This document shows, in pieces, positions 1-64,000 of a stretch of DNA of 64,000 nucleotides. Within the stretch, counting starts at the first letter, position 1. The number at the start of each line of letters is the position of its first letter. Position numbers and translations under genes: made by a program. The notes below the pieces were generated by a model, which saw only the letters and a program-made list of their open reading frames with translations, had not been told where the DNA came from and ran no database searches. The DNA is from Acidimicrobiales bacterium (GTDB lineage: Bacteria > Actinomycetota > Acidimicrobiia > Acidimicrobiales > CATQHL01). Location of the stretch: NCBI GenBank assembly GCA_965220035.1, contig CBDCPC010000002.1:1466151-1530150 (forward strand). Reading direction: 5' to 3'.

Positions 1-1
1 C

Positions 2-898
2 AAGTGGCGGGGCCGGTTCGCGTTGTGGCGCCTGGACGGGCTCGCCGATGAGCCGCGCCCGGGTGGGCCGCGCAGGATCAGCGACGCGCAGGTCGAGGAG
101 GTGATCGTGAGGACTCTTGAGGAGGCCCCGCCGGGGGCGACGCACTGGTCGACGCGGTCGATGGCCGCCGCGATGGGGATGTCGCAGACCGCTATCAGTC
201 GTATCTGGCGGGCCTTCGGTCTCAAGCCGCACCGCCTCGGGGAATTCAAGGTGTCCCCGGACCCGCAGTTCATCGACAAGGTACGCGACGTCGTGGGCCT
301 CTACTTGAACCCCCCGGAGGCCGCGGTGGTGTTCTGCGTGGACGAAAAGACCGGCATCCAGGCCCTGGATCGCACCGCGCCGATGCTGCCACTGATGCTC
401 GGGGTTCCCCAGAGGCGCACCCACGACTACCGCCGCTGCGGCACCACCAACCTCTACGCCGCCCTCGAGGTCGCCTCCGGGAAGGTCATCTCGACGATGA
501 CCGCACGGCACCGCTCCGAGGAGTTCCGCAAGTTCTTGAACCTCATCGACCGAGAGGTCCCCGCCCACCTCGCCGTGCACATCGTCTCCGACAACGTTTC
601 CACGCACAAGACCCCCACCATCCAACGCTGGCTCCTGCGCCACCCCCGCTTCAGCTTCCACTTCACGCCCACCTACAGCTCCTGGATGAACCTCGTCGAA
701 CGCTGGTTCTCCGAACTCACCACCAAATGGCTCCGCCGCGGCACCCACACCAGCGTCGGCGACCTCCAAGACTCCATCAACACCTGGATCGACGGCTGGA
801 ACCAGAACCCCAAACCCTTCACCTGGCACAAAACCGCCGACGACATCCTCGACACCCTCGCCGCATATCTTCAACGAATACCCGACTCAGGACACTAG
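2..898 (+). CDS. IS630-family DDE transposase, 5' end cut by window edge
   Basis: Listed ORF 23..898 (TTG start) stays open back to nt 2 (KWRGRFALWRLDGLADEPRPGGPRRI). HTH region then DDE core (VFCVDEKTG, HIVSDNVSTHKT, TPTYSSWMNLVERWF) typical of IS630/Tc1-like transposases. Confidence 0.85.
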   Translation, partial: KWRGRFALWRLDGLADEPRPGGPRRISDAQVEEVIVRTLEEAPPGATHWSTRSMAAAMGMSQTAISRIWRAFGLKPHRLGEFKVSPDPQFIDKVRDVVGLYLNPPEAAVVFCVDEKTGIQALDRTAPMLPLMLGVPQRRTHDYRRCGTTNLYAALEVASGKVISTMTARHRSEEFRKFLNLIDREVPAHLAVHIVSDNVSTHKTPTIQRWLLRHPRFSFHFTPTYSSWMNLVERWFSELTTKWLRRGTHTSVGDLQDSINTWIDGWNQNPKPFTWHKTADDILDTLAAYLQRIPDSGH

Positions 899-999
899 GT
901 GGCTGGTGTGGAATGGGTTGTTGTCTGGTGGCTCTTCGCACTCATACTGGTGATGTGTTCCCGGCGGGTGTGGTTGGGGTGTTGGGGGTGGGTGGGGGT

Positions 1000-2685
1000 T
1001 CAGGTGAGTGCCCAGTGGGTGGCGCGGGTGTGCAGTCCGAGCGCGCCGAGGCGGGCGATGTTGGCGGCTGCGGCGAGGAGGTTGAAGTCGGCGTCGACTT
1101 TGGGTTGGCCGCGCACGCGGGCGTGGCGGCCGCCGTGGTGTCGGCGCATGAGGTGCGCGAGTTTGCGTTCGACTTTGGGGCGGGTGGCGCGGTAGTCGTC
1201 GCGCCAGGCCGGGTTCTGTTGGCGCGCTCGGGACGCGGCGAGGGCGGTTTCGTGTGCGCCGATGCGTATGGTTCTGCCGGCTTTGGCGTCGGTGCAGTCG
1301 CCGCGGAGTTCGCAGTCGGCGCAGTCGGCGCCGAAGCGGGCGGTGCCGGCGCCGTCGGGGCGGTAGTTGATGGCGACGGTGACCTCGGCGGGGCAGGTGA
1401 CCGTCGCGGCGGCCAGGTCGACGCTGAAGCGGTCCTTGGTGAAGCGTCCCGCGGGCGCCTGCGGCGCTTGGGTGCGGCACTTGGAGTTGATGCGGTGCTC
1501 GCCGAGGAGGCTCTGGAAGTCGCCGCTGCCGTAGGCGCAGTCGCCGTAGACGGTGGGCCTGCCCGCGAAGTCCTCCACAACCTCCCCGGCGTCGCCGGCA
1601 GTGCCGGTGGTGCCGGTGGTGGTGGTGTCGGTGGTGGTGGTGTCGGCGGCGGCGGCGGCGGCGGCGGTGTCGGCGGTGAGCAGGTCGGCGATGAGTTCGG
1701 GGGCGGGTCGGGCGTCGGGGGCGTTGGCGGCGGTGACCGCGGTGGCGGTGATCAGCTCGGAGTCGGGGTCCGTGGCGATGTGGCCCTTGTAGCCGTCGAA
1801 GCCTCGTGCTGCGGTTTTGTGGCCGTGGCGGGCGTCGCGGTCCACCACCGAGATGATCCGGTCCCGCGCCACGCGCCGCGCGATCACCAGGCGCCCCTCG
1901 GGGTCCTCGCAGAGGTCCTGGCCCACAACGGCGGCCAACAACTCCCCGCCCTGCGCGACTTCGACGCTCAGCGCGCGACCCTCGAGGGCTTCGAGCACCG
2001 CCACGGCGTCGCCGGCGATGGTCGCCACGAGGGCCTCCCGCGCCGCCGCGTCGTCCCAGTCGCACGCCGGCTTGGACCGCGACGCATAGTCGCCGCCGGC
2101 GACGGCGCCCCGCACAATGGCCCCCAGATCGCGATCCGCGGCCTCGAACACGCCGCGGATCGCGGCGCGCAGCATCGTGACGGTGTCCTGGGTCGCGACC
2201 GCGTCGTAGATCGGCGCGGAGTCCAGCACCCGCCGCTGAGACAGCGCCCCCGCCGAGCGCGCCACCTCGAGGGTCGCGTCGAAGATCCGCCGCGGCGCAC
2301 CCGACGCCGCCAACCGGGCCCGCATCCCCACCAACACCGTATGGGAGAACCCGCCGCCGTCGACGTCCAAACCCCCGCACGCGTAACGCCAACGCGCATC
2401 GAACTCGAACGCCGCCACCGCCTCACGGTCCGACAAACCGAACCAGCGCTGCAACACCATCACCGTCGCCACCACCCGAGGCGGCACACTGCGCCGCCCC
2501 CGCGACGAGAACAAATCATCGAACATCCCCTCGGGAAACAACCGGGCACCCTCACCGAACAACACCGCAAAAATCGAACCAGGACCCACCCGCTCGCCCA
2601 CAAACCGCGTCCCCTTGAACAAATCAGCCTGACACGGCTCAACACCAACCGTCACAACACCAACCTCCCCACAACACCGAACCAC
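1000..2685 (-). CDS. IS1182-type (IS5-like) DDE transposase
   Basis: 561-aa ORF. N-terminal transposase domain (VMVLQRWFGLSDREAV), DDE-bearing core (VVDRDARHGHKTAARGFDGYKGH; TVYGDCAYGSGDF), Cys-rich block and KVERKLAHLMR...FNLLAAAANIARL tail. Family assigned from memory. Confidence 0.8.
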   Translation of the reverse strand: MVRCCGEVGVVTVGVEPCQADLFKGTRFVGERVGPGSIFAVLFGEGARLFPEGMFDDLFSSRGRRSVPPRVVATVMVLQRWFGLSDREAVAAFEFDARWRYACGGLDVDGGGFSHTVLVGMRARLAASGAPRRIFDATLEVARSAGALSQRRVLDSAPIYDAVATQDTVTMLRAAIRGVFEAADRDLGAIVRGAVAGGDYASRSKPACDWDDAAAREALVATIAGDAVAVLEALEGRALSVEVAQGGELLAAVVGQDLCEDPEGRLVIARRVARDRIISVVDRDARHGHKTAARGFDGYKGHIATDPDSELITATAVTAANAPDARPAPELIADLLTADTAAAAAAADTTTTDTTTTGTTGTAGDAGEVVEDFAGRPTVYGDCAYGSGDFQSLLGEHRINSKCRTQAPQAPAGRFTKDRFSVDLAAATVTCPAEVTVAINYRPDGAGTARFGADCADCELRGDCTDAKAGRTIRIGAHETALAASRARQQNPAWRDDYRATRPKVERKLAHLMRRHHGGRHARVRGQPKVDADFNLLAAAANIARLGALGLHTRATHWALT

Positions 2686-2742
2686 ACACCTGTAATTCTA
2701 CCAGACCACAACACCCCAAACGCCGAGAAAAACACCAGCCAC

Positions 2743-3986
2743 CTAGGGCGGAGCGCGGCCTGTGGCGGGCCTTGGAGCGGGGTGGCGGTCGTGGTCGCCG
2801 CCGGGTTCTTGTGGTGTGTTGGTCGGCGGGTGCGTGTCGGCGCGGCGGGTTCGGGCGCTGAGGTTGAGGTTGTAGATGACTGCGCGGGCGAGCGCTGCGA
2901 TGGCGCGGGGGATTCTGCTGAGCGACCGGCACGTTCCGGGGAGGAGTGCTCCTTTGTCGCCTATCTGGGAGTTGGTGTTCTCGATTTGGTTTCGCCTCCC
3001 GAAGCTGGCGCGGAATGCGGTGGTGCCGTAGGGGACGTTCTGGTAGTTGGCGAGTTGGTTGCTGTTGAGGGTGATGAGCCCGTCGCAGCAGTATTCGGTG
3101 GCGACGCCGCCGAGGTAGGGCACGGCGCCGCCGGCGCGGCGCTTTTGTGGGTTGCGGGTGCGTGCGTTGGTTTTGACGCGTCCGGCGCATTGGGGGCAGC
3201 GCATTTGGATCGCGCCGCCGCGCAGGTGCTGATGCGGCGAGTAGCGCCAGCGGCTGCGCTGGTCGTAGAACTCGGCTCGCTGTTGCTCGTCGGCCCCTTC
3301 GGGTGGTGTGTGGAGCGTTTCGGACACCCAGGAGGGCAGAACTGTGCCGCAGTGGTTGATCACGGGTTGTTGATGGCGGCCCGCGGTGACGGCTTTGGGG
3401 CGTGCGACTTCGGTGGTTCGGTAGTCCATGACGACGTCGAGGCCGCGTTCGCGCAGGTACCGCACGAAGTTGGTGCGTTTTTCGGTGTAGCCGCGGTCGG
3501 CGACGATCTCTCGGAGGTTGGGGGCGTGGCGGGTCGTGTCTTCAATGGCTTCGCGGCCGACGGTGCCGGGGTTCGTGGCGGCAGCGACGAACGCCAACGC
3601 GCAGATGTAGGAGGGCGTGGGGTCTTTGAGCGTGAGCCGGGTCGAGTCGCCGCTCCAGTGCGTGGCGCGCACCGCGACGGCGATGTGGAAGTCGTAGCCG
3701 AGGCCGAGGCCGGCAGGCCGTTTGGCGGTCGCAGAGTAGTAGCCGGCCCGCGCGTCACGGTCGGCGCTGCGGATGAGGCGACCGTCGTCGCCGATTGTGC
3801 CGATGGCTCCGGTGCCGTCGGGGGGTTGCGGTTCGGGTTCGGGAAGGTCGGGGATCTCCCGTGTAGCGAGGGCGTGTTGCGCGACGGCGTCGGGGGTGAA
3901 GTCCCGGGTGACGGCCCATGTGTGCACGAAGGTGCTGTCGAGCGCCACGGCGGTGATCTCCTGGCGTTGGTCGCGTGGGATGGTCA
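2743..3986 (-). pseudogene. C-terminal ~414 codons of a DDE transposase (family unassigned) split by IS1380
   Basis: Last 414 codons of listed ORF 2743..5115: SVTIPRDQRQEITAVALDSTFVHTW (D), IVADRGYTEKRTNF (D), FGRRNQIENTNSQIGDKG (E), Zn-ribbon-like RCPQCAGR. Above nt 3986 the same ORF runs antisense through IS1380 and is meaningless. Confidence 0.75.
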
Positions 3987-5658
3987 CTGAGCCTGAATCC
4001 ACCGTTTTGGCTGGGTGGGGGTGGGTTTGGTGGTGTTGGGGGCGGCCGGTTGGGTTGGCGGGGCGGTTCGGGGCGCGTGGATGGGCCGGTTGGGGGGGGT
4101 GTGGGGCGTGTTGGGGCGCTTGGGGTCGTGTGGGAGCCGTAGTGGGCCGGTTCGGGGCGCGTGGGGGTGTGGTGGGGCCGTGGTGGGCGGCGCTGGTGGG
4201 GGGTTCAGCAGAGTTGGGGCGGGGCGCGGGTGTTGGTGAGGTTGACCTGGAAGGTGGTTGCCCAGGGCCATCGTGCGGGTAGGCGCAGGAGGTGGCGTCC
4301 GGCGTGGTTGACGAGGCGCCCGGGCACGGCCAAGAGGCGGTTGCGGACGGTGCGTCCGACGGTGAGTTTGTTGTTGTGGCGGGTCTTGGCGAGTTGGCCG
4401 ATCCAGCGGTAGAGGTTGTGGGCGAGTGTGGCGCAGGCCAGCCAGGCGGCGTTGGCGGCGAAGTTCCCCGACGGCAGGTGCGCCGGGCCGGTGCTTTCTT
4501 TGAGGTCACGGATGGCGAGTTCGACGGTGGCGTGGGCGCGGTGATAGTGGTCAGCGGCGATGGTGTCGAGGTCGTCTCGGTTGGTGGTGAAGGCGTGGTA
4601 GCGCCAGTCGGGCCACAGTTCGGCCTGGGTTTGGTCGGTGAGTCGGGTGCGCCGCACCACGAGGCGCAGTTCGCGCTTGTTGCCGCGGCGCCCGGCGGCC
4701 AGGGTGGTTTCGGCGACGTGCGCTTCGCCGCCGGCGGTGTAAGCAATGGGCGCCCAGTGCGCCTCGGCGATGCTGTCGATGGCGGCTTTGACGTGGGAAT
4801 AGAGGGGGATCGTGATCGACCAGCGCACCTTTTTGGCGTCGAGGCGGTCAAAGAGGTCGTAGCTCCAGAACCCCGAGTCGGCGCGCACACACAGTTCGCC
4901 GACGGCGCCGGCGCGCCGGGCGCGGGCGACGGTCTCGACGACGAAATGCTCCTGGCCGCTTTGGGAGGACCCTTTGCGCAGCCGCGTGTGGAGTATCTCG
5001 CCGGTGTCGGCGCGCACCCCCACGAGGGGGTGATAGCCGAGCTGTTGGGTGTGCCCGTAGGCGGCGCCCGCCTTTTTCTTGCCGGACACTTCACAGACCG
5101 TCGAGTCCACGTCAATCGTCATCGGTTCGGCGCCGGGACCGCCGCCGGCCGCCCACGCCCGCCCGAGCACCTCACCGGCGGCCTTGTCCAACTGGCGGAC
5201 GTGACCCCACGTGAAGGCGCGCAGGAACGACCCCACCGTCGACGCCGCCGCCGGGCGGAACTCCAACACGCCAGCGGTCGCGCCCGCCCGCAGCCGGTCC
5301 ACGTGATCGATATGGGTGGCGCCCACCAGCATCGCCGCCACCAACGTCGCCACCTTGCGCCCCGGCGCCGCCGCCGCCACGCGGCGCCCCAGGCGCACCG
5401 ACGCGTCCACCACAGACACCACACCCAACCGCCCCAGCAACGTCGCCGCCGCCAACAAACCCGCATCAGCCACCAACGACTCGTCATCGAAGACCACCTC
5501 GAACCGGTCAATCTTGCGCGATACTCCACTCACAGGAAGTGCCTCCCGATCCGGGCCGAAAGCCGCGGTTACTTACGGCAATTCTCCCAGGTCAGAGAGG
5601 CACTTCCGCGCATTTACACCCCCCAACACCCAACCCCCATCGGTGGATCCAGGCTAAG
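3987..5658 (-). mobile_element. IS1380-family insertion sequence, copy 1 (about 1.67 kb), nested inside another transposase gene
   Basis: Terminal inverted repeats CTGAGCCTGAATCCACCG (3987..) and CGGTGGATCCAGGCTAAG (..5658), 1 mismatch in the core. Encloses transposase 4205..5533. Second copy at 10915..12566 has the same ends. Confidence 0.85.
4205..5533 (-). CDS. IS1380-family transposase
   Basis: 442-aa ORF; IDVDSTVCEVSGKKKAGAAYGHT, VRADSGFWSYDL, HATVELAIRDLKE, FAANAAWLACATLAHNLYRW. Paralog at 11113..12441. Confidence 0.9.
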   Translation of the reverse strand: MSGVSRKIDRFEVVFDDESLVADAGLLAAATLLGRLGVVSVVDASVRLGRRVAAAAPGRKVATLVAAMLVGATHIDHVDRLRAGATAGVLEFRPAAASTVGSFLRAFTWGHVRQLDKAAGEVLGRAWAAGGGPGAEPMTIDVDSTVCEVSGKKKAGAAYGHTQQLGYHPLVGVRADTGEILHTRLRKGSSQSGQEHFVVETVARARRAGAVGELCVRADSGFWSYDLFDRLDAKKVRWSITIPLYSHVKAAIDSIAEAHWAPIAYTAGGEAHVAETTLAAGRRGNKRELRLVVRRTRLTDQTQAELWPDWRYHAFTTNRDDLDTIAADHYHRAHATVELAIRDLKESTGPAHLPSGNFAANAAWLACATLAHNLYRWIGQLAKTRHNNKLTVGRTVRNRLLAVPGRLVNHAGRHLLRLPARWPWATTFQVNLTNTRAPPQLC

Positions 5659-6080
5659 AGTGTGCGCGTGAGCCACGCCAAGTCTCGGGTCTCGCCGCCA
5701 GCGGATGTCCAGCCGTCGCGCACCGCTAGCTCCAAGCGGCGGAGCTGTTTTTGGGTCGTGTGGTAGGAGACGGGTCGTCGGGTGTCTGCGTCGCAGAGGC
5801 CGAGCGTGTAGGCGATCGCGGCGTCGAAGCCGTTGATCACCGCGCAGATGTCGCTGCGGAGATAGTTCTTCTTCTCCTCGGCCGCCAACAGGACCGCCAC
5901 GAGCAGCGCCTCGACGTTCAGGCGCGACTTCGGCCCGGGATGGGCTCCGAGTCGTCGTTGCAGCTCCTCAGGACACCGGAGCGCCGCAGCATGTCCAGGT
6001 AGCGGCGCGCCCGCTGCGGGTCGGTGAGGCCTTCGGGCTTCAGTTGATCTACACGACTGGACTAGACGACATGGGGGCAC
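5659..6080 (-). pseudogene. N-terminal part of the IS1380-interrupted DDE transposase
   Basis: Frame of ORF 5592..6080 reads ...SRLNVEALLVAVLLAAEEKKNYLRSDICAVINGF...DLAWLTRTL up to the IS1380 right end at 5658. It joins in frame to SVTIPRDQ... at 3986. True start unclear; a second frame (LTDPQRARRYLDMLRRSGVL) hints at a 5' frameshift. Confidence 0.6.
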
Positions 6081-6226
6081 TCGCGTCGTTCAACAACATC
6101 ATCCGTCTCGACGGGCGCCAGAACCCACGTTCAGGCCGGGTGCATATCGTAGTCGACGGCGATCAAGCCAACAGCACCTACTTGGACTCGATTCGTCTGC
6201 AACAACACGGCCCAATCGCCGTATGA
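6044..6226 (+). other. 61-codon ORF, probable 3' remnant of the gene that preceded jetD (upstream partner destroyed by IS)
   Basis: Stop overlaps the jetD-like start in ATGA (6223..6226), implying translational coupling in an operon. The ORF abuts or overlaps the transposase pseudogene end at about 6040-6080. No recognisable domain. Confidence 0.35.
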
Positions 6227-7245
6227 CCCCCGCACAACAACTTGCAGCCGATCTGAGGACACGCTCTGCGGGCCGATTACGAGTGGACCGCCACCAGGTA
6301 TGGGAGGCGTTCACCGAACTTCGGCCCGACGATGCCCGCTCCGCTGACGCCCGTCAACGCCTGGCCAGCTTGCTCGTGGAAGCGAACCAAGCAGGCCTCA
6401 TCCGGTCATCGACTGCCACGGACCAGATCGCCCCGACACCCCTGCCCTGCTTCGTGACGCTGCTCAGCCCCGTCCAGTCACGGCCACCGATTCGCCGAAC
6501 CCCGTGGCGGCCCGAACTCGCATGGGCGAACAGGCTCACCCTCACAACCAAACAGCATGACGTGCTGGATCGAGTGAACCGCTGGCTCCGCGACGGCGGA
6601 GCGGATAGGCCTGTCGTCCCCGCGGAAGAACGGGCCATTGAACTCTTCGACGACGAGAAGGCCATCGCCGCGTTCGTCGGCGGGCAGACAACCCTGTGGG
6701 GCACAGGCCGCCTCGGCCCTGATTTGCTCCGATACGAGAATGTGCCGATGCCGTTCCCGTACCGCCAGGTTGGGGACGGACCACGTCTGCTCATGGTCGA
6801 GAACACAGCAGCTTTCCGATCCTGCTCGCGTGCACTCAATGAGACACGCCGACATCCCTATTTTGCGGTGGCTTTCGGGCAAGGGACATGGGCACCATCG
6901 ACTTTGGCGTCCATTCACGACCTCTCAGTCGCTATCGAAGCCGTTGACTACTGGGGAGACCTTGATGTCACCGGCCTGACCATAACCCGAAACGTGATCA
7001 ACGTGGGTGCCGATATCGGCGTCCCGACGCAAGCACACCCCGCCCTGTGGCGCCTGATGCTCGCCTGCAAGCCGAGTGCCCACAGCAAGGCCCCGAGGGC
7101 ATTCGACGCTTCTCTTGTGGAGGTGATTGCTGCGGATCTGCGCCCCATTGCGACTAGTGTGCTACGGGCACGAACTCGGATCGCCCAGGAGCGGGTGGGG
7201 TACGAGAGGCTTGCCGCAACTGAGTGGTGGTGGCATCCGACTTAG
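6223..7245 (+). CDS. jetD: JetD-like protein (DUF3322 + DUF2220/Toprim-like), Wadjet/MksG-type nuclease subunit, orphan
   Basis: C-terminal half carries the signature I associate with DUF2220: LLMVENTAAFRS, AVAFGQG, VDYWGDLDVTGLTI. Helical N-terminal half. No jetA/B/C-like ORFs anywhere in the window. Confidence 0.65.
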   Translation: MTPAQQLAADLRTRSAGRLRVDRHQVWEAFTELRPDDARSADARQRLASLLVEANQAGLIRSSTATDQIAPTPLPCFVTLLSPVQSRPPIRRTPWRPELAWANRLTLTTKQHDVLDRVNRWLRDGGADRPVVPAEERAIELFDDEKAIAAFVGGQTTLWGTGRLGPDLLRYENVPMPFPYRQVGDGPRLLMVENTAAFRSCSRALNETRRHPYFAVAFGQGTWAPSTLASIHDLSVAIEAVDYWGDLDVTGLTITRNVINVGADIGVPTQAHPALWRLMLACKPSAHSKAPRAFDASLVEVIAADLRPIATSVLRARTRIAQERVGYERLAATEWWWHPT

Positions 7246-7388
7246 TAACGGGCGCCTGCTGGTCTGGGCGGCTTGTGTGCTAGGGCGTTCCGTCTGGCGG
7301 CGGTGCAGTGCTGCCACCAGAGTTCATCGTGCAACGAGGGCCAGCCGCACTGGAGCTGACGGCGATCAGCGAAGTTCCCCAGAGCTGA

Positions 7389-7823
<435 letters not shown>

Positions 7824-8853
7824 CTAGATGGTTAGTTCCAAGGGGTCAGTGGTCGTAGGCGAGCAGGCTGCGGGCGGGGCTTGCTCTTGGGGTGGTTTGG
7901 TTGTGCCAGATGGCGGCGGTGAGGGCGAGGAGTCGTTGCAGGACGCGCGCGGCGACGCCGGCGGGGGTGCGCCCGCCGTGGCGTTCGAGGCCGAGTTGGG
8001 CTTTGAGGGTCTGGAAGACCGATTCGATGATCTGGCGGAACGGTCGCAGGAACCGCGCGCCGGGTCGTGGGGATTCTGTCTTGGTGGCGGGGCGGATCAA
8101 GGTGATGCCCGCGTCGGCGAGTTGTTCTTCGAAGGCGGCGCTGCGGTAGCCCTTGTCCGCGATGAGGGTCTGGCCCCGCCGGGTGAGGTCGCCGTGGGTG
8201 ATCATGTCCCAACAGATGTCGCGTTCGTCGGCTTTGGCGCCGGCGAGCGCGAAGGCGATCGGCAGACCAGACGGTGTGGCGAGCAGGTGCAGGCGCAGTC
8301 CCCAGAACCAGCGGGAGTGGCTGGCGCTGTAACCGTAGGTGGCCCATCCCGCCAGGTCAGAGCGCTGCTGGGTCTCGCGGCTGCGCCCGCAGGGCACCGG
8401 CGTGGAGTCCACGAGCCACACGTCGTCGTACCACGACGGGCAGTCGCGTGCCAGCGCGGCCATCACGCGGGCCATCAGTTCGCCGCTGCGGCGCAGGCGC
8501 TTGTTGTAACCCGACCGCTCGGGCAGATAGGGGAACCACGGCCTCAGGTGTTCTCTGGCGTAACGCACGAAACGCGCTTCGGAGTCGAACCCCAACAACG
8601 CTTGCAACGCCGCCAGAGAAACCAACTCCGCATCCGACAGCTCCGGCGCGAGACCCACCGCGGGCCGCGGCGGCGCCCACTGCGGATGCGCCACCAACAA
8701 ATCATCAACCGTCACGTACAGTGCAGTCGCGAGGGTGTCCAAGTCTGGGTTCATGCCAAGGTCCTCCAGGATCGGGGGCTGTTTCACCCCCAGATCTTGG
8801 ACACCCCCAACCACCCAACCGCGGACCCCCACCCCTTGGAACTACTCATCTAG
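7824..8853 (-). mobile_element. IS982-family insertion sequence, copy 1 (1030 bp)
   Basis: Ends CTAGATGGTTAGTTCCAAGGGGT (7824..) and ACCCCTTGGAACTACTCATCTAG (..8853) are near-perfect inverted repeats. Same ends at 32729..33758 and 35849..36878. Confidence 0.9.
7846..8754 (-). CDS. IS982-family transposase
   Basis: Start moved to MNPDLDTL (8754), the start used by copy 3. LVDSTPVPCGRSRE, LIADKGYRSAAFE, RQIIESVFQTLKAQLGLERH. N-terminal half is identical in translation to copy 2; C-terminal half resembles copy 3. Confidence 0.9.
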   Translation of the reverse strand: MNPDLDTLATALYVTVDDLLVAHPQWAPPRPAVGLAPELSDAELVSLAALQALLGFDSEARFVRYAREHLRPWFPYLPERSGYNKRLRRSGELMARVMAALARDCPSWYDDVWLVDSTPVPCGRSRETQQRSDLAGWATYGYSASHSRWFWGLRLHLLATPSGLPIAFALAGAKADERDICWDMITHGDLTRRGQTLIADKGYRSAAFEEQLADAGITLIRPATKTESPRPGARFLRPFRQIIESVFQTLKAQLGLERHGGRTPAGVAARVLQRLLALTAAIWHNQTTPRASPARSLLAYDH

Positions 8854-8946
8854 GTGTCCCCGAACGGCCGCACTCAGACGTATGTTCCCGAGCGGGTATA
8901 CGGCTGGGGGTGTTCCCGTTCGGGAACTGCCGCTAGGCTGGCATGG

Positions 8947-9258
8947 ATGACTATGCACTCCCCCCAGCAACCCGCCGCGCGTAGCTACCGACATCTCAAT
9001 CGCCCTCGAGACGTCGGTGCTGCTCTCGCAGCGTTGCGTCGATCCATGGGCATGACGCAGGGCGAACTTGCCGATCGGGCATCGGTAACGCGCAAGTGGA
9101 TTTCGCAGATGGAGAACGGCAAGGCCACGGCGCAGGTCGGTGTGCTGTGCCGGGTGTTGGGTGCTCTCAACGCGCGTCTAGAGATCGTGCATATGCCCCC
9201 GCAGCGCCCGTCGTTGCGAGACCTCGTGTTCGCGCCCCTCGAAGAGCCTAGCCCGTGA
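8947..9258 (+). CDS. hipB: XRE-family HTH antitoxin (HipB-like)
   Basis: In-frame ATG 8947 within ORF 8854..9258. HTH MTQGELADRASVTRKWISQMENGK. Stop overlaps the hipA GTG start (GTGA at 9255..9258). Confidence 0.8.
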   Translation: MTMHSPQQPAARSYRHLNRPRDVGAALAALRRSMGMTQGELADRASVTRKWISQMENGKATAQVGVLCRVLGALNARLEIVHMPPQRPSLRDLVFAPLEEPSP

Positions 9259-10628
9259 GGCTTGACGTCCTGATCGAAGGGCACCTCGGTGGACATGTGG
9301 AGATTCTTGGCGCCGACGACGCGAACTTCTGGTACGACTCGGGCTATCTAGAGATGCCCGAGCCGACGCCCCTGTCGGTGCGGTTTCCCCTCCGCGAGGA
9401 GGTTTTCGATTCACCCGAAGTGGCTTATTGGCTGCAGAACCTTCTTCCCGACGATGAGGATGTGATCGAAGACTGGTGCGGCACATTCGGGGGCGATGTG
9501 GCGTGCCCTATCACACTGCTTGGCACCCCGGTGGGCGTGGAATGTGCCGGCGCGGTGCAGTTCTGCAGCCCTGATCGCACCGCCGAACTGCTCGACGCCC
9601 CCGGCGGGCTGGAACCGCTCAGCGAAGCCGCCCTGTGGGCAGGCCTACAGCGCCTGAGCGAGGACTCGTCGTTCCGGTTCGCTGCCCCCTACGGCGATTC
9701 GGGGCGCAGCGTCGCCGGGATGCAACCCAAGGATGCGCTCACCATGACTGCTGATGGTTGGGCGGTCCCGTGGGGGCGCAGAGCAACAACACATATCTTG
9801 AAACTAGACCGACGGCGGTGGCGGCACGAGACGCTCGTCGAACATGTGACGATGCGATCCGCGGCGCGCGTCGGCATCCCGACACCGCCGACCCACCTGC
9901 TCCACGGTGACGGCCTTGATGTGATTGTCGTGGAGCGTTATGACCGCCGCGTGCTGGAGGGAGCGCCAGGGCCGCTACGCATCCATCAAGAAGACTTCTG
10001 TCAAGCCTTGGGGCTTCCGCCGAAGTGCCGCAACCAAGGCGCGATCAACGGCGCGACCGTTGATCGCTGCGCCAAGATTCTCGCCGACGTTGTTGACGCC
10101 GACACCGCCGATCATGCACTACTGGCGGACATGGTCCTGTACCGGTGGATCGCAGGGGATACCGACGCGCACGCCAAAAATATCAGCATCCTGATGTCGG
10201 GTGCCGAAAGAGCACTCGCGCCGCTGTATGACGCTGCCAGCTACCTGCCGCACCGTCGCGGTGCCGAAGCGGCGCTGCCCCTAGCAATGTGGGCAGGCCG
10301 GCCGGGACGCCAGCGGAAGCTCCACAGCGCCGACACACCGCGATCTCTGCACCAGGTGGCGCGAGCGTTCAACTTGGCACCCGAGACGGTGGCTCAGCGC
10401 GTTGAGAGTCTCGCCGCTGTGACGCCCAACGCGTTCGAGACGACGATCAACACGCTAACCATGGCTGAGCAGGCCACCGCCGAGGGACTCAACCTCGCCG
10501 CCGACGTAGCTGCCCGCGCCTCTAGATGCGCCGCGATCGCAAACAAGCTCACCACCCAGCTCGCCTCGAGAGAGTCGCCCCCACAGACGCCGCACCAAGA
10601 CCTCAACGGCAGCGTCGGACTCACCTGA
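9255..10628 (+). CDS. hipA: HipA-family Ser/Thr kinase toxin
   Basis: 457 aa. N-terminal HipA coupling region (LPDDEDVIEDW), AGMQPK, catalytic region RWIAGDTDAHAKNISIL. Confidence 0.85.
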   Translation: MRLDVLIEGHLGGHVEILGADDANFWYDSGYLEMPEPTPLSVRFPLREEVFDSPEVAYWLQNLLPDDEDVIEDWCGTFGGDVACPITLLGTPVGVECAGAVQFCSPDRTAELLDAPGGLEPLSEAALWAGLQRLSEDSSFRFAAPYGDSGRSVAGMQPKDALTMTADGWAVPWGRRATTHILKLDRRRWRHETLVEHVTMRSAARVGIPTPPTHLLHGDGLDVIVVERYDRRVLEGAPGPLRIHQEDFCQALGLPPKCRNQGAINGATVDRCAKILADVVDADTADHALLADMVLYRWIAGDTDAHAKNISILMSGAERALAPLYDAASYLPHRRGAEAALPLAMWAGRPGRQRKLHSADTPRSLHQVARAFNLAPETVAQRVESLAAVTPNAFETTINTLTMAEQATAEGLNLAADVAARASRCAAIANKLTTQLASRESPPQTPHQDLNGSVGLT

Positions 10629-10914
10629 GGACACGACACCCTCAAATCGGGTCCAGCGCTGACCGGGGGGCCGTTCTGTGGCCTGGCCATCTTGGCGGCG
10701 ATTCCCGCCGCTGGCGGTGCTCGTCAGCGCCCGCCAAGGCAACCTAGGTCCCGACGCAACGGGCGCCGGGCTAGCGAGGGTGCCACCGGCGCCGATTGCG
10801 CGGACAGGCTGCCGCGCCAAAATGTGGAGACCCCCCTGTTCAAAATGTGGCGCGTTCCGATCGGCCTCTGGTTTCGGCTGGTCGGGTGTGGTGGCGAAGA
10901 CCCCACGCCGGGCG

Positions 10915-12566
10915 CTTAGCCTGAATCCACCGATTCGGGTTGGTGGTGGGCGCGTTGGGGTGGGTTTTGGTGGTTGGGGGCGTGTGGGCGTGTCGGCTGA
11001 GGTCGCCGGTGGCGGTGTGGGGGCGCCGGTGGGCGGCGTTGGGCCGGTTGGGGGCGTGTGGGGGCGCGTTGCGGCGCCGGGCGCCGGGTTGGTGGGTGTT
11101 GGCGGTGGGGGTTCAGCAGAGTTGGGGTAGGGCGCGGATGTTGGTGAGGGTTGTGTGGAACAGTGCTGCCCAGGGCCATCGTGCGGGGAGGCGCACGACG
11201 GGGCGTCCGGCGTGGTTGAGGTGGCGCCCGGGTAGGGCGAGGAGCCGGTTGCGGACGGTTTGGCCGACGGTGAGTTGGCCCGGTGGGCGACCTGTGGCGA
11301 GTCCGTTGAGCCAGCGGTAGAGGTTGTGGGCGAGTGTGGCGCAGGCCAGCCAGGCGGCGTTGGCGGCGAAGCTCCCCGAGGGCAGGTGGGTGAGGCCGGT
11401 GCTGTTCTTGAGGTCCCGGATGGCCAACTCGACGGTGGCGTGGGCGCGGTGGTAGGCGTCGGCGTCGCTGGTGTCGGGGTCGGTTCGGTTGGTGATGAAG
11501 GCGTGGTGGCGCCAGTCGGGCCACAGTTCGCCCTGCGTCGCGTCGGTGAGGCGACTGCGGCGCACGACGAGGCGCAGGGAGCGTTGTTTGCCGCGTTCGC
11601 CGGCGAGGAGGGTGGTCTCCGCGACGTGCGCCTCGCCGCCGGCGGTGTAGCCAATGGGCGCCCAGGCTTGTTCGGGAATGCGGGCGATGGCGGCTTTGAC
11701 GTGGGCGTATTGGGGGATCGTGATCGACCAGCACACCTTGAGCGCGTCGAGGCGCCCCAAGAGGTCGTAGCTGAAGAACCCCGAGTCGGCGCGCACGCAG
11801 AGTTCCCCCGCCGCGCCGGCGCGGCGCGCCCGGCCGATCGTCTCGACGACGAAATGGGCGTTGCCGCTCTGCGAGGAGCCTTTGCGCAGGCGTGCGTGGA
11901 GTATCTCCCCGGTCTCGGCGCGGGCCGCGACGAGGGGGTGATAGCCGAGTTGTTTGGTGTGCCCGTAGGCGGCGCCGGCCTTTGCCTTGCCGGACACCTC
12001 ACAGATCGTGGAATCCACGTCGATGGTCACCGACTCCTTCCCGGGACCGCCGCCGGCCGCCCACGCCCGGCCCAGCACCTGCTCGGCGGCTTTGTCCAGC
12101 TGGCGGACGTGGCCCCACGTGAACGATCGCAGGAACACCCCCACCGTCGACGGCGCCGCCGGGCGGAAACCCAACACGCCAGCGGTCGCGCCGGCGCGCA
12201 GGCGATCCACATGATCGATATGGGTGGCGCCCACCAGCATCGCCGCCACCAACGTCAAGACCTTCCGCCCCGGCGCCGCCGCGCCCACACGGCGCCCCAG
12301 GCGCACCGCGGCGTCCACCACAGACGCCAACCCCAAGCGCCCCATCAGCGTCGCCGCCGCCAACAGGCCCGCATCGGCGACCAACGACTCGTCGTCGAAG
12401 ACCACCCCCAACCGGTCAATCTTGTGCGATACTCCACTCACAGGAAGTGCCTCCCGATCCGGGCCGAAAGCCGCGGTTACTAACGGCCATTCTCCCAGGT
12501 CAGCGAGGCACTTCCGCGCATTTACACCCCCAAACGCACACCCCCCACCGGTGGATCCAGGCTCAG
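10915..12566 (-). mobile_element. IS1380-family insertion sequence, copy 2 (about 1.65 kb)
   Basis: Ends CTTAGCCTGAATCCACCG (10915..) and CGGTGGATCCAGGCTCAG (..12566). Encloses transposase 11113..12441. Confidence 0.85.
11113..12441 (-). CDS. IS1380-family transposase (copy 2)
   Basis: 442 aa, collinear with 4205..5533 product, with many substitutions, so not a recent duplicate. Confidence 0.9.
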   Translation of the reverse strand: MSGVSHKIDRLGVVFDDESLVADAGLLAAATLMGRLGLASVVDAAVRLGRRVGAAAPGRKVLTLVAAMLVGATHIDHVDRLRAGATAGVLGFRPAAPSTVGVFLRSFTWGHVRQLDKAAEQVLGRAWAAGGGPGKESVTIDVDSTICEVSGKAKAGAAYGHTKQLGYHPLVAARAETGEILHARLRKGSSQSGNAHFVVETIGRARRAGAAGELCVRADSGFFSYDLLGRLDALKVCWSITIPQYAHVKAAIARIPEQAWAPIGYTAGGEAHVAETTLLAGERGKQRSLRLVVRRSRLTDATQGELWPDWRHHAFITNRTDPDTSDADAYHRAHATVELAIRDLKNSTGLTHLPSGSFAANAAWLACATLAHNLYRWLNGLATGRPPGQLTVGQTVRNRLLALPGRHLNHAGRPVVRLPARWPWAALFHTTLTNIRALPQLC

Positions 12567-12768
12567 CGAGTTAGGACTCGTTGAGTAGGCCAGTTAGTTG
12601 TTGACGCGCCGGTTCGGCGCAGTTTGGGGGTGTTGGCGCGCTTTGGGGGCCTAGTTGGTGGTGTCTTCGGCGCCGCTGGGGGCGGCGCGCATGCTGGTTA
12701 CTTGTTGTGGGGCGCGGCGAGGCCAGCGGTGTTGGTCCGCTGGTGGTGGGGGCGTCGGCGCGGGGTGG

Positions 12769-13002
12769 TTAGGGCGGCGCGCGGCCTGTGGCGGGCCCTG
12801 TGGCGGCCATGGGATCGGTGTGAGGGCCGGATTCGCCGCCGGAGTCGTGTGGTGGTTGTGGTGGCGTGTGCGTGTGTTCGGGCTCGTTGTGGGCGGTGAG
12901 GGCGAGGTTGTAGATGATTGCTTGGGCGAGCGCTGCGATGGCGCGGGGGATTCTGCTGAGCGATCGACATGTGCCGGGGCGGAGGGCGCCTTTGTGGCCG
13001 TC
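12769..13002 (-). pseudogene. C-terminal remnant of the same unassigned DDE transposase as 2743..3986
   Basis: HKGALRPGTCRSLSRIPRAIAALAQAIIYNLALTA matches DKGALLPGTCRSLSRIPRAIAALARAVIYNLNLSA of copy 1. Nothing upstream is homologous. Confidence 0.7.
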
Positions 13003-13175
13003 GCTGTGCTTCCCAACGTCCGCACCGGGGTCAACTGGGGGCATATCGCCGCCATCACCCACCTCAAGCTACAGCCGCACATACCGCCGCAGTGCCGCCG
13101 GTCGCCTACGCGGTGATCGCTGCGACACGGCAGACGGTGTGCCGAATGTCTGGACGGCGACCTCGGGATGGTCGA

Positions 13176-13520
13176 CTACAGGTAGTCGAGTTCGGCGCCG
13201 GGTGGGGTGATCGCGGTGACGAATTCGGGGATGCTCACCGCTATGGCTTCCCAAACATATTGGGGGCCCGTCTTGTGGTACTCGTGAGCCAGGAAGTTGC
13301 GCATAGCAGCCGCCTCGCGTACTAGCGCCTGTGGGTGAGCGTCGACGAACGCGGGAGACAACTTGCTTGCTGCCTCGCCAATGATCCCAATGGCTCGCTC
13401 AGCGGCGTACTGGAGGAGTAGAGAGTCGGTGAACTCGACCTCCCCGCGCCGGACCACCTCAGCGGCGACAGCGCTAGCGGCATGAATGTCCGCGACCCGG
13501 TCGGCGTCTGGGCGGGTCAC
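13176..13520 (-). CDS. hepT: HepT-like (DUF86) RNase toxin
   Basis: 114 aa with the R-x4-H-x-Y motif (MRNFLAHEYH). 4-nt overlap with the upstream mntA-like gene. Confidence 0.8.
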   Translation of the reverse strand: MTRPDADRVADIHAASAVAAEVVRRGEVEFTDSLLLQYAAERAIGIIGEAASKLSPAFVDAHPQALVREAAAMRNFLAHEYHKTGPQYVWEAIAVSIPEFVTAITPPGAELDYL

Positions 13521-13807
13521 AGCGCCACGGCGTCGGCGAGCAAGTCTGGCCAGCAGTGGCTATCTGCGTCTGCAGGGACAATATCGACAGTCCGCCCGAG
13601 AAGGTCCTCTAGGTCCAGGTGGAGGCCAGCAAGATCCATCAACGATGTGTGGGGAAGGAACTCGACGACGAAGTCGTAATCGCTGTCAGGGCCGTCTTCC
13701 CCCCGGGCAACGGAGCCGACTAGTGAGATAGACACGGCCCGGCGCCGCGGCAGTAGGGCAAGAATATCGGCTCGTAGGGTCCTCAGGATCAGATCACGGC
13801 ACGACAT
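13517..13807 (-). CDS. mntA: MntA-like minimal nucleotidyltransferase antitoxin
   Basis: 96 aa; GSVARGEDGPDSDYDFVV (G-S-x10-D-x-D NTase signature). Confidence 0.8.
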   Translation of the reverse strand: MSCRDLILRTLRADILALLPRRRAVSISLVGSVARGEDGPDSDYDFVVEFLPHTSLMDLAGLHLDLEDLLGRTVDIVPADADSHCWPDLLADAVAL

Positions 13808-14090
13808 ACCCCAAGTCTACGTGGACAAAGGTGCTGTGGTCCAAGCGCTGACACCGGAGGGCCGATGGAAGGCTGGCGACTGTGGCCTAGTCCTCGCCAT
13901 CGCGCGGTCCGAGGTGTTGTGGCGACTGGCTGCTTGGGCAGCAACGAAGTCAACGCGACATGGCGCGGTCCAGATGCAAGAGCGGTCGCAGCGAGACAGA
14001 GGAGGTCATCCCGGCCAGCGAGAACCGGCAGCGCCTGCGCGAATCCTGGCGTAAACGGGTTCTCGCCGGGAGTCATTGCGCCCTCCTCGC

Positions 14091-14210
14091 CTAGTGTCCC
14101 GAGTCGGAAGTTCGCTGGCGTTTCGATGGCCCCGCTATTCGCATTTGCGCAGGCCAGCTCGCTGCAGCAATCCTCCGAATACCAAACGAACTAATCGCTC
14201 AGGACACTAG
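14091..14210 (+). mobile_element. 120-bp MITE-like element, copy A
   Basis: Terminal inverted repeats CTAGTGTCCCGAG / CTCAGGACACTAG. The whole 120 bp recurs in inverted orientation at 44143..44262 with one mismatch seen by eye. No coding capacity. Confidence 0.8.
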
Positions 14211-14290
14211 ACCGCGCGCCTTGATCTGGCGAGCGTGACGGCCAGACTCTTGCTGGCGATACGCTCTGCCTCGCTCGAAAAGGACTTCAG

Positions 14291-15364
14291 GTGATCGTAA
14301 AATCATACAAGCCAGCGACCGTGCATAAGGATCCCCGTCAGCGAGCGGGTGCGGCCGCCGAGAGGCAAATGGCGCACTATCTGCACCGAAGGTTCAGTGA
14401 AGATCAGGGTGTCTACGTGCTACACGGTTTGAGGCTCGAGGATCCCGTCCAGCCGGAGCAGGATGGCTCCACCGGGGTGTGCCAGATCGATCATCTGCTC
14501 GTGCATCGCTGGGGGCTGTTCATCATCGAGAGCAAGTCGGTGACCGAAGAAGTGCTGGTCCACTCCGACGGCTCAGGTGGAGATGAGTGGAGCCGCGTGT
14601 ACCGAGGCAAGGAGATGGGAATGCCTTCTCCAATTCGCCAGGCGCAGCGGCAATCGGAGTTCCTGCGGGCGTTCTTGCAACGGCACCGGGAGGAATTGCG
14701 CGGGAGGGCACCTGCCGGGCTCCGCACCGTTGTCAAGCTCGTCGCGGGAACAGATCAGCATGGTTTCAAGTCGGCGCCGATCCAGTTGGTGATCGCCGTG
14801 TCCGACAAGGGGAAGATCAAACGGCGTGGTGGTTGGGAGGAGCCGCAGGAGCCGTTTCGGGTGTTCGTGACCAAGGCGGATCTGGTCACCGACAAGATCC
14901 GCGAGGAGCTTGAGCGACATAGAAGAGGCCCGACCCTGGTGGGTGCCGAATCTGCTCGCAATTACGGCATGTGGAGTATGAAAGAGCCGGAAGTTGAATC
15001 GGTGGCTGAGTTCCTCAACGCGCGACACGTGGATCGCTCGGGCGCTTCGCCACCCCGATCCAAGCGGATTGCTCCCAACCGCGATCGCAGGTCATCCCGG
15101 GACAAAGCTGACGGCACCGGACACTCGACGAAACCGACCTGCAAGCATTGCGGGTCGGACGACCTCACCGCACACTGGGGCAAGTACGGCTACTACTGGC
15201 GGTGCGGCACGTGTGAGCAGAACACGGCGATGCCCGTGATCTGCTCTGCATGTGAAACCGAGGGAACACGGGGCAAAGGGGTGCGGGTCCGCAAGGACAA
15301 GGCAACGTATTCTCGTGACTGCGAAGCATGCGGGCATTCCGAAACAATTTGGACTGAGGACTGA
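14291..15364 (+). CDS. NERD-domain protein with C-terminal topoisomerase-type zinc ribbons
   Basis: GTG start. NERD core (GAAAERQMAHYL, GVCQIDHLLVHRWGLFIIESK). C-terminus has two C4 ribbons (CKHCGSDDLTAHWGKYGYYWRCGTCEQ; CSACE...CEACGH). Confidence 0.8.
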   Translation: MIVKSYKPATVHKDPRQRAGAAAERQMAHYLHRRFSEDQGVYVLHGLRLEDPVQPEQDGSTGVCQIDHLLVHRWGLFIIESKSVTEEVLVHSDGSGGDEWSRVYRGKEMGMPSPIRQAQRQSEFLRAFLQRHREELRGRAPAGLRTVVKLVAGTDQHGFKSAPIQLVIAVSDKGKIKRRGGWEEPQEPFRVFVTKADLVTDKIREELERHRRGPTLVGAESARNYGMWSMKEPEVESVAEFLNARHVDRSGASPPRSKRIAPNRDRRSSRDKADGTGHSTKPTCKHCGSDDLTAHWGKYGYYWRCGTCEQNTAMPVICSACETEGTRGKGVRVRKDKATYSRDCEACGHSETIWTED

Positions 15365-15508
15365 ACACCGCTCGCCCCGGCGAGACGTTGTCGGTGGAGA
15401 GTTGGCATCACCCGCGGCCTTTCTCATCTATCGCACGTCACCGCCGGCCTGCGACCTGAGCGTGTCGACGGCTCCATCACCGCCCAGCACGACCCCGGGA
15501 GATTCCCC

Positions 15509-15826
15509 ATGCGTACCCACACCCGTATTCGTCGCGGCCCCCGCCGCGGCACCAAGCCGCCTTCCACGTCGATCGGCTGGGGAGTCAGCCTCACGCAAGC
15601 GCTGATAGCGGCCGCCGCGGGCGCCGCCTACGGCCGCGAAGCCGCGGCGGGGTTCGGTGATCCTGCGCTGCAGGGGCTCGTGGCACTTCTTGCTGCCGCC
15701 GGCGTGGTCGTCGTTCTCGGCCAGGAGCATCTGCGCGAAGCAATGGAGCGCGGTGTCGGCACCTCGGAGCGGGAGGGTTATGGCATGCGAGCCTTGGTGC
15801 TCACCATCGCCCACCCTTGGTCATAG
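15509..15826 (+). CDS. small hypothetical membrane protein (two hydrophobic helices)
   Basis: 105-aa ORF ending 10 nt inside the KAP gene. Hydrophobic stretches LTQALIAAAAGAAYG and LVALLAAAGVVVVLG. No homology recognised; could be a high-GC artefact. Confidence 0.3.
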   Translation: MRTHTRIRRGPRRGTKPPSTSIGWGVSLTQALIAAAAGAAYGREAAAGFGDPALQGLVALLAAAGVVVVLGQEHLREAMERGVGTSEREGYGMRALVLTIAHPWS

Positions 15827-17040
15827 CGGGCACGTTGATCTATCTCGCGAGCTACGAGCACGGGTGGTGGCCGTTGGGCCGCCCCGAGGATCACACGTTG
15901 CAGCGAGGTGTGGTGTTCGGCGTGCTCGTCGCGATTCTGGTGTGGCTGCTGGTCGCTGCTGCCACCACCCCACTGTTGGCCCTCGACGCCCGCAAGCGCG
16001 CCGGCGCGTCGTCGGCGCCCTGGCCCCCGGTGCCTGCTGATGTCGCAGGCTTGCCGTGGCCGGACACCTTCCAGGCGCCGCCGGGAGATCCGTACGAGAA
16101 CGACGCCTTCGAGCGGGAGGAGGATGTGCGCCGGTTCGGCGAGTTGCTGCTAGCCGGTCCGGCACCGGCGGTGTGGGCCCTTGCGGGGCCGTGGGGCTCG
16201 GGGAAGTCGGCGTTCGCCCGGATGGCGGCCGCGGAGTGCCAGCGCCAGGACGCCGTCAGCAAGTGCATCGAGGTGTCCGCCCCGGCGGGACGTCTGGGAG
16301 GTGCACCGTTGTTCGATCTCGCGGCGGCGTTGGCGCACGGTCTGGCCCCGGCGGACGCTGGGGAGCGCCGCGGTGGGATCTCCCAGATGTTCGATCTGGC
16401 GCGCTCCTACGCGGAACCTGTCCGCCTGGCGCAAGAGTTGCGCGCCGGCGATGACCCGCGGGGGACCCTCAATGAGTTTGCTGGGGTGGTGCGGGAACTG
16501 GTGGAAGAAGAAGCTGGCCGGGTCGTCCTGTGGATCGACGACCTTGACCGCTGCCCGCCGGATTACGCGTTGGAGATGCTGCACGCCGTGCGCGCCGTCA
16601 CTGCGTGCCGCAATCTCTCGACAGTGCTCGTGGTGAACCACAAGGCGCTCGTCACCGCAGTCGACCACAGGTATGGGCTGGGCCCCGAAGCGGGGGCCTA
16701 CCTCGACCGCTTCATCGATTTCAGGATCGACCTACCGCCGTTGGGCCCCGGGGATGTCCGGCCAGGGGGGCTGCGCGAACGGTGGATGCTCGAGCGCGCT
16801 GAGACCATCGGCCTGGCCGCGACGATGAAGGACACCGCCCCCCTCAGGATGCTGGTCGGCGCGGCCTGGACCGAGGCGCTGTCCTTGCGGGACCTCGAGC
16901 AGCTTGTGTACCGCGCTTCGGTGGTGCTGGGAGGCATCCCAAGCCGCCTGCCCCCTCTGCTCGGCGAGGTGGACCCCTTTACCTTGTTGGGTGGCTCTGG
17001 CGTGGCAGTGTCGGGGCTGGTTGCTCGCCGCGGCGGGTAG
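15817..17040 (+). CDS. KAP-family P-loop NTPase with N-terminal transmembrane segment (Tmn-like)
   Basis: Walker A LAGPWGSGKSAF, KAP signature VVLWIDDLDRCPPDYALEMLHAVR, TM helix VVFGVLVAILVWLLVAAATTPLLAL. Listed start is TTG. The stop lies immediately before the IS110 element. Confidence 0.8.
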   Translation: MVIAGTLIYLASYEHGWWPLGRPEDHTLQRGVVFGVLVAILVWLLVAAATTPLLALDARKRAGASSAPWPPVPADVAGLPWPDTFQAPPGDPYENDAFEREEDVRRFGELLLAGPAPAVWALAGPWGSGKSAFARMAAAECQRQDAVSKCIEVSAPAGRLGGAPLFDLAAALAHGLAPADAGERRGGISQMFDLARSYAEPVRLAQELRAGDDPRGTLNEFAGVVRELVEEEAGRVVLWIDDLDRCPPDYALEMLHAVRAVTACRNLSTVLVVNHKALVTAVDHRYGLGPEAGAYLDRFIDFRIDLPPLGPGDVRPGGLRERWMLERAETIGLAATMKDTAPLRMLVGAAWTEALSLRDLEQLVYRASVVLGGIPSRLPPLLGEVDPFTLLGGSGVAVSGLVARRGG

Positions 17041-17210
17041 GGCTGTAGCCCCCTGTCAGTTCGATGGCCCGGGGGGTGTTGCCGCCCGCCGCGGTCGGGT
17101 GTCCTGGGACCTCTGACAGGGACATGCCTTCGGGGCTGGACGTAAAGTGGTTGAGGCGCAGGCACCGGGAGCATCCGATTGAGAATGCCCCCGGACCCGA
17201 GGAGCCCGCC
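17041..17210 (+). ncRNA. candidate IS110 bridge RNA (5' non-coding end)
   Basis: About 170-nt non-coding leader directly upstream of the recombinase gene. 9-bp stem CCCTGTCAG (17051..17059) / CTGACAGGG (17113..17121) encloses a GC-rich 53-nt segment. Size and position match published IS110-group bridge RNAs. Confidence 0.3.
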
Positions 17211-18431
17211 ATGGAAGAACCCGACTGCGTCGACATCGAGGTGTTCGTCGGCGTCGACATCGCCAAGGGTGATCACTACGCCTGCGCGGTGACCGCAGGC
17301 GGCGCCGAGGTGCTGGCGCGCGGCGTGCGCAACGACGAGGCGGCGATCGGCCGGCTCATCGACGACGCCGCCGCTCACGGTGCGGTCGCTTTGGTGATCG
17401 ACACGACCAGCTCGGCGGCGTCGCTGCTGTTGGAGGCCACCGCTCGCCGAGAGGTCCCGGTGGCCTATGTGACCGGCCTGGCGATGCGGCGCGCCGCGGA
17501 CCTCTACGCCGGCGCGGCCAAGACCGACCCCAAAGACGCCGCGGTGCTCGCCGACTACGCCCGCCGCAACGCCGACCGCTTGACGTGGACGGCGCCCAGC
17601 GACGAACTCTTGGCGCGCCTGCGGATCCTCAACGGCCGAGACGCCGACCTCGCCGCGGACGCCACCAGAGCCGCCAACCGCCTCAGAGACGCCCTGGTGG
17701 CCATCTCGCCCGCCCTGGAGCGAGCCGTCGGCGACAAGGTGGCCTCCAGCGGCGGCGCACGCGACGCCCTGGCGCGCTGGGGCACCCCCACCGCGCTCAG
17801 GTCCGCCGGGCGGGCACGAGTGCGCGCCCGCATCGCCAAACGCTCCCCCAGAGCCGCTCAACGCCTCACCGAAGCGATCTGGGCCGCCCTCGATGCGCAG
17901 ACCCTCACCGTGGTCGCAGAGGCCGCCTGGGGCGACACCATCTGCGAACTCGCCGCCGACCTGGACCGCATCTGCGCTCGCCGCGACCAACTCGCCAGCG
18001 ACATCGAAGACGCCTTCATGGCCCACCCGCTGGGAAAAGTCCTCGCCAGCCTGTGCGGGTTCGGCCCGCGGACCGGAGCCCGGACCCTCGCTGAGATCGG
18101 CGACCCCCACCGCTTCGCCGACGGCGGCCGCCTCGCCTCCTACGCCGGGCTCGCACCCGTGGACTGGCAATCAGGGCGCAGCGCTGCGTCCCGCAAACCC
18201 CGAGGCGGCAACCACCGCCTCAAAAACGCCCTGTTCACCGCAGCCTTTGTCGCCGCCCAACACGACCCCGACGCACGCGCCTACTACCAGCGCAAACGCT
18301 CAGAAGGCAAACGCCACAACGCCGCGGTCGTCTGCGTCGCCCGACGCCGCTGCAACATCATCCTCGCCATGCTCAAAACCCAAACCCCCTACCAACCACC
18401 CCAACCCCAAGACCTGCCCCAAGCCGCCTAG
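17211..18431 (+). CDS. IS110-family transposase/recombinase
   Basis: Start at MEEPDCVDIEVFVGVDIAKG (ATG 17211, inside ORF 17064..18431). DEDD N-domain (GVDIAKGDH, VIDTTSS), C-terminal GFGPRTGARTLAEIGDPHRFADGGRLASYAGLAP...SGR. Confidence 0.9.
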   Translation: MEEPDCVDIEVFVGVDIAKGDHYACAVTAGGAEVLARGVRNDEAAIGRLIDDAAAHGAVALVIDTTSSAASLLLEATARREVPVAYVTGLAMRRAADLYAGAAKTDPKDAAVLADYARRNADRLTWTAPSDELLARLRILNGRDADLAADATRAANRLRDALVAISPALERAVGDKVASSGGARDALARWGTPTALRSAGRARVRARIAKRSPRAAQRLTEAIWAALDAQTLTVVAEAAWGDTICELAADLDRICARRDQLASDIEDAFMAHPLGKVLASLCGFGPRTGARTLAEIGDPHRFADGGRLASYAGLAPVDWQSGRSAASRKPRGGNHRLKNALFTAAFVAAQHDPDARAYYQRKRSEGKRHNAAVVCVARRRCNIILAMLKTQTPYQPPQPQDLPQAA

Positions 18432-18505
18432 AAAGACTTGACAACAAGACAGGGACACCCCCCGATCCCTTCCCGGCCGCCGACCGGGAGGCCATATCCC
18501 TCGCT

Positions 18506-18823
18506 GTGTGTGCACACGTTCTGCTCAACGTCTGGGACCCAGAAACACGGGAGCAGGTTCTTGAGCTTGTCACCAGGGAAACGCCACCCCACGAGGATGA
18601 GGTGCGCCACCTGATCGAGCCCACACCCTTCATCCCCTGCGTAGGGGGCGGACCCTCGTTCGTCGAGGCCCTGCATCCGGCGCTGGCGGCGCTTCGGGCC
18701 TGCTACCACGAGCATTTCACCGGGCGTGTGCCGGCTCTGTCGATCATCAGCGGCTGGGCAAGCGAGATCACGCCACCACTCATCAAGGCTGGTCGCCGGC
18801 GCCGTGAACCGACCAGGCGCTGA
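18506..18823 (+). CDS. hypothetical 105-aa ORF (possibly the displaced 3' end of the KAP NTPase gene)
   Basis: GTG start with no obvious SD. Its frame remains open upstream into the IS110 3' flank. Overlaps the PLD gene start by 20 nt. No motif recognised. Confidence 0.35.
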   Translation: MCAHVLLNVWDPETREQVLELVTRETPPHEDEVRHLIEPTPFIPCVGGGPSFVEALHPALAALRACYHEHFTGRVPALSIISGWASEITPPLIKAGRRRREPTRR

Positions 18824-19457
18824 CAGTCGCACTGCGTCTTCGCTGATCGAGGGCTTCCTTCGGGACAATCCTGGCGGCGCGTTGTTCGTGGCGGTGGGGT
18901 ACGCCAGTGTCGCCGGCATCGCCTGGTTGGCCGAACGGACCGGCGACCGTCCGGTCACGTTGCTCATCGGCCACGTGCGGCGCAACCACTTCGCGGAGAT
19001 GTCGGACAAGGACCGCGACACGGCAATCCGGTTCCTGCGCCGCGGCGACGTGCAAGTCCTCACCTGGTACCAGAAGCGCCGAGACGACCGTCCCGCTCGT
19101 GAGGCGCACCTCAAGGTCTGGGCCGTCATGGCCGAGAGCCCCCGGCGTCGCGGACGTCCCGGCGCCGTCGAGGCGATGCTGGTCGGCTTGGGCAATCTGA
19201 CCAAGGCCGGGCTTTTCCACAACGAGGAGGCATTCGCGCACGCCGCAGGCGAGGACCTAAAGCGCATCGGCGCGCAACTGGAACGACTGCGTTCTCACCA
19301 GTGGAAGCGCAAGGACAAGATCCTCGAGTACATCACGCCAGAGGCGGTGGCCGAACGGCCCGGCTGCCTGGCCTCGCTACTGCCCGGCGTCGTCGCCGCA
19401 ACCTTCACCACGACGGCGCGGGCCTTGGTCAGGTCTGCGAGGATCGTCACGAGTTAG
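18804..19457 (+). CDS. PLD-like (HKD, Nuc/NgoFVII-type) domain protein
   Basis: In-frame GTG 18804 chosen within ORF 18726..19457. LFVAVGYASVAGIAWL, HKD motif EAHLKVWAV followed by VGLGNLTKAG. Single HKD domain, so a dimer is expected. Confidence 0.65.
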   Translation: MNRPGADSRTASSLIEGFLRDNPGGALFVAVGYASVAGIAWLAERTGDRPVTLLIGHVRRNHFAEMSDKDRDTAIRFLRRGDVQVLTWYQKRRDDRPAREAHLKVWAVMAESPRRRGRPGAVEAMLVGLGNLTKAGLFHNEEAFAHAAGEDLKRIGAQLERLRSHQWKRKDKILEYITPEAVAERPGCLASLLPGVVAATFTTTARALVRSARIVTS

Positions 19458-19498
19458 TCCCTCCCGAACTGGGGAGACGGCTGCCGCGGAGGACAACG

Positions 19499-20155
19499 AT
19501 GGACGCTACAGACTGGTCTGCGTGCGATTCGGGTCGATCGTTCGCCGCGATCGACTTCGAGACGGCCACAAGCCAGCGCAGTTCGGCCTGCGCTGTCGGG
19601 GTGGTCATCTTCGAGCAGGGCTCCCCCGTCGACAGGCGCAGACTGCTCATTCGCCCGCCCGGGAACCGCTACGACCCCTTCAATTCGGCTCTGCACGGGA
19701 TCGGCCTCGCCGACACCGGGGACAGTCCCCCGTTCCCCGAGGTCTGGGACCAGGTCGCCGGCATGCTCGACGGGCATCTCGTGGTTGCGCACAACACGGC
19801 ATTCGACATGTCGGTCCTGCAGAGGAGCGCTGAACACTACGGCTATCAGCCCGAATCGTTCCCGTTCGCGTGCACCTATCGCCTCGCACGCTCGGCACTT
19901 CCCGAGGCGCGATCATGGGGGCTCAAAGGGCTGGCCGCCGAGTTCGAGATTCCGCTGTCGCATCACGATCCACTCTCGGACGCACACGCCGCCGGCTGCC
20001 TGTGGCTGGCGCTACCCAAACGCTTCAACACCACACATCCCGAACTCCTCGCACGGCACCGATACCGCCTCGGTCGCTGCGATCTGAGCGCCTACCGCCC
20101 GTACTCCAACGCGCAGCAATCAGCGCGAGGAACCTCAAGCTTGGTTTGGTTCTGA
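19499..20155 (+). pseudogene. DEDDh 3'-5' exonuclease (DnaQ-like) domain; 5' part of an exonuclease-BRCT gene split by IS3
   Basis: ATG 19499. Exo I AAIDFETA, Exo II VVAHNTAFDMSVL, Exo III HHDPLSDAHAAG. The last 4 codons + stop (LVWF*) come from the IS3 left end. Confidence 0.85.
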
Positions 20156-20228
20156 CTTCGTGTCCGCTTTGGAGTGGTTGATTACGCAGCATCGGTGTGG
20201 GAGTGTGGCGCTGTGAGAGGAGCGTCAG

Positions 20229-20576
20229 ATGAGTGATTCGAGTGTGCAGGGGACCGGTGGGGGGCGCCGCGGGCGCCGTCGCCGGTTGTCGCCGGTGGAG
20301 AAGTACGAGGCGTTCGTGCAGGTGACGTCGGGGGAGATGAGCGTCGCGGAGTGCGCGGACCACTGGGGGGTGGACCGGTCGACGATCATGCGCGCCCGGC
20401 GGGTCGCCAAGCAGGGCGCCTTGGACGCGTTGGCGTCGTCGCGCCCGGGGGTGCGCGTCGGCGGGGTGGATCCGGAGCTGGTGGGGGCCCGCGCCGAGGT
20501 GGCGCGGCTGGGCGAGGCGCTGTGCGAGATGGCGGTGAAGGTGACGTTGTTGGAGGGAAAAGAGCGTTGGGGGTGA
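20229..20576 (+). CDS. IS3 OrfA (HTH + leucine-zipper)
   Basis: 115 aa; LSPVEKYEAFVQVTSGEMSVAECADHWGVDRSTIMRARR. Confidence 0.85.
   Translation: MSDSSVQGTGGGRRGRRRRLSPVEKYEAFVQVTSGEMSVAECADHWGVDRSTIMRARRVAKQGALDALASSRPGVRVGGVDPELVGARAEVARLGEALCEMAVKVTLLEGKERWG
20555..20561 (+). promoter_or_regulatory. -1 programmed ribosomal frameshift heptamer G_GGA_AAA
   Basis: In the orfA zero frame the codons read gaG GGA AAA gag (X XXY YYZ). The -1 frame continues GKRALGVTAAWPPRV into orfB. Confidence 0.6.
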
Positions 20577-21661
20577 CCGCCGCGTGGCCCCCGCGCGTCG
20601 ACGCTGTGGTGAAGGTCGCCGCCTTGGACCTCGTGGAGGCCGCCGCGGGGCAGGGCTGGACGGCGCGGCGGGCGTGCGCCACCTTGGAACTCGACGAGCG
20701 GCGCTGGCGGCGCTGGCAGGCGCGCGAGGCGGCCGGCCGCCTCGACGACGCCACCGCCGGCGGCGGCGCGGTGCACGCCATCACGCCCACGGAGCGCCAG
20801 GCGATCCTGGACCTCTTCGACCGGTGGGGCGACATCGACGGCGGCTACCGCAAGTTGGCCCACCGCGGCTCCTACGAGGGCCTCGTGTGGGTGTCTCCGT
20901 CCACGGTGTACCGCGTTCTGGCAGGTGAGGGGCTCGTTCTACCCGCTCGGGCGCCGCGCGCGCCGGTCCCGGCGCGCCCCCTGGGGGACTGGGTGCGCTG
21001 GGAACGCCACCAGATCTGGATCTATGACATCACCCACTTCGGTGCCGCGGGGCGCGTCGCCTACGCCATCATGGACGTCGTGACCCGCAAATGGCTCGCC
21101 ACACTCGTGACTGCCGAGGAGTCCGCCACACAGGTCGAGGTCATCTTCACCGACGCCCTCGACGTCGAGGGCCTGTGGGGGCGCATCGAGGCCCGCTGGG
21201 CGAACGACGCCCGCCAGGGCGACGGCAGCGACGGCGGCGCCGACGAGCCGATCCTGTTGGCAATGTCGGACAACGGCCCCCAGATGCGCGCCGGCACCAC
21301 CCGGGAGTTCTTGGCCCTGTGCTCCATCGCGGCGCACTTCGGCCGCCCCGGCACCCCCACCGACCAAGCCTGGATCGAAACGCTGTTCGGTCACGTCAAA
21401 GGCGAGTGGCCCCACCTCGAACAGATCACCGACCCCAATGTGCTGCGAGCCGAACTCGACATCGTCCGCCACGACTACAACACCCGACGCCTGCACGCCT
21501 CCTTGGGCTACGTCACTCCCGACGACGAACACCAAGGCCGCGGCGAACACATCCGCCAGGCCCGCCGAGACGGCCTCGCCCGAGCCCGCCTCGCCCGCAT
21601 CGCCTACCATCGCAACAACAAACCAAACCAGCCATGCACACACCCGCCCAGTGCTGCGTAA
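20573..21661 (+). CDS. IS3 OrfB (DDE integrase core)
   Basis: Frame -1 relative to orfA, GTGA overlap. WIYDITHF (D), LAMSDNGPQM (D), IETLFGHVKGEW (E), HDYNTRRLHASLGYVTP. Confidence 0.9.
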   Translation: MTAAWPPRVDAVVKVAALDLVEAAAGQGWTARRACATLELDERRWRRWQAREAAGRLDDATAGGGAVHAITPTERQAILDLFDRWGDIDGGYRKLAHRGSYEGLVWVSPSTVYRVLAGEGLVLPARAPRAPVPARPLGDWVRWERHQIWIYDITHFGAAGRVAYAIMDVVTRKWLATLVTAEESATQVEVIFTDALDVEGLWGRIEARWANDARQGDGSDGGADEPILLAMSDNGPQMRAGTTREFLALCSIAAHFGRPGTPTDQAWIETLFGHVKGEWPHLEQITDPNVLRAELDIVRHDYNTRRLHASLGYVTPDDEHQGRGEHIRQARRDGLARARLARIAYHRNNKPNQPCTHPPSAA

Positions 21662-21695
21662 TCAAAACCCGAAAAGCGGACATTTACTCAGAAGC

Positions 21696-22103
21696 ACCTC
21701 AAGCTCGTTCAGCGCCAAGGACTTCACTCCCCGCGCCGAACCCGACCCCGATGGTCTGCTGTACACCACGAAGATCGCCTTCACTGGCGCCCTGGAGTGC
21801 ATGCCCCGGCGTGAAGCATTCCAAGCAGCAGTAGACGCCGGAGCCGCGCCCACAGGATCAGTCAGCAAACGCACCGACTATCTCGTGATCGGAACAATCG
21901 ACCTGCGCAGAGTCGGCGAAACCGGACTGAGCAGCAAGCACCGCAAGACCCTCGATCTCATCGCTGAAGGCAGCCAGATCCAAGTCATCGATGAAGACCA
22001 ATTCGTCTGCCTCCTCGCCGGAACAATCACCCGCGACTCCCCAGACCCAACTCCCGAAGACCAGATCCGCCACACCACCACCACCCAAAATCGAGCGCGC
22101 TGA
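21696..22103 (+). pseudogene. BRCT-domain 3' part of the IS3-split exonuclease gene
   Basis: TSSSFSAKDF...KIAFTGALECMPRREAFQAAVDAGAAPTGSVSKRTDYLVIG...IQVIDEDQFVCLL = BRCT fold pattern. Frame joins 20141 to 21706 exactly. Confidence 0.8.
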
Positions 22104-22160
22104 CTAGTTGCTGCCATTATGCTGGCATCGAATGACTGATAGTGGCGCTATGCTGCCACT

Positions 22161-22487
22161 ATGAGCAGGAATCGTGAGTTCTCGGCCGCCACGCTGGACG
22201 CCTTGGGAATGCTCGCCGCGCGGGTGCGGGTTGCTCGGCGCGAGCGGCGGATGCGCGCCGCCGAACTGGCCGAGCGGGTCGGCGTGTCGCTGACGACGCT
22301 GCGCAAGGTGGAACGCGGCGATCCGACCGTCGCGCTCGGGGTTGCCTTCGAGGTCGCCGCCATGGTCGGGGTGGCGTTGTTCCACGACGATCGCCAGCGG
22401 CGAGACCTGGAGGCGGAGTATCTGGCTTCTCGTCTGGCTGTGTTGCCGTCAGCGGTGCGGCCGCCTGTCGTTGATGATGACTTCTGA
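22161..22487 (+). CDS. hipB: XRE-family HTH antitoxin (HipB-like), second module
   Basis: 108 aa; MRAAELAERVGVSLTTLRKVERGD. 14-nt overlap with the downstream hipA. Confidence 0.8.
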   Translation: MSRNREFSAATLDALGMLAARVRVARRERRMRAAELAERVGVSLTTLRKVERGDPTVALGVAFEVAAMVGVALFHDDRQRRDLEAEYLASRLAVLPSAVRPPVVDDDF

Positions 22488-23745
22488 GAGCCGCACGCAC
22501 CCGCCCGAGGCGTTCGTCTGGGTGTGGCTGCCCGCAGCGTCGTCGCCGGTCGTCGCTGCTCGCGCCACCGACTACGGGACGGCGGTGGGGTTCGTGTATG
22601 GGCGGAGCTATCTGGCGCGGTCCGACGCCATCGCTCTCAGCCTGCCGGATCTGCCGCTGCGCCCCGGTGAGACGTCCACCGGCGATGTGCCGGGCTGCGT
22701 CGCTGACGCGGCGCCGGATTCGTGGGGCCGCCGGGTGATCGAGCGGCGCCTGGGCGTCGCCGCCGGCGGGCTCAGCACTCTCGGCTATCTGCTGGAGTCC
22801 GGTTCGGACCGTATCGGCGCGCTCGACCTGCAGCACGATCCCGACACGTACCGCCCTCGCGTCGGCGACGGCGTGCCCATCGAGGATCTCGCCGAGGCGA
22901 CCCGGCGCGTCGAGGAAGGGTTGCCGCTGCCCGAGCCCCTGCGCCGGGCGCTGCTGCACAGCACCGCCGCCGGCGGCGCTCGGCCGAAGGCGCTGATCGC
23001 CGGCGGCGGCGGCGGCCGCATCGCCAAGTTCCCCTCGGCCACCGACACCTCCCCGGTGACCCAGAGCGAGTTCGTGGCCATGACGTTGGCCCGCCACGCG
23101 GGCCTCGAGGTCGCCGGCGTCTCCCTGCAGTCGGTGGCCGCCAAGCATGTCCTACTCGTGGACCGCTTCGATCGGACTCCCGAAGGCGGCCGGCGCTTCG
23201 TCGTCTCAGCCCGTACCGTCCTGCAGTCGGGCCGCCGGCGGCCGAGCGCCTCGGAGAGTTACCCGCTGCTCGTCGAAGACATCAGGGCCCGCTTCGCCGA
23301 ACCGACTCAGCAGATGCGGGAACTGTTCGCCCGGATCACGTTCAACATCCTCTGCGCCAACACCGACGATCACCCGCAAAACCACGCCGCATTCTGGGAC
23401 GGCGAGACATTGACGTTGACCCCCGCCTTCGACGTCTGCCCACAGTTGGCTTTCGGCGCCGGCGCCGAACAGACCATGGCGTACGGCCCCAACGGCGACC
23501 GGGCCAGCCAAGTTGCCCGCTTACTCGCCCACGCGCCCACCTACCGCCTCACCGCCCCCGAGGCCGCAGCCATCGTCGACCACCAAATCGACACAATCCT
23601 CGACTACTGGCACGCCACCTGCGACCAAGCCGAACTGACCCGCGCCCAACGCGATGCCCTCTGGGGCCACCAGTTCCTGAACCCCCACGCGCTCACCAAC
23701 TACACAACCAGCCCACGCCCCGCTCCTCTGGGCCCCGACGTCTAG
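22474..23745 (+). CDS. hipA: HipA-family kinase toxin, second module
   Basis: ATG 22474 inside ORF 22342..23745. AAPDSWGRRVI, GGARPKALI, FNILCANTDDHPQNHAAF. Confidence 0.85.
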   Translation: MMTSESRTHPPEAFVWVWLPAASSPVVAARATDYGTAVGFVYGRSYLARSDAIALSLPDLPLRPGETSTGDVPGCVADAAPDSWGRRVIERRLGVAAGGLSTLGYLLESGSDRIGALDLQHDPDTYRPRVGDGVPIEDLAEATRRVEEGLPLPEPLRRALLHSTAAGGARPKALIAGGGGGRIAKFPSATDTSPVTQSEFVAMTLARHAGLEVAGVSLQSVAAKHVLLVDRFDRTPEGGRRFVVSARTVLQSGRRRPSASESYPLLVEDIRARFAEPTQQMRELFARITFNILCANTDDHPQNHAAFWDGETLTLTPAFDVCPQLAFGAGAEQTMAYGPNGDRASQVARLLAHAPTYRLTAPEAAAIVDHQIDTILDYWHATCDQAELTRAQRDALWGHQFLNPHALTNYTTSPRPAPLGPDV

Positions 23746-23824
23746 CTGTGCATGCCGGGGACATTGTCCCTGGGTTGGTGGGGTGCGAAACCGCCGCCCG
23801 CCGCCCGGGCTGCATACTTCGGGT

Positions 23825-24445
23825 ATGGATGCTGCACCGGTGCTTGGTGCGCTGCCGGAGACCTTCGGGACATCGCAGTACCGCGACGCTGCAGGTGTCG
23901 CCGCGTCGTCAGCCTCGAGGGCGCTGCGCCGGCTGGCAGAGCGTGGCCTTGTGCGCCGTTTGGGCCATGGGTGGTGGCACCAGCCGGCCCTCACCTCACC
24001 GCCGCCGGCGACCAGCGACACGCCGCCGGGGCTTTGGAGTTGGATGCAGCGCCGGGCCGCGGCGATCGGTGGATCGACCTGACCAGCCGCCCGGCAGCAC
24101 GATTCCCGGGAGGATGGTCAGACGAGGCTCGGCGGGTGGCCTGGTGGACGACGCCTGATGCGCTCGCCGACCAGATCGCAGGATGAGCCGCCCAGAACAA
24201 CCCGCACCTCAGCGGTCCGGGCGCTCCTGGATCTGCGCTACCCCGATTCGGCCGGCCAGCCGAGCCTCAGTCAGCTTGACGAAGTGATCCTCGGCCTCGG
24301 ATACGAGCACTTCGACATCCTCGAGTCGGAATGGGCCAAGAGCGCGGCGCAAGGCTTGGTTCCGGCGGCCAGCCAGGACTTCGCTGCCATCTTCGAGGGC
24401 GTCGAGGCGCAGCTTGCCGCCGCGCTTACCCACGAGTCGCCATGA
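23825..24445 (+). pseudogene. AbiEi-like antitoxin gene apparently broken over three frames
   Basis: Frame 1: wHTH MDAAPVLGALPETFGTSQYRDAAGVAASSASRALRRLAERGLVRRLGHGWW (stop 24082). Frame 2: IDLTSRPAARFPGGWSDEARRVAWWTTPDALADQIAG (stop 24186). Frame 3: SAVRALLDLRYPDSAGQPSLSQLDEVILGL (stop 24445). No AbiEii partner follows. Confidence 0.4.
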
Positions 24446-24634
24446 CGTCCCAGAACCCGAGGTCACAGCGGCGCCTGACTTGACACGGCTTCACCCGTGC
24501 CTGCTGAGCGTCAGCCATCGCGCCATCCTGCGTGGTAATAGATGTGGGAACCGAGGCTCACGGAGAGCGTTCGCCACCGCCCCGCCGCAGCCGCTTGGTC
24601 AGTTGGGTTCAGTCGCGACAGGGTCGAGTCGGCG

Positions 24635-24895
24635 TCAGGTTCGCAGCGGGTCGGCTTCGACGATCGCGGTGACCGTCTTGCGGCCCAGTCCAGATGCCTC
24701 GGCGATCTGTCGCAGCGAGGCGCCAACGCGGTTCGCGGTGCGGATCATGTCGTCGCGGATTGCGATCTCCTTGTGGGCCCGCTCGGCGCTGAGGCCAACC
24801 ACGGCGAGCGCCGCGCCGATCTCATTGTCGAGGCCGCTGCGGTATTTGTCCAATGTCGCGTTGGCGGCGGACACGTCGGCGTCGCTGTAGCTCAT
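24635..24895 (-). CDS. small HTH protein (86 aa)
   Basis: C-terminal HTH GASLRQIAEASGLGRKTVTAIV. Start overlaps the stop of an upstream 53-codon ORF (ATGA). Confidence 0.5.
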   Translation of the reverse strand: MSYSDADVSAANATLDKYRSGLDNEIGAALAVVGLSAERAHKEIAIRDDMIRTANRVGASLRQIAEASGLGRKTVTAIVEADPLRT

Positions 24896-25053
24896 GGCTC
24901 CTCCCGCAGGCCCGCTGCCAGCTTGTCGCGGACGGCGAGGAGCGTCGGGATCCGGGGCGACAGTTCCCCGGCCGCCTCAGCGACGTTGAGATGCGCGATG
25001 ACCATGCCCATCAACTCCAACGCTTCGACCCGCTCCAACTCGACGCGCATCAT
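24892..25053 (-). CDS. 53-aa ORF not in the ORF track (MMRVELERVEALELMGMVIAHLNVAEAAGELSPRIPTLLAVRDKLAAGLREEP)
   Basis: Hand-translated. ATGA coupling to 24635..24895. Its first codons and upstream region recur in degenerate form at 29975..30072. Confidence 0.4.
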   Translation of the reverse strand: MMRVELERVEALELMGMVIAHLNVAEAAGELSPRIPTLLAVRDKLAAGLREEP

Positions 25054-25391
25054 TGGCCCAAACCGTACCAGCTATGGCTCGTATCGGACCAGCTATCCGG
25101 ACCGAGCCTCCCCGGGCTCCCCCCAAGCTGACCGCTTAAGACCCGAGGCAGACCACTGACCTCGCGAAACCCGAGGCACATGCGTGTTAGATCTGCGGTA
25201 GCACACGACCGAACCAGCCAGCCTTCGCGAGTTGTGGGGAGGTTCGGTCCAGGTCGGCATCCCGACGATTGCTAGTCCGGGCATGTCCGTCATGGTCGCA
25301 TCATGGGGCCGCCCGGTTGGCGGTCGCAAGCCCGACTGTGTCGACAGCATGTATCCGGGGCGGCCAGGTGCACGCATGTAGGGTCGTCCGC

Positions 25392-25811
25392 ATGGACCGG
25401 GTGCTCCTGTTTCCCGGTGGAGGGGTGCCGGCCACCGCGGTTGCGTGGCGCTTCGATCCCTCTGGCGGTCCCGGAGGGCAGCACGCCAACCGCTCCAGCA
25501 CCCGGGTCGAAGCCGTGGTTGATCTCACAACGGCCGGCGACGTTGAGCTCGAGGTACGGGAGCGGCTCGTTGCGAGGTTCGGTGCCGAGTTGCGAGTGGT
25601 CGTCGATGACACCCGATCGCAGGCCCGCAACCGTGAGATCGCGCTCAATCGTCTGGAAGCACGGCTGCGCGACGGGCTGGCCGTTGCCAAACCGCGAAAG
25701 CCGACCCGGCCGCCGCGTGCGGCGAGGGCCCGGCGGTTGCAGGCAAAGCGCCGTCGCTCCGAGACCAAGCGCGGCCGCGGCCGTATCGATCCGGCCGGCT
25801 ACGACGCCTAG
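25392..25811 (+). CDS. arfB: ArfB/YaeJ-type peptidyl-tRNA hydrolase (ribosome rescue factor)
   Basis: ATG 25392 inside ORF 25269..25811. GGQ motif SGGPGGQHANRSSTRVE. Lys/Arg-rich C-terminal tail KPRKPTRPPRAARARRLQAKRRRSETKRGR. 139 aa. Confidence 0.85.
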   Translation: MDRVLLFPGGGVPATAVAWRFDPSGGPGGQHANRSSTRVEAVVDLTTAGDVELEVRERLVARFGAELRVVVDDTRSQARNREIALNRLEARLRDGLAVAKPRKPTRPPRAARARRLQAKRRRSETKRGRGRIDPAGYDA

Positions 25812-26140
25812 AGGTTCAGTTGCCGGAGAATCCCCCGGTTCTGCCGGGCGGGTTAGTCGTCGTGTCGCGTGTCATCGTTTCTTGCTCAGTCGGTGGTTTG
25901 AGTCTGACGCAAGGAGATGAGCATGGCGAAGGCACGGCAGCGCCGCGACATCTCCCTGGCGGCGTGGCAAACGCTGCACGCGACCGACATCGTGCTCGCC
26001 CCACTCAGCCGCATTCGGTGATCCCGCAGAAGTGTGCTGCGGCTTCGAGGCGACATAACCCGGTGGTTGATGGCGCACCGTGTGTATGATCCGGTCATTC
26101 GGGAGTCCGCGCCGCTTCGCTATCCGTTTGCCGTGACGGG

Positions 26141-26761
26141 TTGCCGGCGAGGCCCGCTGGGCGGGACCGGTGGCTCACACCGCCGCGACCGGTGTGGGAG
26201 CTGGCCGTCGCGCCGCCGCCGCATCCGCGCCGGGACATCACCGAGTCCGAAGTGCTGGTGCTGGCGGTGCTGCATTCCTATCTGGACGGCGCCGACTCGG
26301 CCGTGCTGGCCGAGACCGCGGGGATTACGCGCCGTCACTCCCAGCGCGTGCTGGCGGGGTTGGCATGCGACGGTTACGTGGCGTCGGCTGTGCGGACGAT
26401 CCCGTGGCGGCACCGCACCCGCCGGGTACGCATCTGGAGCCTCACCGAACGCGCCAACGCGTTGAGCCCCTATCTGCCCCGTCTGCGCCACGCCCGGCGG
26501 GCCGTCTGTCCCGAGAGGCTGCCGGCGGATCTATGGCACCTGTTCTGGTCGGGATCCGACCCCGCCGACATCCGGCTGCCACGCGATGCCCTCCTCGTTG
26601 CCAATCGGCTGCTGAACGGCCGGTTCCTGGACCCCGATGCCAAGCGCTGGGCGCTGCGGCACCTACCACTGGATGCCCTCCGGGCACAGACGGGCATACC
26701 CGGCTGCGGCCCCGACGTGGAGGGGGCGGTGCAAGAACTCGCCGCGGCGCGCCGTGGCTGA
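26141..26761 (+). CDS. winged-HTH (MarR-like) putative antitoxin of the downstream NTase
   Basis: ITESEVLVLAVLHSYLDGADSAVLAETAGITRRHSQRVLAGLACDGYV. 8-nt overlap with the NTase GTG start. True start uncertain. Confidence 0.55.
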   Translation: MPARPAGRDRWLTPPRPVWELAVAPPPHPRRDITESEVLVLAVLHSYLDGADSAVLAETAGITRRHSQRVLAGLACDGYVASAVRTIPWRHRTRRVRIWSLTERANALSPYLPRLRHARRAVCPERLPADLWHLFWSGSDPADIRLPRDALLVANRLLNGRFLDPDAKRWALRHLPLDALRAQTGIPGCGPDVEGAVQELAAARRG

Positions 26762-27496
26762 CATCGACGCCTGGGAGGAAGTTCTCGACGCCCGATTGCG
26801 TGCCGCGTGGCCCAAAGCCGGCCGAATAGCGTCCCGGACCGGCGGCGTCCTGGTGGGCGGCACAGCCATCGCCATCCACCTGCGGCATCGCCGCAGCGAG
26901 GACATCGACATCCTGACCCCCGGCCCGTTCGACACCGCAGAGATCAGGGACCGCTCGAAGCGGCGGCGGAATCGTCCTTCGTCGCCCTGGCACGTAGCCG
27001 CCACGAAGTGCTGGTGCTGCTCAACGACGTGCGCGTCCACGTCTTCGAAGATCCCCAGGCCGAACACCGGTTGCAGGAACCGCGAACGATTCAACAGGGG
27101 CCGACCGTCGGCGGAATGCCCGTGGCGTCACTGGAGGACCTCCTCGCCCTCAAACTCGACACGCTGCTTTGGCGCAGCAACCTCAGAGACCTGCTGGACC
27201 TCGCATCCATCGACAGCCGCACCGCGCACCGCCTCGAAGACGGCATCCGCTACTACCGGCAGCGCTTCGGCCCCGAGTTGGACAGCGGAATCCTCGACAA
27301 CCTGATCTTCAGACTGCGGTTCCCTCCCGGCGGTTATGCCGACCCGCTGTTCGATGACGCCCGCGACGTCACCGTCGCCTACCTCAAGCGGCGGGCACAC
27401 GACGTGGAGGAGGAACTGCACCGCCAGCGCGCCGCTGCCGGCATACCGCCCGAACCTCCCACGACTCCCGAACAGCCCGGATCCCTCAACATATGA
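26754..27496 (+). pseudogene. AbiEii/DUF1814-like nucleotidyltransferase toxin with a frameshift near 26945
   Basis: Frame A: VLVGGTAIAIHLRHRRSEDIDILTPGPFDTAEIR. It then continues in the +1 frame: PLEAAAESSFVALARSRHEVLVLLNDVRVHVFED...LEDLLALKLDTLLWRSNLRDLLDL. A single-nt indel around cagggacc. Confidence 0.65.
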
Positions 27497-27630
27497 ATAG
27501 CGTGAATAACGCTCGGCCGCGAGGTCCGATCAGATTGGTGTGTCCCGGGTTTCGCGCGGTCAGCTTGCTTGACTCCGGGCCGTGGTGGCGTGGCGGAGCT
27601 TGGACGGTATCGCCGTGATACCATGTCGTT

Positions 27631-27834
27631 GTGGCAATGACTTTGCGGCTGACCGATGAGGAGCGCCATGCCCTGCGGGAGCGCGCCGCCCTCGACGGCG
27701 TGTCGATGCAGGAGGCGGCCCGCCGTGCCGTGCGCGAATTCGTGGCGCGACGCGATCATCAGGACCGCGTCGGCGCTGCGGCCGAGCGGGTGATGCGCCG
27801 CCACGGTGAGGCGCTGCGGCGTCTGGGGGAGTGA
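27631..27834 (+). CDS. ribbon-helix-helix antitoxin (Phd/CopG-like)
   Basis: 67 aa; MTLRLTDEERHALRERAALDGVSMQEAARRAV. 4-nt overlap with doc. Confidence 0.8.
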   Translation: MAMTLRLTDEERHALRERAALDGVSMQEAARRAVREFVARRDHQDRVGAAAERVMRRHGEALRRLGE

Positions 27835-28238
27835 CCGGTTCGGTCGAGTTCCTCGACACCGACGACCTGATCGAACTCGCCCGCCGCCTGCTCGGAGATC
27901 CACCCCCGGTCCGCGATGTCGGGTTGCTCACCGCCGCGGCGGCGCGCCCGCAGGCGAGCGCGTTCGGCTCCGACGCCTATCCCGATATCTGGACGAAGGC
28001 GGCCGCGTTGTTGCAGTCCGTTGTCAACAACCACGCCCTCATCGACGGCAACAAGCGCCTGGGATGGCTCGCCACGGCGGTGTTCCTCGAACTCAACGGA
28101 GCCTCCGTGACAGCGGCTCACAACCACGACGTGTACAAGCTCGTGATGCGCGTGGCGGCAGAGGAGGTTCCTGTCGAGGAGATCGCCGACCTGCTGCGCG
28201 AGCTGTCTCCTCCCTTGCGCCCCCCCTCGGACAACTGA
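27831..28238 (+). CDS. doc: Fic/Doc-family toxin
   Basis: 135 aa; Fic motif HALIDGNKRLGW. Confidence 0.85.
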   Translation: MTGSVEFLDTDDLIELARRLLGDPPPVRDVGLLTAAAARPQASAFGSDAYPDIWTKAAALLQSVVNNHALIDGNKRLGWLATAVFLELNGASVTAAHNHDVYKLVMRVAAEEVPVEEIADLLRELSPPLRPPSDN

Positions 28239-28375
28239 CGACCCGCCGCGCCGACAACCTCCCCAGGCTTCGCGCCGGCTGGGCGGTTTGGGTCTCGGCC
28301 ACCTCGCCGGAGCCGACTTGTCCATATCCGGGCTTGTCGAGGCGCGAGTTCGGGCTCTCGGCCTGGTTCCGCTGT

Positions 28376-29554
28376 TCAACCCCATAGGGCGGCGATCGGG
28401 ACGGCCTCAATGCCGTTTCCGAGTTGGCGACGGTGACGACCGGTGTGGAATACAACGCCCCCGGCGAACTGCTCGGGTGGCAGTTGGTCACGAAACCACG
28501 CGATGTGTCGGGCGTCCTTGTGGGTCGGGGCGCTGCCCGTCTTCACCTCGAACGCGGCGACCCGGTAGGCGAACTCGGCTATCAGGTCGATCTCGTGCTC
28601 GCCTCGCTGGGTGCGCAGGTGGTGCAGTTGCACCGGGTGGCTTGATGCCTCGGCTTCTGCCCGGAGTTGCGCCGCAACGTAGGTGTCGATGAGACGGCCC
28701 CGCGCGTCGGGGTCGCGTCTCGCAGCGTCGAAGTCCACCCCAGCCAGCCATGCACCGAGGCCCGCGTCGGTGAGGTAGCGCTTCGGTGTGACCGTCAGGC
28801 GTTTCAGGCGGTTGGAGCGCCAAGCTGGTGTGTCGGCAATGAGTCGTAGAACGCTGAGTATCTCGTGGTAGCCGGCAGCGGTCTTGCGGTCCAAGCGGGT
28901 GGACTCGGCGAGAGTAGCGTCGGCCACCACGCCAGCGGAATGCAACGCGCACCCCTGTAGATAGCGGCGCATCCGCTCGGGGCTGCGCCGGCGTCCGCCG
29001 CCAGTGTCGAACTCGCCAAGATCACGGGTGGACGCGTCCCGAACGTAGCTGCGCATCCAGCGGGCTCGCTGATCGGCATCGGTGGCCGCTACTGCCCCCG
29101 GGAAGCCTCCGGCAAGCGCGAGCCGCAGGTAGCCCAAGATGTCGGGGATATCTGTCGGCACCGTGAAGCGCGCCGGGGTGTCCCATCTGTCGAACAGCGA
29201 TGGCGCCGCCGCGTCACCGAAACGCTCGCGTCCGGTGAGCGGCCACATCTGGATGTCCAAGAAGCGCCCCGTGCCGGGCCACGAGCCGGCAATGAGGTCG
29301 TTACGCGCAGAGCCGGTGATGATGTAGCGACCCGGGCTCCCGTCGGCGTCCACCGCCCGCTTGACCGCGCCCAGTACCTCCGGTGTGTGCTGCCACTCGT
29401 CAAGCAGCAGAGGAAAGGGACCGATCGAGATCGCCGCGTCCGGGTCGTCGATAACGATGCTGCGCTCATCGGGCCGGTCGAGGCGCAGCATCGACTCGGC
29501 TACCCGTTGCGAGGTCGTTGTCTTGCCCACCGCCCGGGGCCCCGTTACAAGCAC
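28376..29554 (-). CDS. AAA ATPase with DUF4143 domain
   Basis: Walker A VTGPRAVGKTT, LLLDEWQ, IITGSA, DUF4143-like C-terminus. Homology (INDYISRIADRTLAADLRGWPA) continues upstream of the listed GTG to an in-frame TAG at about 29620 without ATG/GTG/TTG. Confidence 0.75.
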   Translation of the reverse strand: MLVTGPRAVGKTTTSQRVAESMLRLDRPDERSIVIDDPDAAISIGPFPLLLDEWQHTPEVLGAVKRAVDADGSPGRYIITGSARNDLIAGSWPGTGRFLDIQMWPLTGRERFGDAAAPSLFDRWDTPARFTVPTDIPDILGYLRLALAGGFPGAVAATDADQRARWMRSYVRDASTRDLGEFDTGGGRRRSPERMRRYLQGCALHSAGVVADATLAESTRLDRKTAAGYHEILSVLRLIADTPAWRSNRLKRLTVTPKRYLTDAGLGAWLAGVDFDAARRDPDARGRLIDTYVAAQLRAEAEASSHPVQLHHLRTQRGEHEIDLIAEFAYRVAAFEVKTGSAPTHKDARHIAWFRDQLPPEQFAGGVVFHTGRHRRQLGNGIEAVPIAALWG

Positions 29555-29932
29555 GGCGGGCCAGCCGCGCAGGTCCGCGGCGAGGGTGCGGTCCGCGATG
29601 CGTGAGATGTAGTCGTTGATGCACCCAGTCTAGTGCTGCCAGATACTTCTTCCACACTAGTGCGGGATACTTGCTCCCCAATGCCGTGAACACTTCCTAC
29701 GCACTCCAACACGGCGTTGTTGCGCAGGCCTAGCGACCCCGCTCGGCTCTGAGGGAGCGGAGGAAGTCGAGGAGTGACAGCACCACCGGCACGCGGCCCA
29801 GACGGGCAGACCGTTTGGCACGCTCCTCGGGATTCTCGCCAGTAGCGCTGCCGCCGAGGGGTCCGCGTACCTGGCATGCACATTAGTGGGCGGGGCTCCT
29901 TGCCCATTCATCTGCCCGTTGAGACAGAGCGG

Positions 29933-30072
29933 CAAAATGTGGAGACCCCCTCTTCGAAATGTGGCGCGCTCCAACCCGAGGCGCACCATTGGCCCGTATC
30001 GGACCATCGGCTCGGACCGAACCTCCCCCGGGGTTCCCCCAAGCTGACCGCGCGAAACCCGGGGCGCACCTG
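29933..30072. repeat. composite repeat: R1 (CAAAATGTGGAGACCCCC..AAATGTGGCGCG) + R2 core (AAGCTGACCGCGCGAAACCCGGG)
   Basis: R1 at 29933..29972 recurs at 10818..10858. R2 core at 30041..30063 recurs perfectly, inverted, at 27544..27566 and in degenerate or split form at 25125..25176. 29981..30072 parallels 25046..25182. Confidence 0.7.
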
Positions 30073-30170
30073 AGCCGGCGCGGAGACCCGGGGAGGCTCA
30101 GAATAGGCTGGGAGGTCGGACGCGGAGGAAGTCGGAGGCTGATGTATTGCTGCGCTTCCGCTGAGTCGAG

Positions 30171-31103
30171 TTGACTGCGGACCGGCACACGGCCCGATCG
30201 CGGTCGCGGCGGGTGGGCGCGGCTGCCATGCTCGCCTCCGGGCTCGGCTTCGGCATGTCGGGAGTGTTCACCCGCAGCATCGAGGGCGGTGCCTGGGAGA
30301 TCGCAAGCTGGCGCGGCCTGACCGCGACCCCGGCCATTGTGGCCTATGTCTGGTGGCGCCGGCGGCGCGACGCTGATCCGGTCCGGGTCCGCCTCAACCC
30401 GGTTTCAGCCGCCAAGGCGCTGGTGCTGCTCGCTCTCAACGCTGCGGCCATGGTGCTGCTGGTCACTGCGCTTCAGAAGACGGCTGTGGCCAACGTGTCG
30501 GTGATCATGGCGACCATTCCGTTCATGGCAGCGGGGCTCGGGTGGCTGATTCTGCGTGAGGGTCTGCGGCGATCGACGGTCATCGCTGCGGTGGTGTCGT
30601 TCGGAGGTGTGATCCTGACCGTGACCGGGAGCCTTGGAGCCGGCAATCTGGAGGGCGATCTGTTGGCCGTGGCCCTGTCGCTCACGTTGGCCTCGCTGAT
30701 CGTGCTGATACGCCGCTTCCGAGGCACCGATGCTCTGTTGGCGCAAGCAGGATCAGGAGTTGTGCTGTTCCCGGTGGCGCTGGTGGTGGCCGACCCGTTC
30801 GGGATGGACGCCTCCGAGATGCCTCTGACCGTGGCGTTCGGGCTGGTGTTCGCCGTGTCGCTGGTGCTGTGGACTGAGGGGGTCCGGCGCATTCGGGCCG
30901 CAGAGGCCGCGCTCTTGGCCACGACTGAGACACCCTGCTCGATTCTGGCGGCGTGGATTGTCGTGAGCGAGGCGCCACCACTCGCCACGGTGGTCGGCGG
31001 GCTGTTGATCGTGGGTGCCGTCGTCACCCACGCCCGGGCCGATCTGGTCCACAATCAGGTCAGCCGTCCATGGCAGCGTCAACGGACCCGGCCGAAGATC
31101 TAG
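30171..31103 (+). CDS. DMT/EamA-family transporter
   Basis: About 10 hydrophobic helices with two EamA-like halves. The listed start is TTG; in-frame GTG 30213 or ATG 30228 are more likely. Confidence 0.8.
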   Translation: MTADRHTARSRSRRVGAAAMLASGLGFGMSGVFTRSIEGGAWEIASWRGLTATPAIVAYVWWRRRRDADPVRVRLNPVSAAKALVLLALNAAAMVLLVTALQKTAVANVSVIMATIPFMAAGLGWLILREGLRRSTVIAAVVSFGGVILTVTGSLGAGNLEGDLLAVALSLTLASLIVLIRRFRGTDALLAQAGSGVVLFPVALVVADPFGMDASEMPLTVAFGLVFAVSLVLWTEGVRRIRAAEAALLATTETPCSILAAWIVVSEAPPLATVVGGLLIVGAVVTHARADLVHNQVSRPWQRQRTRPKI

Positions 31104-31503
31104 CTTCCGGTGACGCGGGCTGATCTGCGCCTTGCTCGTTGGACTCGGCTTGTGGGAGTCCGGCGGCGACTCTTCAGCAGAACACTCTCGCGGAGAGCAA
31201 GTCGCGCGGGTGACCCTGCCCTCTCGATCGTTCCCCGCTGGCAAGACAGCAACGACCACCGCCCGTACCGACGCCAGATCGACCCCGGAGAACTCCCGGA
31301 CACACCTACCGGGTGGCGTGGGAAGAAGCATGGGAAACCGAGCGTCAGTATGCCGCCGAGTGCCCTCTGACCGGGGACTTTGTGTTCCCTTCGATTTCCC
31401 CCAGCTCCACGACTCGGCGGTGAGTGCTGTTCCTGCAACCCTTACCACGCGGTCTGGGCGGGCGTTGGGTTGTGCGGGCCGCCGGCGGGCCCAACTGTGG
31501 TTC

Positions 31504-32688
31504 CTACCGGTAGGGCGGCACGTACATCAGGCCGCCGTTGGTCCACAGGTCGTTGACCGAGCCGTCCAGCGGGAGGCCCAGCGGCTCGAGGTGGCGCCTG
31601 TAGATCTCCTCGTAGTTGCCGACCTGGCTGACCACCTGCACGGCGAAGTCGCTGGGCAGGCCGAGTCCAGGATCGAAGTCGTCCTCGCCGAGGAAGCGGC
31701 CGAGCGCCGGGTTGGTGCCGGTGGCGCCGGCGATGTTGCCGGAGTCGAGGCCGAACTCCCATGCCTGGATGGTGGCCATGGCGGCCCACTGCACGACCTG
31801 CGCCCACTCGGTGTCACCGTCCAGAACCGCTGGACCGAGCGGCTCCTTGGAGATGGTCTCGGGCAGGATGAACTGCTCGTCGCCTCCGCCTTCCTCGATC
31901 TCGAACTTGAACACCGCCAGCCCCGACTTGTCACTCGTGAGCGCCTCGCACTGCCCGGCGGTGTAGCCGGTGCGGGCCTCGGAGGACTCGCCGAAGGTGA
32001 CCGGGTTGAAGGGGATACCCCGCGACCGCATCACGTCGGTGAGGTTCAACTCGGTGGTCGTGCCCTGCGCCACGCAGATGTTGGCGTCCGCCAGGTCCTC
32101 CAGGCTGCTGATCCCGCTTGAGGCGGGAACCATCACGCCCTGGCCGTCGTAGAGCGTGGTGTAGACGAAGTTGGCGGCCTCCTTGCCGTCGCGGCTGGCG
32201 GTGAAGGTGGTGTTGCGCACCAGCACGTCGATCTCGCCGGACTGCAGTGCGGTGAAGCGGTCAGCGGTGGCCAGGTCCACGAAGTCCACCGCATCGGCGT
32301 CGCCCAGCACGGCCGCGGCAATGACCCGGCAGAAGTCCGAGTCGAAGCCCTCGTGCTCGCCGTCGGGGGTCAGGAAGCTGAACCCGGGCAGGGCGTCACG
32401 CACGCCACAGCGCACGCCGCCCCGCGCCTGCACGTCGGCCAGCCGGCCACCGGCCTGGGACAACTCCACGGTGTCCTCGTCCGGCTCGAGCGCCGCCTCC
32501 GCAGCGGGCGGCTCCGGTGCAGCCTCAGCCGGGGACACCGGCGCCACAATGTCGTCGGGGGGCGCCGGTGCCTCGGTGGCCGGCGAAGGCGTCGGGGCGG
32601 TCGTATCGCCATCATCTCCCCCGCAAGCCGCGGCCAGCAACACCACTGACACGGCCGCCCCCACGAGACCTGCCCTTCGACTGATCAC
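31504..32688 (-). CDS. amino-acid ABC transporter substrate-binding lipoprotein (AapJ/BztA-like)
   Basis: Signal + lipobox LLAAACGG, Pro/Ala-rich linker, then GFDSDFCRVIAAAVLGDADAV...LQSGEIDVLVRNTT...GTTTELNL. No cognate permease or ATPase adjacent. Confidence 0.8.
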   Translation of the reverse strand: MISRRAGLVGAAVSVVLLAAACGGDDGDTTAPTPSPATEAPAPPDDIVAPVSPAEAAPEPPAAEAALEPDEDTVELSQAGGRLADVQARGGVRCGVRDALPGFSFLTPDGEHEGFDSDFCRVIAAAVLGDADAVDFVDLATADRFTALQSGEIDVLVRNTTFTASRDGKEAANFVYTTLYDGQGVMVPASSGISSLEDLADANICVAQGTTTELNLTDVMRSRGIPFNPVTFGESSEARTGYTAGQCEALTSDKSGLAVFKFEIEEGGGDEQFILPETISKEPLGPAVLDGDTEWAQVVQWAAMATIQAWEFGLDSGNIAGATGTNPALGRFLGEDDFDPGLGLPSDFAVQVVSQVGNYEEIYRRHLEPLGLPLDGSVNDLWTNGGLMYVPPYR

Positions 32689-32728
32689 GTTGCCCTCCCA
32701 CTCGACACGCGCGTGAACCGTCTCGGGT

Positions 32729-33758
32729 CTAGATGGTTAGTTCCAAGGGGTCAGTGGTCGTAGGCGAGCAGGCTGCGGGCGGGGCCTGGTTGGTGGGTGG
32801 TTTGGTTGTGCCAGATGGCGGCGGTGAGGGCGAGGAGCCGTTGCAGGACGCGCGCGGCGACGCCGGCGGGAGTGCGCCCGCCGTGGCGTTCGAGGCCGAG
32901 TTGGGCTTTGAGGGTCTGGATGATCGATTCGATGATCTGGCGGAACGGCCGCAGGAACCGCCGCCCGGGCCGGGTGCGTTCGGATGCGGTGGCGGGGCGG
33001 ATCAAGGTGATGCCGCGTTGGGCGAGTTGTTCTTCGAAGGCGGCGCTGCGGTAGCCCTTGTCGGCGATGAGGGTCTGGCCCGGTCGGGCCAGGTCGCCGT
33101 GGGTGATCATGTCCCAACAGACGTCGCGTTCGTCGGCTGTGGCGCCGGTCAGGGCGGCGGCGATGGGCAGCCCCGCGGGGGTGGCGAGCAGGTGCAGGCG
33201 CAGGCCCCAGAACCAGCGGGAGTGGCTGGCGCTGTAACCGTAGGTGGCCCATCCCGCCAGGTCAGAGCGCTGCTGGGTCTCGCGGCTGCGCCCGCAGGGC
33301 ACCGGCGTGGAGTCCACGAGCCACACGTCGTCGTACCACGACGGGCAGTCGCGTGCCAGCGCGGCCATCACGCGGGCCATCAGTTCGCCGCTGCGGCGCA
33401 GGCGCTTGTTGTAACCCGACCGCTCGGGCAGATAGGGGAACCACGGCCTCAGGTGTTCTCTGGCGTAACGCACGAAACGCGCTTCGGAGTCGAACCCCAA
33501 CAACGCTTGCAACGCCGCCAGAGAAACCAACTCCGCATCCGACAGCTCCGGCGCGAGACCCACCGCGGGCCGCGGCGGCGCCCACTGCGGATGCGCCACC
33601 AACAAATCATCAACCGTCACGTACAGTGCAGTCGCGAGGGTGTCCAAGTCTGGGTTCATGCCAAGGTCCTCCAGGATCGGGGGCTGTTTCACCCCCAGAT
33701 CTTGGACACCCCCAACCACCCAACCGCGGACCCCCACCCCTTGGAACTACTCATCTAG
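32729..33758 (-). mobile_element. IS982-family insertion sequence, copy 2 (1030 bp)
   Basis: Same CTAG-capped IRs as copy 1. Sits 41 nt upstream of the SBP gene start. Its right CTAG supplies the stop codon of 33755..34978. Confidence 0.9.
32751..33659 (-). CDS. IS982-family transposase (copy 2)
   Basis: Start at MNPDLDTL. First about 170 aa are identical to copy 1; the C-terminal part is divergent. Confidence 0.9.
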   Translation of the reverse strand: MNPDLDTLATALYVTVDDLLVAHPQWAPPRPAVGLAPELSDAELVSLAALQALLGFDSEARFVRYAREHLRPWFPYLPERSGYNKRLRRSGELMARVMAALARDCPSWYDDVWLVDSTPVPCGRSRETQQRSDLAGWATYGYSASHSRWFWGLRLHLLATPAGLPIAAALTGATADERDVCWDMITHGDLARPGQTLIADKGYRSAAFEEQLAQRGITLIRPATASERTRPGRRFLRPFRQIIESIIQTLKAQLGLERHGGRTPAGVAARVLQRLLALTAAIWHNQTTHQPGPARSLLAYDH

Positions 33759-34978
33759 GTGGCGTTGTCGTAGACCGCCTTCTCGAAGTCGAGGAACCCG
33801 ACCACCGAAGTGGGGTCGGCGAAGGGGAAGATCTGGGTCGCCCAGAAGCCGCCCACTCCGTTGGCCCGGTCGATCCAGAAGTAGAGATTGGCGAGACCCG
33901 CCCATGCCAGCGCTCCCGCCGGCCGGCCGGTGGGAGCGTCCTCTTCGTTGATCATGAAGGTCAGCGCCCAAGTCTTCGGCATGCCCGGGAAGAACTCGGC
34001 GTCGTTGGACAGACGCGGGTTCGATATGGGAAGGACCGTCTTGGCCACCTCGGTGGCGCCGACGCCGGGCAGCTTCTTGACGAACATGCCTTTGGGCAGC
34101 TGGTTTCGCGCCGCCATGTCAACGGTCTCGGGCCTGAGGATCTGCTCGCCCCCGGCGCCGGCTCCGTCGTTGAGCCACATGCGGATGAACTTGGCGTAGT
34201 CCTCCGCCGTGCCGTAGAGGCCGTGGCCGGCCATGTGAATCTCGGGGTCGGGCGGCAGTTCCACGCCGGGCAGCGGAATCAGCGACCCGTCGGCGTCCTC
34301 GCGTGCGTGGATCGTGGCCAGGCGCTCACGCATCGTCGGAGTCATCGAGAAGGCGGTCGAATCCATTCCCAGCGGGCCCAGCACCCTCTCCTCGAGCACC
34401 TCGCCCAGCCGCTTGCCGGTGATGCCCTCCACCACCAGGCCGGCCCAGTCGATGTTGGAGCCGTACTCCCACCGCTCGCCGGGGTCGAAGAGCAGCGGCG
34501 TCTCGATGGAGGCGAAAGAGGCGTCCACCACCCACGGCTGTCCCTGCTCGTTGGCCAGCCTCGTATACGTCTCGTTGAAGAAGTCGTACGTGAGCCCGGC
34601 TGTATGGGTGAGTAGGTGGCGCGTCGTGATGTCGCTGCGGGGCGGGCGCAATCTGGGCGTTCCGTCGCCGTCGAAGCCCTCGAGCACACCGAGCCCGCCG
34701 ATCCTCGGTACGTACTCCTTCGCCGGGGCGTCCAGGTCCAGGTCGCCCTGCTCAACCAGCTGCAGGCACGCTGTGCCAGCGATGGCCTTGGTCGTCGAGA
34801 AGATCGCACACACCGTGTCGGTCGTGAAGGGATCTCCCCCAAGAACGCGCTCGCCCCGGGCGCCGGCATAGATGACGCCGTCCCGATCGGTGGCGACCGC
34901 AGCGACGCCGGGAACGCGCGGCGATCCCGAAACAACACCGTCCAATACCGCATCCGCGGCTGAAATGAGATCACCCAT
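33755..34978 (-). CDS. serine hydrolase, beta-lactamase/esterase (class C-like) family
   Basis: ATG 34978 preceded by GAGAGGAGAG. S-x-x-[20 protein letters not shown]. Confidence 0.8.
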
Positions 34979-35237
34979 CGCGTCTCTCCTCTCTGCGATA
35001 GCCAGGTCAACTCCGTTACCACGTGCTCCTGCCCGTCCGATCGGCCAGCACCCGTGCGCACGCACCGTGTAGCAGCGGCGACAGCCGCACCATACCTTCC
35101 AACCATGCTCCACGTGAACTCGTTGGTTCCCGGCTTCGTCCTGTTATTGACGTATTCACGTCGAGAGATGACGTATTCACGTCGCATTGGTAGGGTGGAC
35201 TCGGTGGCGGTGACGCGGATGCTGGGAGGGTCAGGCT

Positions 35238-35852
35238 GTGGTTGATCGTCGCAACACCGATCGTCTGGTCGTGCTGCAGGATCTCGCGGGCGCCTGCGAC
35301 GAGATCGACCGTCTCGAGCGTCGCCGGGCGACGCTGGTTGTTGCCGCGACCCGGGCGGGGGCGACGGTCAGCGAGGTGGCCCGGCTGACGGGCTGGAGCC
35401 GGGATCGCGTGCGCCGCCAGTTGACCCGCCACGGAACCCCACCAGGGGTAGAGGTCACCGATGTGACGATCACGGCGAACGTGCTTGCCAACTACGTGGG
35501 TGCGCTGCGCGAAGAGAACGACGAGGCGTGGCGGGCCCGCATCGTGCTGCACGACTTCGGGTTGGTGTGGCAGCACGCCAGCGCCGCCGAGCGGGAGGTG
35601 CTGGTGGCCACCGAGCCGGAGCCGTTCGACCCGCGCTGGGACGCCTTCCTTGCCGCCTACGTCGAGTATCTCTGCTACCACGCCGAGTTGCCCGCGCCGC
35701 GGTGGGTGTTCGGCCCCGGGCGGCACCTCGCGCAGTTCTGGTTCCCGGGGCCTCGCTTCCCCCGCGAGAAGGCCGCCACGATCCTCACCACGCCGGCAGC
35801 TTTCGAGGCGCACGGCATCTGGTTCCCGGCCCGCGAACTCGAGGTCGTCTAG
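35238..35852 (+). CDS. HTH-containing hypothetical protein, putative antitoxin partner of 36902..37450
   Basis: 204 aa; ATVSEVARLTGWSRDRVRRQL. Stop TAG lies in the CTAG at the IS982 copy 3 left end. Confidence 0.6.
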   Translation: MVDRRNTDRLVVLQDLAGACDEIDRLERRRATLVVAATRAGATVSEVARLTGWSRDRVRRQLTRHGTPPGVEVTDVTITANVLANYVGALREENDEAWRARIVLHDFGLVWQHASAAEREVLVATEPEPFDPRWDAFLAAYVEYLCYHAELPAPRWVFGPGRHLAQFWFPGPRFPREKAATILTTPAAFEAHGIWFPARELEVV

Positions 35853-36878
35853 ATGGTTAGTTCCAAGGGGTCAGTGGTCGTAGGCGAGCAGGCTGCGGGC
35901 GGGGCTTGCTCTTGGGGTGGTTTGGTTGTGCCAGATGGCGGCGGTGAGGGCGAGGAGTCGTTGCAGGATGCGCGCGGCGACGCCGGCGGGGGTGCGCCCG
36001 CCGTGGCGTTCGAGGCCGAGTTGGCCTTTGAGGGTCTGGAAGACCGATTCGATGATCTGGCGCAGCGGCCGCAGGAACCGCTGGTGGGGCCGGGCGAGTT
36101 CTGTTTTCGTCGTCGGGCGGATGAGTGCGATGCCCGCGTCGGCGAGTTGCTGCTCGAAGGCGGCGCTGCGGTAGCCCTTGTCGGCGATGAGGGTCTGGCC
36201 CGGGCGGGCCAGGTCGCCGTGGGCGATCATGTCCAAACAGATGTCGCGTTCGTCGGCTTTCGCGTCGGCGAGCGCGAAGGCGATCGGCAGACCCGACGGG
36301 GTGGCGAGCAGGTGCAGGCGCAGCCCCCAGAAGTAGCGGGAGTGGCTGGCGCTGTACCCGTAGGAGGCCCATCCGGCCAGGTCAGAGCGCCGTTGGGTCT
36401 CGCGGCTGCGCCCGCACTCGACCGGCGTGGAGTCGACGAGCCACACGTCGTCGTGGTACGACGGGCAGTCCCGCGCCAACGCCCCGAGCACGTGTTGCAT
36501 CAGTTGACCGCTGCGACGCAGGCGCTTGTGGTAACCCGACCGCTGGGGCAGATACGGGAACCACGACCGCAGGTGCTCTTCGGCGTAACGCACGAAGCGG
36601 GCCTCGGAGTCGAATCTCGACAAGACCTGCACCACCGCCAACGTGGCCAGTTCCGCGTCAGACAGCTTCGGGGCGAACCCCACCGCCGGCCGCGGCGGCG
36701 CCCACCCCGGATGCGCCACCAACAAATCATCAACCGTCACATAAAGTGCAGTCACGAGGGTGTCCAAATCCGGGTTCATGCCAAGGTCCTCCAGGATCGG
36801 GGGCAGTTCTCACCCCCAGATCTTGGACACCCTCAACCACCCAACGGTGGACCCCACCCCTTGGAACTACTCATCTAG
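35849..36878 (-). mobile_element. IS982-family insertion sequence, copy 3 (1030 bp, most divergent)
   Basis: Same IRs with CTAG at both ends. Inserted exactly between 35238..35852 and 36902..37450. Confidence 0.9.
35871..36779 (-). CDS. IS982-family transposase (copy 3)
   Basis: 302 aa starting MNPDLDTLVTALYVTVDDLLV. Confidence 0.9.
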   Translation of the reverse strand: MNPDLDTLVTALYVTVDDLLVAHPGWAPPRPAVGFAPKLSDAELATLAVVQVLSRFDSEARFVRYAEEHLRSWFPYLPQRSGYHKRLRRSGQLMQHVLGALARDCPSYHDDVWLVDSTPVECGRSRETQRRSDLAGWASYGYSASHSRYFWGLRLHLLATPSGLPIAFALADAKADERDICLDMIAHGDLARPGQTLIADKGYRSAAFEQQLADAGIALIRPTTKTELARPHQRFLRPLRQIIESVFQTLKGQLGLERHGGRTPAGVAARILQRLLALTAAIWHNQTTPRASPARSLLAYDH

Positions 36879-36901
36879 TGCGGCCGCTGAGCGCCACCGA
36901 C

Positions 36902-37450
36902 ATGCGCCGGGCGCTGGGAGACGTTGCGCTGCGCCTCGAGCGTGCGGGTGTGCAGGGGCGGCTGTACGTCGCCGGCGGCGCGGCGATGGCGCTCGCGTAT
37001 GACGCCGAGCGACTCACCCGCGACATCGATGCGGCGATCATCCACGGCCACAACGCGGTGATCGACGCCGTGCGCGCCGTCGCCGGCGACCGTGGCTGGC
37101 CCAGCACCTGGCTCAACGAGCAGGCCACCACCTACATGCCCCAGATCCCCGACCGGCACAGCCAAGTCGTCTTCGACCATCCGGCGCTACAGGTCGCGGT
37201 CGCCTCGCCCACGCACATGCTGGCCATGAAAGCCCGCGCCGCCCGGGCACAGGACGTCGCCGACGTGACCAGCCTGCTCGGCCGCTGCGGACTCACCACC
37301 GCCGACGAGGTCGATGACCTCGTGCAAGCCGTCTTCGCGGGCGAACGGCTCGGCCCGCGGCAACGACACTGGATCGAAGACGTCATCGCCCACACCACCC
37401 ACGGCCCCACACCCGACACCGAAACACCCGGAACCGACCAGGGGTTGTAG
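36902..37450 (+). CDS. nucleotidyltransferase-fold protein (DUF6036/AbiEii-like), putative toxin
   Basis: ATG 36902 (or GTG 36878) in the frame of ORF 36746..37450. RLYVAGGAAMALAYDAERLTRDIDAAI and HMLAMKARAARAQDVADVTSLL. Confidence 0.65.
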   Translation: MRRALGDVALRLERAGVQGRLYVAGGAAMALAYDAERLTRDIDAAIIHGHNAVIDAVRAVAGDRGWPSTWLNEQATTYMPQIPDRHSQVVFDHPALQVAVASPTHMLAMKARAARAQDVADVTSLLGRCGLTTADEVDDLVQAVFAGERLGPRQRHWIEDVIAHTTHGPTPDTETPGTDQGL

Positions 37451-37744
37451 CTGTCCTGAGTAGCCCTCTTGCTCAGTTTTCGGCGGGTTCGGTTTGAGTG
37501 TTCGGTCTCCTAGGTAGGTGTCGAGGGATCGTTTCTGGTCGATGCCGCGTGTCAGGATTTCTGAGACAGGTCATGGTTTGGTGTTGACCTGAAGGAGATC
37601 ATCGATGCGAGTTGACGCCAACGCCTCCTCGCCGCGAGGAATCGCTCCTAGGGCCGTTGTAGAGGGAGCGTTTTCGCCGATCCGCCCGGAAATGGCGGTT
37701 TCGGGGCCAATCCGGGGCTGTGAGCGTGGCGGTCTGGCAGTGCC

Positions 37745-38674
37745 CTACCGCGCCGTCGGCGGGTGTTGGCGGCGCCGGTGGGTGTCGCCGCGGAGATCGC
37801 CGGGGACGCTGGTGGCGGTGAGCGCCTCGAGGTCCAAGACGGCGGCGCTGCCGGGCCAGCCGTCGTGGTCGAGGCCGATCACGTCGGCGCCGGTGCCGGC
37901 GAGGTGATCGCGGTTCGGGTGGTGCCAGTGGCCGTGGAACACGAGGCGCGGCCCGGTCCGGTCGACGACGTCGCGCAGCAGCCGCCGCACGTCGTCGGCC
38001 GCCGCTTCGATCTCCACCGGTGGCCGGTAGTCGAGGCCGCTGCGCAGGCCGCGGACCCCAGCGGGAGCGTCGTGGCAGAACAGCACGTCGAGGCCGCCGG
38101 CGGCGTTGCTGCAGAGCCGATCGGCGTCGCCGCGGCTGGGGGCCTCGGCGTCGGGCCAGCGCCACGGCGCGACGTCGGCCATCCAGCGGTCCGGGGAGAC
38201 AGCGCCGCCGAGGGCACCACAACGTGCGCCCGACCAGGTCCAGGTGCTGCCGCGGTCGGCCCACCACAGGGAGCCCCCGAGGTGCAGCGGCCGCCCCGCG
38301 GCGCGGGCCGACTGCACGTCCGCTCGGGATGTGTAGGCGGTGAGGCTGGGCCACACCTCGTGGTTGCCGTCTAAGGCGACGACGGGGATCGGCGCCGCCA
38401 TGGCGCGGCGCACCACCTTGGCGTCCCGACCCCGGTAGCGGGGCCAGGTGGCGTCCTGGAGCCAGAAGTCGCCGACCTGCACCACGGCGCCGGCGCCGGT
38501 CGCTTCGGCGAGGGCCAGAGCCTCGAGCAGCGGCGGCGTGCGGCCGTGGATGTCGCCGAGCACCACGACCCGGGCGACCGCGCCGTCGGCGAGGCGCGCA
38601 TCGTCGTCCCAGGTCCGCTCAGGCCGGAACACGAACCTGGCGGGGCCCGCGTCGCGGTTGCCACTCGACGCCAT
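37745..38674 (-). CDS. calcineurin-like metallophosphoesterase
   Basis: VVLGDIHG, VGDFW, LDGNHE, FCHDAP, FHGHWH. Confidence 0.8.
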   Translation of the reverse strand: MASSGNRDAGPARFVFRPERTWDDDARLADGAVARVVVLGDIHGRTPPLLEALALAEATGAGAVVQVGDFWLQDATWPRYRGRDAKVVRRAMAAPIPVVALDGNHEVWPSLTAYTSRADVQSARAAGRPLHLGGSLWWADRGSTWTWSGARCGALGGAVSPDRWMADVAPWRWPDAEAPSRGDADRLCSNAAGGLDVLFCHDAPAGVRGLRSGLDYRPPVEIEAAADDVRRLLRDVVDRTGPRLVFHGHWHHPNRDHLAGTGADVIGLDHDGWPGSAAVLDLEALTATSVPGDLRGDTHRRRQHPPTAR

Positions 38675-39022
38675 CGCGTCAGTCTGGCCGCGAGGTGTGA
38701 CGCCGACACCGTCCCCCGCGCACCAGACCGCCGCCGGGGCCTATTGGCGGCCGACGCGCTGCTCGATCCAGACGACGTCGGTGCGGGTCTCTTCGGGGGG
38801 TTGGAGGGGCGGCAGTGGCGGGGTCTGGGGCCCCGGCGGCGACCATAACGTCGCGGTGACGCGGTGTGCGCCTCGGGCCTCGGCCCGCCAGTTGGCGGGG
38901 TCGTAGTCCTCGAGGACTGAATCGCACTGGGTTTGGTGGAGGCCGAGGTCTGCCCCGGGTAGGTTCAGAGCGGGTGCTGGACCGGATGTCGGTGCTGGGT
39001 CTGAGCTGAGAGGGGGAGTTCG

Positions 39023-40156
39023 ATGCGCAGGGCGCTCGCGGTTGGGGTCGGGCTCGCGCTGTGGTGCGCTGCCTGTGCGGGCGCGAGCACTGTGACCGAG
39101 GCCGAGCCGGATGCTCAGACACCCAGCGGGCCGGATGCTGAGCCGCTGAGCGGGCCGCAGATGCGCAGGCTCCTGGCGGAGTTCGTGGACGAGGACCGGC
39201 AGAGCGTCGGCGTCGTGGCCGGCGTGACCAGTGCCGAGGGGCGCGTTGTCGTCGGATACGGACGCCTCAGCGAAGACGACCCGACCCGGCCCGATGGGGA
39301 CACTGTTTTTGAGATCGGCTCGATCACGAAGGTGTTCACGTCCACGCTGCTGGCCGACCTGGTGTCGCGAGAGGAGTTGGGGCTCGACACGCCGGTGCAG
39401 AGCCTGCTCGGCGATGAGGTGCAGATGCCCGCTCGCAACGGTGCCGAGATCACGCTGGGCCACTTGGCCACCCACAGCTCCGGGCTGCCCCGCCTGCCCG
39501 ACAACTTCGACCCGGAGGATCCGGCCAACCCTTACGCCGACTACACCGTCGAAGATCTCTACGCCTTCCTGTCTTCTCACGAGCTGGACCGCGACATCGG
39601 GGACACAGTCGAATACTCGAATGTTGGCTACGGCCTGCTGGGCCACGCTCTCGCCCTGCGAGAGGGCACCGACTTCGAGACGCTCATCGTCGAGCGGATC
39701 CTCGAACCGCTGCAGATGCCCGACACGGCGGTCGAGCTGACGCCGGCTCTCCGCGAGCGCCTGGCCACCGGTCACGACGGGCGGCTCCAGCCAGCCGCCA
39801 ATTGGGACCTGCCGGTCCTCGCCGGCGCAGGAGCGCTTCGCTCCACCGTCAACGACCTTCTGACATTCCTCGAAGCGAATCTCCGCCTGCGCGAGTCGCC
39901 TCTACACCAGGCAATGGAACTCGCTCGCATGCCCCAACGGAGCGACCCAGTGCTGGGCATGGACATCGGGCTGGGATGGATAATCGCGAGGGAGGGAGAC
40001 CGCGAGTTCGTGTGGCACAACGGCGCAACCGGCGGCTATGCCTCGTTCATCGGCTTCGATGCCGAGGCGGGTGAAGGGATCGTCATCCTGTCGAACTCAC
40101 AGCTGAGCGTGGACAATCTGGCCTATCGCCTGTTCACTCGCGACTTCGACGGGTAA
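39023..40156 (+). CDS. secreted serine hydrolase, beta-lactamase (class C-like) family
   Basis: Signal/lipobox LALWCAACAG. S-x-x-K GSITKVF. Y-x-N YSNVGYGLLG. Confidence 0.85.
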   Translation: MRRALAVGVGLALWCAACAGASTVTEAEPDAQTPSGPDAEPLSGPQMRRLLAEFVDEDRQSVGVVAGVTSAEGRVVVGYGRLSEDDPTRPDGDTVFEIGSITKVFTSTLLADLVSREELGLDTPVQSLLGDEVQMPARNGAEITLGHLATHSSGLPRLPDNFDPEDPANPYADYTVEDLYAFLSSHELDRDIGDTVEYSNVGYGLLGHALALREGTDFETLIVERILEPLQMPDTAVELTPALRERLATGHDGRLQPAANWDLPVLAGAGALRSTVNDLLTFLEANLRLRESPLHQAMELARMPQRSDPVLGMDIGLGWIIAREGDREFVWHNGATGGYASFIGFDAEAGEGIVILSNSQLSVDNLAYRLFTRDFDG

Positions 40157-40582
40157 GTCGGCTGACACAAGGAGCGACGGTGGGCCGCGATCTCAGCTCG
40201 GTGATGGAACAGCTCGAGGCCGCGGAGGCGGCCCGGCGAATGGGAGGCGTCCACCGGATGGTTCGTGGTCACCTGCACCGCCGAGGATCCCGACGTCTGG
40301 TCGATCGCTGAGTTGCGCGGCCTGCTGGAGCAGATCGAGGCCGAGATCAAGCAAGCTGGCCGCGCGAAACACAGGGCACACCAACCGTGGGGATGCGGTG
40401 TTGGCGGCGTGCGCGCAACTCGCGCTGGGGCCTCGCCGACTGCACCGACCGCACCGGCGCCCCCGCCAAACTCGCCGTCATCACCGCCACCGGCTACTCC
40501 TACGACCGCCCCGACGGCATAGCCGTCCTACCCATCACCAGCCTCGGGCCCTAGCAACGAACGCGGCATGCTTCGGGCCGGA

Positions 40583-41590
40583 TCAGCGGGATTCCCGAGA
40601 TTTCGCCACCAGGGCCTCGCTGGCTTTCCACAACCTGGCCCCGTTGTCCGGATCCGATGCATCTGGCGAAACCCGCTTCCGATGCATCATGTGCAAGTAC
40701 ATCCCGGTGGAGCTCCCCGCTTCCTGCGCACAGCAGAGGTAGACGACCGGTCCGATCGCTTCCTCCGGTGACTGGAAGAATCGCCGTAACCACGCGTTGA
40801 CGATCGGTTTCAGCAGTGCCGGCGCGTCCTTGACAATGTTCGTGGCGACCCCTCCCGGGCACAGCGCGTGCACCGCGACATCGACCCTGTCGCTGGGGTT
40901 CAGGCGGCGGGAAAGCTCGGTCGCGAACGTGCACAGGGCCAGCTTGCTCCCGGCGTACTGCCGCATGCTCCCGGTCATCCCGTGCTCCGTGTACGCACCG
41001 AAGCGATCGAAATCGATGGCCGGAGCGGAGCGGTGCGAATCCGATGCGACGAACACGATCCGCGGGGCCTCGTCGGCCCGCCTCGACGGACGGATGACAC
41101 CATCGGCCAGCCATCGGTCGATCATCACCCGCTGTGCCAGGAAGTTGACCGCGAACATGACCTCGTACCCCTGCGGGGTCCTCCTCGACCGGCGCGACAT
41201 GGCGCCGGCGTTCATGAGCGCGATGTCGATGCGGATGCCGCGCCGGTGCAGGTCGTCGCAGCAGCGATGCACGGAGCGAAGATCCGAGAGGTCCACCTCG
41301 ACCAGCTCCACGGCCCCGGACCCGGAAAGCCGCCTGATCTCGCCGCAGGTTTCGGCATGACCTGGCCGGCAGGCCAGGATCATATTCCCGCCGCGCCTTG
41401 CGAGTTCGATCGCAGCAGCTCTCCCCAATCCACTGTTGGCCCCGGTGACCAGGCAAGTCCTGCCGTCGATCCGCACGTCATCCGGGAGCGGGCTGACGGC
41501 GGGGATCTTGGGATTCCTGAGGTCGCGGAGCGCCGTGATCATGGCGTTGACCACGTTGCCGCCACCGATCCTCGGTGTTTCCGGTGTCAT
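40583..41590 (-). CDS. SDR-family oxidoreductase
   Basis: ATG 41590 inside ORF 40583..41665. TGANSGLGRAAA. Catalytic YAGSKLA. Confidence 0.85.
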   Translation of the reverse strand: MTPETPRIGGGNVVNAMITALRDLRNPKIPAVSPLPDDVRIDGRTCLVTGANSGLGRAAAIELARRGGNMILACRPGHAETCGEIRRLSGSGAVELVEVDLSDLRSVHRCCDDLHRRGIRIDIALMNAGAMSRRSRRTPQGYEVMFAVNFLAQRVMIDRWLADGVIRPSRRADEAPRIVFVASDSHRSAPAIDFDRFGAYTEHGMTGSMRQYAGSKLALCTFATELSRRLNPSDRVDVAVHALCPGGVATNIVKDAPALLKPIVNAWLRRFFQSPEEAIGPVVYLCCAQEAGSSTGMYLHMMHRKRVSPDASDPDNGARLWKASEALVAKSRESR

Positions 41591-41645
41591 GGCAATGGGT
41601 GCCTCCGGGACCGTCCGCCGGCTCTCGCTCAATCGCCGGCGGGGC

Positions 41646-42887
41646 CTATTCGAACGGGATCGCATGTTTCTCCCGGTAGGAGGAGAAGGCCTCGTCCACG
41701 ATTTGCTCGCTCAACCCGAAATCGCCCAGCCGGTAGGTGTGTCTTCCGAAACGGTTCTGCGGGTTCGCTTTCATGCATCGTGTGGCTTCGCGCTCGGCCT
41801 CGTCGTCGAAAGTAATCCCCGCCTGCTTGCAGATCCCCCGGAACTCGGCGATCGGATCTCTCGTCAGGTCGTAGTACGACACGTCGATGAATCGACCGGC
41901 TTCCGCATCCACCCGGGTCTGCATCGTCCGTTGAACCATCCTGCGGGTCTTCCTGCACCAGTGTTTCCCAATCTCGTCCGGATCGACGTCATCGCTGAGC
42001 ATGCCGCGGGCGTGGGCCACCATGCTGCAGAACGAGGCGAGCGCTACTCGCGGATCGCGGTGGGTCTGCACGATCGTGGCGTCGGGGAACACCATCCCGA
42101 ACGTGTCGAGGTGTTCCATGTGGTGCGGGGTCTTGAGCACCCAGGTACGGCCGGGGCGCTGCCAGCAGAGCACCTTCAGAACCCGGTGGAAGTATTCGTA
42201 GGTCCACGCATGATCCTGACCCTCCAGCCAGCGGGAATAGCCCGGCACGTGCATCATGGCCTCCGCCGACTGGGTCATGAACGTCAGATCCAGCAGCAGG
42301 ACGTCCTCTTCCGGCTCCCCGTGATCGATCGGATGGATCGCCATGAACTCGGGCGCCAGATAGGAAATGGCCCTCTTGGCAAGACCTGCACGCCGTTCGC
42401 GGGCTCTCTGCCCGCGTTCGGACGGATCGACAGGCGATACCGGGTTCAGCGCTTCCGCGCCGGAGATGCCCCGAATCTCCGGATGGGAATGCAGCAGGCG
42501 CTGCAGCAGGGTGGTGCCGGTGCGCTGCAATCCGGTGATCAGAACGATGCTGCCGAGGTCGATGTCATGGATCTCGGGATGCCTTCTGAGCAGCTCCTGG
42601 ATCCGCAACCGGTTGACCAGCGCACCGCCGAGCCGCGACTTCTGTATCTGCTGGCCCATTGCGGTCAGTCGGGCTTCGTCATTGATCGACTCGACGAGCA
42701 CTTGCAGGGCACGGAGGTGTCCGTCCTCGCCGAAGTCCACCAGCCCGGTCTTCCGCTGGGCATAGCCGACGAGTGAATCGACTTCCAGGCGACCGGAAAG
42801 TCCGACACTCCGGCCCGCCCTCCCGATCCGGTTGAAGATCCTGATGGGGAGAGGGCGATACGGGTTCTCATAGTCCGTGGAAGTCAC
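41646..42887 (-). CDS. sulfotransferase (Sulfotransfer_3-like, PAPS-dependent)
   Basis: GTG 42887 overlaps the upstream stop (GTGA). 5'-PSB loop ITGLQRTGTTLLQRLL. VQTHRDPRVALASF. Confidence 0.8.
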   Translation of the reverse strand: MTSTDYENPYRPLPIRIFNRIGRAGRSVGLSGRLEVDSLVGYAQRKTGLVDFGEDGHLRALQVLVESINDEARLTAMGQQIQKSRLGGALVNRLRIQELLRRHPEIHDIDLGSIVLITGLQRTGTTLLQRLLHSHPEIRGISGAEALNPVSPVDPSERGQRARERRAGLAKRAISYLAPEFMAIHPIDHGEPEEDVLLLDLTFMTQSAEAMMHVPGYSRWLEGQDHAWTYEYFHRVLKVLCWQRPGRTWVLKTPHHMEHLDTFGMVFPDATIVQTHRDPRVALASFCSMVAHARGMLSDDVDPDEIGKHWCRKTRRMVQRTMQTRVDAEAGRFIDVSYYDLTRDPIAEFRGICKQAGITFDDEAEREATRCMKANPQNRFGRHTYRLGDFGLSEQIVDEAFSSYREKHAIPFE

Positions 42888-44110
42888 GAACCACTCCCAG
42901 CTGTGGGAGCGATCTTCCCCCCGGCCGGTTCCGGCAGGCCGGGTAACTTGATCAGTCGGGTCCGGGGTTGCGGGTGCTCCTTCGCCCGCACCCACCGGAA
43001 ACACATCGTGCCGGACGTGTGGCCTGCGGTCTCGATCCAGTTGGGAAGGCCGGGGTTCTCGTGCGCCACGATCAGACGCACAGAGCCGTCCTCGGAGTAG
43101 TGGGCAAGATGCTTGTTGGTGTGGATCCTGAAGTGCCGATAGTCCAGCGATTCCATCCAGTAGTTGTTCAACTGGAAGTTCCAGTGCTCGCATTCCGGAG
43201 GTACGACTTCGATCAGCAGGGCTTCGTCGGGGGCGATTGCCCAGTGGCTGTGGTAGTAGGTGATGTTCGGGTCCCCCCCGGCGGCCAGCGACACCTGCGG
43301 ATCGAACATCGGCAGTTCATTGCTGTGCTTCTTGAAGTCGCGTGCCCACTTGGCGAACAGCAGTGGCGCGCCGGCGACCAGCGCCCCCGCGTTCTGCAAC
43401 CCCTCGTCCAGCGCCCTTGCCGTCAGCTGAGAGGCGCGGCCCCCGTCACCGGCGCAGTCGATGCGCTCGATGGTCAGCTCCGCGGGGGATTCCGCGTTCC
43501 GGTCACCGAAGGTCTGGCGGACCACCAACGTCCCGGTCTCCGGCCTCATGGGGAGCCAGTTGCGGCCCTGGGGATTGCTGCTCGCCACGAGCTCGAAGCA
43601 ACCGTCCTCGTCCATTTCGATCTGATCGGATTCGATGTGCCCGGTGGGGGGAAGGCCGCCACCCTGACCGTAGTTGCCGGACTGGGTTCCGAAGCTCAAG
43701 TAGGCGACGGTGTTGCGCCGCCCGGTGATCCTGTAGTCGTAAGTCCCGTCCAAGGCGGCCGTCAGATAGAAATTGTCGGGATTGTCGGCGCCCAACTTGG
43801 TGGTCTCGTCGACAACGCGATGCAGCACGGGCGCCTTGGGGTCGGCGTGTTCGATGAACGCCATCAGGCCGGCACGGGCGAGACGGCTCAAATACCGGTA
43901 TCCCTCTGCCTGGTTGAACGGATCCCGCGGAGCCCCGGGGAAACTCAACGCAGCTCCTGCCGCTCTCAGAGAATCACAGAACTCGTTCCAGGACTCGCCG
44001 CTCACGACGCGCCGGACGGCCACATCGTCCGGCGTCTTGCCACGAAGCCTCCAGACAACAAGGGAGATCCTTCGAAACAGGACGAGGAGACCGAGTGCGA
44101 ACTTCAGCAT
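42884..44110 (-). CDS. membrane-anchored hypothetical protein, DUF1214-like (label from memory)
   Basis: 408 aa. N-terminal TM MLKFALGLLVLF. GADNPDNFYL, NWLPM, FQLNNYWMESLDY. Translationally coupled to the sulfotransferase. Confidence 0.7.
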   Translation of the reverse strand: MLKFALGLLVLFRRISLVVWRLRGKTPDDVAVRRVVSGESWNEFCDSLRAAGAALSFPGAPRDPFNQAEGYRYLSRLARAGLMAFIEHADPKAPVLHRVVDETTKLGADNPDNFYLTAALDGTYDYRITGRRNTVAYLSFGTQSGNYGQGGGLPPTGHIESDQIEMDEDGCFELVASSNPQGRNWLPMRPETGTLVVRQTFGDRNAESPAELTIERIDCAGDGGRASQLTARALDEGLQNAGALVAGAPLLFAKWARDFKKHSNELPMFDPQVSLAAGGDPNITYYHSHWAIAPDEALLIEVVPPECEHWNFQLNNYWMESLDYRHFRIHTNKHLAHYSEDGSVRLIVAHENPGLPNWIETAGHTSGTMCFRWVRAKEHPQPRTRLIKLPGLPEPAGGKIAPTAGSGS

Positions 44111-44142
44111 GGCGTACCTCTTCGGTCGATCTGCTCAACAAT

Positions 44143-44262
44143 CTAGTGTCCTGAGCGATTAGTTCGTTTGGTATTCGGAGGATTGCTGCAGCGAGCTGGC
44201 CTGCGCAAATGCGAATAGCGGGGCCATCGAAACGCCAGCGAACTTCCGACTCGGGGCACTAG
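44143..44262 (-). mobile_element. 120-bp MITE-like element, copy B (inverted relative to copy A)
   Basis: Reverse complement equals 14091..14210 except one position in the TIR (CTAGTGCCCCGAG vs CTAGTGTCCCGAG). Lies between the DUF1214-like start and the sat/cysC stop. Confidence 0.8.
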
Positions 44263-44300
44263 GAGTGTGCTGAGCAATCCATCCGCAGCGCCGGTCCAGC

Positions 44301-44335
44301 CGCTGGACAATGGATTCCGGCCTCCGCCGGAATGA
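44301..44335 (+). repeat. 35-bp hairpin repeat (REP-like), copy 1
   Basis: GCTGGACAATGGATTCCGGCCTCCGCCGGAATGAC. 8-bp stem ATTCCGGC/GCCGGAAT with loop CTCC. 34/35 identical to 59394..59428. Confidence 0.7.
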
Positions 44336-44414
44336 CGCTGAAGGTCAGCCGCAGCAATACTCAGCGGTCTCCCAGGTGGACCCCACGAGTGGGTGAGCGG
44401 GGTTGTGGGGCCGC

Positions 44415-46172
44415 TCACGCGCCGTTGGACGGGGCGAGCTCGCCTGCCGGGGATCGTACGAACCGCTCCTCGGTGAGGTGGTTCAGGATCAGGCGGGCGT
44501 TGTCCCGCGCAGAGTTTCCGACGGTATCCAGCGTGATCTCCGGGTTCTCCGGGGCTTCGTACGGATCGTCGATGCCCGTGAAGCCGGTGATCTCACCGCG
44601 GCGCGCCTTGGCGTACATGCCTTTGGAGTCGCGCTGTTCGCAGACGTCGAGAGGCGTGTCCACGAACACCTCGATGAAGCGCTCGGAGCCGACCATGGCG
44701 CGCACCTCGTTCCGCGTGGCGCTGTATGGGCTCACGGCCGCGCAGATCGCCAATCCGCCGTGGCGAACTATCTCGGAGGCAACGAATCCGATCCTGGCGA
44801 TGTTGGTGTCCCTGTCCTCCTTGGAGAAGCCGAGCCCCTTGGACAGGTGCGTTCGCACAACGTCCCCGTCCAGCACGGTCACCTGCCGTCCATGCTCCAT
44901 GAGCAGGTCGGTGAGCGCCTCGGCCGTCGTGGACTTTCCCGAACCACTGAGGCCGGTGAACCAGACGCACACGCCCTGCCGATGCTTCGGCGGATAGCTC
45001 TCGGCCAAAATGTCGGCGACCTCCGGCCTGGTGAACCAAGTGGGCAGAGTTCGCCCCTGGCCCAGGTACTCCTCGCGTACCTGCGTCCCGGAGATCGAGG
45101 CCGTCCTTGCGCCTTCGGGAAGTGCCGTGGCCTCTTCGTATCTGTCGTCGTCGGGGACGTACACCATCTCGTGGAAGGTGACGGCCTTGACTCCGGTCTC
45201 ATCGCTGAACCGGTCGACGACCTCCTGGGCGTCGTACGGGCCGTAGAACGGGTTGCCTGCCGAGTCGACCCCGGGGCTGGCGTGGTCACGGCCGACGATC
45301 AAGTGGTTGGCGCCGTAGTTGCGTCGGATGATGGCGTGCCAGAGCGCCTCCCTGGGTCCGGCAAGCCTCATCGCCAGCGGCAACAGCGACAGGAGCACCC
45401 TGTCGGGCTCGTAGTAGTGCCGGGTCAGCGCCTCATAGGTGCGGACGCGGGTGTAGTGGTCGACGTCCCCGGGCTTGGTGAGCCCCACCACCGGGTGAAG
45501 CAGGAGGACGCCGTCCACGCTCCCGGCGGCCCTCTTGGTGAGTTCCTCGTGGGCCCTGTGCAGGGGGTTCCGGGTCTGGAAGGCCACGACGTTCGGGTGG
45601 CCGTAGCCGGCCAGGCTGGCGCGCGTCCCGGTTGGGGTCTTCCTCAAGGCGGTGAAGTCGTGGTGCGGCGGAACCCGCAGCACCCGCAGCGGCCCGGATA
45701 TGTTGACCCTTCCCCAGCGGTGCATCTCCGACACGAGGGGGTGCCGCACGTCGCGGGTGCCGAAGACACGGTCAGCGGTCTCCTGCAGGTCCCACTCGTA
45801 CGCCTCCTGCACTGTCATGACAGCCAGCAGCTCGTTGCGAGAATCGCGTAGCGCTACGTCACCGTCGAGCTGGATGGACGACGGATCGTCCACCGGCAAT
45901 GTCACCGGTATGGGGAAGAGCGTGCCGTCGCCGAGCCGCATCTCGCCGACCGTTCCCCGGTGGTCGTGCTCCCCCATGAACCGGTCGAGGGGCGAGAACG
46001 CTCCCGTGGCGAGGAGCTCGAGGTCGCAGGTCGCGCGGTCGGACAGCTGGATGCTGGGAAGGCCGCCGGCGCGCGCCTTCAGATCGGCGGCCTGGTCCTG
46101 CGGGACGATCAGGTCGACCAACTCTCCACCGTATGGCGAAATGAGTGTGGACTTCTCGCTCAGGGTTGCCAT
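44415..46172 (-). CDS. bifunctional sulfate adenylyltransferase (Sat-type) / adenylylsulfate kinase (PAPS synthase)
   Basis: 585 aa; QTRNPLHRAHEEL, LIVGRDHASPG, APS-kinase P-loop WFTGLSGSGKST, LDGDVVR. Confidence 0.9.
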   Translation of the reverse strand: MATLSEKSTLISPYGGELVDLIVPQDQAADLKARAGGLPSIQLSDRATCDLELLATGAFSPLDRFMGEHDHRGTVGEMRLGDGTLFPIPVTLPVDDPSSIQLDGDVALRDSRNELLAVMTVQEAYEWDLQETADRVFGTRDVRHPLVSEMHRWGRVNISGPLRVLRVPPHHDFTALRKTPTGTRASLAGYGHPNVVAFQTRNPLHRAHEELTKRAAGSVDGVLLLHPVVGLTKPGDVDHYTRVRTYEALTRHYYEPDRVLLSLLPLAMRLAGPREALWHAIIRRNYGANHLIVGRDHASPGVDSAGNPFYGPYDAQEVVDRFSDETGVKAVTFHEMVYVPDDDRYEEATALPEGARTASISGTQVREEYLGQGRTLPTWFTRPEVADILAESYPPKHRQGVCVWFTGLSGSGKSTTAEALTDLLMEHGRQVTVLDGDVVRTHLSKGLGFSKEDRDTNIARIGFVASEIVRHGGLAICAAVSPYSATRNEVRAMVGSERFIEVFVDTPLDVCEQRDSKGMYAKARRGEITGFTGIDDPYEAPENPEITLDTVGNSARDNARLILNHLTEERFVRSPAGELAPSNGA

Positions 46173-46253
46173 TCTTGCGTCCTCCTGTCCCGAGCCACGA
46201 ATTCTCGCTCAGATCTAGGTTGGGTCCGATGCAAGGAGATGCTGATGTCCTAG

Positions 46254-46340
46254 CCGGCCAAGCGAAGTCCTGAGCGGAAGCTGGAGGTGGTGGTGTCGGT
46301 GCTGCGCGGGGAGGTGTCGGCCCCGGAGGCGGCATCTGCG
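46254..46340 (+). pseudogene. remnant of an IS3-type OrfA N-terminus
   Basis: PAKRSPERKLEVVVSVLRGEVSAPEAA resembles the HTH start of IS3/IS481-type OrfA proteins. It decays immediately afterwards. Confidence 0.3.
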
Positions 46341-46422
46341 GGGCGACAGCATCGATGTGTGGGGCGCTGCACCACCCCAGCGGACCTATCGCTGCTCAGA
46401 GACATCGCAGTAATGTGGAGCT

Positions 46423-47037
46423 GTGGGGGCGTCGTCGCTGGCGATCGCGCTAGCACTCGTGCACGGGCTGCTGGCCGTCTTCGTCATAGTCGGCGCTCCA
46501 CTGGCCGCACGCAGGCCCCGGCTGATGACGTGGTACCTGAGCGTGCTGGTTCCGATCGCTGTGGTGAACCTCCGCGGGCTGCCGTGCCCGCTGACGGTTT
46601 GGGAGAAGCACTTCTGGCGCCTGGCGGGTGAGACACCGTACCGAGGAGGCTTCATCTCCCAGTATTTCGTGGAGCCGTTCTACGCTCCCGGTCTTCGCCC
46701 CGGCGACGAGACCGCTCTGCTGGTCGTCGTGGTGGTCTGGTGCCTTTTGTGGCTGCTGTACGCGGCCGTCTCGCGCCTGCGGCTGCGGAGCGGGTCAATC
46801 CCACAGTCGCACGCTCGCCCCACACTGGACACGAACTCAGAATCACTACAGGCCCACTGCCCGTCGGGGCACTTCGCCGCCAACGCCGCCTGGCTGACCT
46901 GCGCCACCGTGGCCCACAACCTCTACCGCTGGCTGCACGACCACACCAGCGGTCGCCGCTGTGACCCGAGCACGCCGCGCACCCAACAGCCTCTCCTGAC
47001 CCCCACCACCGGCCCACACCCACCAACCCGCCGGTGA
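46423..47037 (+). CDS. DUF2784 membrane protein; 3' third is read-through into an IS1380 remnant
   Basis: GTG start. GLPCPLTVWEKHFWRLAG signature. From about 46838 the ORF encodes PSGHFAANAAWLTCATVAHNLYRWL, which is IS1380 transposase sequence. Confidence 0.65.
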   Translation: MGASSLAIALALVHGLLAVFVIVGAPLAARRPRLMTWYLSVLVPIAVVNLRGLPCPLTVWEKHFWRLAGETPYRGGFISQYFVEPFYAPGLRPGDETALLVVVVVWCLLWLLYAAVSRLRLRSGSIPQSHARPTLDTNSESLQAHCPSGHFAANAAWLTCATVAHNLYRWLHDHTSGRRCDPSTPRTQQPLLTPTTGPHPPTRR

Positions 47038-47045
47038 ATCCAGGC
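46838..47045 (+). mobile_element. IS1380 remnant (internally deleted 3' end with terminal repeat)
   Basis: Transposase C-terminal motif plus terminal CGGTGAATCCAGGC at 47031..47045, matching the CGGTGGATTCAGGC ends of the full copies. Confidence 0.7.
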
Positions 47046-47205
47046 AAACTGACCACTAAGCTCAAGTTTCGTCTGGTTTCGCTTGCCAGGAGCGCCTGCT
47101 CCTGAGCGCCCGTGGGCAGGCTCGAAGGTCTCCCATTGCCCGCCGGCCAACGTCCGCACCCGCCATCCAGACCTTGCAGCAGCCCAAAGCGAGGTCAGCA
47201 CCACA

Positions 47206-50200
47206 ATGCGCGAACTGTTCTTTACCGTCTCGGGCGCGCTGGCAGCATTCGCGCTCATCATTCTTTCCGGCGTCCCGTTGTCCCACGCGGCGCACGCTCA
47301 GTCGTCGCCGTTGGTGGCGCTCGCCCTCTCCTCCGACTCCGCGGAGGAGGGCACGGCCATCACCGTGACAATGTCCTTCAGCGGCCTGGAGCACGACGCC
47401 GACACCTCCGACAAGGACTACATGTTCCGGGCCGACGTGGTGGATGCCGACGGGTGCGAGGACCGGGCGGGCGGCTACGGCCTGGGCGTGGACCGCTACA
47501 TGCACAAGGTGGACGAGGACTCCGAAGTCCGCACCGGGAGAATATCCACCCGCTGTCCGGCGGGGGATTACACCGTTGTAGCCATCATAGCGTCGGCGGC
47601 GAACGTGGAACTCGCGTCGGCCACCGCGAGCTTCACGATTACAGCGCCTTCCGCGCCGCCAACGAATGAGCCGTGTTCAGGAGGCGGCTATGACCCAACG
47701 CCGACGGCGGTAGATGTCGAGGCCGTTCCAATCGTGGTTGACTCCACGGCTGAAGAATACTTCGTGCTCTACGTGCGGCGCGATATGGACGGCAGGGTGG
47801 TGGAGGTCCCGGTCTCGGTGACACGGGGCGCGGCGGGCACGACCACGCTCGCCGAGAACGTGGAGGCGCTTCCCAAGGAGCGTTACCTGGTGAAGAAGTT
47901 CCTTGTCGCCGACCCGGCCGACGTCGACGGCGACTGCATCGACGACATCACCGAACTCGGAGACCCGGCGGGCATGAACCCGGTGAACCCCGCCGCCGCC
48001 ATCGAACTCGGCAAGGGCGCCGTGGCCATTCCCGATCACGCAACATTCGACACGCTCTCCATCTCCGGGTTGATCAAGTTCGTTCTGCTCGACACGGACA
48101 CCGACAGACCGAGTGTCTACTTCATGAACACCATGAATTACACTAGCCATGCTGACTTCCTGGCTGCTATAGGCATCGAGCGGAGGCTGCCCGGGTTGAT
48201 CACCGGTCAACTGGGCTACTACCCGAAACTCTCTGCCCCTGACGGCAGTCTGGGACTCTACACGTACCAGTTCACGTACGCACGACCCTTCGGCATTGCG
48301 GATTCTTCCTTGACGGCGCTCGCCGCCAGCATGCCGCTGCTCGAGGATAACTTGGCCTATTACATGAGAAACCAAGACCTTCCGGCTTACCAGCACGAGT
48401 TAACGCTCTACGAGGCATCCCGAATCAACCTCGTGTTCGACGAAGACATCATCCCCAAAAGTGGTTTCAGCTCGTTGAACGAAGCGGAAGGGTACGGCTT
48501 TCTGCGGATCATGGACCTGGAGGAGAGTCCCAACCCCCGAGACGTGGTTATCTACGAAGCGCTGCCCAACGAGCTTCCCCGCGTTGCCGGCATCATCACC
48601 ACTGTGCCCCAAACGCCGCTTTCGCATGTGAACCTTCGCGCCGTCCAGGACGGCGTCCCCAACGCTTATATTGGAGACGACTACAGGAGCCACATCAACT
48701 CTTTCGTCGGCAAGTACGTCCGCTACAAAGTGATGAAGTACAGCTACTCCATCCGCGTAGCCACCCGCGCGGAAGTTGACGCCCACTTCGCGTCTTCCCG
48801 GCCCGGCGTAGAGCAGACGCCGCAGCGGGACCTCACGGTCACTGAGATCACACGGCTCGACGAGGTCGGCTTCGACGACTGGAAGGCCTTCGGCGTCAAG
48901 GCGGCCAACGTGGCCGTGCTGGGGACGTTCGATTTTCCGGAGGGGACAGTCCCCGACGGGTTCGCGGTCCCGTTCTATTTCTACGACGAGTTCATGAAGC
49001 ACAACGACTTCTACACCCGCATCCAAACCATGCTGGCCGACGCCGATTTCCGGACGGACCTCGACGTGCAGGAATCCGAACTCAAGAAACTGCGCAAAGC
49101 CATCAAGAAGGGTGAGACGCCCGGATGGATTATCGACGCCCTGACCGAGATGAATGAGTTGTTCCCCGAGGGGACCAACCGTCGCTACCGGTCCAGCACC
49201 AACAACGAGGACCTCCCCGGTTTCAACGGCGCGGGACTGTACGACTCCAAGACCCAGAAGCCCAAGGAGGATGAGGAGGACATCGCCAAATCCCTCAAAC
49301 AGGTGTACGCCAGCCTGTGGAACTTCCGCGCCTTCACCGAACGCGACTTCCATCGCATCGACCACCTGGCGGCCGCGATGGGGATCCTGGTCCATCCCAA
49401 CTACTCCGACGAGCTGGCCAACGGCGTAGCCGTCTCCTTCAACCCCTTGTACCGAGGCAGCAGAGACGGGTGGTACTACGTCAACACGCAGATCGGCGAG
49501 GACCTGGTCACCAATCCCGACGCGCTCTCGGTGCCGGAGGAGGTCCTGTTGAATCCGGCCGGCGGATACTTCGTCCTTCGCACCTCCAACCAAATGCCGC
49601 CGGGACAGCTTCTCATGAGCAACGGCCAACTGGACCAGTTGCGCAGACACCTGGCCGTGATTCACAAGAAGTTCGCAATGCTGTACGGCATCGGGCCGGG
49701 TGAAGACTTCGCCATAGAAATCGAGTTCAAGATCACCAGCGACAATGTCCTGGCGATCAAGCAGGCCCGCCCCTGGGTCTTCGGCCCCGCCCCGGCGTCC
49801 GATGGCGCAGGAACTGTGACCCTGTCGGCGGTGCAGCCCCAGGTTGACACGCCCCTGACGGCCACCCTGACCGACCCCGACGGCGGCGTCTCCGGCGTCG
49901 CCTGGTCGTGGCATAGTTCTCAAGACAGGACCACTTGGACCGTCATCGGCGGGGCCGCGGCAGCCTCCTACACGCCGGTCGAGGCCGACATGGGCAGATA
50001 CCTGCGAGCCACCGCCTCCTACACTGACGGGAAAGGCTCCGGCAAGAGCGCAGAGGGCGTATCGGACGACGCGGTGCTGGCGGCGGCGCAAACGAACAAC
50101 TCGCCGGCGTTCCCCTCCACGGAGACCGGGAATCGTACTGTCAGTGAGGACACGGCAACGGGCCAGAACATTGGGTCCCCGGTCGTAGCCACGGACGAGG

Positions 50201-51363
50201 ACAACGACGCCCTGACCTACTTCCTCGGTGGAACTGACGCCAGGTTCTTCGACATTGTGGACACGTCCGGCCAATTGCAGACCAAGGCCGCCCTGGACTA
50301 CGAGGCCAAGTCCACTTACACGGTGACCGTAACAGCAAGGGACCCGTTGGGCCTCGCCGACGAGATCACCGTGACCATCAACGTCATTGACGTGGAGGAG
50401 CCGTCCGTGGCCATCACCCTCTCCCCCTCCGGCTCCGTGGAGCCTGGCAACGAGATCGCCGTCACGATGAGCTTCAGCGGCCTGGAGTCTGACTCCGACA
50501 CCGCCACCACCGATTACATCTTCCGGGCCGACGTGGTGGATGTCGACCAGTGCGAGGACCCAGCAGGCAGCTACGGCCTGGGCGTCGACCGCTACATGCA
50601 CAAGGTGGACGAGGACCCGGAGATACGCACCGGGACGATTTCCGCCGACTGTCCGGCGGGAGACTACACCCTGCGGGCCGGCGTCTCCGACTCCAGCGGC
50701 TCGGAACTGGCCTCAGCCAGCGTGGCCTTCTCGGTCACAGAACCGGAGACGCCGCCATTCGGCGACGCCACGCTGAGCGGGCTGGCGCTGAGCGGCATGG
50801 ACTTCGGAACCTTCTCCCCGGTCACCACCGAGTACACCGTCAGCGTTGCAAACGACGTAACGGAGACCACGGTGACGCCCACGGTGAACGGCGACGGGGC
50901 CAGCTTCCTAATCAAGCTGGACGGCGTGGAAGATGGCGACGGGACCGTCTCCCTGGCCCTGGGCAGCAACGTCATCGCCGTCGAGGTCACCGCCGAGGAT
51001 GGCAACACGACGCAGACCTACACCGTCACCGTGACCAGAGCCGCACCGCCGTCTACCGACGCTACCTTGAGCAGCCTGGAACTGAGCGGCATAACCTTCG
51101 ACTTCGACCCGGCCACCTACAGCTACGACGTGAGCGTCGGCAACGGAGTCACGGAGACCTTGATAACGGCGGAGACTAACGATGCGAGCGCGAGCTACCA
51201 AGTAGTGCTGGTGCTCTCCGAGGGATATAAAGACGGCACGGTGACCCTGGCCGAGGGCGCCAACATCATCTACCTGGCAGTGACGGCGGAGGACGGGGAG
51301 ACGACCGCGAGTTACACCGTCACCGTGACCAGAGCCGCACCGTCCTCCACCGGTGCCGCGTAA
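47206..51363 (+). CDS. large secreted multidomain protein: 2 x novel Cys-containing domain, PPDK_N-type PEP/pyruvate-binding (ATP-grasp-like) domain, cadherin repeat, 2 x cadherin-like beta-sandwich
   Basis: ATG 47206 gives a signal peptide (FALIILSGVPLSHAAHA). PPDK_N block FGVKAANVAVL...RRYRSSTNNEDLPGFNGAGLYDS...MGILVHPNY...FAIEIEFKITSDNVLAIKQARPW. Cadherin VVATDEDNDALTYFL...LDYEAKSTYTVTVTARD. C-terminal ATLSGLALSG.../ATLSSLELSG... repeats. Confidence 0.85.
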   Translation: MRELFFTVSGALAAFALIILSGVPLSHAAHAQSSPLVALALSSDSAEEGTAITVTMSFSGLEHDADTSDKDYMFRADVVDADGCEDRAGGYGLGVDRYMHKVDEDSEVRTGRISTRCPAGDYTVVAIIASAANVELASATASFTITAPSAPPTNEPCSGGGYDPTPTAVDVEAVPIVVDSTAEEYFVLYVRRDMDGRVVEVPVSVTRGAAGTTTLAENVEALPKERYLVKKFLVADPADVDGDCIDDITELGDPAGMNPVNPAAAIELGKGAVAIPDHATFDTLSISGLIKFVLLDTDTDRPSVYFMNTMNYTSHADFLAAIGIERRLPGLITGQLGYYPKLSAPDGSLGLYTYQFTYARPFGIADSSLTALAASMPLLEDNLAYYMRNQDLPAYQHELTLYEASRINLVFDEDIIPKSGFSSLNEAEGYGFLRIMDLEESPNPRDVVIYEALPNELPRVAGIITTVPQTPLSHVNLRAVQDGVPNAYIGDDYRSHINSFVGKYVRYKVMKYSYSIRVATRAEVDAHFASSRPGVEQTPQRDLTVTEITRLDEVGFDDWKAFGVKAANVAVLGTFDFPEGTVPDGFAVPFYFYDEFMKHNDFYTRIQTMLADADFRTDLDVQESELKKLRKAIKKGETPGWIIDALTEMNELFPEGTNRRYRSSTNNEDLPGFNGAGLYDSKTQKPKEDEEDIAKSLKQVYASLWNFRAFTERDFHRIDHLAAAMGILVHPNYSDELANGVAVSFNPLYRGSRDGWYYVNTQIGEDLVTNPDALSVPEEVLLNPAGGYFVLRTSNQMPPGQLLMSNGQLDQLRRHLAVIHKKFAMLYGIGPGEDFAIEIEFKITSDNVLAIKQARPWVFGPAPASDGAGTVTLSAVQPQVDTPLTATLTDPDGGVSGVAWSWHSSQDRTTWTVIGGAAAASYTPVEADMGRYLRATASYTDGKGSGKSAEGVSDDAVLAAAQTNNSPAFPSTETGNRTVSEDTATGQNIGSPVVATDEDNDALTYFLGGTDARFFDIVDTSGQLQTKAALDYEAKSTYTVTVTARDPLGLADEITVTINVIDVEEPSVAITLSPSGSVEPGNEIAVTMSFSGLESDSDTATTDYIFRADVVDVDQCEDPAGSYGLGVDRYMHKVDEDPEIRTGTISADCPAGDYTLRAGVSDSSGSELASASVAFSVTEPETPPFGDATLSGLALSGMDFGTFSPVTTEYTVSVANDVTETTVTPTVNGDGASFLIKLDGVEDGDGTVSLALGSNVIAVEVTAEDGNTTQTYTVTVTRAAPPSTDATLSSLELSGITFDFDPATYSYDVSVGNGVTETLITAETNDASASYQVVLVLSEGYKDGTVTLAEGANIIYLAVTAEDGETTASYTVTVTRAAPSSTGAA
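50407..50735 (+). repeat. intragenic duplicated domain (pairs with 47314..47638)
   Basis: AVTMSFSGLESDSDTATTDYIFRADVVDVDQCEDPAGSYGLGVDRYMHKVDEDPEIRTGTISADCPAGDYT versus ITVTMSFSGLEHDADTSDKDYMFRADVVDADGCEDRAGGYGLGVDRYMHKVDEDSEVRTGRISTRCPAGDYT. Confidence 0.85.
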
Positions 51364-51782
51364 CTCTCTGACGACGCCACCCTCAGCGCCTGCGTCTGAG
51401 TTCGGTGCGGAGGTGGTGGCGATTAATTACCCAACTCTGGCAGGCTCTTGGAGTGTTCTGAGAGGAGTTGTCGGAGATGGGCGAGAACGAGACCAGGCGG
51501 CGGGGTCGAGTTCGCCACCGTCGTCAGCGAACAGCACGGCCGGCAGAGTTCTCCGAATCCCCGAACATAACGGAAGACCATCCCCTCAGATTCCGAAATA
51601 TGGACCACGGGATCGAGATGGCGGAGAACGACAGAGATCTCGCTCGCCCCACCGCGCGAACGCCTACAATCACGCCAACCGGGGGGAAATATCGCTAACC
51701 GCCAGCAGCGGTCACGAAATCTGCCCGACAGGGACAATCCCCACCAACCCGTCAGCCCGCGTGAGATCGAGGTGATGTTCGA

Positions 51783-52640
51783 GTGATCAACCATCCTCTG
51801 GCGGGGACGCCGTTCGGGACCGCCCTGTACGTGTGCATCGGCATCGCTGCGTTCTGCTGGGTGATGTCGCTGGTGACGAGGGAGTGTTCCTGGGTGGACC
51901 GAGTGTGGTCAATCGCCCCGCCGGTCTACTGCCTCATCGTTGCGGCCGACCTGGACTTCCGGTCCGCACGCGTCAACATCATGACGGTGCTGGTGCTCAT
52001 GTGGTCGGTGCGTTTGACGTTCAACTTCGCCCTGAAGGGCGGGTATTGGGTCGGTGGCGAGGACTACCGGTGGGCCCATCTCCGGGCACAACTCAGCCCG
52101 CTGCAATTCCAGCTGGTCAACGTGACCTTCGTTTCTCCCGGCCAGATGGCCATCATCTGGTTGTTCACATCACCCATTCATCAGGCATGGGAGCATTCCG
52201 AGCAACCGCTGGGATGGCTGGACTACCTCGCGATCGTGCTGTTCCTGGTGTTCCTCGCCTTCGAGAGCATCGCCGATGCGCAGATGTGGCGATTCCAGCA
52301 GAACAAGAAGCGGCAGATCAACGCGGGCCACGACGTGAGTCAACCATTCATGAACAAGGGTCTCTTCAGATTCAGCCGTCATCCCAACTACTTCTGCGAA
52401 ATGGCGATCTGGGTGACCTTCTACCTCTTCGCCATAGCGGCTTCGTCCCGGGTCTGGCACTGGACGGGCCTCGGCTTTGTGCTCCTGATCCTGCTCTTCC
52501 AACCCTCTGTACGACTCACGGAGAAGATCTCGAGCGAGAAGTACCCCACCTACAGCAGCTACCAGGCTGCTGTACCAAGGTTCATTCCGAATCCTTTCCG
52601 CACCAGGCGTGCGGAGCAGAGTCACACCGGCAACAGGTGA
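51783..52640 (+). CDS. DUF1295 membrane protein (steroid 5-alpha-reductase/ICMT-like fold)
   Basis: GTG start, multi-TM, NKGLFRFSRHPNYFCEM. Confidence 0.8.
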   Translation: MINHPLAGTPFGTALYVCIGIAAFCWVMSLVTRECSWVDRVWSIAPPVYCLIVAADLDFRSARVNIMTVLVLMWSVRLTFNFALKGGYWVGGEDYRWAHLRAQLSPLQFQLVNVTFVSPGQMAIIWLFTSPIHQAWEHSEQPLGWLDYLAIVLFLVFLAFESIADAQMWRFQQNKKRQINAGHDVSQPFMNKGLFRFSRHPNYFCEMAIWVTFYLFAIAASSRVWHWTGLGFVLLILLFQPSVRLTEKISSEKYPTYSSYQAAVPRFIPNPFRTRRAEQSHTGNR

Positions 52641-52800
52641 CCAGGGCTTGGATCTCCAACTCTTCCGGGCGGCGGCCCTACTGGCGCGACTGCATCATCG
52701 TGAGCCTGGCGGTCGGCGCCACCGCGGTGACCTTCGGCGTGTTCGTCGACGCGGCCGGCTTCGACAGTTTTCGTTGACCGCTGACGAGGAGCACTGTTAG

Positions 52801-52906
52801 GGTCGTTTCGCCATCAACGCCCAGCAGCCGGAGTCGAGGGATCGGGCCTTCGTGGTCCCCTTCGATCCGGCTGCTCGGCGTTGATGGCAAACAGTGCCCG
52901 ATCCAG
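52801..52906. repeat. 106-nt imperfect palindrome (about 40-bp arms with one bulge)
   Basis: GCACTGTT[agggtcgtttc]GCCATCAACGCCCAGCAGCCGGAGTCGAGGG - 17-nt loop - CCCTTCGATCCGGCTGCTCGGCGTTGATGGC[a]AACAGTGC. Intergenic between 51783..52640 and 53143..56916. Confidence 0.75.
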
Positions 52907-53142
52907 TCGGCCGAAGGGGGCCGCCTGTACGGCCGCCCGACGGGTGCTCCGCACGTCCGCCGAGCGCACCGGATCCAGGAATCGCCGCCGGCCGGTGGGC
53001 TGTCGAGGAACCTCCGCAGCGCTGCAATCAGGTTGCCGGGATAGGCGAGCGCGGCACCGTGATGCGAATCGAGGATGCGCCCGACCATCAGGCAGGATGC
53101 CGGCGCGTCAGGCGCGGGTCGCCGCCCCCATATCCTTTCGCC

Positions 53143-56100
53143 ATGTACCGGCGCCTGGCCAGAGTACTGGTGGCAACAGCGATCATCGCGGCCGCTTGCG
53201 GGGGTGAGACCGACGACGGCGGCGGGTCCCCTACCGCGACTCCCCCAGCAGTGGCGGCAGCCTCCACCACGACTGCCGCAACGCCGCCGACCTCCGCTAC
53301 ATCACCACCGGCTCCCACCACAACCGCGACAGACCCGACGGCAGACGCCGCAACCGCCCCGGCGGACGCTGAGACACCCAGCACCCCGCCCGAACCGGCA
53401 CCCGGGCCGGCACCCACTCCCGCCCCGACACCGGAAGACGACGCCGCAGCGCACCCCAGCGACGCCTACTTCGCCCTCGACCGCGTGCTGGACATCAGCA
53501 TCGAGATCGCCGTCGAGGATTGGGACACGCTGCGCCACCAGACCCGGACGTTCGAGGACCTGTTCGCGGAGATCGAGGAGTACGGCCTCTCCCGGCCCTT
53601 TGCCGGCATCTACACCTGGTTCGGTGCCACGGTGACCGTGGACGGCGAGACCCACACCGACGTCGGTGTGCGCAAGAAGGGGTTCATCGGCTCCCAGAGC
53701 GACACCAAGCCGGCTCTCAAGCTGCGCTTCGACAAGTACACCGACGGCCAGTCCCTCGGCGGGGTCATGGAGCGGATGACCCTGAACAACAGCATCCAGG
53801 ACACCTCCATGGTCAACACCTGCCTGTCGTACCGGGTTTTCTCCGCGGCCGGCAATCCCGCGCCGCGCTGCAACTTCGCCACCGTGTCGGTGAACGGGAA
53901 GGACCTGGGGCTCTACGTGCACGTCGAGGAGATCAAGGCCCCGTTCCTGGCGCGTCACTTCGAGAGCACCGAGGGCAACGTCTACGAGGGCACGGTCAGC
54001 GACTTCACGCCGGAATTCCGCGGCACCATCGAGAAGAAGACCAACGAGGACGCCGCCGACTGGTCGGACATCGATGCGGTGGTGGTGGCCCTGCAGGACC
54101 CGTCGGACGCCGGCCTGCAGGCGCTGGGCGAGATCGTGGACCTGGACCGGTTCCTCTCGTTCTGGGCGACGGAGGTGCTGGTGGGGCACTGGGACGGGTA
54201 CGCCGGCGACCGCAACAACTACTGGTTCTACCGTGAGCCCGACGGGCGCTTCGTGTTCATTCCCTGGGGCACCGACGACACCTTCCACCTGAAGGACGAT
54301 CCCAATCCGTTCGACAACATCAGCAACCCGCCCCCGTCGGTGCTGGCCCTCACGGCCATTCCGAACCGCCTGTACAACGACCCCGACTGGCGGGTCGCAT
54401 ACGCCGACCGGCTGACGCAGGTCCTGGACACTGTCTGGGACGAGGAGGAGTTGCTGGCCGCGGTGGACGAGATGGCTGCCATCGTGCAGCAGCACGCCCT
54501 CCCGGAGGACAGAGAGGCGGCGGCCGCCGACACCGAGCGGGTGCGCAAGTTCATCCTGAAGCGGCGAGGCGAGATCCTGGCGGACCTCACTCCCAACCCG
54601 CCCGACTGGCCGGAGCCGGAGGAATACGTCCCGCCTCCCGCGGCGCCGTCGGGAACCCTGGAAGTCGCCTTCCAGACGACCTGGGGAAGCAACCTGAGCG
54701 CCAACCCTCTGGAGGAGGGGTCGGTCAGCAGCCTGTTGCTAAACGGGTCGCCCGAATCGGTCGAAGGCTTGATCGTCACGGCCGGTCACTCCAGCCCGGC
54801 GGAAAGGGGCCTGCTGCCGGATATCGCCGAGACCGCATCCCTCGTCGTCGTGAATGTGGAGGACGACGGCTCCGTCAACGGCATGGTGCTGGCTGTGCCC
54901 CTGGATCGGTTGGCGGCGGGAGCCGCCACGCTGGTCATCGGCGCAGACGCCATCGCCGGGGGGATCTTTTCCATACCGCCGGGAGGGTCGGCGCCGGACA
55001 GTTTCACGTCCTTCACCGAGGGCACTCTGGAGTTGTCGAGCGCGGGGACGACGCCGGGCGCCCCGTTATCCGGCAGCTTCTCCGGCACCTTCGGGGATGC
55101 CCCGCCTCCGGCGCCTGGCGACGGACCGGACGGAGCGGGCGCAGACCCCGGCACGACTGACACCGACACCGGCCTGGTCATCAACGAGGTGGCCGCGAAG
55201 GGCGACCCCCTAGACTGGTTCGAGTTGCACAACACGTCGCCCGACCCGATTGCGCTGGACGGCTTCGTGGTGGCCGACGACCTCACCGACGCCGGCAAGC
55301 GGGTCGCCTTCCCGGCCGGCACGGTCATCCAGCCGGGCGCCTACATGCAGTTCGAGCTGGACAAGGAGGGCTGGCCCGGCTTCGCCCTGGGCGGCGACGA
55401 GGAGCTGGGCATCTGGCTGCTGGACGGCACCCCGGTCGCCAGAGTCGACTGGAACGAGGGCCAGTCCCCCGACGGCCAGAGCTACGCCCGTGTGCCCGAC
55501 GCCACCGGCGACTTCCGGACTGTCGACGACCCCACCCCGGCCGCCGCCAACCAGCCCTCGACAGGATCCACGACATCGACGGCTCCGTCGACTGCGTCGG
55601 CCGCAGGGGGCGGTGTGGGCGACAGCTTCTACCCGCTGCTCGGCAACGCCGGCTATGACGTCCTCCACTACGACATCGACCTCGACGTCGACCCGTCGAA
55701 CAACACCATCTCGGCGCTGACGACGATGACGGCACGCGCCACGCAGGACATGTCGGCGTTCAATCTCGACCTGTCCGGGCTCGAAGTGCACGACGTCACC
55801 GTCGACGGCACGCCCGCTGAGTTCTCCCGCTCCGGCAGCGAGCTGACCGTCGAGCCGACGCTCGCTCTGGTGCAGGGTGAGGAGTTCTCCGTCAGCGTCG
55901 GCTACTCGGGGTCACCAGAGCCGATCGACGATCCCGGCGTGCCGTTCACCGCGCTCGGCTGGCACGCGCAGGACGGCGTGATCTACACGTTGAGCCAGCC
56001 GTCGGGAGCGATGACATGGTTCCCGTCCAACAACCATCCCTCCGACAAGGCGACGTTCGAACTGCGCATCACGGTGCCCGAGTCGACCACGGCGGCCGCC

Positions 56101-56916
56101 ACGGGGCTGCTGATCGACGAGACCACCGCCGGAGGACACACCACGACCACCTGGCGGATGGACGACCCGATGGCCACCTACCTGGCCGCGGTCTACGTCG
56201 GCGACTTCGAGAGGGTCGAGCACGGCCGCCTGCGCCCCGACGGCCCGCTGCTGCGCGACTATGTCCCCCGCGGAGCGCCGCCGGAGATCACCGATGCCCT
56301 GACCGTCACCGCCGACGCGATCCGCTTCCTGGAGGAATGGCTAGGCCCCTATCCGTTCGACGCCTATGGCACGCTCGTGCTGCCGTTGCGGGTCGGCTTG
56401 GCGCTCGAGAATCAGACGCTGCCCGTGCATGGGCCCGACTACCTGGGTCCGGACATCATCACCCACGAGGCCGCTCACCAGTGGCTCGGCAACTCGGTCG
56501 CCCTCGAGGACTGGGGCGACATCTGGCTCAACGAGGGCTTCGCCACCTATCTGCACCTGATGTTCGACGCCGAGCACCACGGCGCCGACTTCGACACCGC
56601 CATGCAGCGGTTGCACGCGGAGTTGCCCTTCTTCGCGGCCACGCCGCCAAAGGCAGTCACCGTCGACGAACTCTTCGGGCCCTCGGTCTACATGCGCGGC
56701 GCCATGACCCTGCACGCGCTCCGACTGCACGCGGGTGACGAGGCGTTCTCCGAGATCCTGCGAGCCCACTACGAACGGTCCGCCGGAGGCACGACCAACA
56801 CGGACGAGTTCCTCGGGACCGTGGACGAATTCGCCGGATCCGAGGCCGTCGATCTCGTCGAGTCCTGGCTGCTCGACGACACCGTGCCGGACCTCCCCGA
56901 GCGCCAGCCAGGGTAG
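53143..56916 (+). CDS. secreted lipoprotein fusing CotH kinase-like domain, lamin-tail domain and M1-family zinc aminopeptidase
   Basis: ATG 53143 gives lipobox AIIAAACGG and a Pro/Thr/Ala linker. CotH: ALKLRFDKY...MTLNNSIQDTS...NNYWFYREPDGRFVFIPWGTDDTF. LTD: LVINEVAAKGDPLDWFELHN. M1: HEAAHQWLGNSVALEDWGDIWLNEGFATY. Confidence 0.85.
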   Translation: MYRRLARVLVATAIIAAACGGETDDGGGSPTATPPAVAAASTTTAATPPTSATSPPAPTTTATDPTADAATAPADAETPSTPPEPAPGPAPTPAPTPEDDAAAHPSDAYFALDRVLDISIEIAVEDWDTLRHQTRTFEDLFAEIEEYGLSRPFAGIYTWFGATVTVDGETHTDVGVRKKGFIGSQSDTKPALKLRFDKYTDGQSLGGVMERMTLNNSIQDTSMVNTCLSYRVFSAAGNPAPRCNFATVSVNGKDLGLYVHVEEIKAPFLARHFESTEGNVYEGTVSDFTPEFRGTIEKKTNEDAADWSDIDAVVVALQDPSDAGLQALGEIVDLDRFLSFWATEVLVGHWDGYAGDRNNYWFYREPDGRFVFIPWGTDDTFHLKDDPNPFDNISNPPPSVLALTAIPNRLYNDPDWRVAYADRLTQVLDTVWDEEELLAAVDEMAAIVQQHALPEDREAAAADTERVRKFILKRRGEILADLTPNPPDWPEPEEYVPPPAAPSGTLEVAFQTTWGSNLSANPLEEGSVSSLLLNGSPESVEGLIVTAGHSSPAERGLLPDIAETASLVVVNVEDDGSVNGMVLAVPLDRLAAGAATLVIGADAIAGGIFSIPPGGSAPDSFTSFTEGTLELSSAGTTPGAPLSGSFSGTFGDAPPPAPGDGPDGAGADPGTTDTDTGLVINEVAAKGDPLDWFELHNTSPDPIALDGFVVADDLTDAGKRVAFPAGTVIQPGAYMQFELDKEGWPGFALGGDEELGIWLLDGTPVARVDWNEGQSPDGQSYARVPDATGDFRTVDDPTPAAANQPSTGSTTSTAPSTASAAGGGVGDSFYPLLGNAGYDVLHYDIDLDVDPSNNTISALTTMTARATQDMSAFNLDLSGLEVHDVTVDGTPAEFSRSGSELTVEPTLALVQGEEFSVSVGYSGSPEPIDDPGVPFTALGWHAQDGVIYTLSQPSGAMTWFPSNNHPSDKATFELRITVPESTTAAATGLLIDETTAGGHTTTTWRMDDPMATYLAAVYVGDFERVEHGRLRPDGPLLRDYVPRGAPPEITDALTVTADAIRFLEEWLGPYPFDAYGTLVLPLRVGLALENQTLPVHGPDYLGPDIITHEAAHQWLGNSVALEDWGDIWLNEGFATYLHLMFDAEHHGADFDTAMQRLHAELPFFAATPPKAVTVDELFGPSVYMRGAMTLHALRLHAGDEAFSEILRAHYERSAGGTTNTDEFLGTVDEFAGSEAVDLVESWLLDDTVPDLPERQPG

Positions 56917-56944
56917 TGGCGCCGCACAGGGCACCTCAGCAGAA

Positions 56945-57496
56945 GTGGCGAACCACGTGACCGACGGGTACAACCCGGACTTCGATCCGACCGGTATCGA
57001 GGGCGGCGTCGACACCAACGCGCTCCCCTGGCTGGACATCCCCCAAGCCCCCGGTCTGCGCTTCAAGCCGCTGCGGGCGAGTGGCGAGACCGGGATGATC
57101 TCCGCCGTTGTGGGACTTGCTGCGGGGACCGCTCTGGCACCGATGGTGCATCTGGGCCCGGCCGACTTCCTGCTGCTGAGCGGCCGGATCGGCTACCGCG
57201 CCGGGCCGCCGGAAGGCTACGGACGCGGCGTCTGGTTCTACGAGCCGGCCGGCGCCCGTCACGACTCAACCCGGCGCCTTGGCGACGAGGACCTCGTCTA
57301 CACGGCCAACGTCTACGGGCCGATCCAATTCGACGACGGCCCCGGCACTCCGATCAGTGCCGTCCAGTCGTGGATGCAGTACAAGGCGGCCGCCGAGGCG
57401 AGTGGGCGCCCGCTGGTGGCCAACGTGTTCGACGGCGACTCGTCCCTCCTGGCCTGGTCGCCGCTGGGGAGCAACGCCGCCGCCCCGACCGGTTGA
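56945..57496 (+). CDS. cupin-fold protein (2,4'-dihydroxyacetophenone-dioxygenase-like)
   Basis: GTG 56945 (or 56957) in the frame of ORF 56735..57496. NALPWLDIPQAPGLRFKPLR...VWFYEPAGARHDS. Confidence 0.55.
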   Translation: MANHVTDGYNPDFDPTGIEGGVDTNALPWLDIPQAPGLRFKPLRASGETGMISAVVGLAAGTALAPMVHLGPADFLLLSGRIGYRAGPPEGYGRGVWFYEPAGARHDSTRRLGDEDLVYTANVYGPIQFDDGPGTPISAVQSWMQYKAAAEASGRPLVANVFDGDSSLLAWSPLGSNAAAPTG

Positions 57497-57514
57497 GCCG
57501 CTTAGGATCCGAGC

Positions 57515-57838
57515 GTGATCTTCATCGTCGTGAGATTCAGGACGAAGCCGGAGTGGGCGGAGCGATGGCTCGACCTCGTCGGTGAGTTCACCGAGGCCAC
57601 CCGCGCCGAGCCCGGCAACCTCTTCTTCGACTGGTCGCGCAGCGTGGACGACCCGAACGAGTTCGTCCTGGTCGAAGCCTTCGAGCCCGACGGCGCCGGG
57701 CCCCACGTCAACAGCGATCACTTCGAGCAGGCCATGCAGGACATGCCCCAGGCCCTCGCCGAAACCCCGCACATCATCAACACCACCATCGAGGGCGCGC
57801 ACGGCTGGTCGCGGATGGGCGAACTTGCCATCGACTGA
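57515..57838 (+). CDS. ABM-family (antibiotic biosynthesis monooxygenase-like) protein
   Basis: 107 aa, GTG start. IFIVVRFRTKPE...EPGNLFFDWSRSVDDPNEFVLVEAF. Confidence 0.7.
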   Translation: MIFIVVRFRTKPEWAERWLDLVGEFTEATRAEPGNLFFDWSRSVDDPNEFVLVEAFEPDGAGPHVNSDHFEQAMQDMPQALAETPHIINTTIEGAHGWSRMGELAID

Positions 57839-57882
57839 GCCAAGCGTCGTCACGCCGCCCTCAGGCATGACAGAATCGGCCA

Positions 57883-59355
57883 ATGAGCAGATCCCCCGCC
57901 GAGGCAATGGGTACTCGGGCCACGCCGCCGTTGCCGGAGGGGCTCGTGGCGGTGGTGAAGCGCGACTGCCCCACCTGCGAGTTGGTGGTGCCGGTCCTAA
58001 ACGACCTGCAGCAACGCGCCGACCTGACCGTCATCACCCAGGACGACCCGGCGTTTCCCGCCGACTCCGATTGGGTCCTGCACGATGCCGATCTGGCGCT
58101 CTCCTGGCATCACGACATCGAGACTGTGCCGACGCTGCTGCGGGTCATCGATGGCAGCGGTGTTGAACACACTGAGGGCTGGGCGCGTGGCGAGTGGGAG
58201 CGGCTCTCGGGCGTCGACGGCTTGGGCGACGGCCTGCCCGAATGGCGCCCGGGTTGCGGCTCGCTGAGCGTCGATCCGGCGCACGCAGATGAACTCGCCG
58301 TTCGCTTCGGCGACTCGCCGCTGCACAGCCGCCGCGTGGAACTGGCGGCGCTGGAGGACGAATGGGAGGCGATGTGGGACCGGGGCTGGTCCGACGGTCT
58401 GCCCATCGTGCCGCCGACCTCCGAGCGGGTGGTGCGCATGCTCGAAGGCACGACACGCCACCCCGGCGATGTCGTGGCGACCGTGCCACCGGACCTCGCC
58501 GAGGTCACCGTCGAGAAGATGGCGGTCAACGCCGTGATGGCCGGCTGCCGGCCCGAGTACCTGCCGGTGGTGATCGCCGCCGTCGAGGCGGTCTGCACCG
58601 ACGAGTTCAACATGCACGGCGTGCTGGCCACCACCATGAGCGTCGGGCCGGTACTCGTGATCAACGGCCCCGTGGCGAGTCGCATCGGCATGAACAGCGG
58701 CATCAACGCCCTCGGTCAGGGCAACCGGGCGAACTCGACAATCGGACGGGCCACCCAACTGGTGGTCCGCAACGTCGGCGGCGGGCGACCGGGCGCCGCG
58801 GACCGGGCCGCCCTCGGCTCCCCGGCGAAGGTGGGGTTCTGCTTCGCCGAGGCCGAGGACACCTCGCCGTGGACCACCCTGGCAGAGAGCCGCGGCTGGC
58901 GCCGCGATCAGTCCACGGTCACCGCCTTCGCCGGCGAGTCGCCCCGGATCCTGGCCGACGAGCGTTCCCGCAGCCCCGAGTCACTGACGAGGCACTTGGC
59001 GCTGGCGCTGCGGGCATCGGTGTCGCCCCGGGCGATGCTGGCCATGGACGGGATGCTCGTCATCCCGCCCGAGCACATGGCCCGCTTCGCCGAGGCCGGC
59101 TGGAGCAGGGACCGCTTCATGGCCGAACTCACCGAGGAGTTGCTGACCGACGCTGACGAGTTGCTCGCCGGTGCGGGCGGCATCGCGGCGGGGCTCCCCC
59201 CGGCAGCGGCCGGGCGGCGCATCGGCAAGTTCCGGCCCGGCGGTCTGCTCGTCGTCCACGCCGGCGGCCCCGCGGGGCCGTTCTCCGCGATCATGGCCGG
59301 CTGGCTCAACGGCCCCCGCGCCAGCGATCCGGTCACCCGCGAGATCACGCTCTAG
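57883..59355 (+). CDS. thioredoxin-fold (CPTC) N-domain fused to a large domain of unknown function
   Basis: 490 aa. VKRDCPTCELVVPVL redox motif. Remainder conserved-looking but unrecognised. Confidence 0.75.
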   Translation: MSRSPAEAMGTRATPPLPEGLVAVVKRDCPTCELVVPVLNDLQQRADLTVITQDDPAFPADSDWVLHDADLALSWHHDIETVPTLLRVIDGSGVEHTEGWARGEWERLSGVDGLGDGLPEWRPGCGSLSVDPAHADELAVRFGDSPLHSRRVELAALEDEWEAMWDRGWSDGLPIVPPTSERVVRMLEGTTRHPGDVVATVPPDLAEVTVEKMAVNAVMAGCRPEYLPVVIAAVEAVCTDEFNMHGVLATTMSVGPVLVINGPVASRIGMNSGINALGQGNRANSTIGRATQLVVRNVGGGRPGAADRAALGSPAKVGFCFAEAEDTSPWTTLAESRGWRRDQSTVTAFAGESPRILADERSRSPESLTRHLALALRASVSPRAMLAMDGMLVIPPEHMARFAEAGWSRDRFMAELTEELLTDADELLAGAGGIAAGLPPAAAGRRIGKFRPGGLLVVHAGGPAGPFSAIMAGWLNGPRASDPVTREITL

Positions 59356-59393
59356 CCATGCGCCAGATGGCCTGTTCGTCACGTCCGCTTGCG

Positions 59394-59428
59394 GCTGCAC
59401 AATGGATTCCGGCCTCCGCCGGAATGAC
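59394..59428 (+). repeat. 35-bp hairpin repeat (REP-like), copy 2
   Basis: GCTGCACAATGGATTCCGGCCTCCGCCGGAATGAC. Lies 39 nt after the 57883..59355 stop and 76 nt before the UGSC gene start. Confidence 0.7.
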
Positions 59429-59503
59429 AGAATGGGTTGTTCGCAGCACCAACCCGGAGCCGCAGAATCGCCCGCAGCCCCGCTCCCGCTTGGAGGAAGT
59501 GCC

Positions 59504-60028
59504 ATGACCACCGTCCTCGACCCCACCGCCGAGCGCGCCCCCGCCGGTCGGCTGCGGGCCCCCCGGCCCGACTCGCTCGCCGGGCGCACCGTCGGCCTGC
59601 TCGACATCTCCAAGCCCCGGGGCAACCTGTTCCTCGACCGCATCGGTGAACGCCTCACCGAACTCGGCGCCACCGTGAACCGCTACACCAAGCCCGCCTA
59701 CACCAAGCCCGCCCCGGTGGACCTACGCCACGAGATCGCCACGAACTGCGACGCGGTGATCGAGGCTCTGGCCGATTGAGGATCCTGCGTGTCGTGCAGT
59801 GTGCACGACGTCAGCGATCTGGAGCGCCGCGGCACACCGGCCGTGTTCGTGTCGACGGAGCACTTCGTCTCGGCAGTGACCACGCAGTCCGAGGCGCTCG
59901 GATTCGACGCCACCACGGTGCTCACCCGCCACCCCATCCAGGACCGCACCGACGAGGAGATGGCCGCCATCGCCGACGCCGCCTTCGAGGAGCTTGTGCT
60001 GGCGCTGTCGGAGGGGCGGGACCTCTAG
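59504..60028 (+). CDS. UGSC-motif candidate selenoprotein (in-frame UGA 59777..59779 read as Sec); 174 codons
   Basis: ATG 59504 with GGAGGAAG 6 nt upstream. ORF 59171..59779 ends ...AVIEALAD-TGA and ORF 59789..60028 is in the same frame. Read-through gives AD-U-GSCVSCSVHDVSDLERRG. A hairpin lies 11 nt after the UGA. Confidence 0.7.
59791..59809 (+). promoter_or_regulatory. SECIS-like hairpin downstream of UGA
   Basis: GTCGTGCA-GTG-TGCACGAC, perfect 8-bp arms (probably a 7-bp stem + AGUGU loop), extendable by two G-U pairs. The stem starts 11 nt 3' of the UGA. Confidence 0.55.
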
Positions 60029-60870
60029 TACAACTCGGGGACGAACGTCTGATCCGACATCGGCGGGCGCACGTAGCCGACCCGCTCCTGGCGCTCGGGC
60101 AACTCGACCTCCTCCCACGGCACCGGCTCGTAGGGGATCATCGAGAGCAGGTGCGAGATGCAGTTCAGCCGGGCCGCCTTCTTGGAATCGGCGTTGACCA
60201 CGTACCACGGCGCCTGCTTGATGTCGGTGTGCGCGAACAGCGTGTCCTTGGCCTTGGAGAACTCCACCCAGCGGGCGCGGCCCTCGAGATCCATCTGCGA
60301 GAGCTTCCAGCGCCTCGTCGGATCGGAGATCCGGTTCTGGAACCGGCGCTCCTGCTCGGCGTCGCTCACCGAGAACCAGTACTTGATGAGGATGACCCCG
60401 GACCGCACCAGCATCCGCTCGAACTCCGGGCAGGACCGCAGGAACTCGCGGTACTCCTGCTCGGTGCAGAACCCCATCACGGGCTCCACGAGGCCGCGGT
60501 TGTACCAACTCCGGTCGAAGAGGACCATCTCCCCCGCCGCCGGCAACTCCTCCACGTAGCGCTGGAACCACCACTGGGTCTTCTCCCGGTCGCTCGGCGT
60601 CCCCAGCGCCACCACCCGCGCCACCCGCGGGTTCAGCCGCTCGGTAATCCGCTTGATCACGCCGCCCTTGCCCGCGGCGTCACGCCCCTCGAAGATCACC
60701 ACCACCTTGAGGCCCTTGTGGCGGATCCAGCGCTGCAACCGCACCAGTTCCTCCTGCAGGCGCGCCAACTCCCGTTCGTAGTCCTTGGCCTTGATCTTCT
60801 TGCGCCGTTCGGGGGCGGGCGCGTCCGATCCGGCGGTTCCCAGCAGGTCGACGCCTGGGTCCGGGCTCAT
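60025..60870 (-). CDS. ppk2: polyphosphate kinase 2 (PPK2)
   Basis: ATG 60870 inside ORF 60025..61365. VVVIFEGRDAAGKGGVIKRI, LFDRSWYNRGLVE, WKLSQMD. Its stop and the UGSC gene stop share the palindrome CTAG 60025..60028. Confidence 0.9.
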   Translation of the reverse strand: MSPDPGVDLLGTAGSDAPAPERRKKIKAKDYERELARLQEELVRLQRWIRHKGLKVVVIFEGRDAAGKGGVIKRITERLNPRVARVVALGTPSDREKTQWWFQRYVEELPAAGEMVLFDRSWYNRGLVEPVMGFCTEQEYREFLRSCPEFERMLVRSGVILIKYWFSVSDAEQERRFQNRISDPTRRWKLSQMDLEGRARWVEFSKAKDTLFAHTDIKQAPWYVVNADSKKAARLNCISHLLSMIPYEPVPWEEVELPERQERVGYVRPPMSDQTFVPELY

Positions 60871-61055
60871 GCGCGAAGAGTACGCCCCGGCCACGCCCCC
60901 CGGCAATCGAATCGGAGCCGCACTCCAGTTTCCCAGCTGCACCGAGCGCGGCCAGATCGTCCGCGCCATCGCAGGCACGTATCCCCTCGAGCAAATCCAC
61001 GCGGCACAGGCCGCGTTCGAGCGCAAGGACCATGTCGGCTCGCCAGTGATGCGGC

Positions 61056-61620
61056 TCACACCAGGATGCCGAGGGGGACGGCGGCGATGCGGTCGTCGAG
61101 ACGGAACGCCACGGTGCCGGGATGGACCACCAGGCCGGCACGGAACACCTCGCCGAGGCGGTCCCGCAGGCCCACGAGGTGCGGCGGAGCTTGCGGGCGT
61201 TGCGTGCCGCCGGGGCGATCTCGGCGAGGTCGCGCGCCACGGCAAGATCCAGGTAGGTGCGCAGAGCCTCATGATGATCGGTGGGGTCCGCCGCGAGATA
61301 CCCCGGCAGTCCCGACTCCGCCGTCGGCGCCACCTGCGCGGCCGGCGAGAGTTCGGATCGGACACGTCGCACGGCGTCGATCCCGTGTTCGGGGAGATCC
61401 GCGAGAGGCACCGCCGGGACCTGACCCCGTCGCTCGGAGAGGATCATCGGCCGCAGCCGCAGCGGGAGGATCCTTCCGGCGCCGGCATGGATGTCGGCGG
61501 TGACCGCCGTCCGGGCCGACCCGCTCAGGATGAAACGCCCCGGCGTCCGATCCTCATCGATCATCCGGCGCACCGCATCTTCCGACAAGCATCCCGTCAG
61601 ATCAGGCGGCGAGTGTGGAC
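61056..61620 (-). pseudogene. DUF4143 AAA ATPase pseudogene (frameshifted, central region deleted)
   Basis: GRFILSGSARTAV...GAGRILPLRLRPMILSERRG parallels GRYIITGSARNDL...GTGRFLDIQMWPLTGRERFG of 28376..29554. The C-terminus HLVGLRDRLGEVFRAGLVVHPGTVAFRLDDRIAAVPLGILV* is in another frame. No Walker A found. Confidence 0.6.
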
Positions 61621-61993
61621 ACGACGGCGCCCCACCGCCCGGGGTGGCGCGCCCACGCTCGTGACGTCGTGGTCTCCGACGAGCCGCCGGGCAGGGCGCG
61701 CCGCGTGCTGCCGGCACGCTCCGCCCCTCGTCGATTCCGGGAGAACTCAACGGAGAGAGCACTCCCAGGATGGACACTCAACTGCGTCCGATCTGCGATC
61801 AACTCCGCCGCCGCAGCGACGACGGTCAGACCGGAGCGATGCCGTGGTGGCGTTGGGTGAAGTGGCGGTCCTTCCGGCGGTCATGGCGAGGCGGCGGATG
61901 AGTTCGTCGCCATGCACCGGTGGCCGGAGGTGACGCCGGCCACCGGCTGTCAGATCAGACCAGGACCCCGCTCGCTAGGGTTGCGCCATCTGG

Positions 61994-64000
61994 ATGTCTG
62001 GTGTAACGAGACCGCTCGCTCGCGCCGGTGTCATCATCGTCGCCGCGGCGATCAGTCTCGCCGCGCTCCCCTCCGCGGTCGCCGGCCAGGATGACGGGAC
62101 CGGGGAGGACGGCACCGAGTCCGAGGAGAACGCCACCGGGTCCGAGGAGAGCGCCGCCGAGGAGGCAGCACCGGAATTCTCCGCCGTAGCCGCCGGTGCC
62201 AATCACACCTGCGGGATCCACAGCGACGGCACCGTGGCGTGCTGGGGCGAGAACGGCTGGGGGCAGGCCGATCCCCCGGTCGGACAGTTCGACATGGTCA
62301 CAGCCGGGATTGGCCATTCGTGCGGGTTGCGCAAGAGCCTCACCGTCATCTGCTGAGGGGACAACACCTACCGGCAAACGGATTCACCGTCGGGGCATTT
62401 CGTCGCCGTCGCGGCCGGCACCTACCACTCGTGCGCCGTGCGCAACGGCGGAGACATCGTGTGCTGGGGCACCAACGCTTCCAGCCAGACGGCTGCGAAG
62501 ATCGGCAAGTACAGCGACGTCGCTGCCGGCGCCGTGCATTCGTGCGGGCTGCGCACCGACGCCACCATCGTCTGCTGGGGCGACAACGGCAACGGCCAGA
62601 CCGATGCCCCGGAAGGCGAGTTCACCGCCATCGCCGGCGGCGATCGACACTCGTGCGCGATGCGCACCGACACCACCATCACCTGCTGGGGGGCCAACGC
62701 CTCCGGCCAGACCGACGCGCCGGAAGGTGCGTTCAGCGCCGTAGCCGGAGGGCTCTGGTATTCGTGCGGTCTGCGCAGCGACGGCACCGCCACCTGCTGG
62801 GGCGACAACACCTTCGGCCAGGCGACCGCCCCCGACGGAGAGTTCACCGCCGTCACCGGCGGCTTCTGGCATTCATGCGGGCTGCGCAGCGATGCCACCA
62901 TCGCCTGCTGGGGTGACGACCGCCGACCGACCAACGTTCCCGCTGCGCGATTTGGCGCATTGAGTTCTGGGGCCGAGCATGCGTGCGGGGTGCGCACCGA
63001 TGCCACCATCACCTGCTGGGGCAACAACACCTCCGGGCGATCCGGCGCCCCCGACGGGCAGTTCGACGTGGTGTCAGCCGGTACGTGGCACACGTGCGGG
63101 GTGCGCACCGACGCCACCATCACCTGCTGGGGCGAGAACTCCTACGCGCAGACCGACGCCCCCGACGGGCAGTACAGCGCCGTCAGCGCAGGGTGGTTGT
63201 ACTCGTGCGGATTGCGCACCGACGCCACCATCGTCTGCTGGGGCGACAACGCCCACGGCCAGACCGAGGCACCTGATGGACAGTTCACGGCCGTGGCGGC
63301 GGGCGGAACGTCCTCGTGCGGGTTGCGCAGCGACGCCACCGTCGTCTGCTGGGGCGACGACACGTACGGCCAGGGCGACGCCCCAGAGGGAAGTTTCACT
63401 GTGATTGCGGTCGCGGACGGGCATTCGTGCGGGGTCCGGAGCGACGCCACCATCGCCTGCTGGGGCGGCAACTGGAACGGCCAGAGCGACGCTCCCGACG
63501 GGCACTTCAGCAACGTCAGCGCCGGCACCCGGCACTCCTGCGGGCTGCGCAGCGACGCCACCATCGCCTGCTGGGGCGGCAACTGGAACGGCCAGAGCGA
63601 CGCTCCCGACGGGCACTTCAGCAACGTCAGCGCCGGCACCCGGCACTCCTGCGGGCTGCGCAGCGACGGCACCATCGCCTGCTGGGGTGACGACGGTCGG
63701 TTGGTCGACCCGCCCGGCGGGAACTTCAGCACCGTCACCACGGGGGATCGCCACGCCTGCGGGCTGCGTGCCGACGGCACCGCCACGTGTTGGGAGTTGG
63801 CGCCGGTTGTGCCGGCGCCCGACGGCGTGCAGCTCGTGTCCCTGGCGGACCCGAGCGCTTGCCGCCCGTACGGTGTCCACCACGACGTGACGGCAGGATT
63901 CCCTCCACCTGCCAACGCCGTCGACGCCATCGGGACGGTACGAATCGGCGTGCTGTTCCTGGACTTCCCCGACGCCGCCGCCGCGCACTCCACCCGCCGC
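61994..64000 (+). pseudogene. secreted RCC1-like beta-propeller repeat protein; in-frame TGA at 62354..62356; 3' end beyond window
   Basis: Signal peptide (VIIVAAAISLAALPSAVAG), acidic linker, then 15 repeats of about 37 aa (..HxCG[LV]R.D.T..CWG.N..GQ.D.P.G.F..). Hand translation shows the frame stays open from 62357 to 64000. The ORF track lacks it because no stop is reached. Confidence 0.8.
63440..63661 (+). repeat. perfect 2 x 111-bp tandem duplication (one propeller blade)
   Basis: 63440..63550 and 63551..63661 are identical by eye (SDATIACWGGNWNGQSDAPDGHFSNVSAGTRHSCGLR twice). Confidence 0.85.

Follow-up and report, generated by a model that had tools for sequence, protein, structure and literature searches.

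KAP-family P-loop NTPases combine the NTPase with transmembrane (TM) helices, typically four. Defence by a single gene encoding a TM-KAP protein has been demonstrated experimentally (PMC13552941), and in EF_KAP one gene carries the TM segment(s), the KAP domain and a C-terminal region (PMC13552941). PifA, like EF_KAP a single-gene KAP defence with experimentally shown anti-phage activity, has no TM helices (PMC13001434). Tmn (Gao et al., 2020) is an NTPase of the YobI family: two TM helices interrupt its P-loop domain, and in phylogeny it stands apart from KAP (PMC13001434). The PADLOC PDC set comprises 145 candidate (predicted) systems (bioRxiv 10.1101/2024.01.29.577857), of which PDC-S20 and PDC-S48 concern us here.

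The window analysed in this study is a chromosomal stretch of 64,000 nucleotides from a sponge-associated bacterium of the Acidimicrobiales, and part of this stretch is a patch of a toxin-antitoxin (TA) and defence island. Between a HepT/MNT pair on the minus strand and a HipB/HipA pair, all genes from NERD to Exo and two insertion sequences (ISs) lie on the plus strand (Table 1). A sequence-only reading had described this segment as a candidate composite defence locus in a TA-rich island, hit by two ISs. Its setting was confirmed by the flanking pairs, its two insertions by profiles, repeats and empty sites in a related genome, and its domain calls (NERD, KAP, single-HKD PLD and DEDDh-BRCT) by Pfam, PADLOC, NCBIfam and AF2/Foldseek. 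The number of genes is four (NERD, KAP, PLD and Exo-BRCT), not six. Three of them, KAP, PLD and Exo, carry lesions, and NERD alone looks intact. Since three of the four genes are broken and the modules are unrelated, we consider it probable that the locus is an ordinary decaying island, in which four separately acquired, independently mobile single-gene modules stand head to tail, rather than a novel immune system of several genes. The key reference is L001 (also L011; OZ242194.1), a related Acidimicrobiales MAG with the IS-free order NERD-KAP-PLD-Exo-HTH-HipA, in which the HTH-HipA pair (HipBA) downstream of Exo is also present.

Table 1. Features of the NERD-to-Exo region and its flanks (positions within the window).
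Feature	Position	Strand	Basis or remarks
HepT/MNT toxin-antitoxin pair	13176..13807	-	PF01934 and PF01909; flank, context only
NERD nuclease-like gene with C-terminal double zinc-ribbon	14291..15364	+	PF08378, E=7.5e-18
KAP-family P-loop NTPase pseudogene, ~610 aa once repaired	15509..18823	+	Pieces 15509-15809, 15810-16977 and 18461-18823
Frameshift, one C lost from a C4 run	15806..15810	+	GCCCCACCC in L001 vs GCCCACCC in window; pairwise alignment
IS110-family element, ~1.48 kb	16978..18460	+	In KAP codon ~490; empty site GAGGTGGACCCCCCCGATCCC in L001
Module junction	18792..18803	+	blastn boundaries vs L012, L013 and L014 cassettes; sequence view
Single-HKD PLD-superfamily protein, 217 aa, GTG start	18804..19457	+	Alignment A1; AF2 and Foldseek
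DEDDh (DnaQ-like) exonuclease with C-terminal BRCT (Exo), 346 aa once repaired	19499..22103	+	RNase_T
IS3-family-like element, ~1.56 kb, within Exo	20142..21701	+	Repeats; rve_3/HTH_32; empty site in L001
HipB-like HTH and HipA kinase toxin	22161..23745	+	Flank, context only

The "small TM ORF" and the "105-aa ORF", which had been counted as genes of their own, turned out to be fragments of KAP. ORFs 15509-15826, 15817-17040 and 18506-18823 are the N-terminal, central and C-terminal pieces of one gene, because an intact homologue of 610 aa (P0001, 97% identical) extends over all three, the addition of one C and the excision of the IS110 element yield an open frame of 610 codons, and the copy in L001 is intact. 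The deletion at 15810, which cuts the "small TM ORF" off from the remainder of KAP, could be a true mutation or a homopolymer assembly error. The central ORF alone matches PF07693 with E=3.7e-21, and scores of 74.5-76.1 bits against a cutoff of 20 place the protein in the KAP family. Once repaired, it comprises four N-terminal TM helices, a Walker A (GPWGSGKS) and a Walker B motif (VVLWIDDLDR), both invariant in alignment A3, and a helical C-terminal region. Hydropathy peaks lie at residues 50-75, 93-115 and 129-161, with a weaker one at ~25-45, and an AF2 model of low pLDDT has long helices at 21-46, 51-81, 86-118 and 130-161, all before the P-loop. The N-terminal membrane part proposed earlier is therefore present, but hydropathy and the low-confidence model give it four helices rather than one.

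In its described architecture EF_KAP is similar, a single gene with TM, KAP and C-terminal parts, and Walker A and B of the window KAP are intact after repair; however, of the two TM helices of EF_KAP one lies within the KAP domain (PMC13001434), whereas the four in the window KAP are all N-terminal. PifA differs by its lack of TM helices, and its model matches the window KAP weakly and in part (E=4e-11). Tmn is also a membrane-anchored P-loop NTPase acting in single-gene defence, the resemblance that had been drawn from the sequence, but the TM helices of the window protein all precede Walker A and its domain is KAP, not YobI. With no PADLOC match to the Tmn models even at E<=1, the resemblance does not extend to family membership. 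In PADLOC the repaired KAP matches PDC-S20 best (E=4.9e-26), and three further PDC-S20 models match as well. The alignment covers the NTPase core only (profile positions 166-327 of 464), and the window family, of ~610 aa, differs in having four TM helices at its N-terminus and its own C-terminal region.

The element interrupting KAP carries a transposase ORF (17064-18431) with the Pfam domains DEDD_Tnp_IS110 and Transposase_20, and its 201 bits against NCBIfam transpos_IS110 (cutoff 140) assign it to the IS110 family. Members of this family usually do without terminal inverted repeats; none were found in this element, the ends of which are ambiguous by ~3 nt inside a C-run. The element within Exo has TG...CA ends with imperfect inverted repeats of about 50-54 nt, and is flanked by a 4-bp direct repeat AGCT (20138-20141 and 21702-21705) or, alternatively, by a 10-nt repeat, ACCTCAAGCT. 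ORFA occupies 20229-20576, and ORFB, in a different frame, ends at 21661. The layout of an HTH ORF followed by an rve ORF, the ends and the AGCT repeat agree with the IS3 family, which is marked by two overlapping ORFs of these types, TG...CA ends, terminal inverted repeats and a duplication of 3-5 bp. We call it IS3-like, its NCBIfam scores for IS3 (113.9 bits, cutoff 160) and IS481 (86 bits) both being under cutoff.

The PLD protein of the window had no direct match in Pfam or PADLOC, the DrmC model included, and it is identified by its family motif, by the Pfam matches of its relatives and by structure. Alignment A1 shows an invariant AHLKVW...LVGS[AG]NLT..G..N.E motif, and relatives match PF09565, PF13091 and, weakly, the DrmC and ZacB models (the last three at 1e-7 to 1e-8). 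An AF2 model (pLDDT 81.7) confirmed the PLD fold through Foldseek, with probability 1.0 and E-values from 2e-6 to 8e-3 (SauUSI PLD domain, BfiI, NgoAVII, Zucchini, NucT and Nuc). The family thus shares the HxK...GSxN...E motif and the fold with single-HKD nucleases (Nuc, NucT, BfiI, NgoAVII, the SauUSI N-terminal domain and Zucchini), but has a C-terminal G-C and a hydrophobic tail that those nucleases lack. This conserved G-C and hydrophobic helix is likely a membrane anchor. The window clade carries in addition a basic insertion of ~10 residues. In the window copy H102 and K104 are kept, while Leu replaces the otherwise invariant Ser of the GSxN motif (S129L), a change seen in this copy alone among 31 PLD sequences. 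DISARM was considered and rejected, as neither DrmA (helicase) nor DrmB (DUF1998) stands beside PLD in the window or in L001.

The junction between KAP and PLD lies just 5' of the PLD start codon, within the final ~11 codons of KAP. DNA homology to the PLD cassettes of L012, L013 and L014 begins here, at 18792-18799, and the window KAP diverges from the homologues P0002 and P0003 at the point where both of these terminate (...ITPPR). The 20-nt overlap of the two genes is therefore read, from these alignments, as a recombination scar, and the KAP tail past ...ITPP as read-through into the PLD cassette.

NERD is apparently intact, with an alternative start ATG at 14369; it has zero stops and shares 95% identity with its L001 counterpart. 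Its 65.5 bits against PF08378 (cutoff 22.1) place it in the NERD family, and full-length homologues on plasmids carry the annotation of nuclease-related domain proteins. The zinc ribbons had been called topoisomerase-type. Their four CxxC pairs are kept in plasmid homologues of 26-36% identity, and a G.YGYY..C..C motif is also present in the region; however, residues 254-357 gave no match to PF01396, the topoisomerase-type C4 zinc ribbon, at E<=1. Among PADLOC models NERD matched no defence system, with only a marginal CARF/PD-DExK match at E=1e-3.

Exo is cut by its IS into 19499-20141 and 21706-22103, and removal of the element in silico restores the frame (...SARGTSS|SFSAKDF...). The best NCBIfam match of the repaired protein, over its full length, is PRK06195 (DNA polymerase III epsilon; E=4e-59), but its 200 bits fall under the equivalog cutoff of 373. 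Its BRCT domain matches those of LigA and RFC1. In PADLOC the repaired protein matches both ends of PDC-S48 (E=2.6e-30, profile positions 4-175 and 322-406 of 411), a match that takes in the exonuclease as well as the C-terminal domain. A PADLOC search of the kind that had been proposed thus leads to single-gene candidates for KAP (PDC-S20, partial) and Exo (PDC-S48), but to no system match for NERD or PLD.

A single composite system built from NERD, KAP, PLD and Exo-BRCT, in which KAP would act as membrane sensor/ATPase and the effectors would be the nucleases, is very improbable. The arrangement is suggestive of such a system in several respects: the genes share a single strand with a 144-nt gap between NERD and KAP, the 20-nt overlap and a 41-nt gap between PLD and Exo, the gene order in L001 is identical, and predictions place both KAP and PLD at the membrane. 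One strand and short gaps would allow co-transcription in the window/L001 lineage, and the promoter and terminator signals examined at the locus held none deciding for or against it. However, the overlap is the recombination junction described above, and outside the window all four genes were found together in L001 alone, which is syntenic and so closely related (95-97% DNA identity) that it does not count as independent evidence. The sequence-only reading had itself looked to conserved linkage among homologues. No such linkage was seen: co-occurrence of all four families was not found across divergent genomes, and each gene occurs without the others at moderate divergence. KAP homologues sit singly in defence/TA islands, behind DarT/DarG at 83% identity (L007-L010), amid IS21 elements and an NTP_transf_2 gene at 64% (L002) and behind Tad/T2SS-like genes at ~50% (L003-L006), and NERD, PLD and Exo were absent within 5-10 kb of them in four independent non-syntenic contexts. 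Full-length NERD homologues stand alone among unrelated neighbours on plasmids of Deinococcus, Pseudoalteromonas, Vibrio and Marinobacter. Because the homologues are unlinked, and PADLOC points to one single-gene candidate for KAP (partial match) and another for Exo, the composite reading is unsupported.

KAP and NERD being unlinked, only PLD and Exo remain as a linked pair. They are adjacent on the same strand in three independent contexts: behind KAP (window/L001), behind a Shango-like operon of TerB, BrxCD-like ATPase and DEAD helicase (L012), and adjoining AIPR (L013/L014). The same block of ~1.75 kb recurs, with a constant gap of 41-45 nt and a left edge that is sharply defined, about 10-20 nt before the PLD start codon. 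This argues for a true two-gene mobile module placed behind various defence genes, in which a membrane-anchored HKD nuclease would work together with a DnaQ-like exonuclease, with NERD and KAP as unrelated neighbours, but all cases fall inside one narrow clade (PLD at least 85% identical). PLD relatives at 66% identity or less are never found with Exo, nor Exo relatives at 83% or less with PLD. Exo, KAP and NERD were absent near PLD relatives in 33 of 37 genome loci (PLDs 35-56% identical), and likewise at 65-66% and at 49% identity, the loci of PLD relatives that lack these partners numbering more than 35 in total. Exo is also broken in four of the five PLD-adjacent copies, by the IS in the window, by an out-of-frame internal deletion removing HNTAFD in L012 and by loss of the BRCT in L013/L014, while the PLD frame is open in all, which speaks against selection on the pair. 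We regard such a module as unlikely, and slightly more so the stronger claim of a new two-gene defence cassette of sponge-symbiont Acidimicrobiales, moving as one block, fixed at its left end, behind KAP, Shango-like or AIPR genes. Somewhat better placed, though still less probable than the decaying island, is the view that part of the locus does not serve defence, Exo-BRCT being a duplicated core DnaQ/PRK06195-type repair or replication exonuclease and PLD a lineage-specific membrane protein of sponge Acidimicrobiia, both in a recombination-prone region. Besides the full-length PRK06195 match, Exo copies of 83% and 55% identity share synteny with ligA, the former also with gatCAB, and the many relatives adjoining ligA/gatCAB suggest a repair role rather than immunity. 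The L013 genome seems to hold a full-length 325-aa Exo (P0153) in addition to its truncated PLD-adjacent copy, and for distant relatives of PLD a syntenic neighbourhood of adh_short, beta-lactamase and deaminase genes persists from genus to genus. Against this, Exo matches PDC-S48, borders swapping defence blocks in L052-L056 and is common on viral contigs, and PLD relatives with weak DrmC and ZacB matches lie amid TA genes. An Exo copy of 68% identity adjoins a swapping Type ISP/SMC-like hotspot. No PLD, KAP or NERD was found near Exo homologues on 80 viral contigs, nor any partner gene near Exo relatives of 83% to 27% identity at more than 90 loci, these contigs included.

Under the preferred reading of a decaying island, each intact gene would most likely work alone, not as a subunit of one system. 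By analogy with PifA and EF_KAP, KAP would serve as an ATP-dependent membrane sensor/effector, and PLD and NERD would act as nucleases. Exo-BRCT would represent either the PADLOC candidate PDC-S48 or a core exonuclease of the repair/proofreading type, present as a copy in the island. Decay, earlier ascribed to the ISs, goes further and also includes the KAP frameshift and PLD S129L: KAP is cut by the 1-nt deletion and the IS110 element, PLD has lost its catalytic-motif Ser, and Exo is cut by the IS3-like element.

The value of these findings is mainly corrective, in that an apparent "six-gene composite system" becomes four unrelated island genes, the extra ORFs arising from two genes split by frameshift and IS. 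In L001 every one of the genes is available as a reference free of ISs, useful for the PDC-S20 and PDC-S48 candidates in an actinobacterial background. The PLD family consists of poorly characterised, predicted tail-anchored HKD nucleases, largely limited to sponge-associated Acidimicrobiia, and the locus as a whole is a clean case of defence-gene shuffling in sponge symbionts, resolved to gene boundaries.

The sequence features on which a six-gene composite defence system had been proposed are genuine, and its domains were for the most part assigned correctly. NERD, KAP, IS110 and the exonuclease (Exo) were recognised by Pfam or PADLOC, and PLD was recognised by alignment, by its relatives and by an AF2 model. 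The ORFs at 15509-15826, 18506-18823 and 18726-19457 had no match in Pfam or PADLOC. In this DNA of ~68% G+C, GC3 frame analysis marked plus-strand coding at 14291-15364, 15509-17040, 17064-18431, ~18800-19457, 19499-20155, 20229-21661 and ~21700-22103. The locus is best read as a defence/TA island of the ordinary kind, one that is being actively shuffled and is decaying, with four independent genes (NERD, KAP, PLD and Exo), and not as a new composite system.

Features of the locus and its surroundings
Feature	Position	Strand	Source
HipA	9255-10628		
IS1380-like transposase	11113-12441	-	
HepT/MNT	13176-13807	-	
NERD	14291-15364		Pfam/PADLOC
KAP_NTPase	15817-17040		Pfam/PADLOC
IS110 transposase	17064-18431		Pfam/PADLOC
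RNase_T/DEDDh exonuclease	from 19499		Pfam/PADLOC
HTH+rve transposase pair	20229-21661		Pfam/PADLOC
HipB/HipA	22161-23745		

Three of the six genes originally listed are pieces of a single KAP pseudogene. Searching proteins with this ORF as the query retrieved intact homologues of 599-614 aa, the best of which (P0001, 610 aa, 97% identical) starts with MRTHTRLRRGPRRGTKPPSTS..., the "small TM ORF" of the sequence-only reading, and ends in ...AVCAHVLLNVWDPETREQVLELVTRETPPHEDEV..., its "unknown 105-aa ORF". By tblastn, residues 1-103 of P0001 fall at 15509-15817, 102-490 at 15811-16977 and 490-599 at 18458-18787. Alignment with L001 (OZ242194.1), the IS-free syntenic locus of a related Acidimicrobiales MAG, revealed one C missing from a C4 run at 15810, which is the frameshift, and an IS110 insertion at 16978-18460, for which L001 has the empty site GAGGTGGACCCCCCCGATCCC. 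Once the C is put back and IS110 removed, a frame of 610 codons is open, with Walker A GPWGSGKS and Walker B LWIDDLDR. The coverage by P0001, the L001 alignment and the repaired frame therefore join the three pieces into one gene. The loss of the C could instead be a homopolymer assembly error; another 1-nt deletion relative to L001 (15411, C4 to C3, between NERD and KAP) also lies in a homopolymer, and assembly errors are thus a possibility for both.

The hydropathy profile of the repaired KAP has three strong peaks and one weaker, and its AF2 model, of low confidence (pLDDT 61) and too weak for a fold search of the C-terminal region, has four long N-terminal helices. The likeness to Tmn once drawn for this gene does not hold: Tmn is a YobI-family NTPase distinct from KAP, with two TM helices inside its P-loop domain (PMC13001434), whereas the long helices of KAP are N-terminal in that low-confidence model, and no Tmn model matched among the PADLOC results for the locus. 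The KAP family includes the defence protein PifA. EF_KAP, another member, is of the single-gene type with TM, KAP and an unknown C-terminus, and its Walker-B-dependent phage protection has been shown (PMC13552941). KAP (over profile positions 166-327 of 464) and Exo match the PADLOC single-gene entries PDC-S20 and PDC-S48, which belong to 145 untested candidates (10.1101/2024.01.29.577857) whose selection rested on "guilt-by-embedding" in loci of BREX, DISARM and Type I R-M; a literature search by these two names found nothing.

Exo is split by an IS at 20142-21701, which has ~50-nt imperfect inverted repeats with TG...CA ends and is flanked by AGCT, or by the 10-nt repeat ACCTCAAGCT. With this IS excised in silico, ...SARGTSS reads in frame into SFSAKDFTPR...; the resulting Exo has 346 aa, shares 95% identity with the L001 gene and matches PDC-S48 at both ends (E=2.6e-30). 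Along its full length the repaired protein also matches NCBIfam PRK06195, "DNA polymerase III subunit epsilon" (E=4e-59), under the equivalog cutoff. The C-terminus is similar to the BRCT domains of LigA and RFC1, and PF00533 is present in many relatives.

The actual PLD gene spans 18804-19457 and begins at a GTG, a start that close homologues such as P0027 also use. Its family alignment contains invariant AHLKVW and LVGS[AG]NLT..G..N.E, the HKD signature, and, at the C-terminus, a conserved G-C ahead of a hydrophobic helix and basic residues. Relatives reach PF13091 (P0083: 32.7 bits against a cutoff of 27) and match DrmC and ZacB weakly; DISARM membership was ruled out because DrmA and DrmB genes are absent. 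A PDB sequence search with the PLD profile gave nothing significant, and the AF2 model (pLDDT 81.7) matches the SauUSI PLD domain, BfiI, NgoAVII, Zucchini, NucT and Nuc. Among 31 sequences, this copy alone has Leu at the position of the otherwise invariant Ser of GSxN; the 93%-identical L011 copy, from the same locus as L001, has Ser. Decay of the locus under two IS insertions was called correctly: besides IS110 in KAP and the IS in Exo, there are the 1-nt deletion in KAP and this substitution in PLD, and NERD alone looks intact. Any role proposed for the genes when intact would be predicted from family membership.

The NERD match in Pfam is solid. Its zinc ribbons had been called topoisomerase-type, a label that no match to a topoisomerase zinc-finger profile supports. 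Four CxxC pairs occur in the C-terminus together with a G.YGYY..C..C motif, all kept in full-length homologues (26-36% identical) on plasmids of Deinococcus, Pseudoalteromonas, Vibrio and Marinobacter. A PDB sequence search returned nothing significant, and a viral-contig scan found no relatives. A CoiA-family gene lies close to the NERD gene in L001 (7209-8333, -) and on Vibrio plasmid pTUMSAT-OK2 (L151 7422-8657, -), a proximity that may be coincidence.

Linkage in other genomes speaks against a composite system. L001/L011 carries the full intact order NERD-KAP-PLD-Exo-HTH-HipA; its DNA is 95-97% identical, which marks it as the same locus, and it cannot serve as independent evidence. Elsewhere, KAP homologues come without NERD, PLD or Exo: after DarT/DarG (83% identical, L007-L010), between an NTP_transf_2 gene and IS21 elements (64%, L002), or after Tad/T2SS-like genes (~50%, L003-L006). 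Plasmid NERD homologues have unrelated neighbours. The outcome that the sequence-only reading had itself named as refuting, a lack of conserved linkage, is thus what was observed for NERD and KAP. Exo homologues, sampled from contigs encoding them and from viral contigs, lie between PASTA kinase/gatCAB and ligA (83%, L049-L051), after a block in which a Type ISP restriction enzyme and a Metallophos + SMC-like pair replace each other (68%, L052-L056), beside ligA and gatCAB (55%, L057-L061), or on 80 viral contigs (26-44%); neither PLD, KAP nor NERD was found near any of these.

Within these contexts, the KAP homologues of L003-L006 end a string of T2SSE, two T2SSF and several small ORFs. Between L052 and L053-L056 (~500-6000), Exo-BRCT and the downstream DUF222-HNH, AAA_16 and PIN genes are identical and the upstream block alternates, which reads as a defence hotspot with the Exo gene as its anchor. 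The synteny of the 83% and 55% Exo-BRCT homologues with ligA and gatCAB (L049-L050, L057-L060) suggests a core repair/replication-type copy beside island copies. The genome of L013 seems to hold both a full-length and a truncated Exo copy.

A two-gene PLD-Exo cassette is the one smaller unit to be weighed. DNA homology of the window to L012, L013 and L014 starts sharply at 18792-18799, within the final ~11 codons of KAP and 5-12 nt 5' of the PLD start codon, and runs through the 41-nt spacer into Exo. The block has three independent settings, which leaves room for such a module: behind KAP (window, L001), behind an operon of a TerB_N/TerB_C protein, a BrxC/D-like ATPase and a DEAD helicase (L012), which looks Shango-like, and next to an AIPR gene in divergent orientation (L013 and L014, one locus at 96% identity). 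However, four of the five Exo copies carry damage, whereas PLD is open: the IS in the window, an out-of-frame loss of residues ~86-172 in L012, and truncation after residue ~190, without BRCT, in L013/L014. The adjacency is moreover lost at modest divergence in both families. In a species-representative genome scan of 38 PLD loci, Exo lay downstream only in L011-L014 (PLD at least 85% identical), and 33 other loci (35-56%) had no NERD, KAP or Exo within 10 kb. Further PLD homologues at 65-66% (L062-L064) and 49% (L065-L068) likewise come without Exo. Adjacency in one recent clade with an often broken Exo is what independence predicts, and we regard the cassette as unlikely.

The 20-nt KAP/PLD overlap was also considered as translational coupling, which we rejected, as it coincides with the recombination boundary. 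The KAP homologues P0002 and P0003 stop at ...ITPPR, the very point from which the copies in the window and in L001 depart into read-through, and the overlap is therefore a recombination scar. The AIPR (PF10592) genes of L013/L014 (8421-9935, -) and L065-L067 (e.g. L065 4395-5627, -) are 83-87% identical, and the PLD-family genes divergently adjoining them only ~49%, reflecting either allele swapping or real AIPR+PLD pairing.

Toxin-antitoxin genes and IS elements are abundant around the locus, and additional IS copies occur elsewhere in the window. Rfam found nothing at 13500-23000, e.g. no IS110-associated RNA family, and sigma-70 and terminator counts were at shuffle level in this GC-rich DNA. 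Two 99%-identical copies exist of a MITE-like element of 122 nt, whose terminal inverted repeats (CTAGTGTCC/GGACACTAG) are 9 nt long: 14090-14211, exactly at the synteny break with L001 (14205), and 44142-44263 (inverted). A ~1-kb DDE_Tnp_1 IS has three copies, 88-92% identical (7824-8834, 32729-33739, 35849-36860), and the IS1380-like genes at 4205-5533 and 11113-12441 (85% identical) adjoin G-rich degenerate repeats (4038-4195, 10913-11092). Downstream of HipA, amid synteny of 93-97% identity, blocks 23750-25200, 25830-27536 and 28278-30089 are missing in L001; with the short repeats near them (25110-25154, 27537-27586, 30021-30070), they indicate further insertions or rearrangements in the island. 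Two giant ORFs have unusual domain mixes, PPDK_N with cadherin-like and CotH kinase with M1 peptidase and a lamin-tail domain, and there is a 111-nt tandem repeat of 10 copies (47083-51363, 52894-56916, 62175-63692 for ORFs and repeat). Such features are eukaryote-like and typical of sponge symbionts.

The nearest public relatives of every gene come from sponge-associated Acidimicrobiales MAGs (Ca. Poriferisodalis, Spongiisocius, Aldehydirespirator and others). The remaining novelty is modest, namely a possible PLD-Exo cassette and what appears to be an uncharacterised family of tail-anchored HKD nucleases in sponge symbionts.

Follow-up and report, generated by a model that had tools for sequence, protein, structure and literature searches.

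A candidate PAPS-dependent sulfation module with a conserved three-gene core in an Acidimicrobiales genome

The genes for a DUF1214-like protein, a sulfotransferase and an SDR form a triad whose arrangement is far beyond chance, since about 76 of 80 independent genomes, drawn from at least ten phyla, share its order and strand. In our reading, to which we give a probability of about 0.68, the Acidimicrobiales locus studied here is a module that sulfates a hydrophobic small molecule with PAPS as donor, the acceptor most likely being an alcohol of the sterol, terpenoid or other lipid type. Of the four genes, only three make up the conserved unit: an unbiased clustering of every flanking ORF returned as conserved genes only those for the DUF1214-like protein, the sulfotransferase and the SDR. 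The first-pass annotation had described a four-gene cluster that included a PAPS synthase. New with respect to that reading are the recurrence of a three-gene core across phyla and its putative distant counterpart in the cholesterol regulon of Mycobacterium tuberculosis.

Gene layout and PAPS supply

The window, i.e., the whole stretch of 64,000 nucleotides that was analysed, encodes four intact minus-strand ORFs between 40583 and 46172, at the coordinates at which they were first annotated. The features of the locus are:

44415-46172, minus strand: Sat/CysC, bifunctional sulfate adenylyltransferase / APS kinase (predicted PAPS synthase), 585 aa
44147-44375, no strand: spacer insertion between the Sat/CysC and DUF1214-like genes, 229 nt, REP/MITE-like
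42884-44110, minus strand: DUF1214-like protein, 6ANS/Rv3531c family, 408 aa
44045-44110, minus strand: predicted N-terminal hydrophobic/amphipathic helix MLKFALGLLVLFRRISLVVWRL, codons 1-22 of the DUF1214-like gene
41646-42887, minus strand: sulfotransferase, predicted PAPS-dependent, Stf1/Stf9 clade (Sulfotransfer_3), 413 aa, GTG start
42884-42887, minus strand: GTGA start/stop overlap of the DUF1214-like and sulfotransferase genes, read directly from the sequence
40583-41590, minus strand: SDR, PRK06197-type, 335 aa

The proposed GTGA overlap is visible at the junction of the DUF1214-like and sulfotransferase genes (...GGT TCG TGA / GTG ACT TCC..., 4 nt), with GGGAG six bases 5' of the GTG start. 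The SDR gene, also as proposed, lies 55 nt downstream of the sulfotransferase stop when counted from ATG 41590, which has a GGAGG ribosome-binding site about 11 nt upstream. The ENA gene call starts the SDR at the upstream ATG 41665; we rejected this start, as homology in 70 other loci begins at ATG 41590. Given the overlap, the 55-nt gap and the lack of terminator signals above chance, we infer that the genes of the cluster are co-transcribed. The four genes may not be one transcript, as the 304-nt spacer with its inserted repeat, between the upstream Sat/CysC and the triad, counts against a single unit. The 229-nt insertion is missing from L002-L004, whose spacers measure 68-82 nt. It carries the palindrome CATTCCGGCGGAGGCCGGAATCC (44312-44334), of which the window holds a second exact copy at 59404-59426, and L005 has a different insert with a related palindrome at the same site. 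Owing to the insertion, the PAPS synthase and the triad may be transcribed separately. The cluster has genes for large cadherin and CotH surface-type proteins nearby; they are not kept even in its closest relative (L002).

Sat/CysC scored 818.7 bits against the NCBIfam equivalog NF004040 (cut-off 669) and matched the Pfam profiles PUA_2, ATP-sulfurylase (residues 175-391) and APS_kinase (399-549). Its translation contains QTRNPLHRAH, GRDHAS and the P-loop GLSGSGKST. The domains and motifs required to convert sulfate and ATP into PAPS are thus all present in the protein, in agreement with its earlier description as a bifunctional PAPS maker. Sat/CysC adjoins the triad in only seven of 81 loci: upstream in the window's own Acidimicrobiales lineage (L001-L005) and downstream in L015 and L020, both Dehalococcoidia. 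The flanks differ among the five Acidimicrobiales loci, yet all four genes are kept together there. Other lineages have CysD, CysNC and CysC, or a lone CysC, beside the triad. In all, 19 of the 81 loci have PAPS-synthesis genes next to the triad, 17 of them with both on one strand; the genes come in three non-equivalent forms, which argues for several independent recruitments of PAPS supply. For the earlier notion of a dedicated PAPS supply, such repeated recruitment is stronger support than a single invariant order of four genes would be. The expected co-conservation of four genes therefore holds for the triad but not for Sat/CysC.

Distribution of the triad and its relatives

The triad occurs in Actinomycetota, Chloroflexota, Acidobacteriota, Dadabacteria, Bacteroidota, Gemmatimonadota, Gamma- and Alphaproteobacteria, Myxococcota, Binatia and Spirochaetales. 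Many of the triad-bearing genomes are apparently those of sponge symbionts. In 37 of 81 loci, a gene for an SRPBCC/START-like protein that binds hydrophobic ligands shares the triad's direction; among all 81, neither glycosyltransferase nor polysaccharide export genes are conserved beside the triad. The DUF1214-like and sulfotransferase genes stay paired in L083-L085, whose proteins are distant, soluble relatives (about 50% identity) and where the triad includes a classical SDR, and at about 36% identity in a locus adjoining an Mla lipid-transport operon (L086). More distant DUF1214-like relatives (L087, L088, L089) are encoded without a sulfotransferase, amid acyl-CoA or ring-cleavage catabolic genes, and the chemistry of the DUF1214-like protein is therefore probably not specific to sulfate.

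DUF1214-like and Stf1-type sulfotransferase genes also stand together in M. tuberculosis (L082), and sequence comparison indicates that the Rv3531c-Rv3530c-Rv3529c (stf1) operon is a distant version of the module. Like the window, it encodes a DUF1214-like protein, an SDR and a sulfotransferase (Stf1), co-directional and tightly packed, but the SDR gene comes second, before that of the sulfotransferase, whereas it is last in the window. The SDR of the operon is of the classical type (260 aa) and is not orthologous to that of the window, which it matches only over a 32-residue cofactor loop (E 0.001). Hence, the role of the SDR is not necessarily equal across versions of the module. Rv3531c lacks the N-terminal hydrophobic helix of the window protein, and the operon has no adjoining PAPS synthase, whereas the window has Sat/CysC upstream. 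The substrate of Stf1 is not known (PMC13449962). A KstR operator precedes the operon, which belongs to the cholesterol catabolic cluster and has kshA as a neighbour (PMC1995591). A kshA neighbour is not seen in the window, and the Pfam-scanned neighbours of the window cluster included no TetR or steroid-catabolism gene.

The acceptor of another M. tuberculosis sulfotransferase, Stf3, is a hydroxylated menaquinone, with the hydroxyl supplied by a P450. By description, this logic would match that of an SDR making a hydroxyl for a sulfotransferase, but Stf3, a separate paralogue, is partnered by a P450 instead of an SDR and has no DUF1214-like protein. It makes the sulfated lipid-type metabolite S881, according to work cited in PMC3141025. 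ErSULT of the gut bacterium Eubacterium ramulus, which has a Stf1-like structure, sulfonates hydroxy fatty acids (PMC13449962). From its published description it resembles the window sulfotransferase in being Stf1-like, with a lipid-alcohol acceptor in the case of ErSULT, but no triad context is reported for it. In Bacteroides, a cluster of PAPS genes and a sulfotransferase produces cholesterol sulfate (PMC9417993). The likeness of B. thetaiotaomicron BT_0411-BT_0416 to the window is one of gene arrangement, with PAPS-biosynthesis genes directly beside the sulfotransferase (PMC9417993); its PAPS comes from separate CysD/N/C-type genes, and no DUF1214-like or SDR partner is described.

Proteins of the conserved core

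The sulfotransferase matched PF13469 with 162.2 bits (cut-off 27), the M. tuberculosis Stf1 structure 2ZQ5 over residues 36-402 (E 3.8e-52), 2Z6V (E 5.6e-44) and Rv3529c (34% identity, E 7e-61). These matches place it in the Stf1/Stf9 clade. Its 5'-PSB loop (G-x-x-R-T-G-T-T) reads G119-L-Q-R122-T-G-T125-T, and it carries the motifs K252-x-P-x-H256 and, as 3'-PB, T-H-R277...S285. R122, T125, K252, H256, R277 and S285 are invariant in an alignment of 16 diverse sequences including M. tuberculosis Stf1, and across 71 loci conservation of the residues for PAPS binding and catalysis is at least 97%, as would be expected of the PAPS-type enzyme first annotated. By analogy with cytosolic sulfotransferases, the Arg...Ser pair would bind the 3'-phosphate and the Lys and His would be catalytic. 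The SDR scored 68.9 bits against PF00106 and 130 bits, under the cut-off, against NF004846. Conservation in the 71 loci also reaches at least 97% at its T49-G50...G54-L-G56 (TGxxxGxG), N127-A-G, S183, Y212 and K216, and likewise at R75 after the second strand. The enzyme is probably NADP(H)-dependent.

The DUF1214-like protein scored 32.4 bits against PF06742 as a whole (cut-off 25), but no single stretch passes and only residues 303-373 are aligned. No Pfam match to an N-terminal DUF1254 domain was found at E 0.01 or better. It matched PDB 6ANS, an uncharacterised Burkholderia cenocepacia protein, over its full length (E 1e-117, 50% identity). With Rv3531c, whose product has 375 aa, it shares 29% identity (E 3e-38). 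Structure prediction, suggested at first annotation, gave an AF2 model (pLDDT 93) with the fold of 6ANS (Foldseek TM 0.86/0.95), which is of the same family but soluble. Foldseek also linked the window protein, at E 1e-9 to 1e-11, to the structurally distant VPA0735/VPA0106 (PDB 2P3Y, 3VB9, 3U07), with a TM of only about 0.45 and 10-12% identity. These likewise uncharacterised proteins combine two domains, DUF1254+DUF1214, an architecture not detected by Pfam in the window protein. The protein thus appears better placed in the unnamed 6ANS/Rv3531c family, which counts 3,700 clusters at 50% identity in a library of 1.8 billion proteins, than with DUF1254-DUF1214 proteins. It had been described as having no assigned function: relatives do exist, including one of solved structure, yet they are uncharacterised, and Foldseek returned no functionally characterised structural relative of the fold.

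This protein is the most conserved member of the triad, with 134 of 408 positions at least 97% conserved in the 71 loci and unusually high identities between phyla (58-93%). Many highly conserved positions are polar (R72, D112, Y126, R198, N332, H364, R372). Within its first 22 residues, a helix is predicted at 2-22 (best 19-residue Kyte-Doolittle mean 1.85). With R13 and R14 lying mid-helix and a high hydrophobic moment (0.46), the segment could equally well be a monotopic or amphipathic membrane anchor or a true transmembrane helix. Hence, the helix of the originally proposed transmembrane anchor stands, but a clean transmembrane span does not. All 80 closest genomic homologues have the helix, which soluble relatives, e.g., 6ANS and Rv3531c, lack.

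Proposed function and alternatives

In the proposed module, Sat/CysC, a dedicated PAPS synthase added upstream in this Acidimicrobiales lineage, would make PAPS. The SDR, predicted to prefer NADP(H), would reduce a carbonyl to a hydroxyl, to which the Stf1-type sulfotransferase would transfer sulfate from PAPS. The DUF1214-like protein would be held at the membrane by its N-terminal helix and partner the sulfotransferase, either capturing or presenting the lipid substrate or acting on the lipid enzymatically; this role is conjectural, as the fold lacks a functionally characterised structural relative. The pathway might end with the sulfate ester or pass through it while transforming a lipid or sterol. 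The window has no sterol- or lipid-specific gene except a DUF1295 gene 6 kb away.

Sulfation might instead be an activation step, in which the alcohol made by the SDR receives a sulfate leaving group that the DUF1214-like protein, as an enzyme, eliminates or displaces. A sterol or lipid undergoing transformation or catabolism would thereby be dehydrated, deoxygenated or rearranged. The CurM sulfotransferase activates a hydroxyl for decarboxylative elimination, and its structure 4GOX is the third-best PDB sequence match of the sulfotransferase, but the similarity is weak and partial (E 0.003). The strong constraint on the DUF1214-like protein and the resemblance of its conserved polar residues to an active site would fit such an enzyme, but structure comparison detected no lyase-like or hydrolase-like fold, and the family offers no experimental precedent. 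The catabolic setting also points this way: the wider family lies beside ChsH2/thiolase/CoA-transferase genes, acyl-CoA ligases and an extradiol dioxygenase, the M. tuberculosis operon belongs to the cholesterol catabolic regulon, and Rv3531c stands in a table column that is apparently the set required for growth on cholesterol (PMC6429209). Yet a dedicated PAPS synthase would be energetically costly for bulk catabolism, and we regard activation as unlikely.

It is very improbable that the sulfotransferase acts on a polar macromolecule (a polysaccharide, a glycolipid head group, a Nod-factor-like oligosaccharide or a protein tyrosine) and that the lipid-related neighbours are a coincidence. 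Matches to NoeE (18.8 bits, cut-off 500) and to tyrosylprotein sulfotransferases (E 0.02-0.08), which might suggest such acceptors, are weak and cover only the 5'-PSB loop, whereas the full-length relatives are Stf1 and Stf9. The nearby cadherin and CotH genes would suit a surface acceptor but are not conserved in L002, and the recurring partners of the triad are the SDR and the SRPBCC lipid-binding protein rather than glycosyltransferase or export genes. Finally, Sat/CysC could serve ordinary assimilatory sulfate activation, its position being meaningless and the unit being the three-gene core only. Its rarity beside the triad and the mobile-looking, hairpin-bearing insert in the spacer would be in line with this. 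We nonetheless find it improbable: no cysH or sulfite reductase gene lies beside Sat/CysC in the window, PAPS genes of three kinds accompany the triad across the loci, mostly on its strand, and none of the five Acidimicrobiales loci splits the four genes.

Gene layout and surroundings of the cluster

We re-read the four genes at 40583-46172, all of which lie on the minus strand and have a high third-position GC, and obtained the following ORFs and families.

44415-46172, minus strand: Sat/CysC, 585 aa; matches the NCBIfam equivalog for bifunctional sulfate adenylyltransferase/APS kinase (818.7 bits, cut-off 669) and all three Pfam domains
42884-44110, minus strand: DUF1214-like protein, 408 aa; its sole Pfam signal is a weak C-terminal DUF1214 match
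41646-42887, minus strand: sulfotransferase, 413 aa, Sulfotransfer_3, GTG start
40583-41590, minus strand: SDR, 335 aa; starts at 41590 after GGAGG, 55 nt beyond the sulfotransferase gene

The DUF1214-like gene ends within GTGA, where its stop codon overlaps the GTG start of the sulfotransferase gene; a ribosome-binding site (GGGAG) precedes this start. In the ENA gene call, the SDR begins at 41665, yet homology in other genomes begins at the ATG at 41590. Genes, overlap and spacing therefore bear out the first-pass annotation, which had accurately described four minus-strand genes, a GTGA coupling and a 55-nt gap before the SDR. An Rfam scan of 39500-47500 gave no matches at E 1 or better, and consensus scans for promoters and terminators in the cluster region gave no more than chance level.

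Sat/CysC is separated from the DUF1214-like gene by 304 nt. Relative to three other Acidimicrobiales loci (L002-L004), this spacer holds a 229-nt insertion in the window (44147-44375). A perfect palindrome of 23 nt, CATTCCGGCGGAGGCCGGAATCC, occurs in exact copies inside the insertion (44312-44334) and at 59404-59426, i.e., twice in the window against none expected by chance. Each copy lies just past a gene end, the copies have about 45 nt around them in common, and a related palindrome is inserted at the same spacer site in another Acidimicrobiales locus (L005). From its sequence, the element looks like a REP/MITE-type repeat, and the insertion may uncouple the transcription of Sat/CysC from that of the triad (DUF1214-like, sulfotransferase and SDR genes).

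The left 37 kb of the window (1000-36800) are IS-rich, with at least seven transposase or integrase ORFs; the sulfation cassette lies at the island's edge. Genes for two serine hydrolases of the beta-lactamase family, at 33755-35143 and 39023-40156, flank the region of transposase, metallophosphoesterase and cassette; weak homologues of them (26-31%) stand near the triad in a few other loci. Two very large ORFs diverge from the cluster; they are unusual fusions and possibly host-interaction proteins.

1000-2697, 4205-5572, 7846-8841, 11113-12570 and 35871-36779: transposase/integrase ORFs
15661-17040: KAP NTPase
17049-18431: IS110 transposase ORF
20237-21661: rve ORF
22294-23745: HipA toxin
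28376-29629: DUF4143 ATPase
47083-51363, plus strand: very large ORF, 1426 aa, with PPDK_N ATP-binding, cadherin and cadherin-like domains
52894-56916, plus strand: very large ORF, 1340 aa, with CotH kinase, lamin-tail domain and M1 peptidase

Conservation and spread of the triad

A database search gave 3,452 close relatives of the DUF1214-like protein. None of the best 120 is less than 77% identical to it, and those with names stem from MAGs of Acidimicrobiia, Chloroflexi, Acidobacteria, Bryobacterales and Gammaproteobacteria. We scanned one genome per GTDB species with a 13-sequence alignment as query and found the module in at least 595 species-level genomes. The neighbourhoods of the best 80 of these carriers, with 10-kb flanks, were examined by tblastn with the window's proteins. 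The order DUF1214-like, sulfotransferase, SDR was found on one strand in about 76 of the 80 loci, the exceptions being contigs ending early and Gordonia, where the SDR is on the opposite strand. Carriers belong to Actinomycetota, Chloroflexota, Acidobacteriota, Dadabacteria, Rhodothermales, Gemmatimonadota, Gamma- and Alphaproteobacteria, Myxococcota (including the cultured Enhygromyxa salina SWB007), Binatia and Spirochaetales. Cultivable carriers include E. salina, Gordonia sesuvii and mycobacteria.

When all ORFs of 110 aa or more in the 81 loci were clustered against each other, only the triad genes and their shadow ORFs proved to be conserved beyond 13 loci. The triad thus forms a cassette of its own, set in differing neighbourhoods; the closest relative (L002, 93% identity) has none of the window's flanking genes in common with it. 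Of the arrangement proposed in the first-pass annotation, the three-gene part is hence conserved elsewhere, whereas the order of four genes is lineage-specific.

The DUF1214-like protein is the most constrained member of the triad, with 134 positions at least 97% conserved versus 74 in the sulfotransferase and 51 in the SDR. Identities to the window proteins range over 58-93%, 40-86% and 36-89%, respectively. In a neighbour-joining tree of the concatenated triad, which is mostly coherent by phylum, Acidobacteriota appear in four separate places; together with identities of 70-83% between phyla, this indicates inter-phylum transfer. Taxon names, MAG naming schemes and one sponge genome note mentioning Porisulfidus make many of the MAGs probable sponge symbionts. 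Given the high cross-phylum identity in such genomes, the triad is a candidate symbiosis-associated trait spread by gene transfer.

A Myxococcales MAG (L077, 6394-8698) encodes a second, divergent sulfotransferase and DUF1214-like pair (33% and 32% identity) adjoining its main triad. The pairing is therefore kept even between paralogues.

PAPS genes, sulfotransferase and DUF1214-like protein

PAPS genes stand beside the triad in 19 of the 81 loci, in three non-equivalent forms. Sat/CysC adjoins it only in five Acidimicrobiales loci (upstream) and two Dehalococcoidia (downstream). A census of immediate flanking genes placed CysD, CysN-CysC and CysC on the triad's strand in seven loci. In six of these they lie downstream of it (L007, L019, L025-L027, L029), in L077 upstream; L064 has them beside it on the opposite strand. 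A lone APS kinase is found directly upstream on the same strand in L040, L050 and L056, and on the opposite strand in L078. The three forms point to independent recruitment of PAPS genes, which is good evidence that the module consumes PAPS. Four loci (L007, L025 and two more Poriferisodalis-type loci, at about 9130-9960) encode an unrelated second sulfotransferase, Sulfotransfer_5 (~250 aa), directly upstream of the DUF1214-like gene; with CysD, CysNC and CysC downstream, they form an expanded seven-gene sulfation operon.

The closest solved relatives of the sulfotransferase are Mycobacterium tuberculosis Stf1 (2ZQ5, E 3.8e-52) and then 2Z6V (E 5.6e-44), probably Stf9 of M. avium. That 2ZQ5 is Stf1 is borne out by PMC13449962. 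The PAPS-type assignment of the first-pass annotation held in an alignment of 16 sequences, Stf1 among them, with identities of 30-83%, in which the PAPS-binding residues are all present: the 5'-phosphosulfate loop (R122/T125), the pair K252/H256 and the 3'-phosphate motif (R277/S285) are invariant. Each of these residues is also at least 97% conserved over 71 genomic loci. Judged from these residues, the sulfotransferase is predicted to be intact and competent at its PAPS site. Readings as a NoeE-like enzyme or as a tyrosylprotein sulfotransferase were rejected because both matches are confined to the P-loop.

The DUF1214-like family comprises 3,700 clusters and turns up in just three papers of the library searched. 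The window's protein has a full-length match in PDB 6ANS, an uncharacterised protein of Burkholderia cenocepacia (E 1e-117). The structure prediction called for in the first-pass annotation was made with AlphaFold2: a model from 30 close homologues was poor (pLDDT 66) and was dropped for one from a diverse alignment (pLDDT 93). Foldseek matched the latter to 6ANS (TM 0.86/0.95) and then to uncharacterised Vibrio DUF1254/DUF1214 proteins (TM ~0.45), and returned no structural analogue of annotated function. Cry toxins, SIDT and cupins were discarded as noise (TM < 0.2). The protein had been described as TM-anchored. Residues 1-22 are indeed predicted to form a hydrophobic helix, but this is broken by Arg-Arg, and we regard it as associating with the membrane, not as an established transmembrane segment. 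The polar residues R72, D112, Y126, R198, N332 and R372 are invariant over 44 diverse family members, which suggests a defined binding or catalytic site.

Acceptor and relation to the mycobacterial stf1 operon

In 37 of the 81 loci, a SRPBCC/Polyketide_cyc2 (START-like) gene is co-directional with the triad, mostly directly after the SDR or a second SDR. Triad genes travel with both PAPS genes and lipid-binding proteins. More distant DUF1214-like homologues include soluble forms of about 50% identity that keep the triad with a classical SDR (L083-L085), and one of about 36% identity whose gene, together with that of a sulfotransferase, adjoins an operon for lipid transport, MlaFEDCB (L086). 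Others stand without a sulfotransferase among acyl-CoA ligase, ChsH2/thiolase/MaoC, CoA-transferase or ring-cleavage genes. The SRPBCC partners and these neighbourhoods point the same way, to a hydrophobic acceptor. In at least ten loci (L010, L028, L037, L038, L042, L044, L047, L050, L053, L063; about 13500-14600), the triad's SDR is followed by another SDR that is 24-31% identical to it, often with the SRPBCC gene next.

In Gordonia, genes for a TetR regulator and two MpaB/Lcp-type oxygenases border the triad. Soluble homologues of 43-45% identity are megaplasmid-borne in Novosphingobium sp. ES2-1 (plasmid p1, L089) and Sphingomonas paeninsulae (L090), with TonB receptors, SDRs, extradiol dioxygenase and NTF2-like proteins as neighbours; in ES2-1 a CysQ PAP phosphatase is a further neighbour, and the S. 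paeninsulae plasmid encodes a sulfotransferase and SDR pair 4 kb from the homologue. These contexts are suggestive of lipid or aromatic catabolism, without pinning the acceptor.

We rebuilt the Stf1 sequence from the PDB alignment, traced it to cluster P0424 and retrieved the contig. It encodes, in order, a PPE gene, a 375-aa ORF, a 260-aa SDR, Stf1 and, farther on, KshA (Rv3532 / Rv3531c / Rv3530c / Rv3529c ... Rv3526). The 375-aa protein is homologous to the DUF1214-like protein of the window (E 3e-38, 29% identical over 330 residues), and Stf1 to its sulfotransferase (34% identity, E 7e-61), whereas orthology does not extend to the SDRs. The intergenic region between Rv3531c and Rv3532 contains a KstR operator (PMC1995591). 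Rv3531c, Rv3530c and Rv3529c are all among listed cholesterol-associated genes, Rv3531c in a table column that we read as the Griffin et al. set (PMC6429209). As late as 2026, the substrate of Stf1 was given as unknown (PMC13449962).

With a probability of roughly two in three, the module sulfates a hydrophobic alcohol in a PAPS-dependent reaction; our leading, unproven guess for this alcohol is a sterol or terpenoid. Sat/CysC could make the PAPS that the sulfotransferase would use at its apparently intact site. The SDR is predicted to use NADP(H) because it keeps Arg75 directly behind the second strand, where the usual SDR coenzyme rules associate Arg with this coenzyme; it might reduce a carbonyl to the alcohol to be sulfated. 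The DUF1214-like protein would act at the membrane together with the sulfotransferase. In the main rival reading, sulfate is a leaving group that the DUF1214-like protein takes off; this suits the catabolic flavour of the wider family, and we consider it unlikely. A purely coincidental position of Sat/CysC is quite improbable: the dedicated PAPS supply claimed in the first-pass annotation is supported by repeated capture of PAPS genes, but its Sat/CysC-first order is only lineage-specific. Sulfation of a polar macromolecule, set beside the lipid-binding partners, is very unlikely.

Bacterial sulfated lipids are few yet influential, as seen in the sulfolipids and sulfomenaquinone of M. tuberculosis and the cholesterol sulfate of Bacteroides. 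A bolder and rather doubtful proposal is that the triad sulfates sterols (or steroid-like terpenoids) and spread horizontally among unrelated symbionts of sterol-rich sponge tissue; the DUF1214-like protein would serve as a sterol-handling subunit bound to the membrane. In that case, some sponge sterol sulfates may be made or remodelled by bacteria and not by the animal, and the M. tuberculosis Stf1 operon of the cholesterol regulon would gain a substrate class. The locus places Stf1-type enzymes in a compact module of three genes, one of them for a DUF1214-like partner; PAPS synthases, START-like binders and cultivable carriers offer experimental access to the Stf1 question and to what the DUF1214-like family does.

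The family of each enzyme was known already, as was the adjoining of PAPS genes to a lipid sulfotransferase gene, for which Bacteroides provides the precedent (PMC9417993). Four points are new: a three-gene cassette centred on a protein without assigned function is recognised across phyla; this cassette is distantly equivalent to the stf1 operon of M. tuberculosis; PAPS synthases have been captured repeatedly; and an anchored DUF1214-like subfamily with an RDH-type SDR dominates probable sponge-symbiont genomes.

A sterol-sulfate lead in Enhygromyxa salina was downgraded: the neighbourhood of its triad contains no sterol genes, and the acid-labile sterol conjugates published for this species are as polar as free sterols, which speaks against sulfates (PMC10202945). 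About 6 kb from the cluster, the window encodes a DUF1295 membrane protein with a weak steroid 5-alpha-reductase match (51783-52640), and a Terriglobia MAG (L008, 8090-8950) has a 51%-identical copy 1 kb upstream of the triad. With only two of the 81 loci having this gene near the triad, it hints no more than weakly at a chemistry of sterols or polyprenols.
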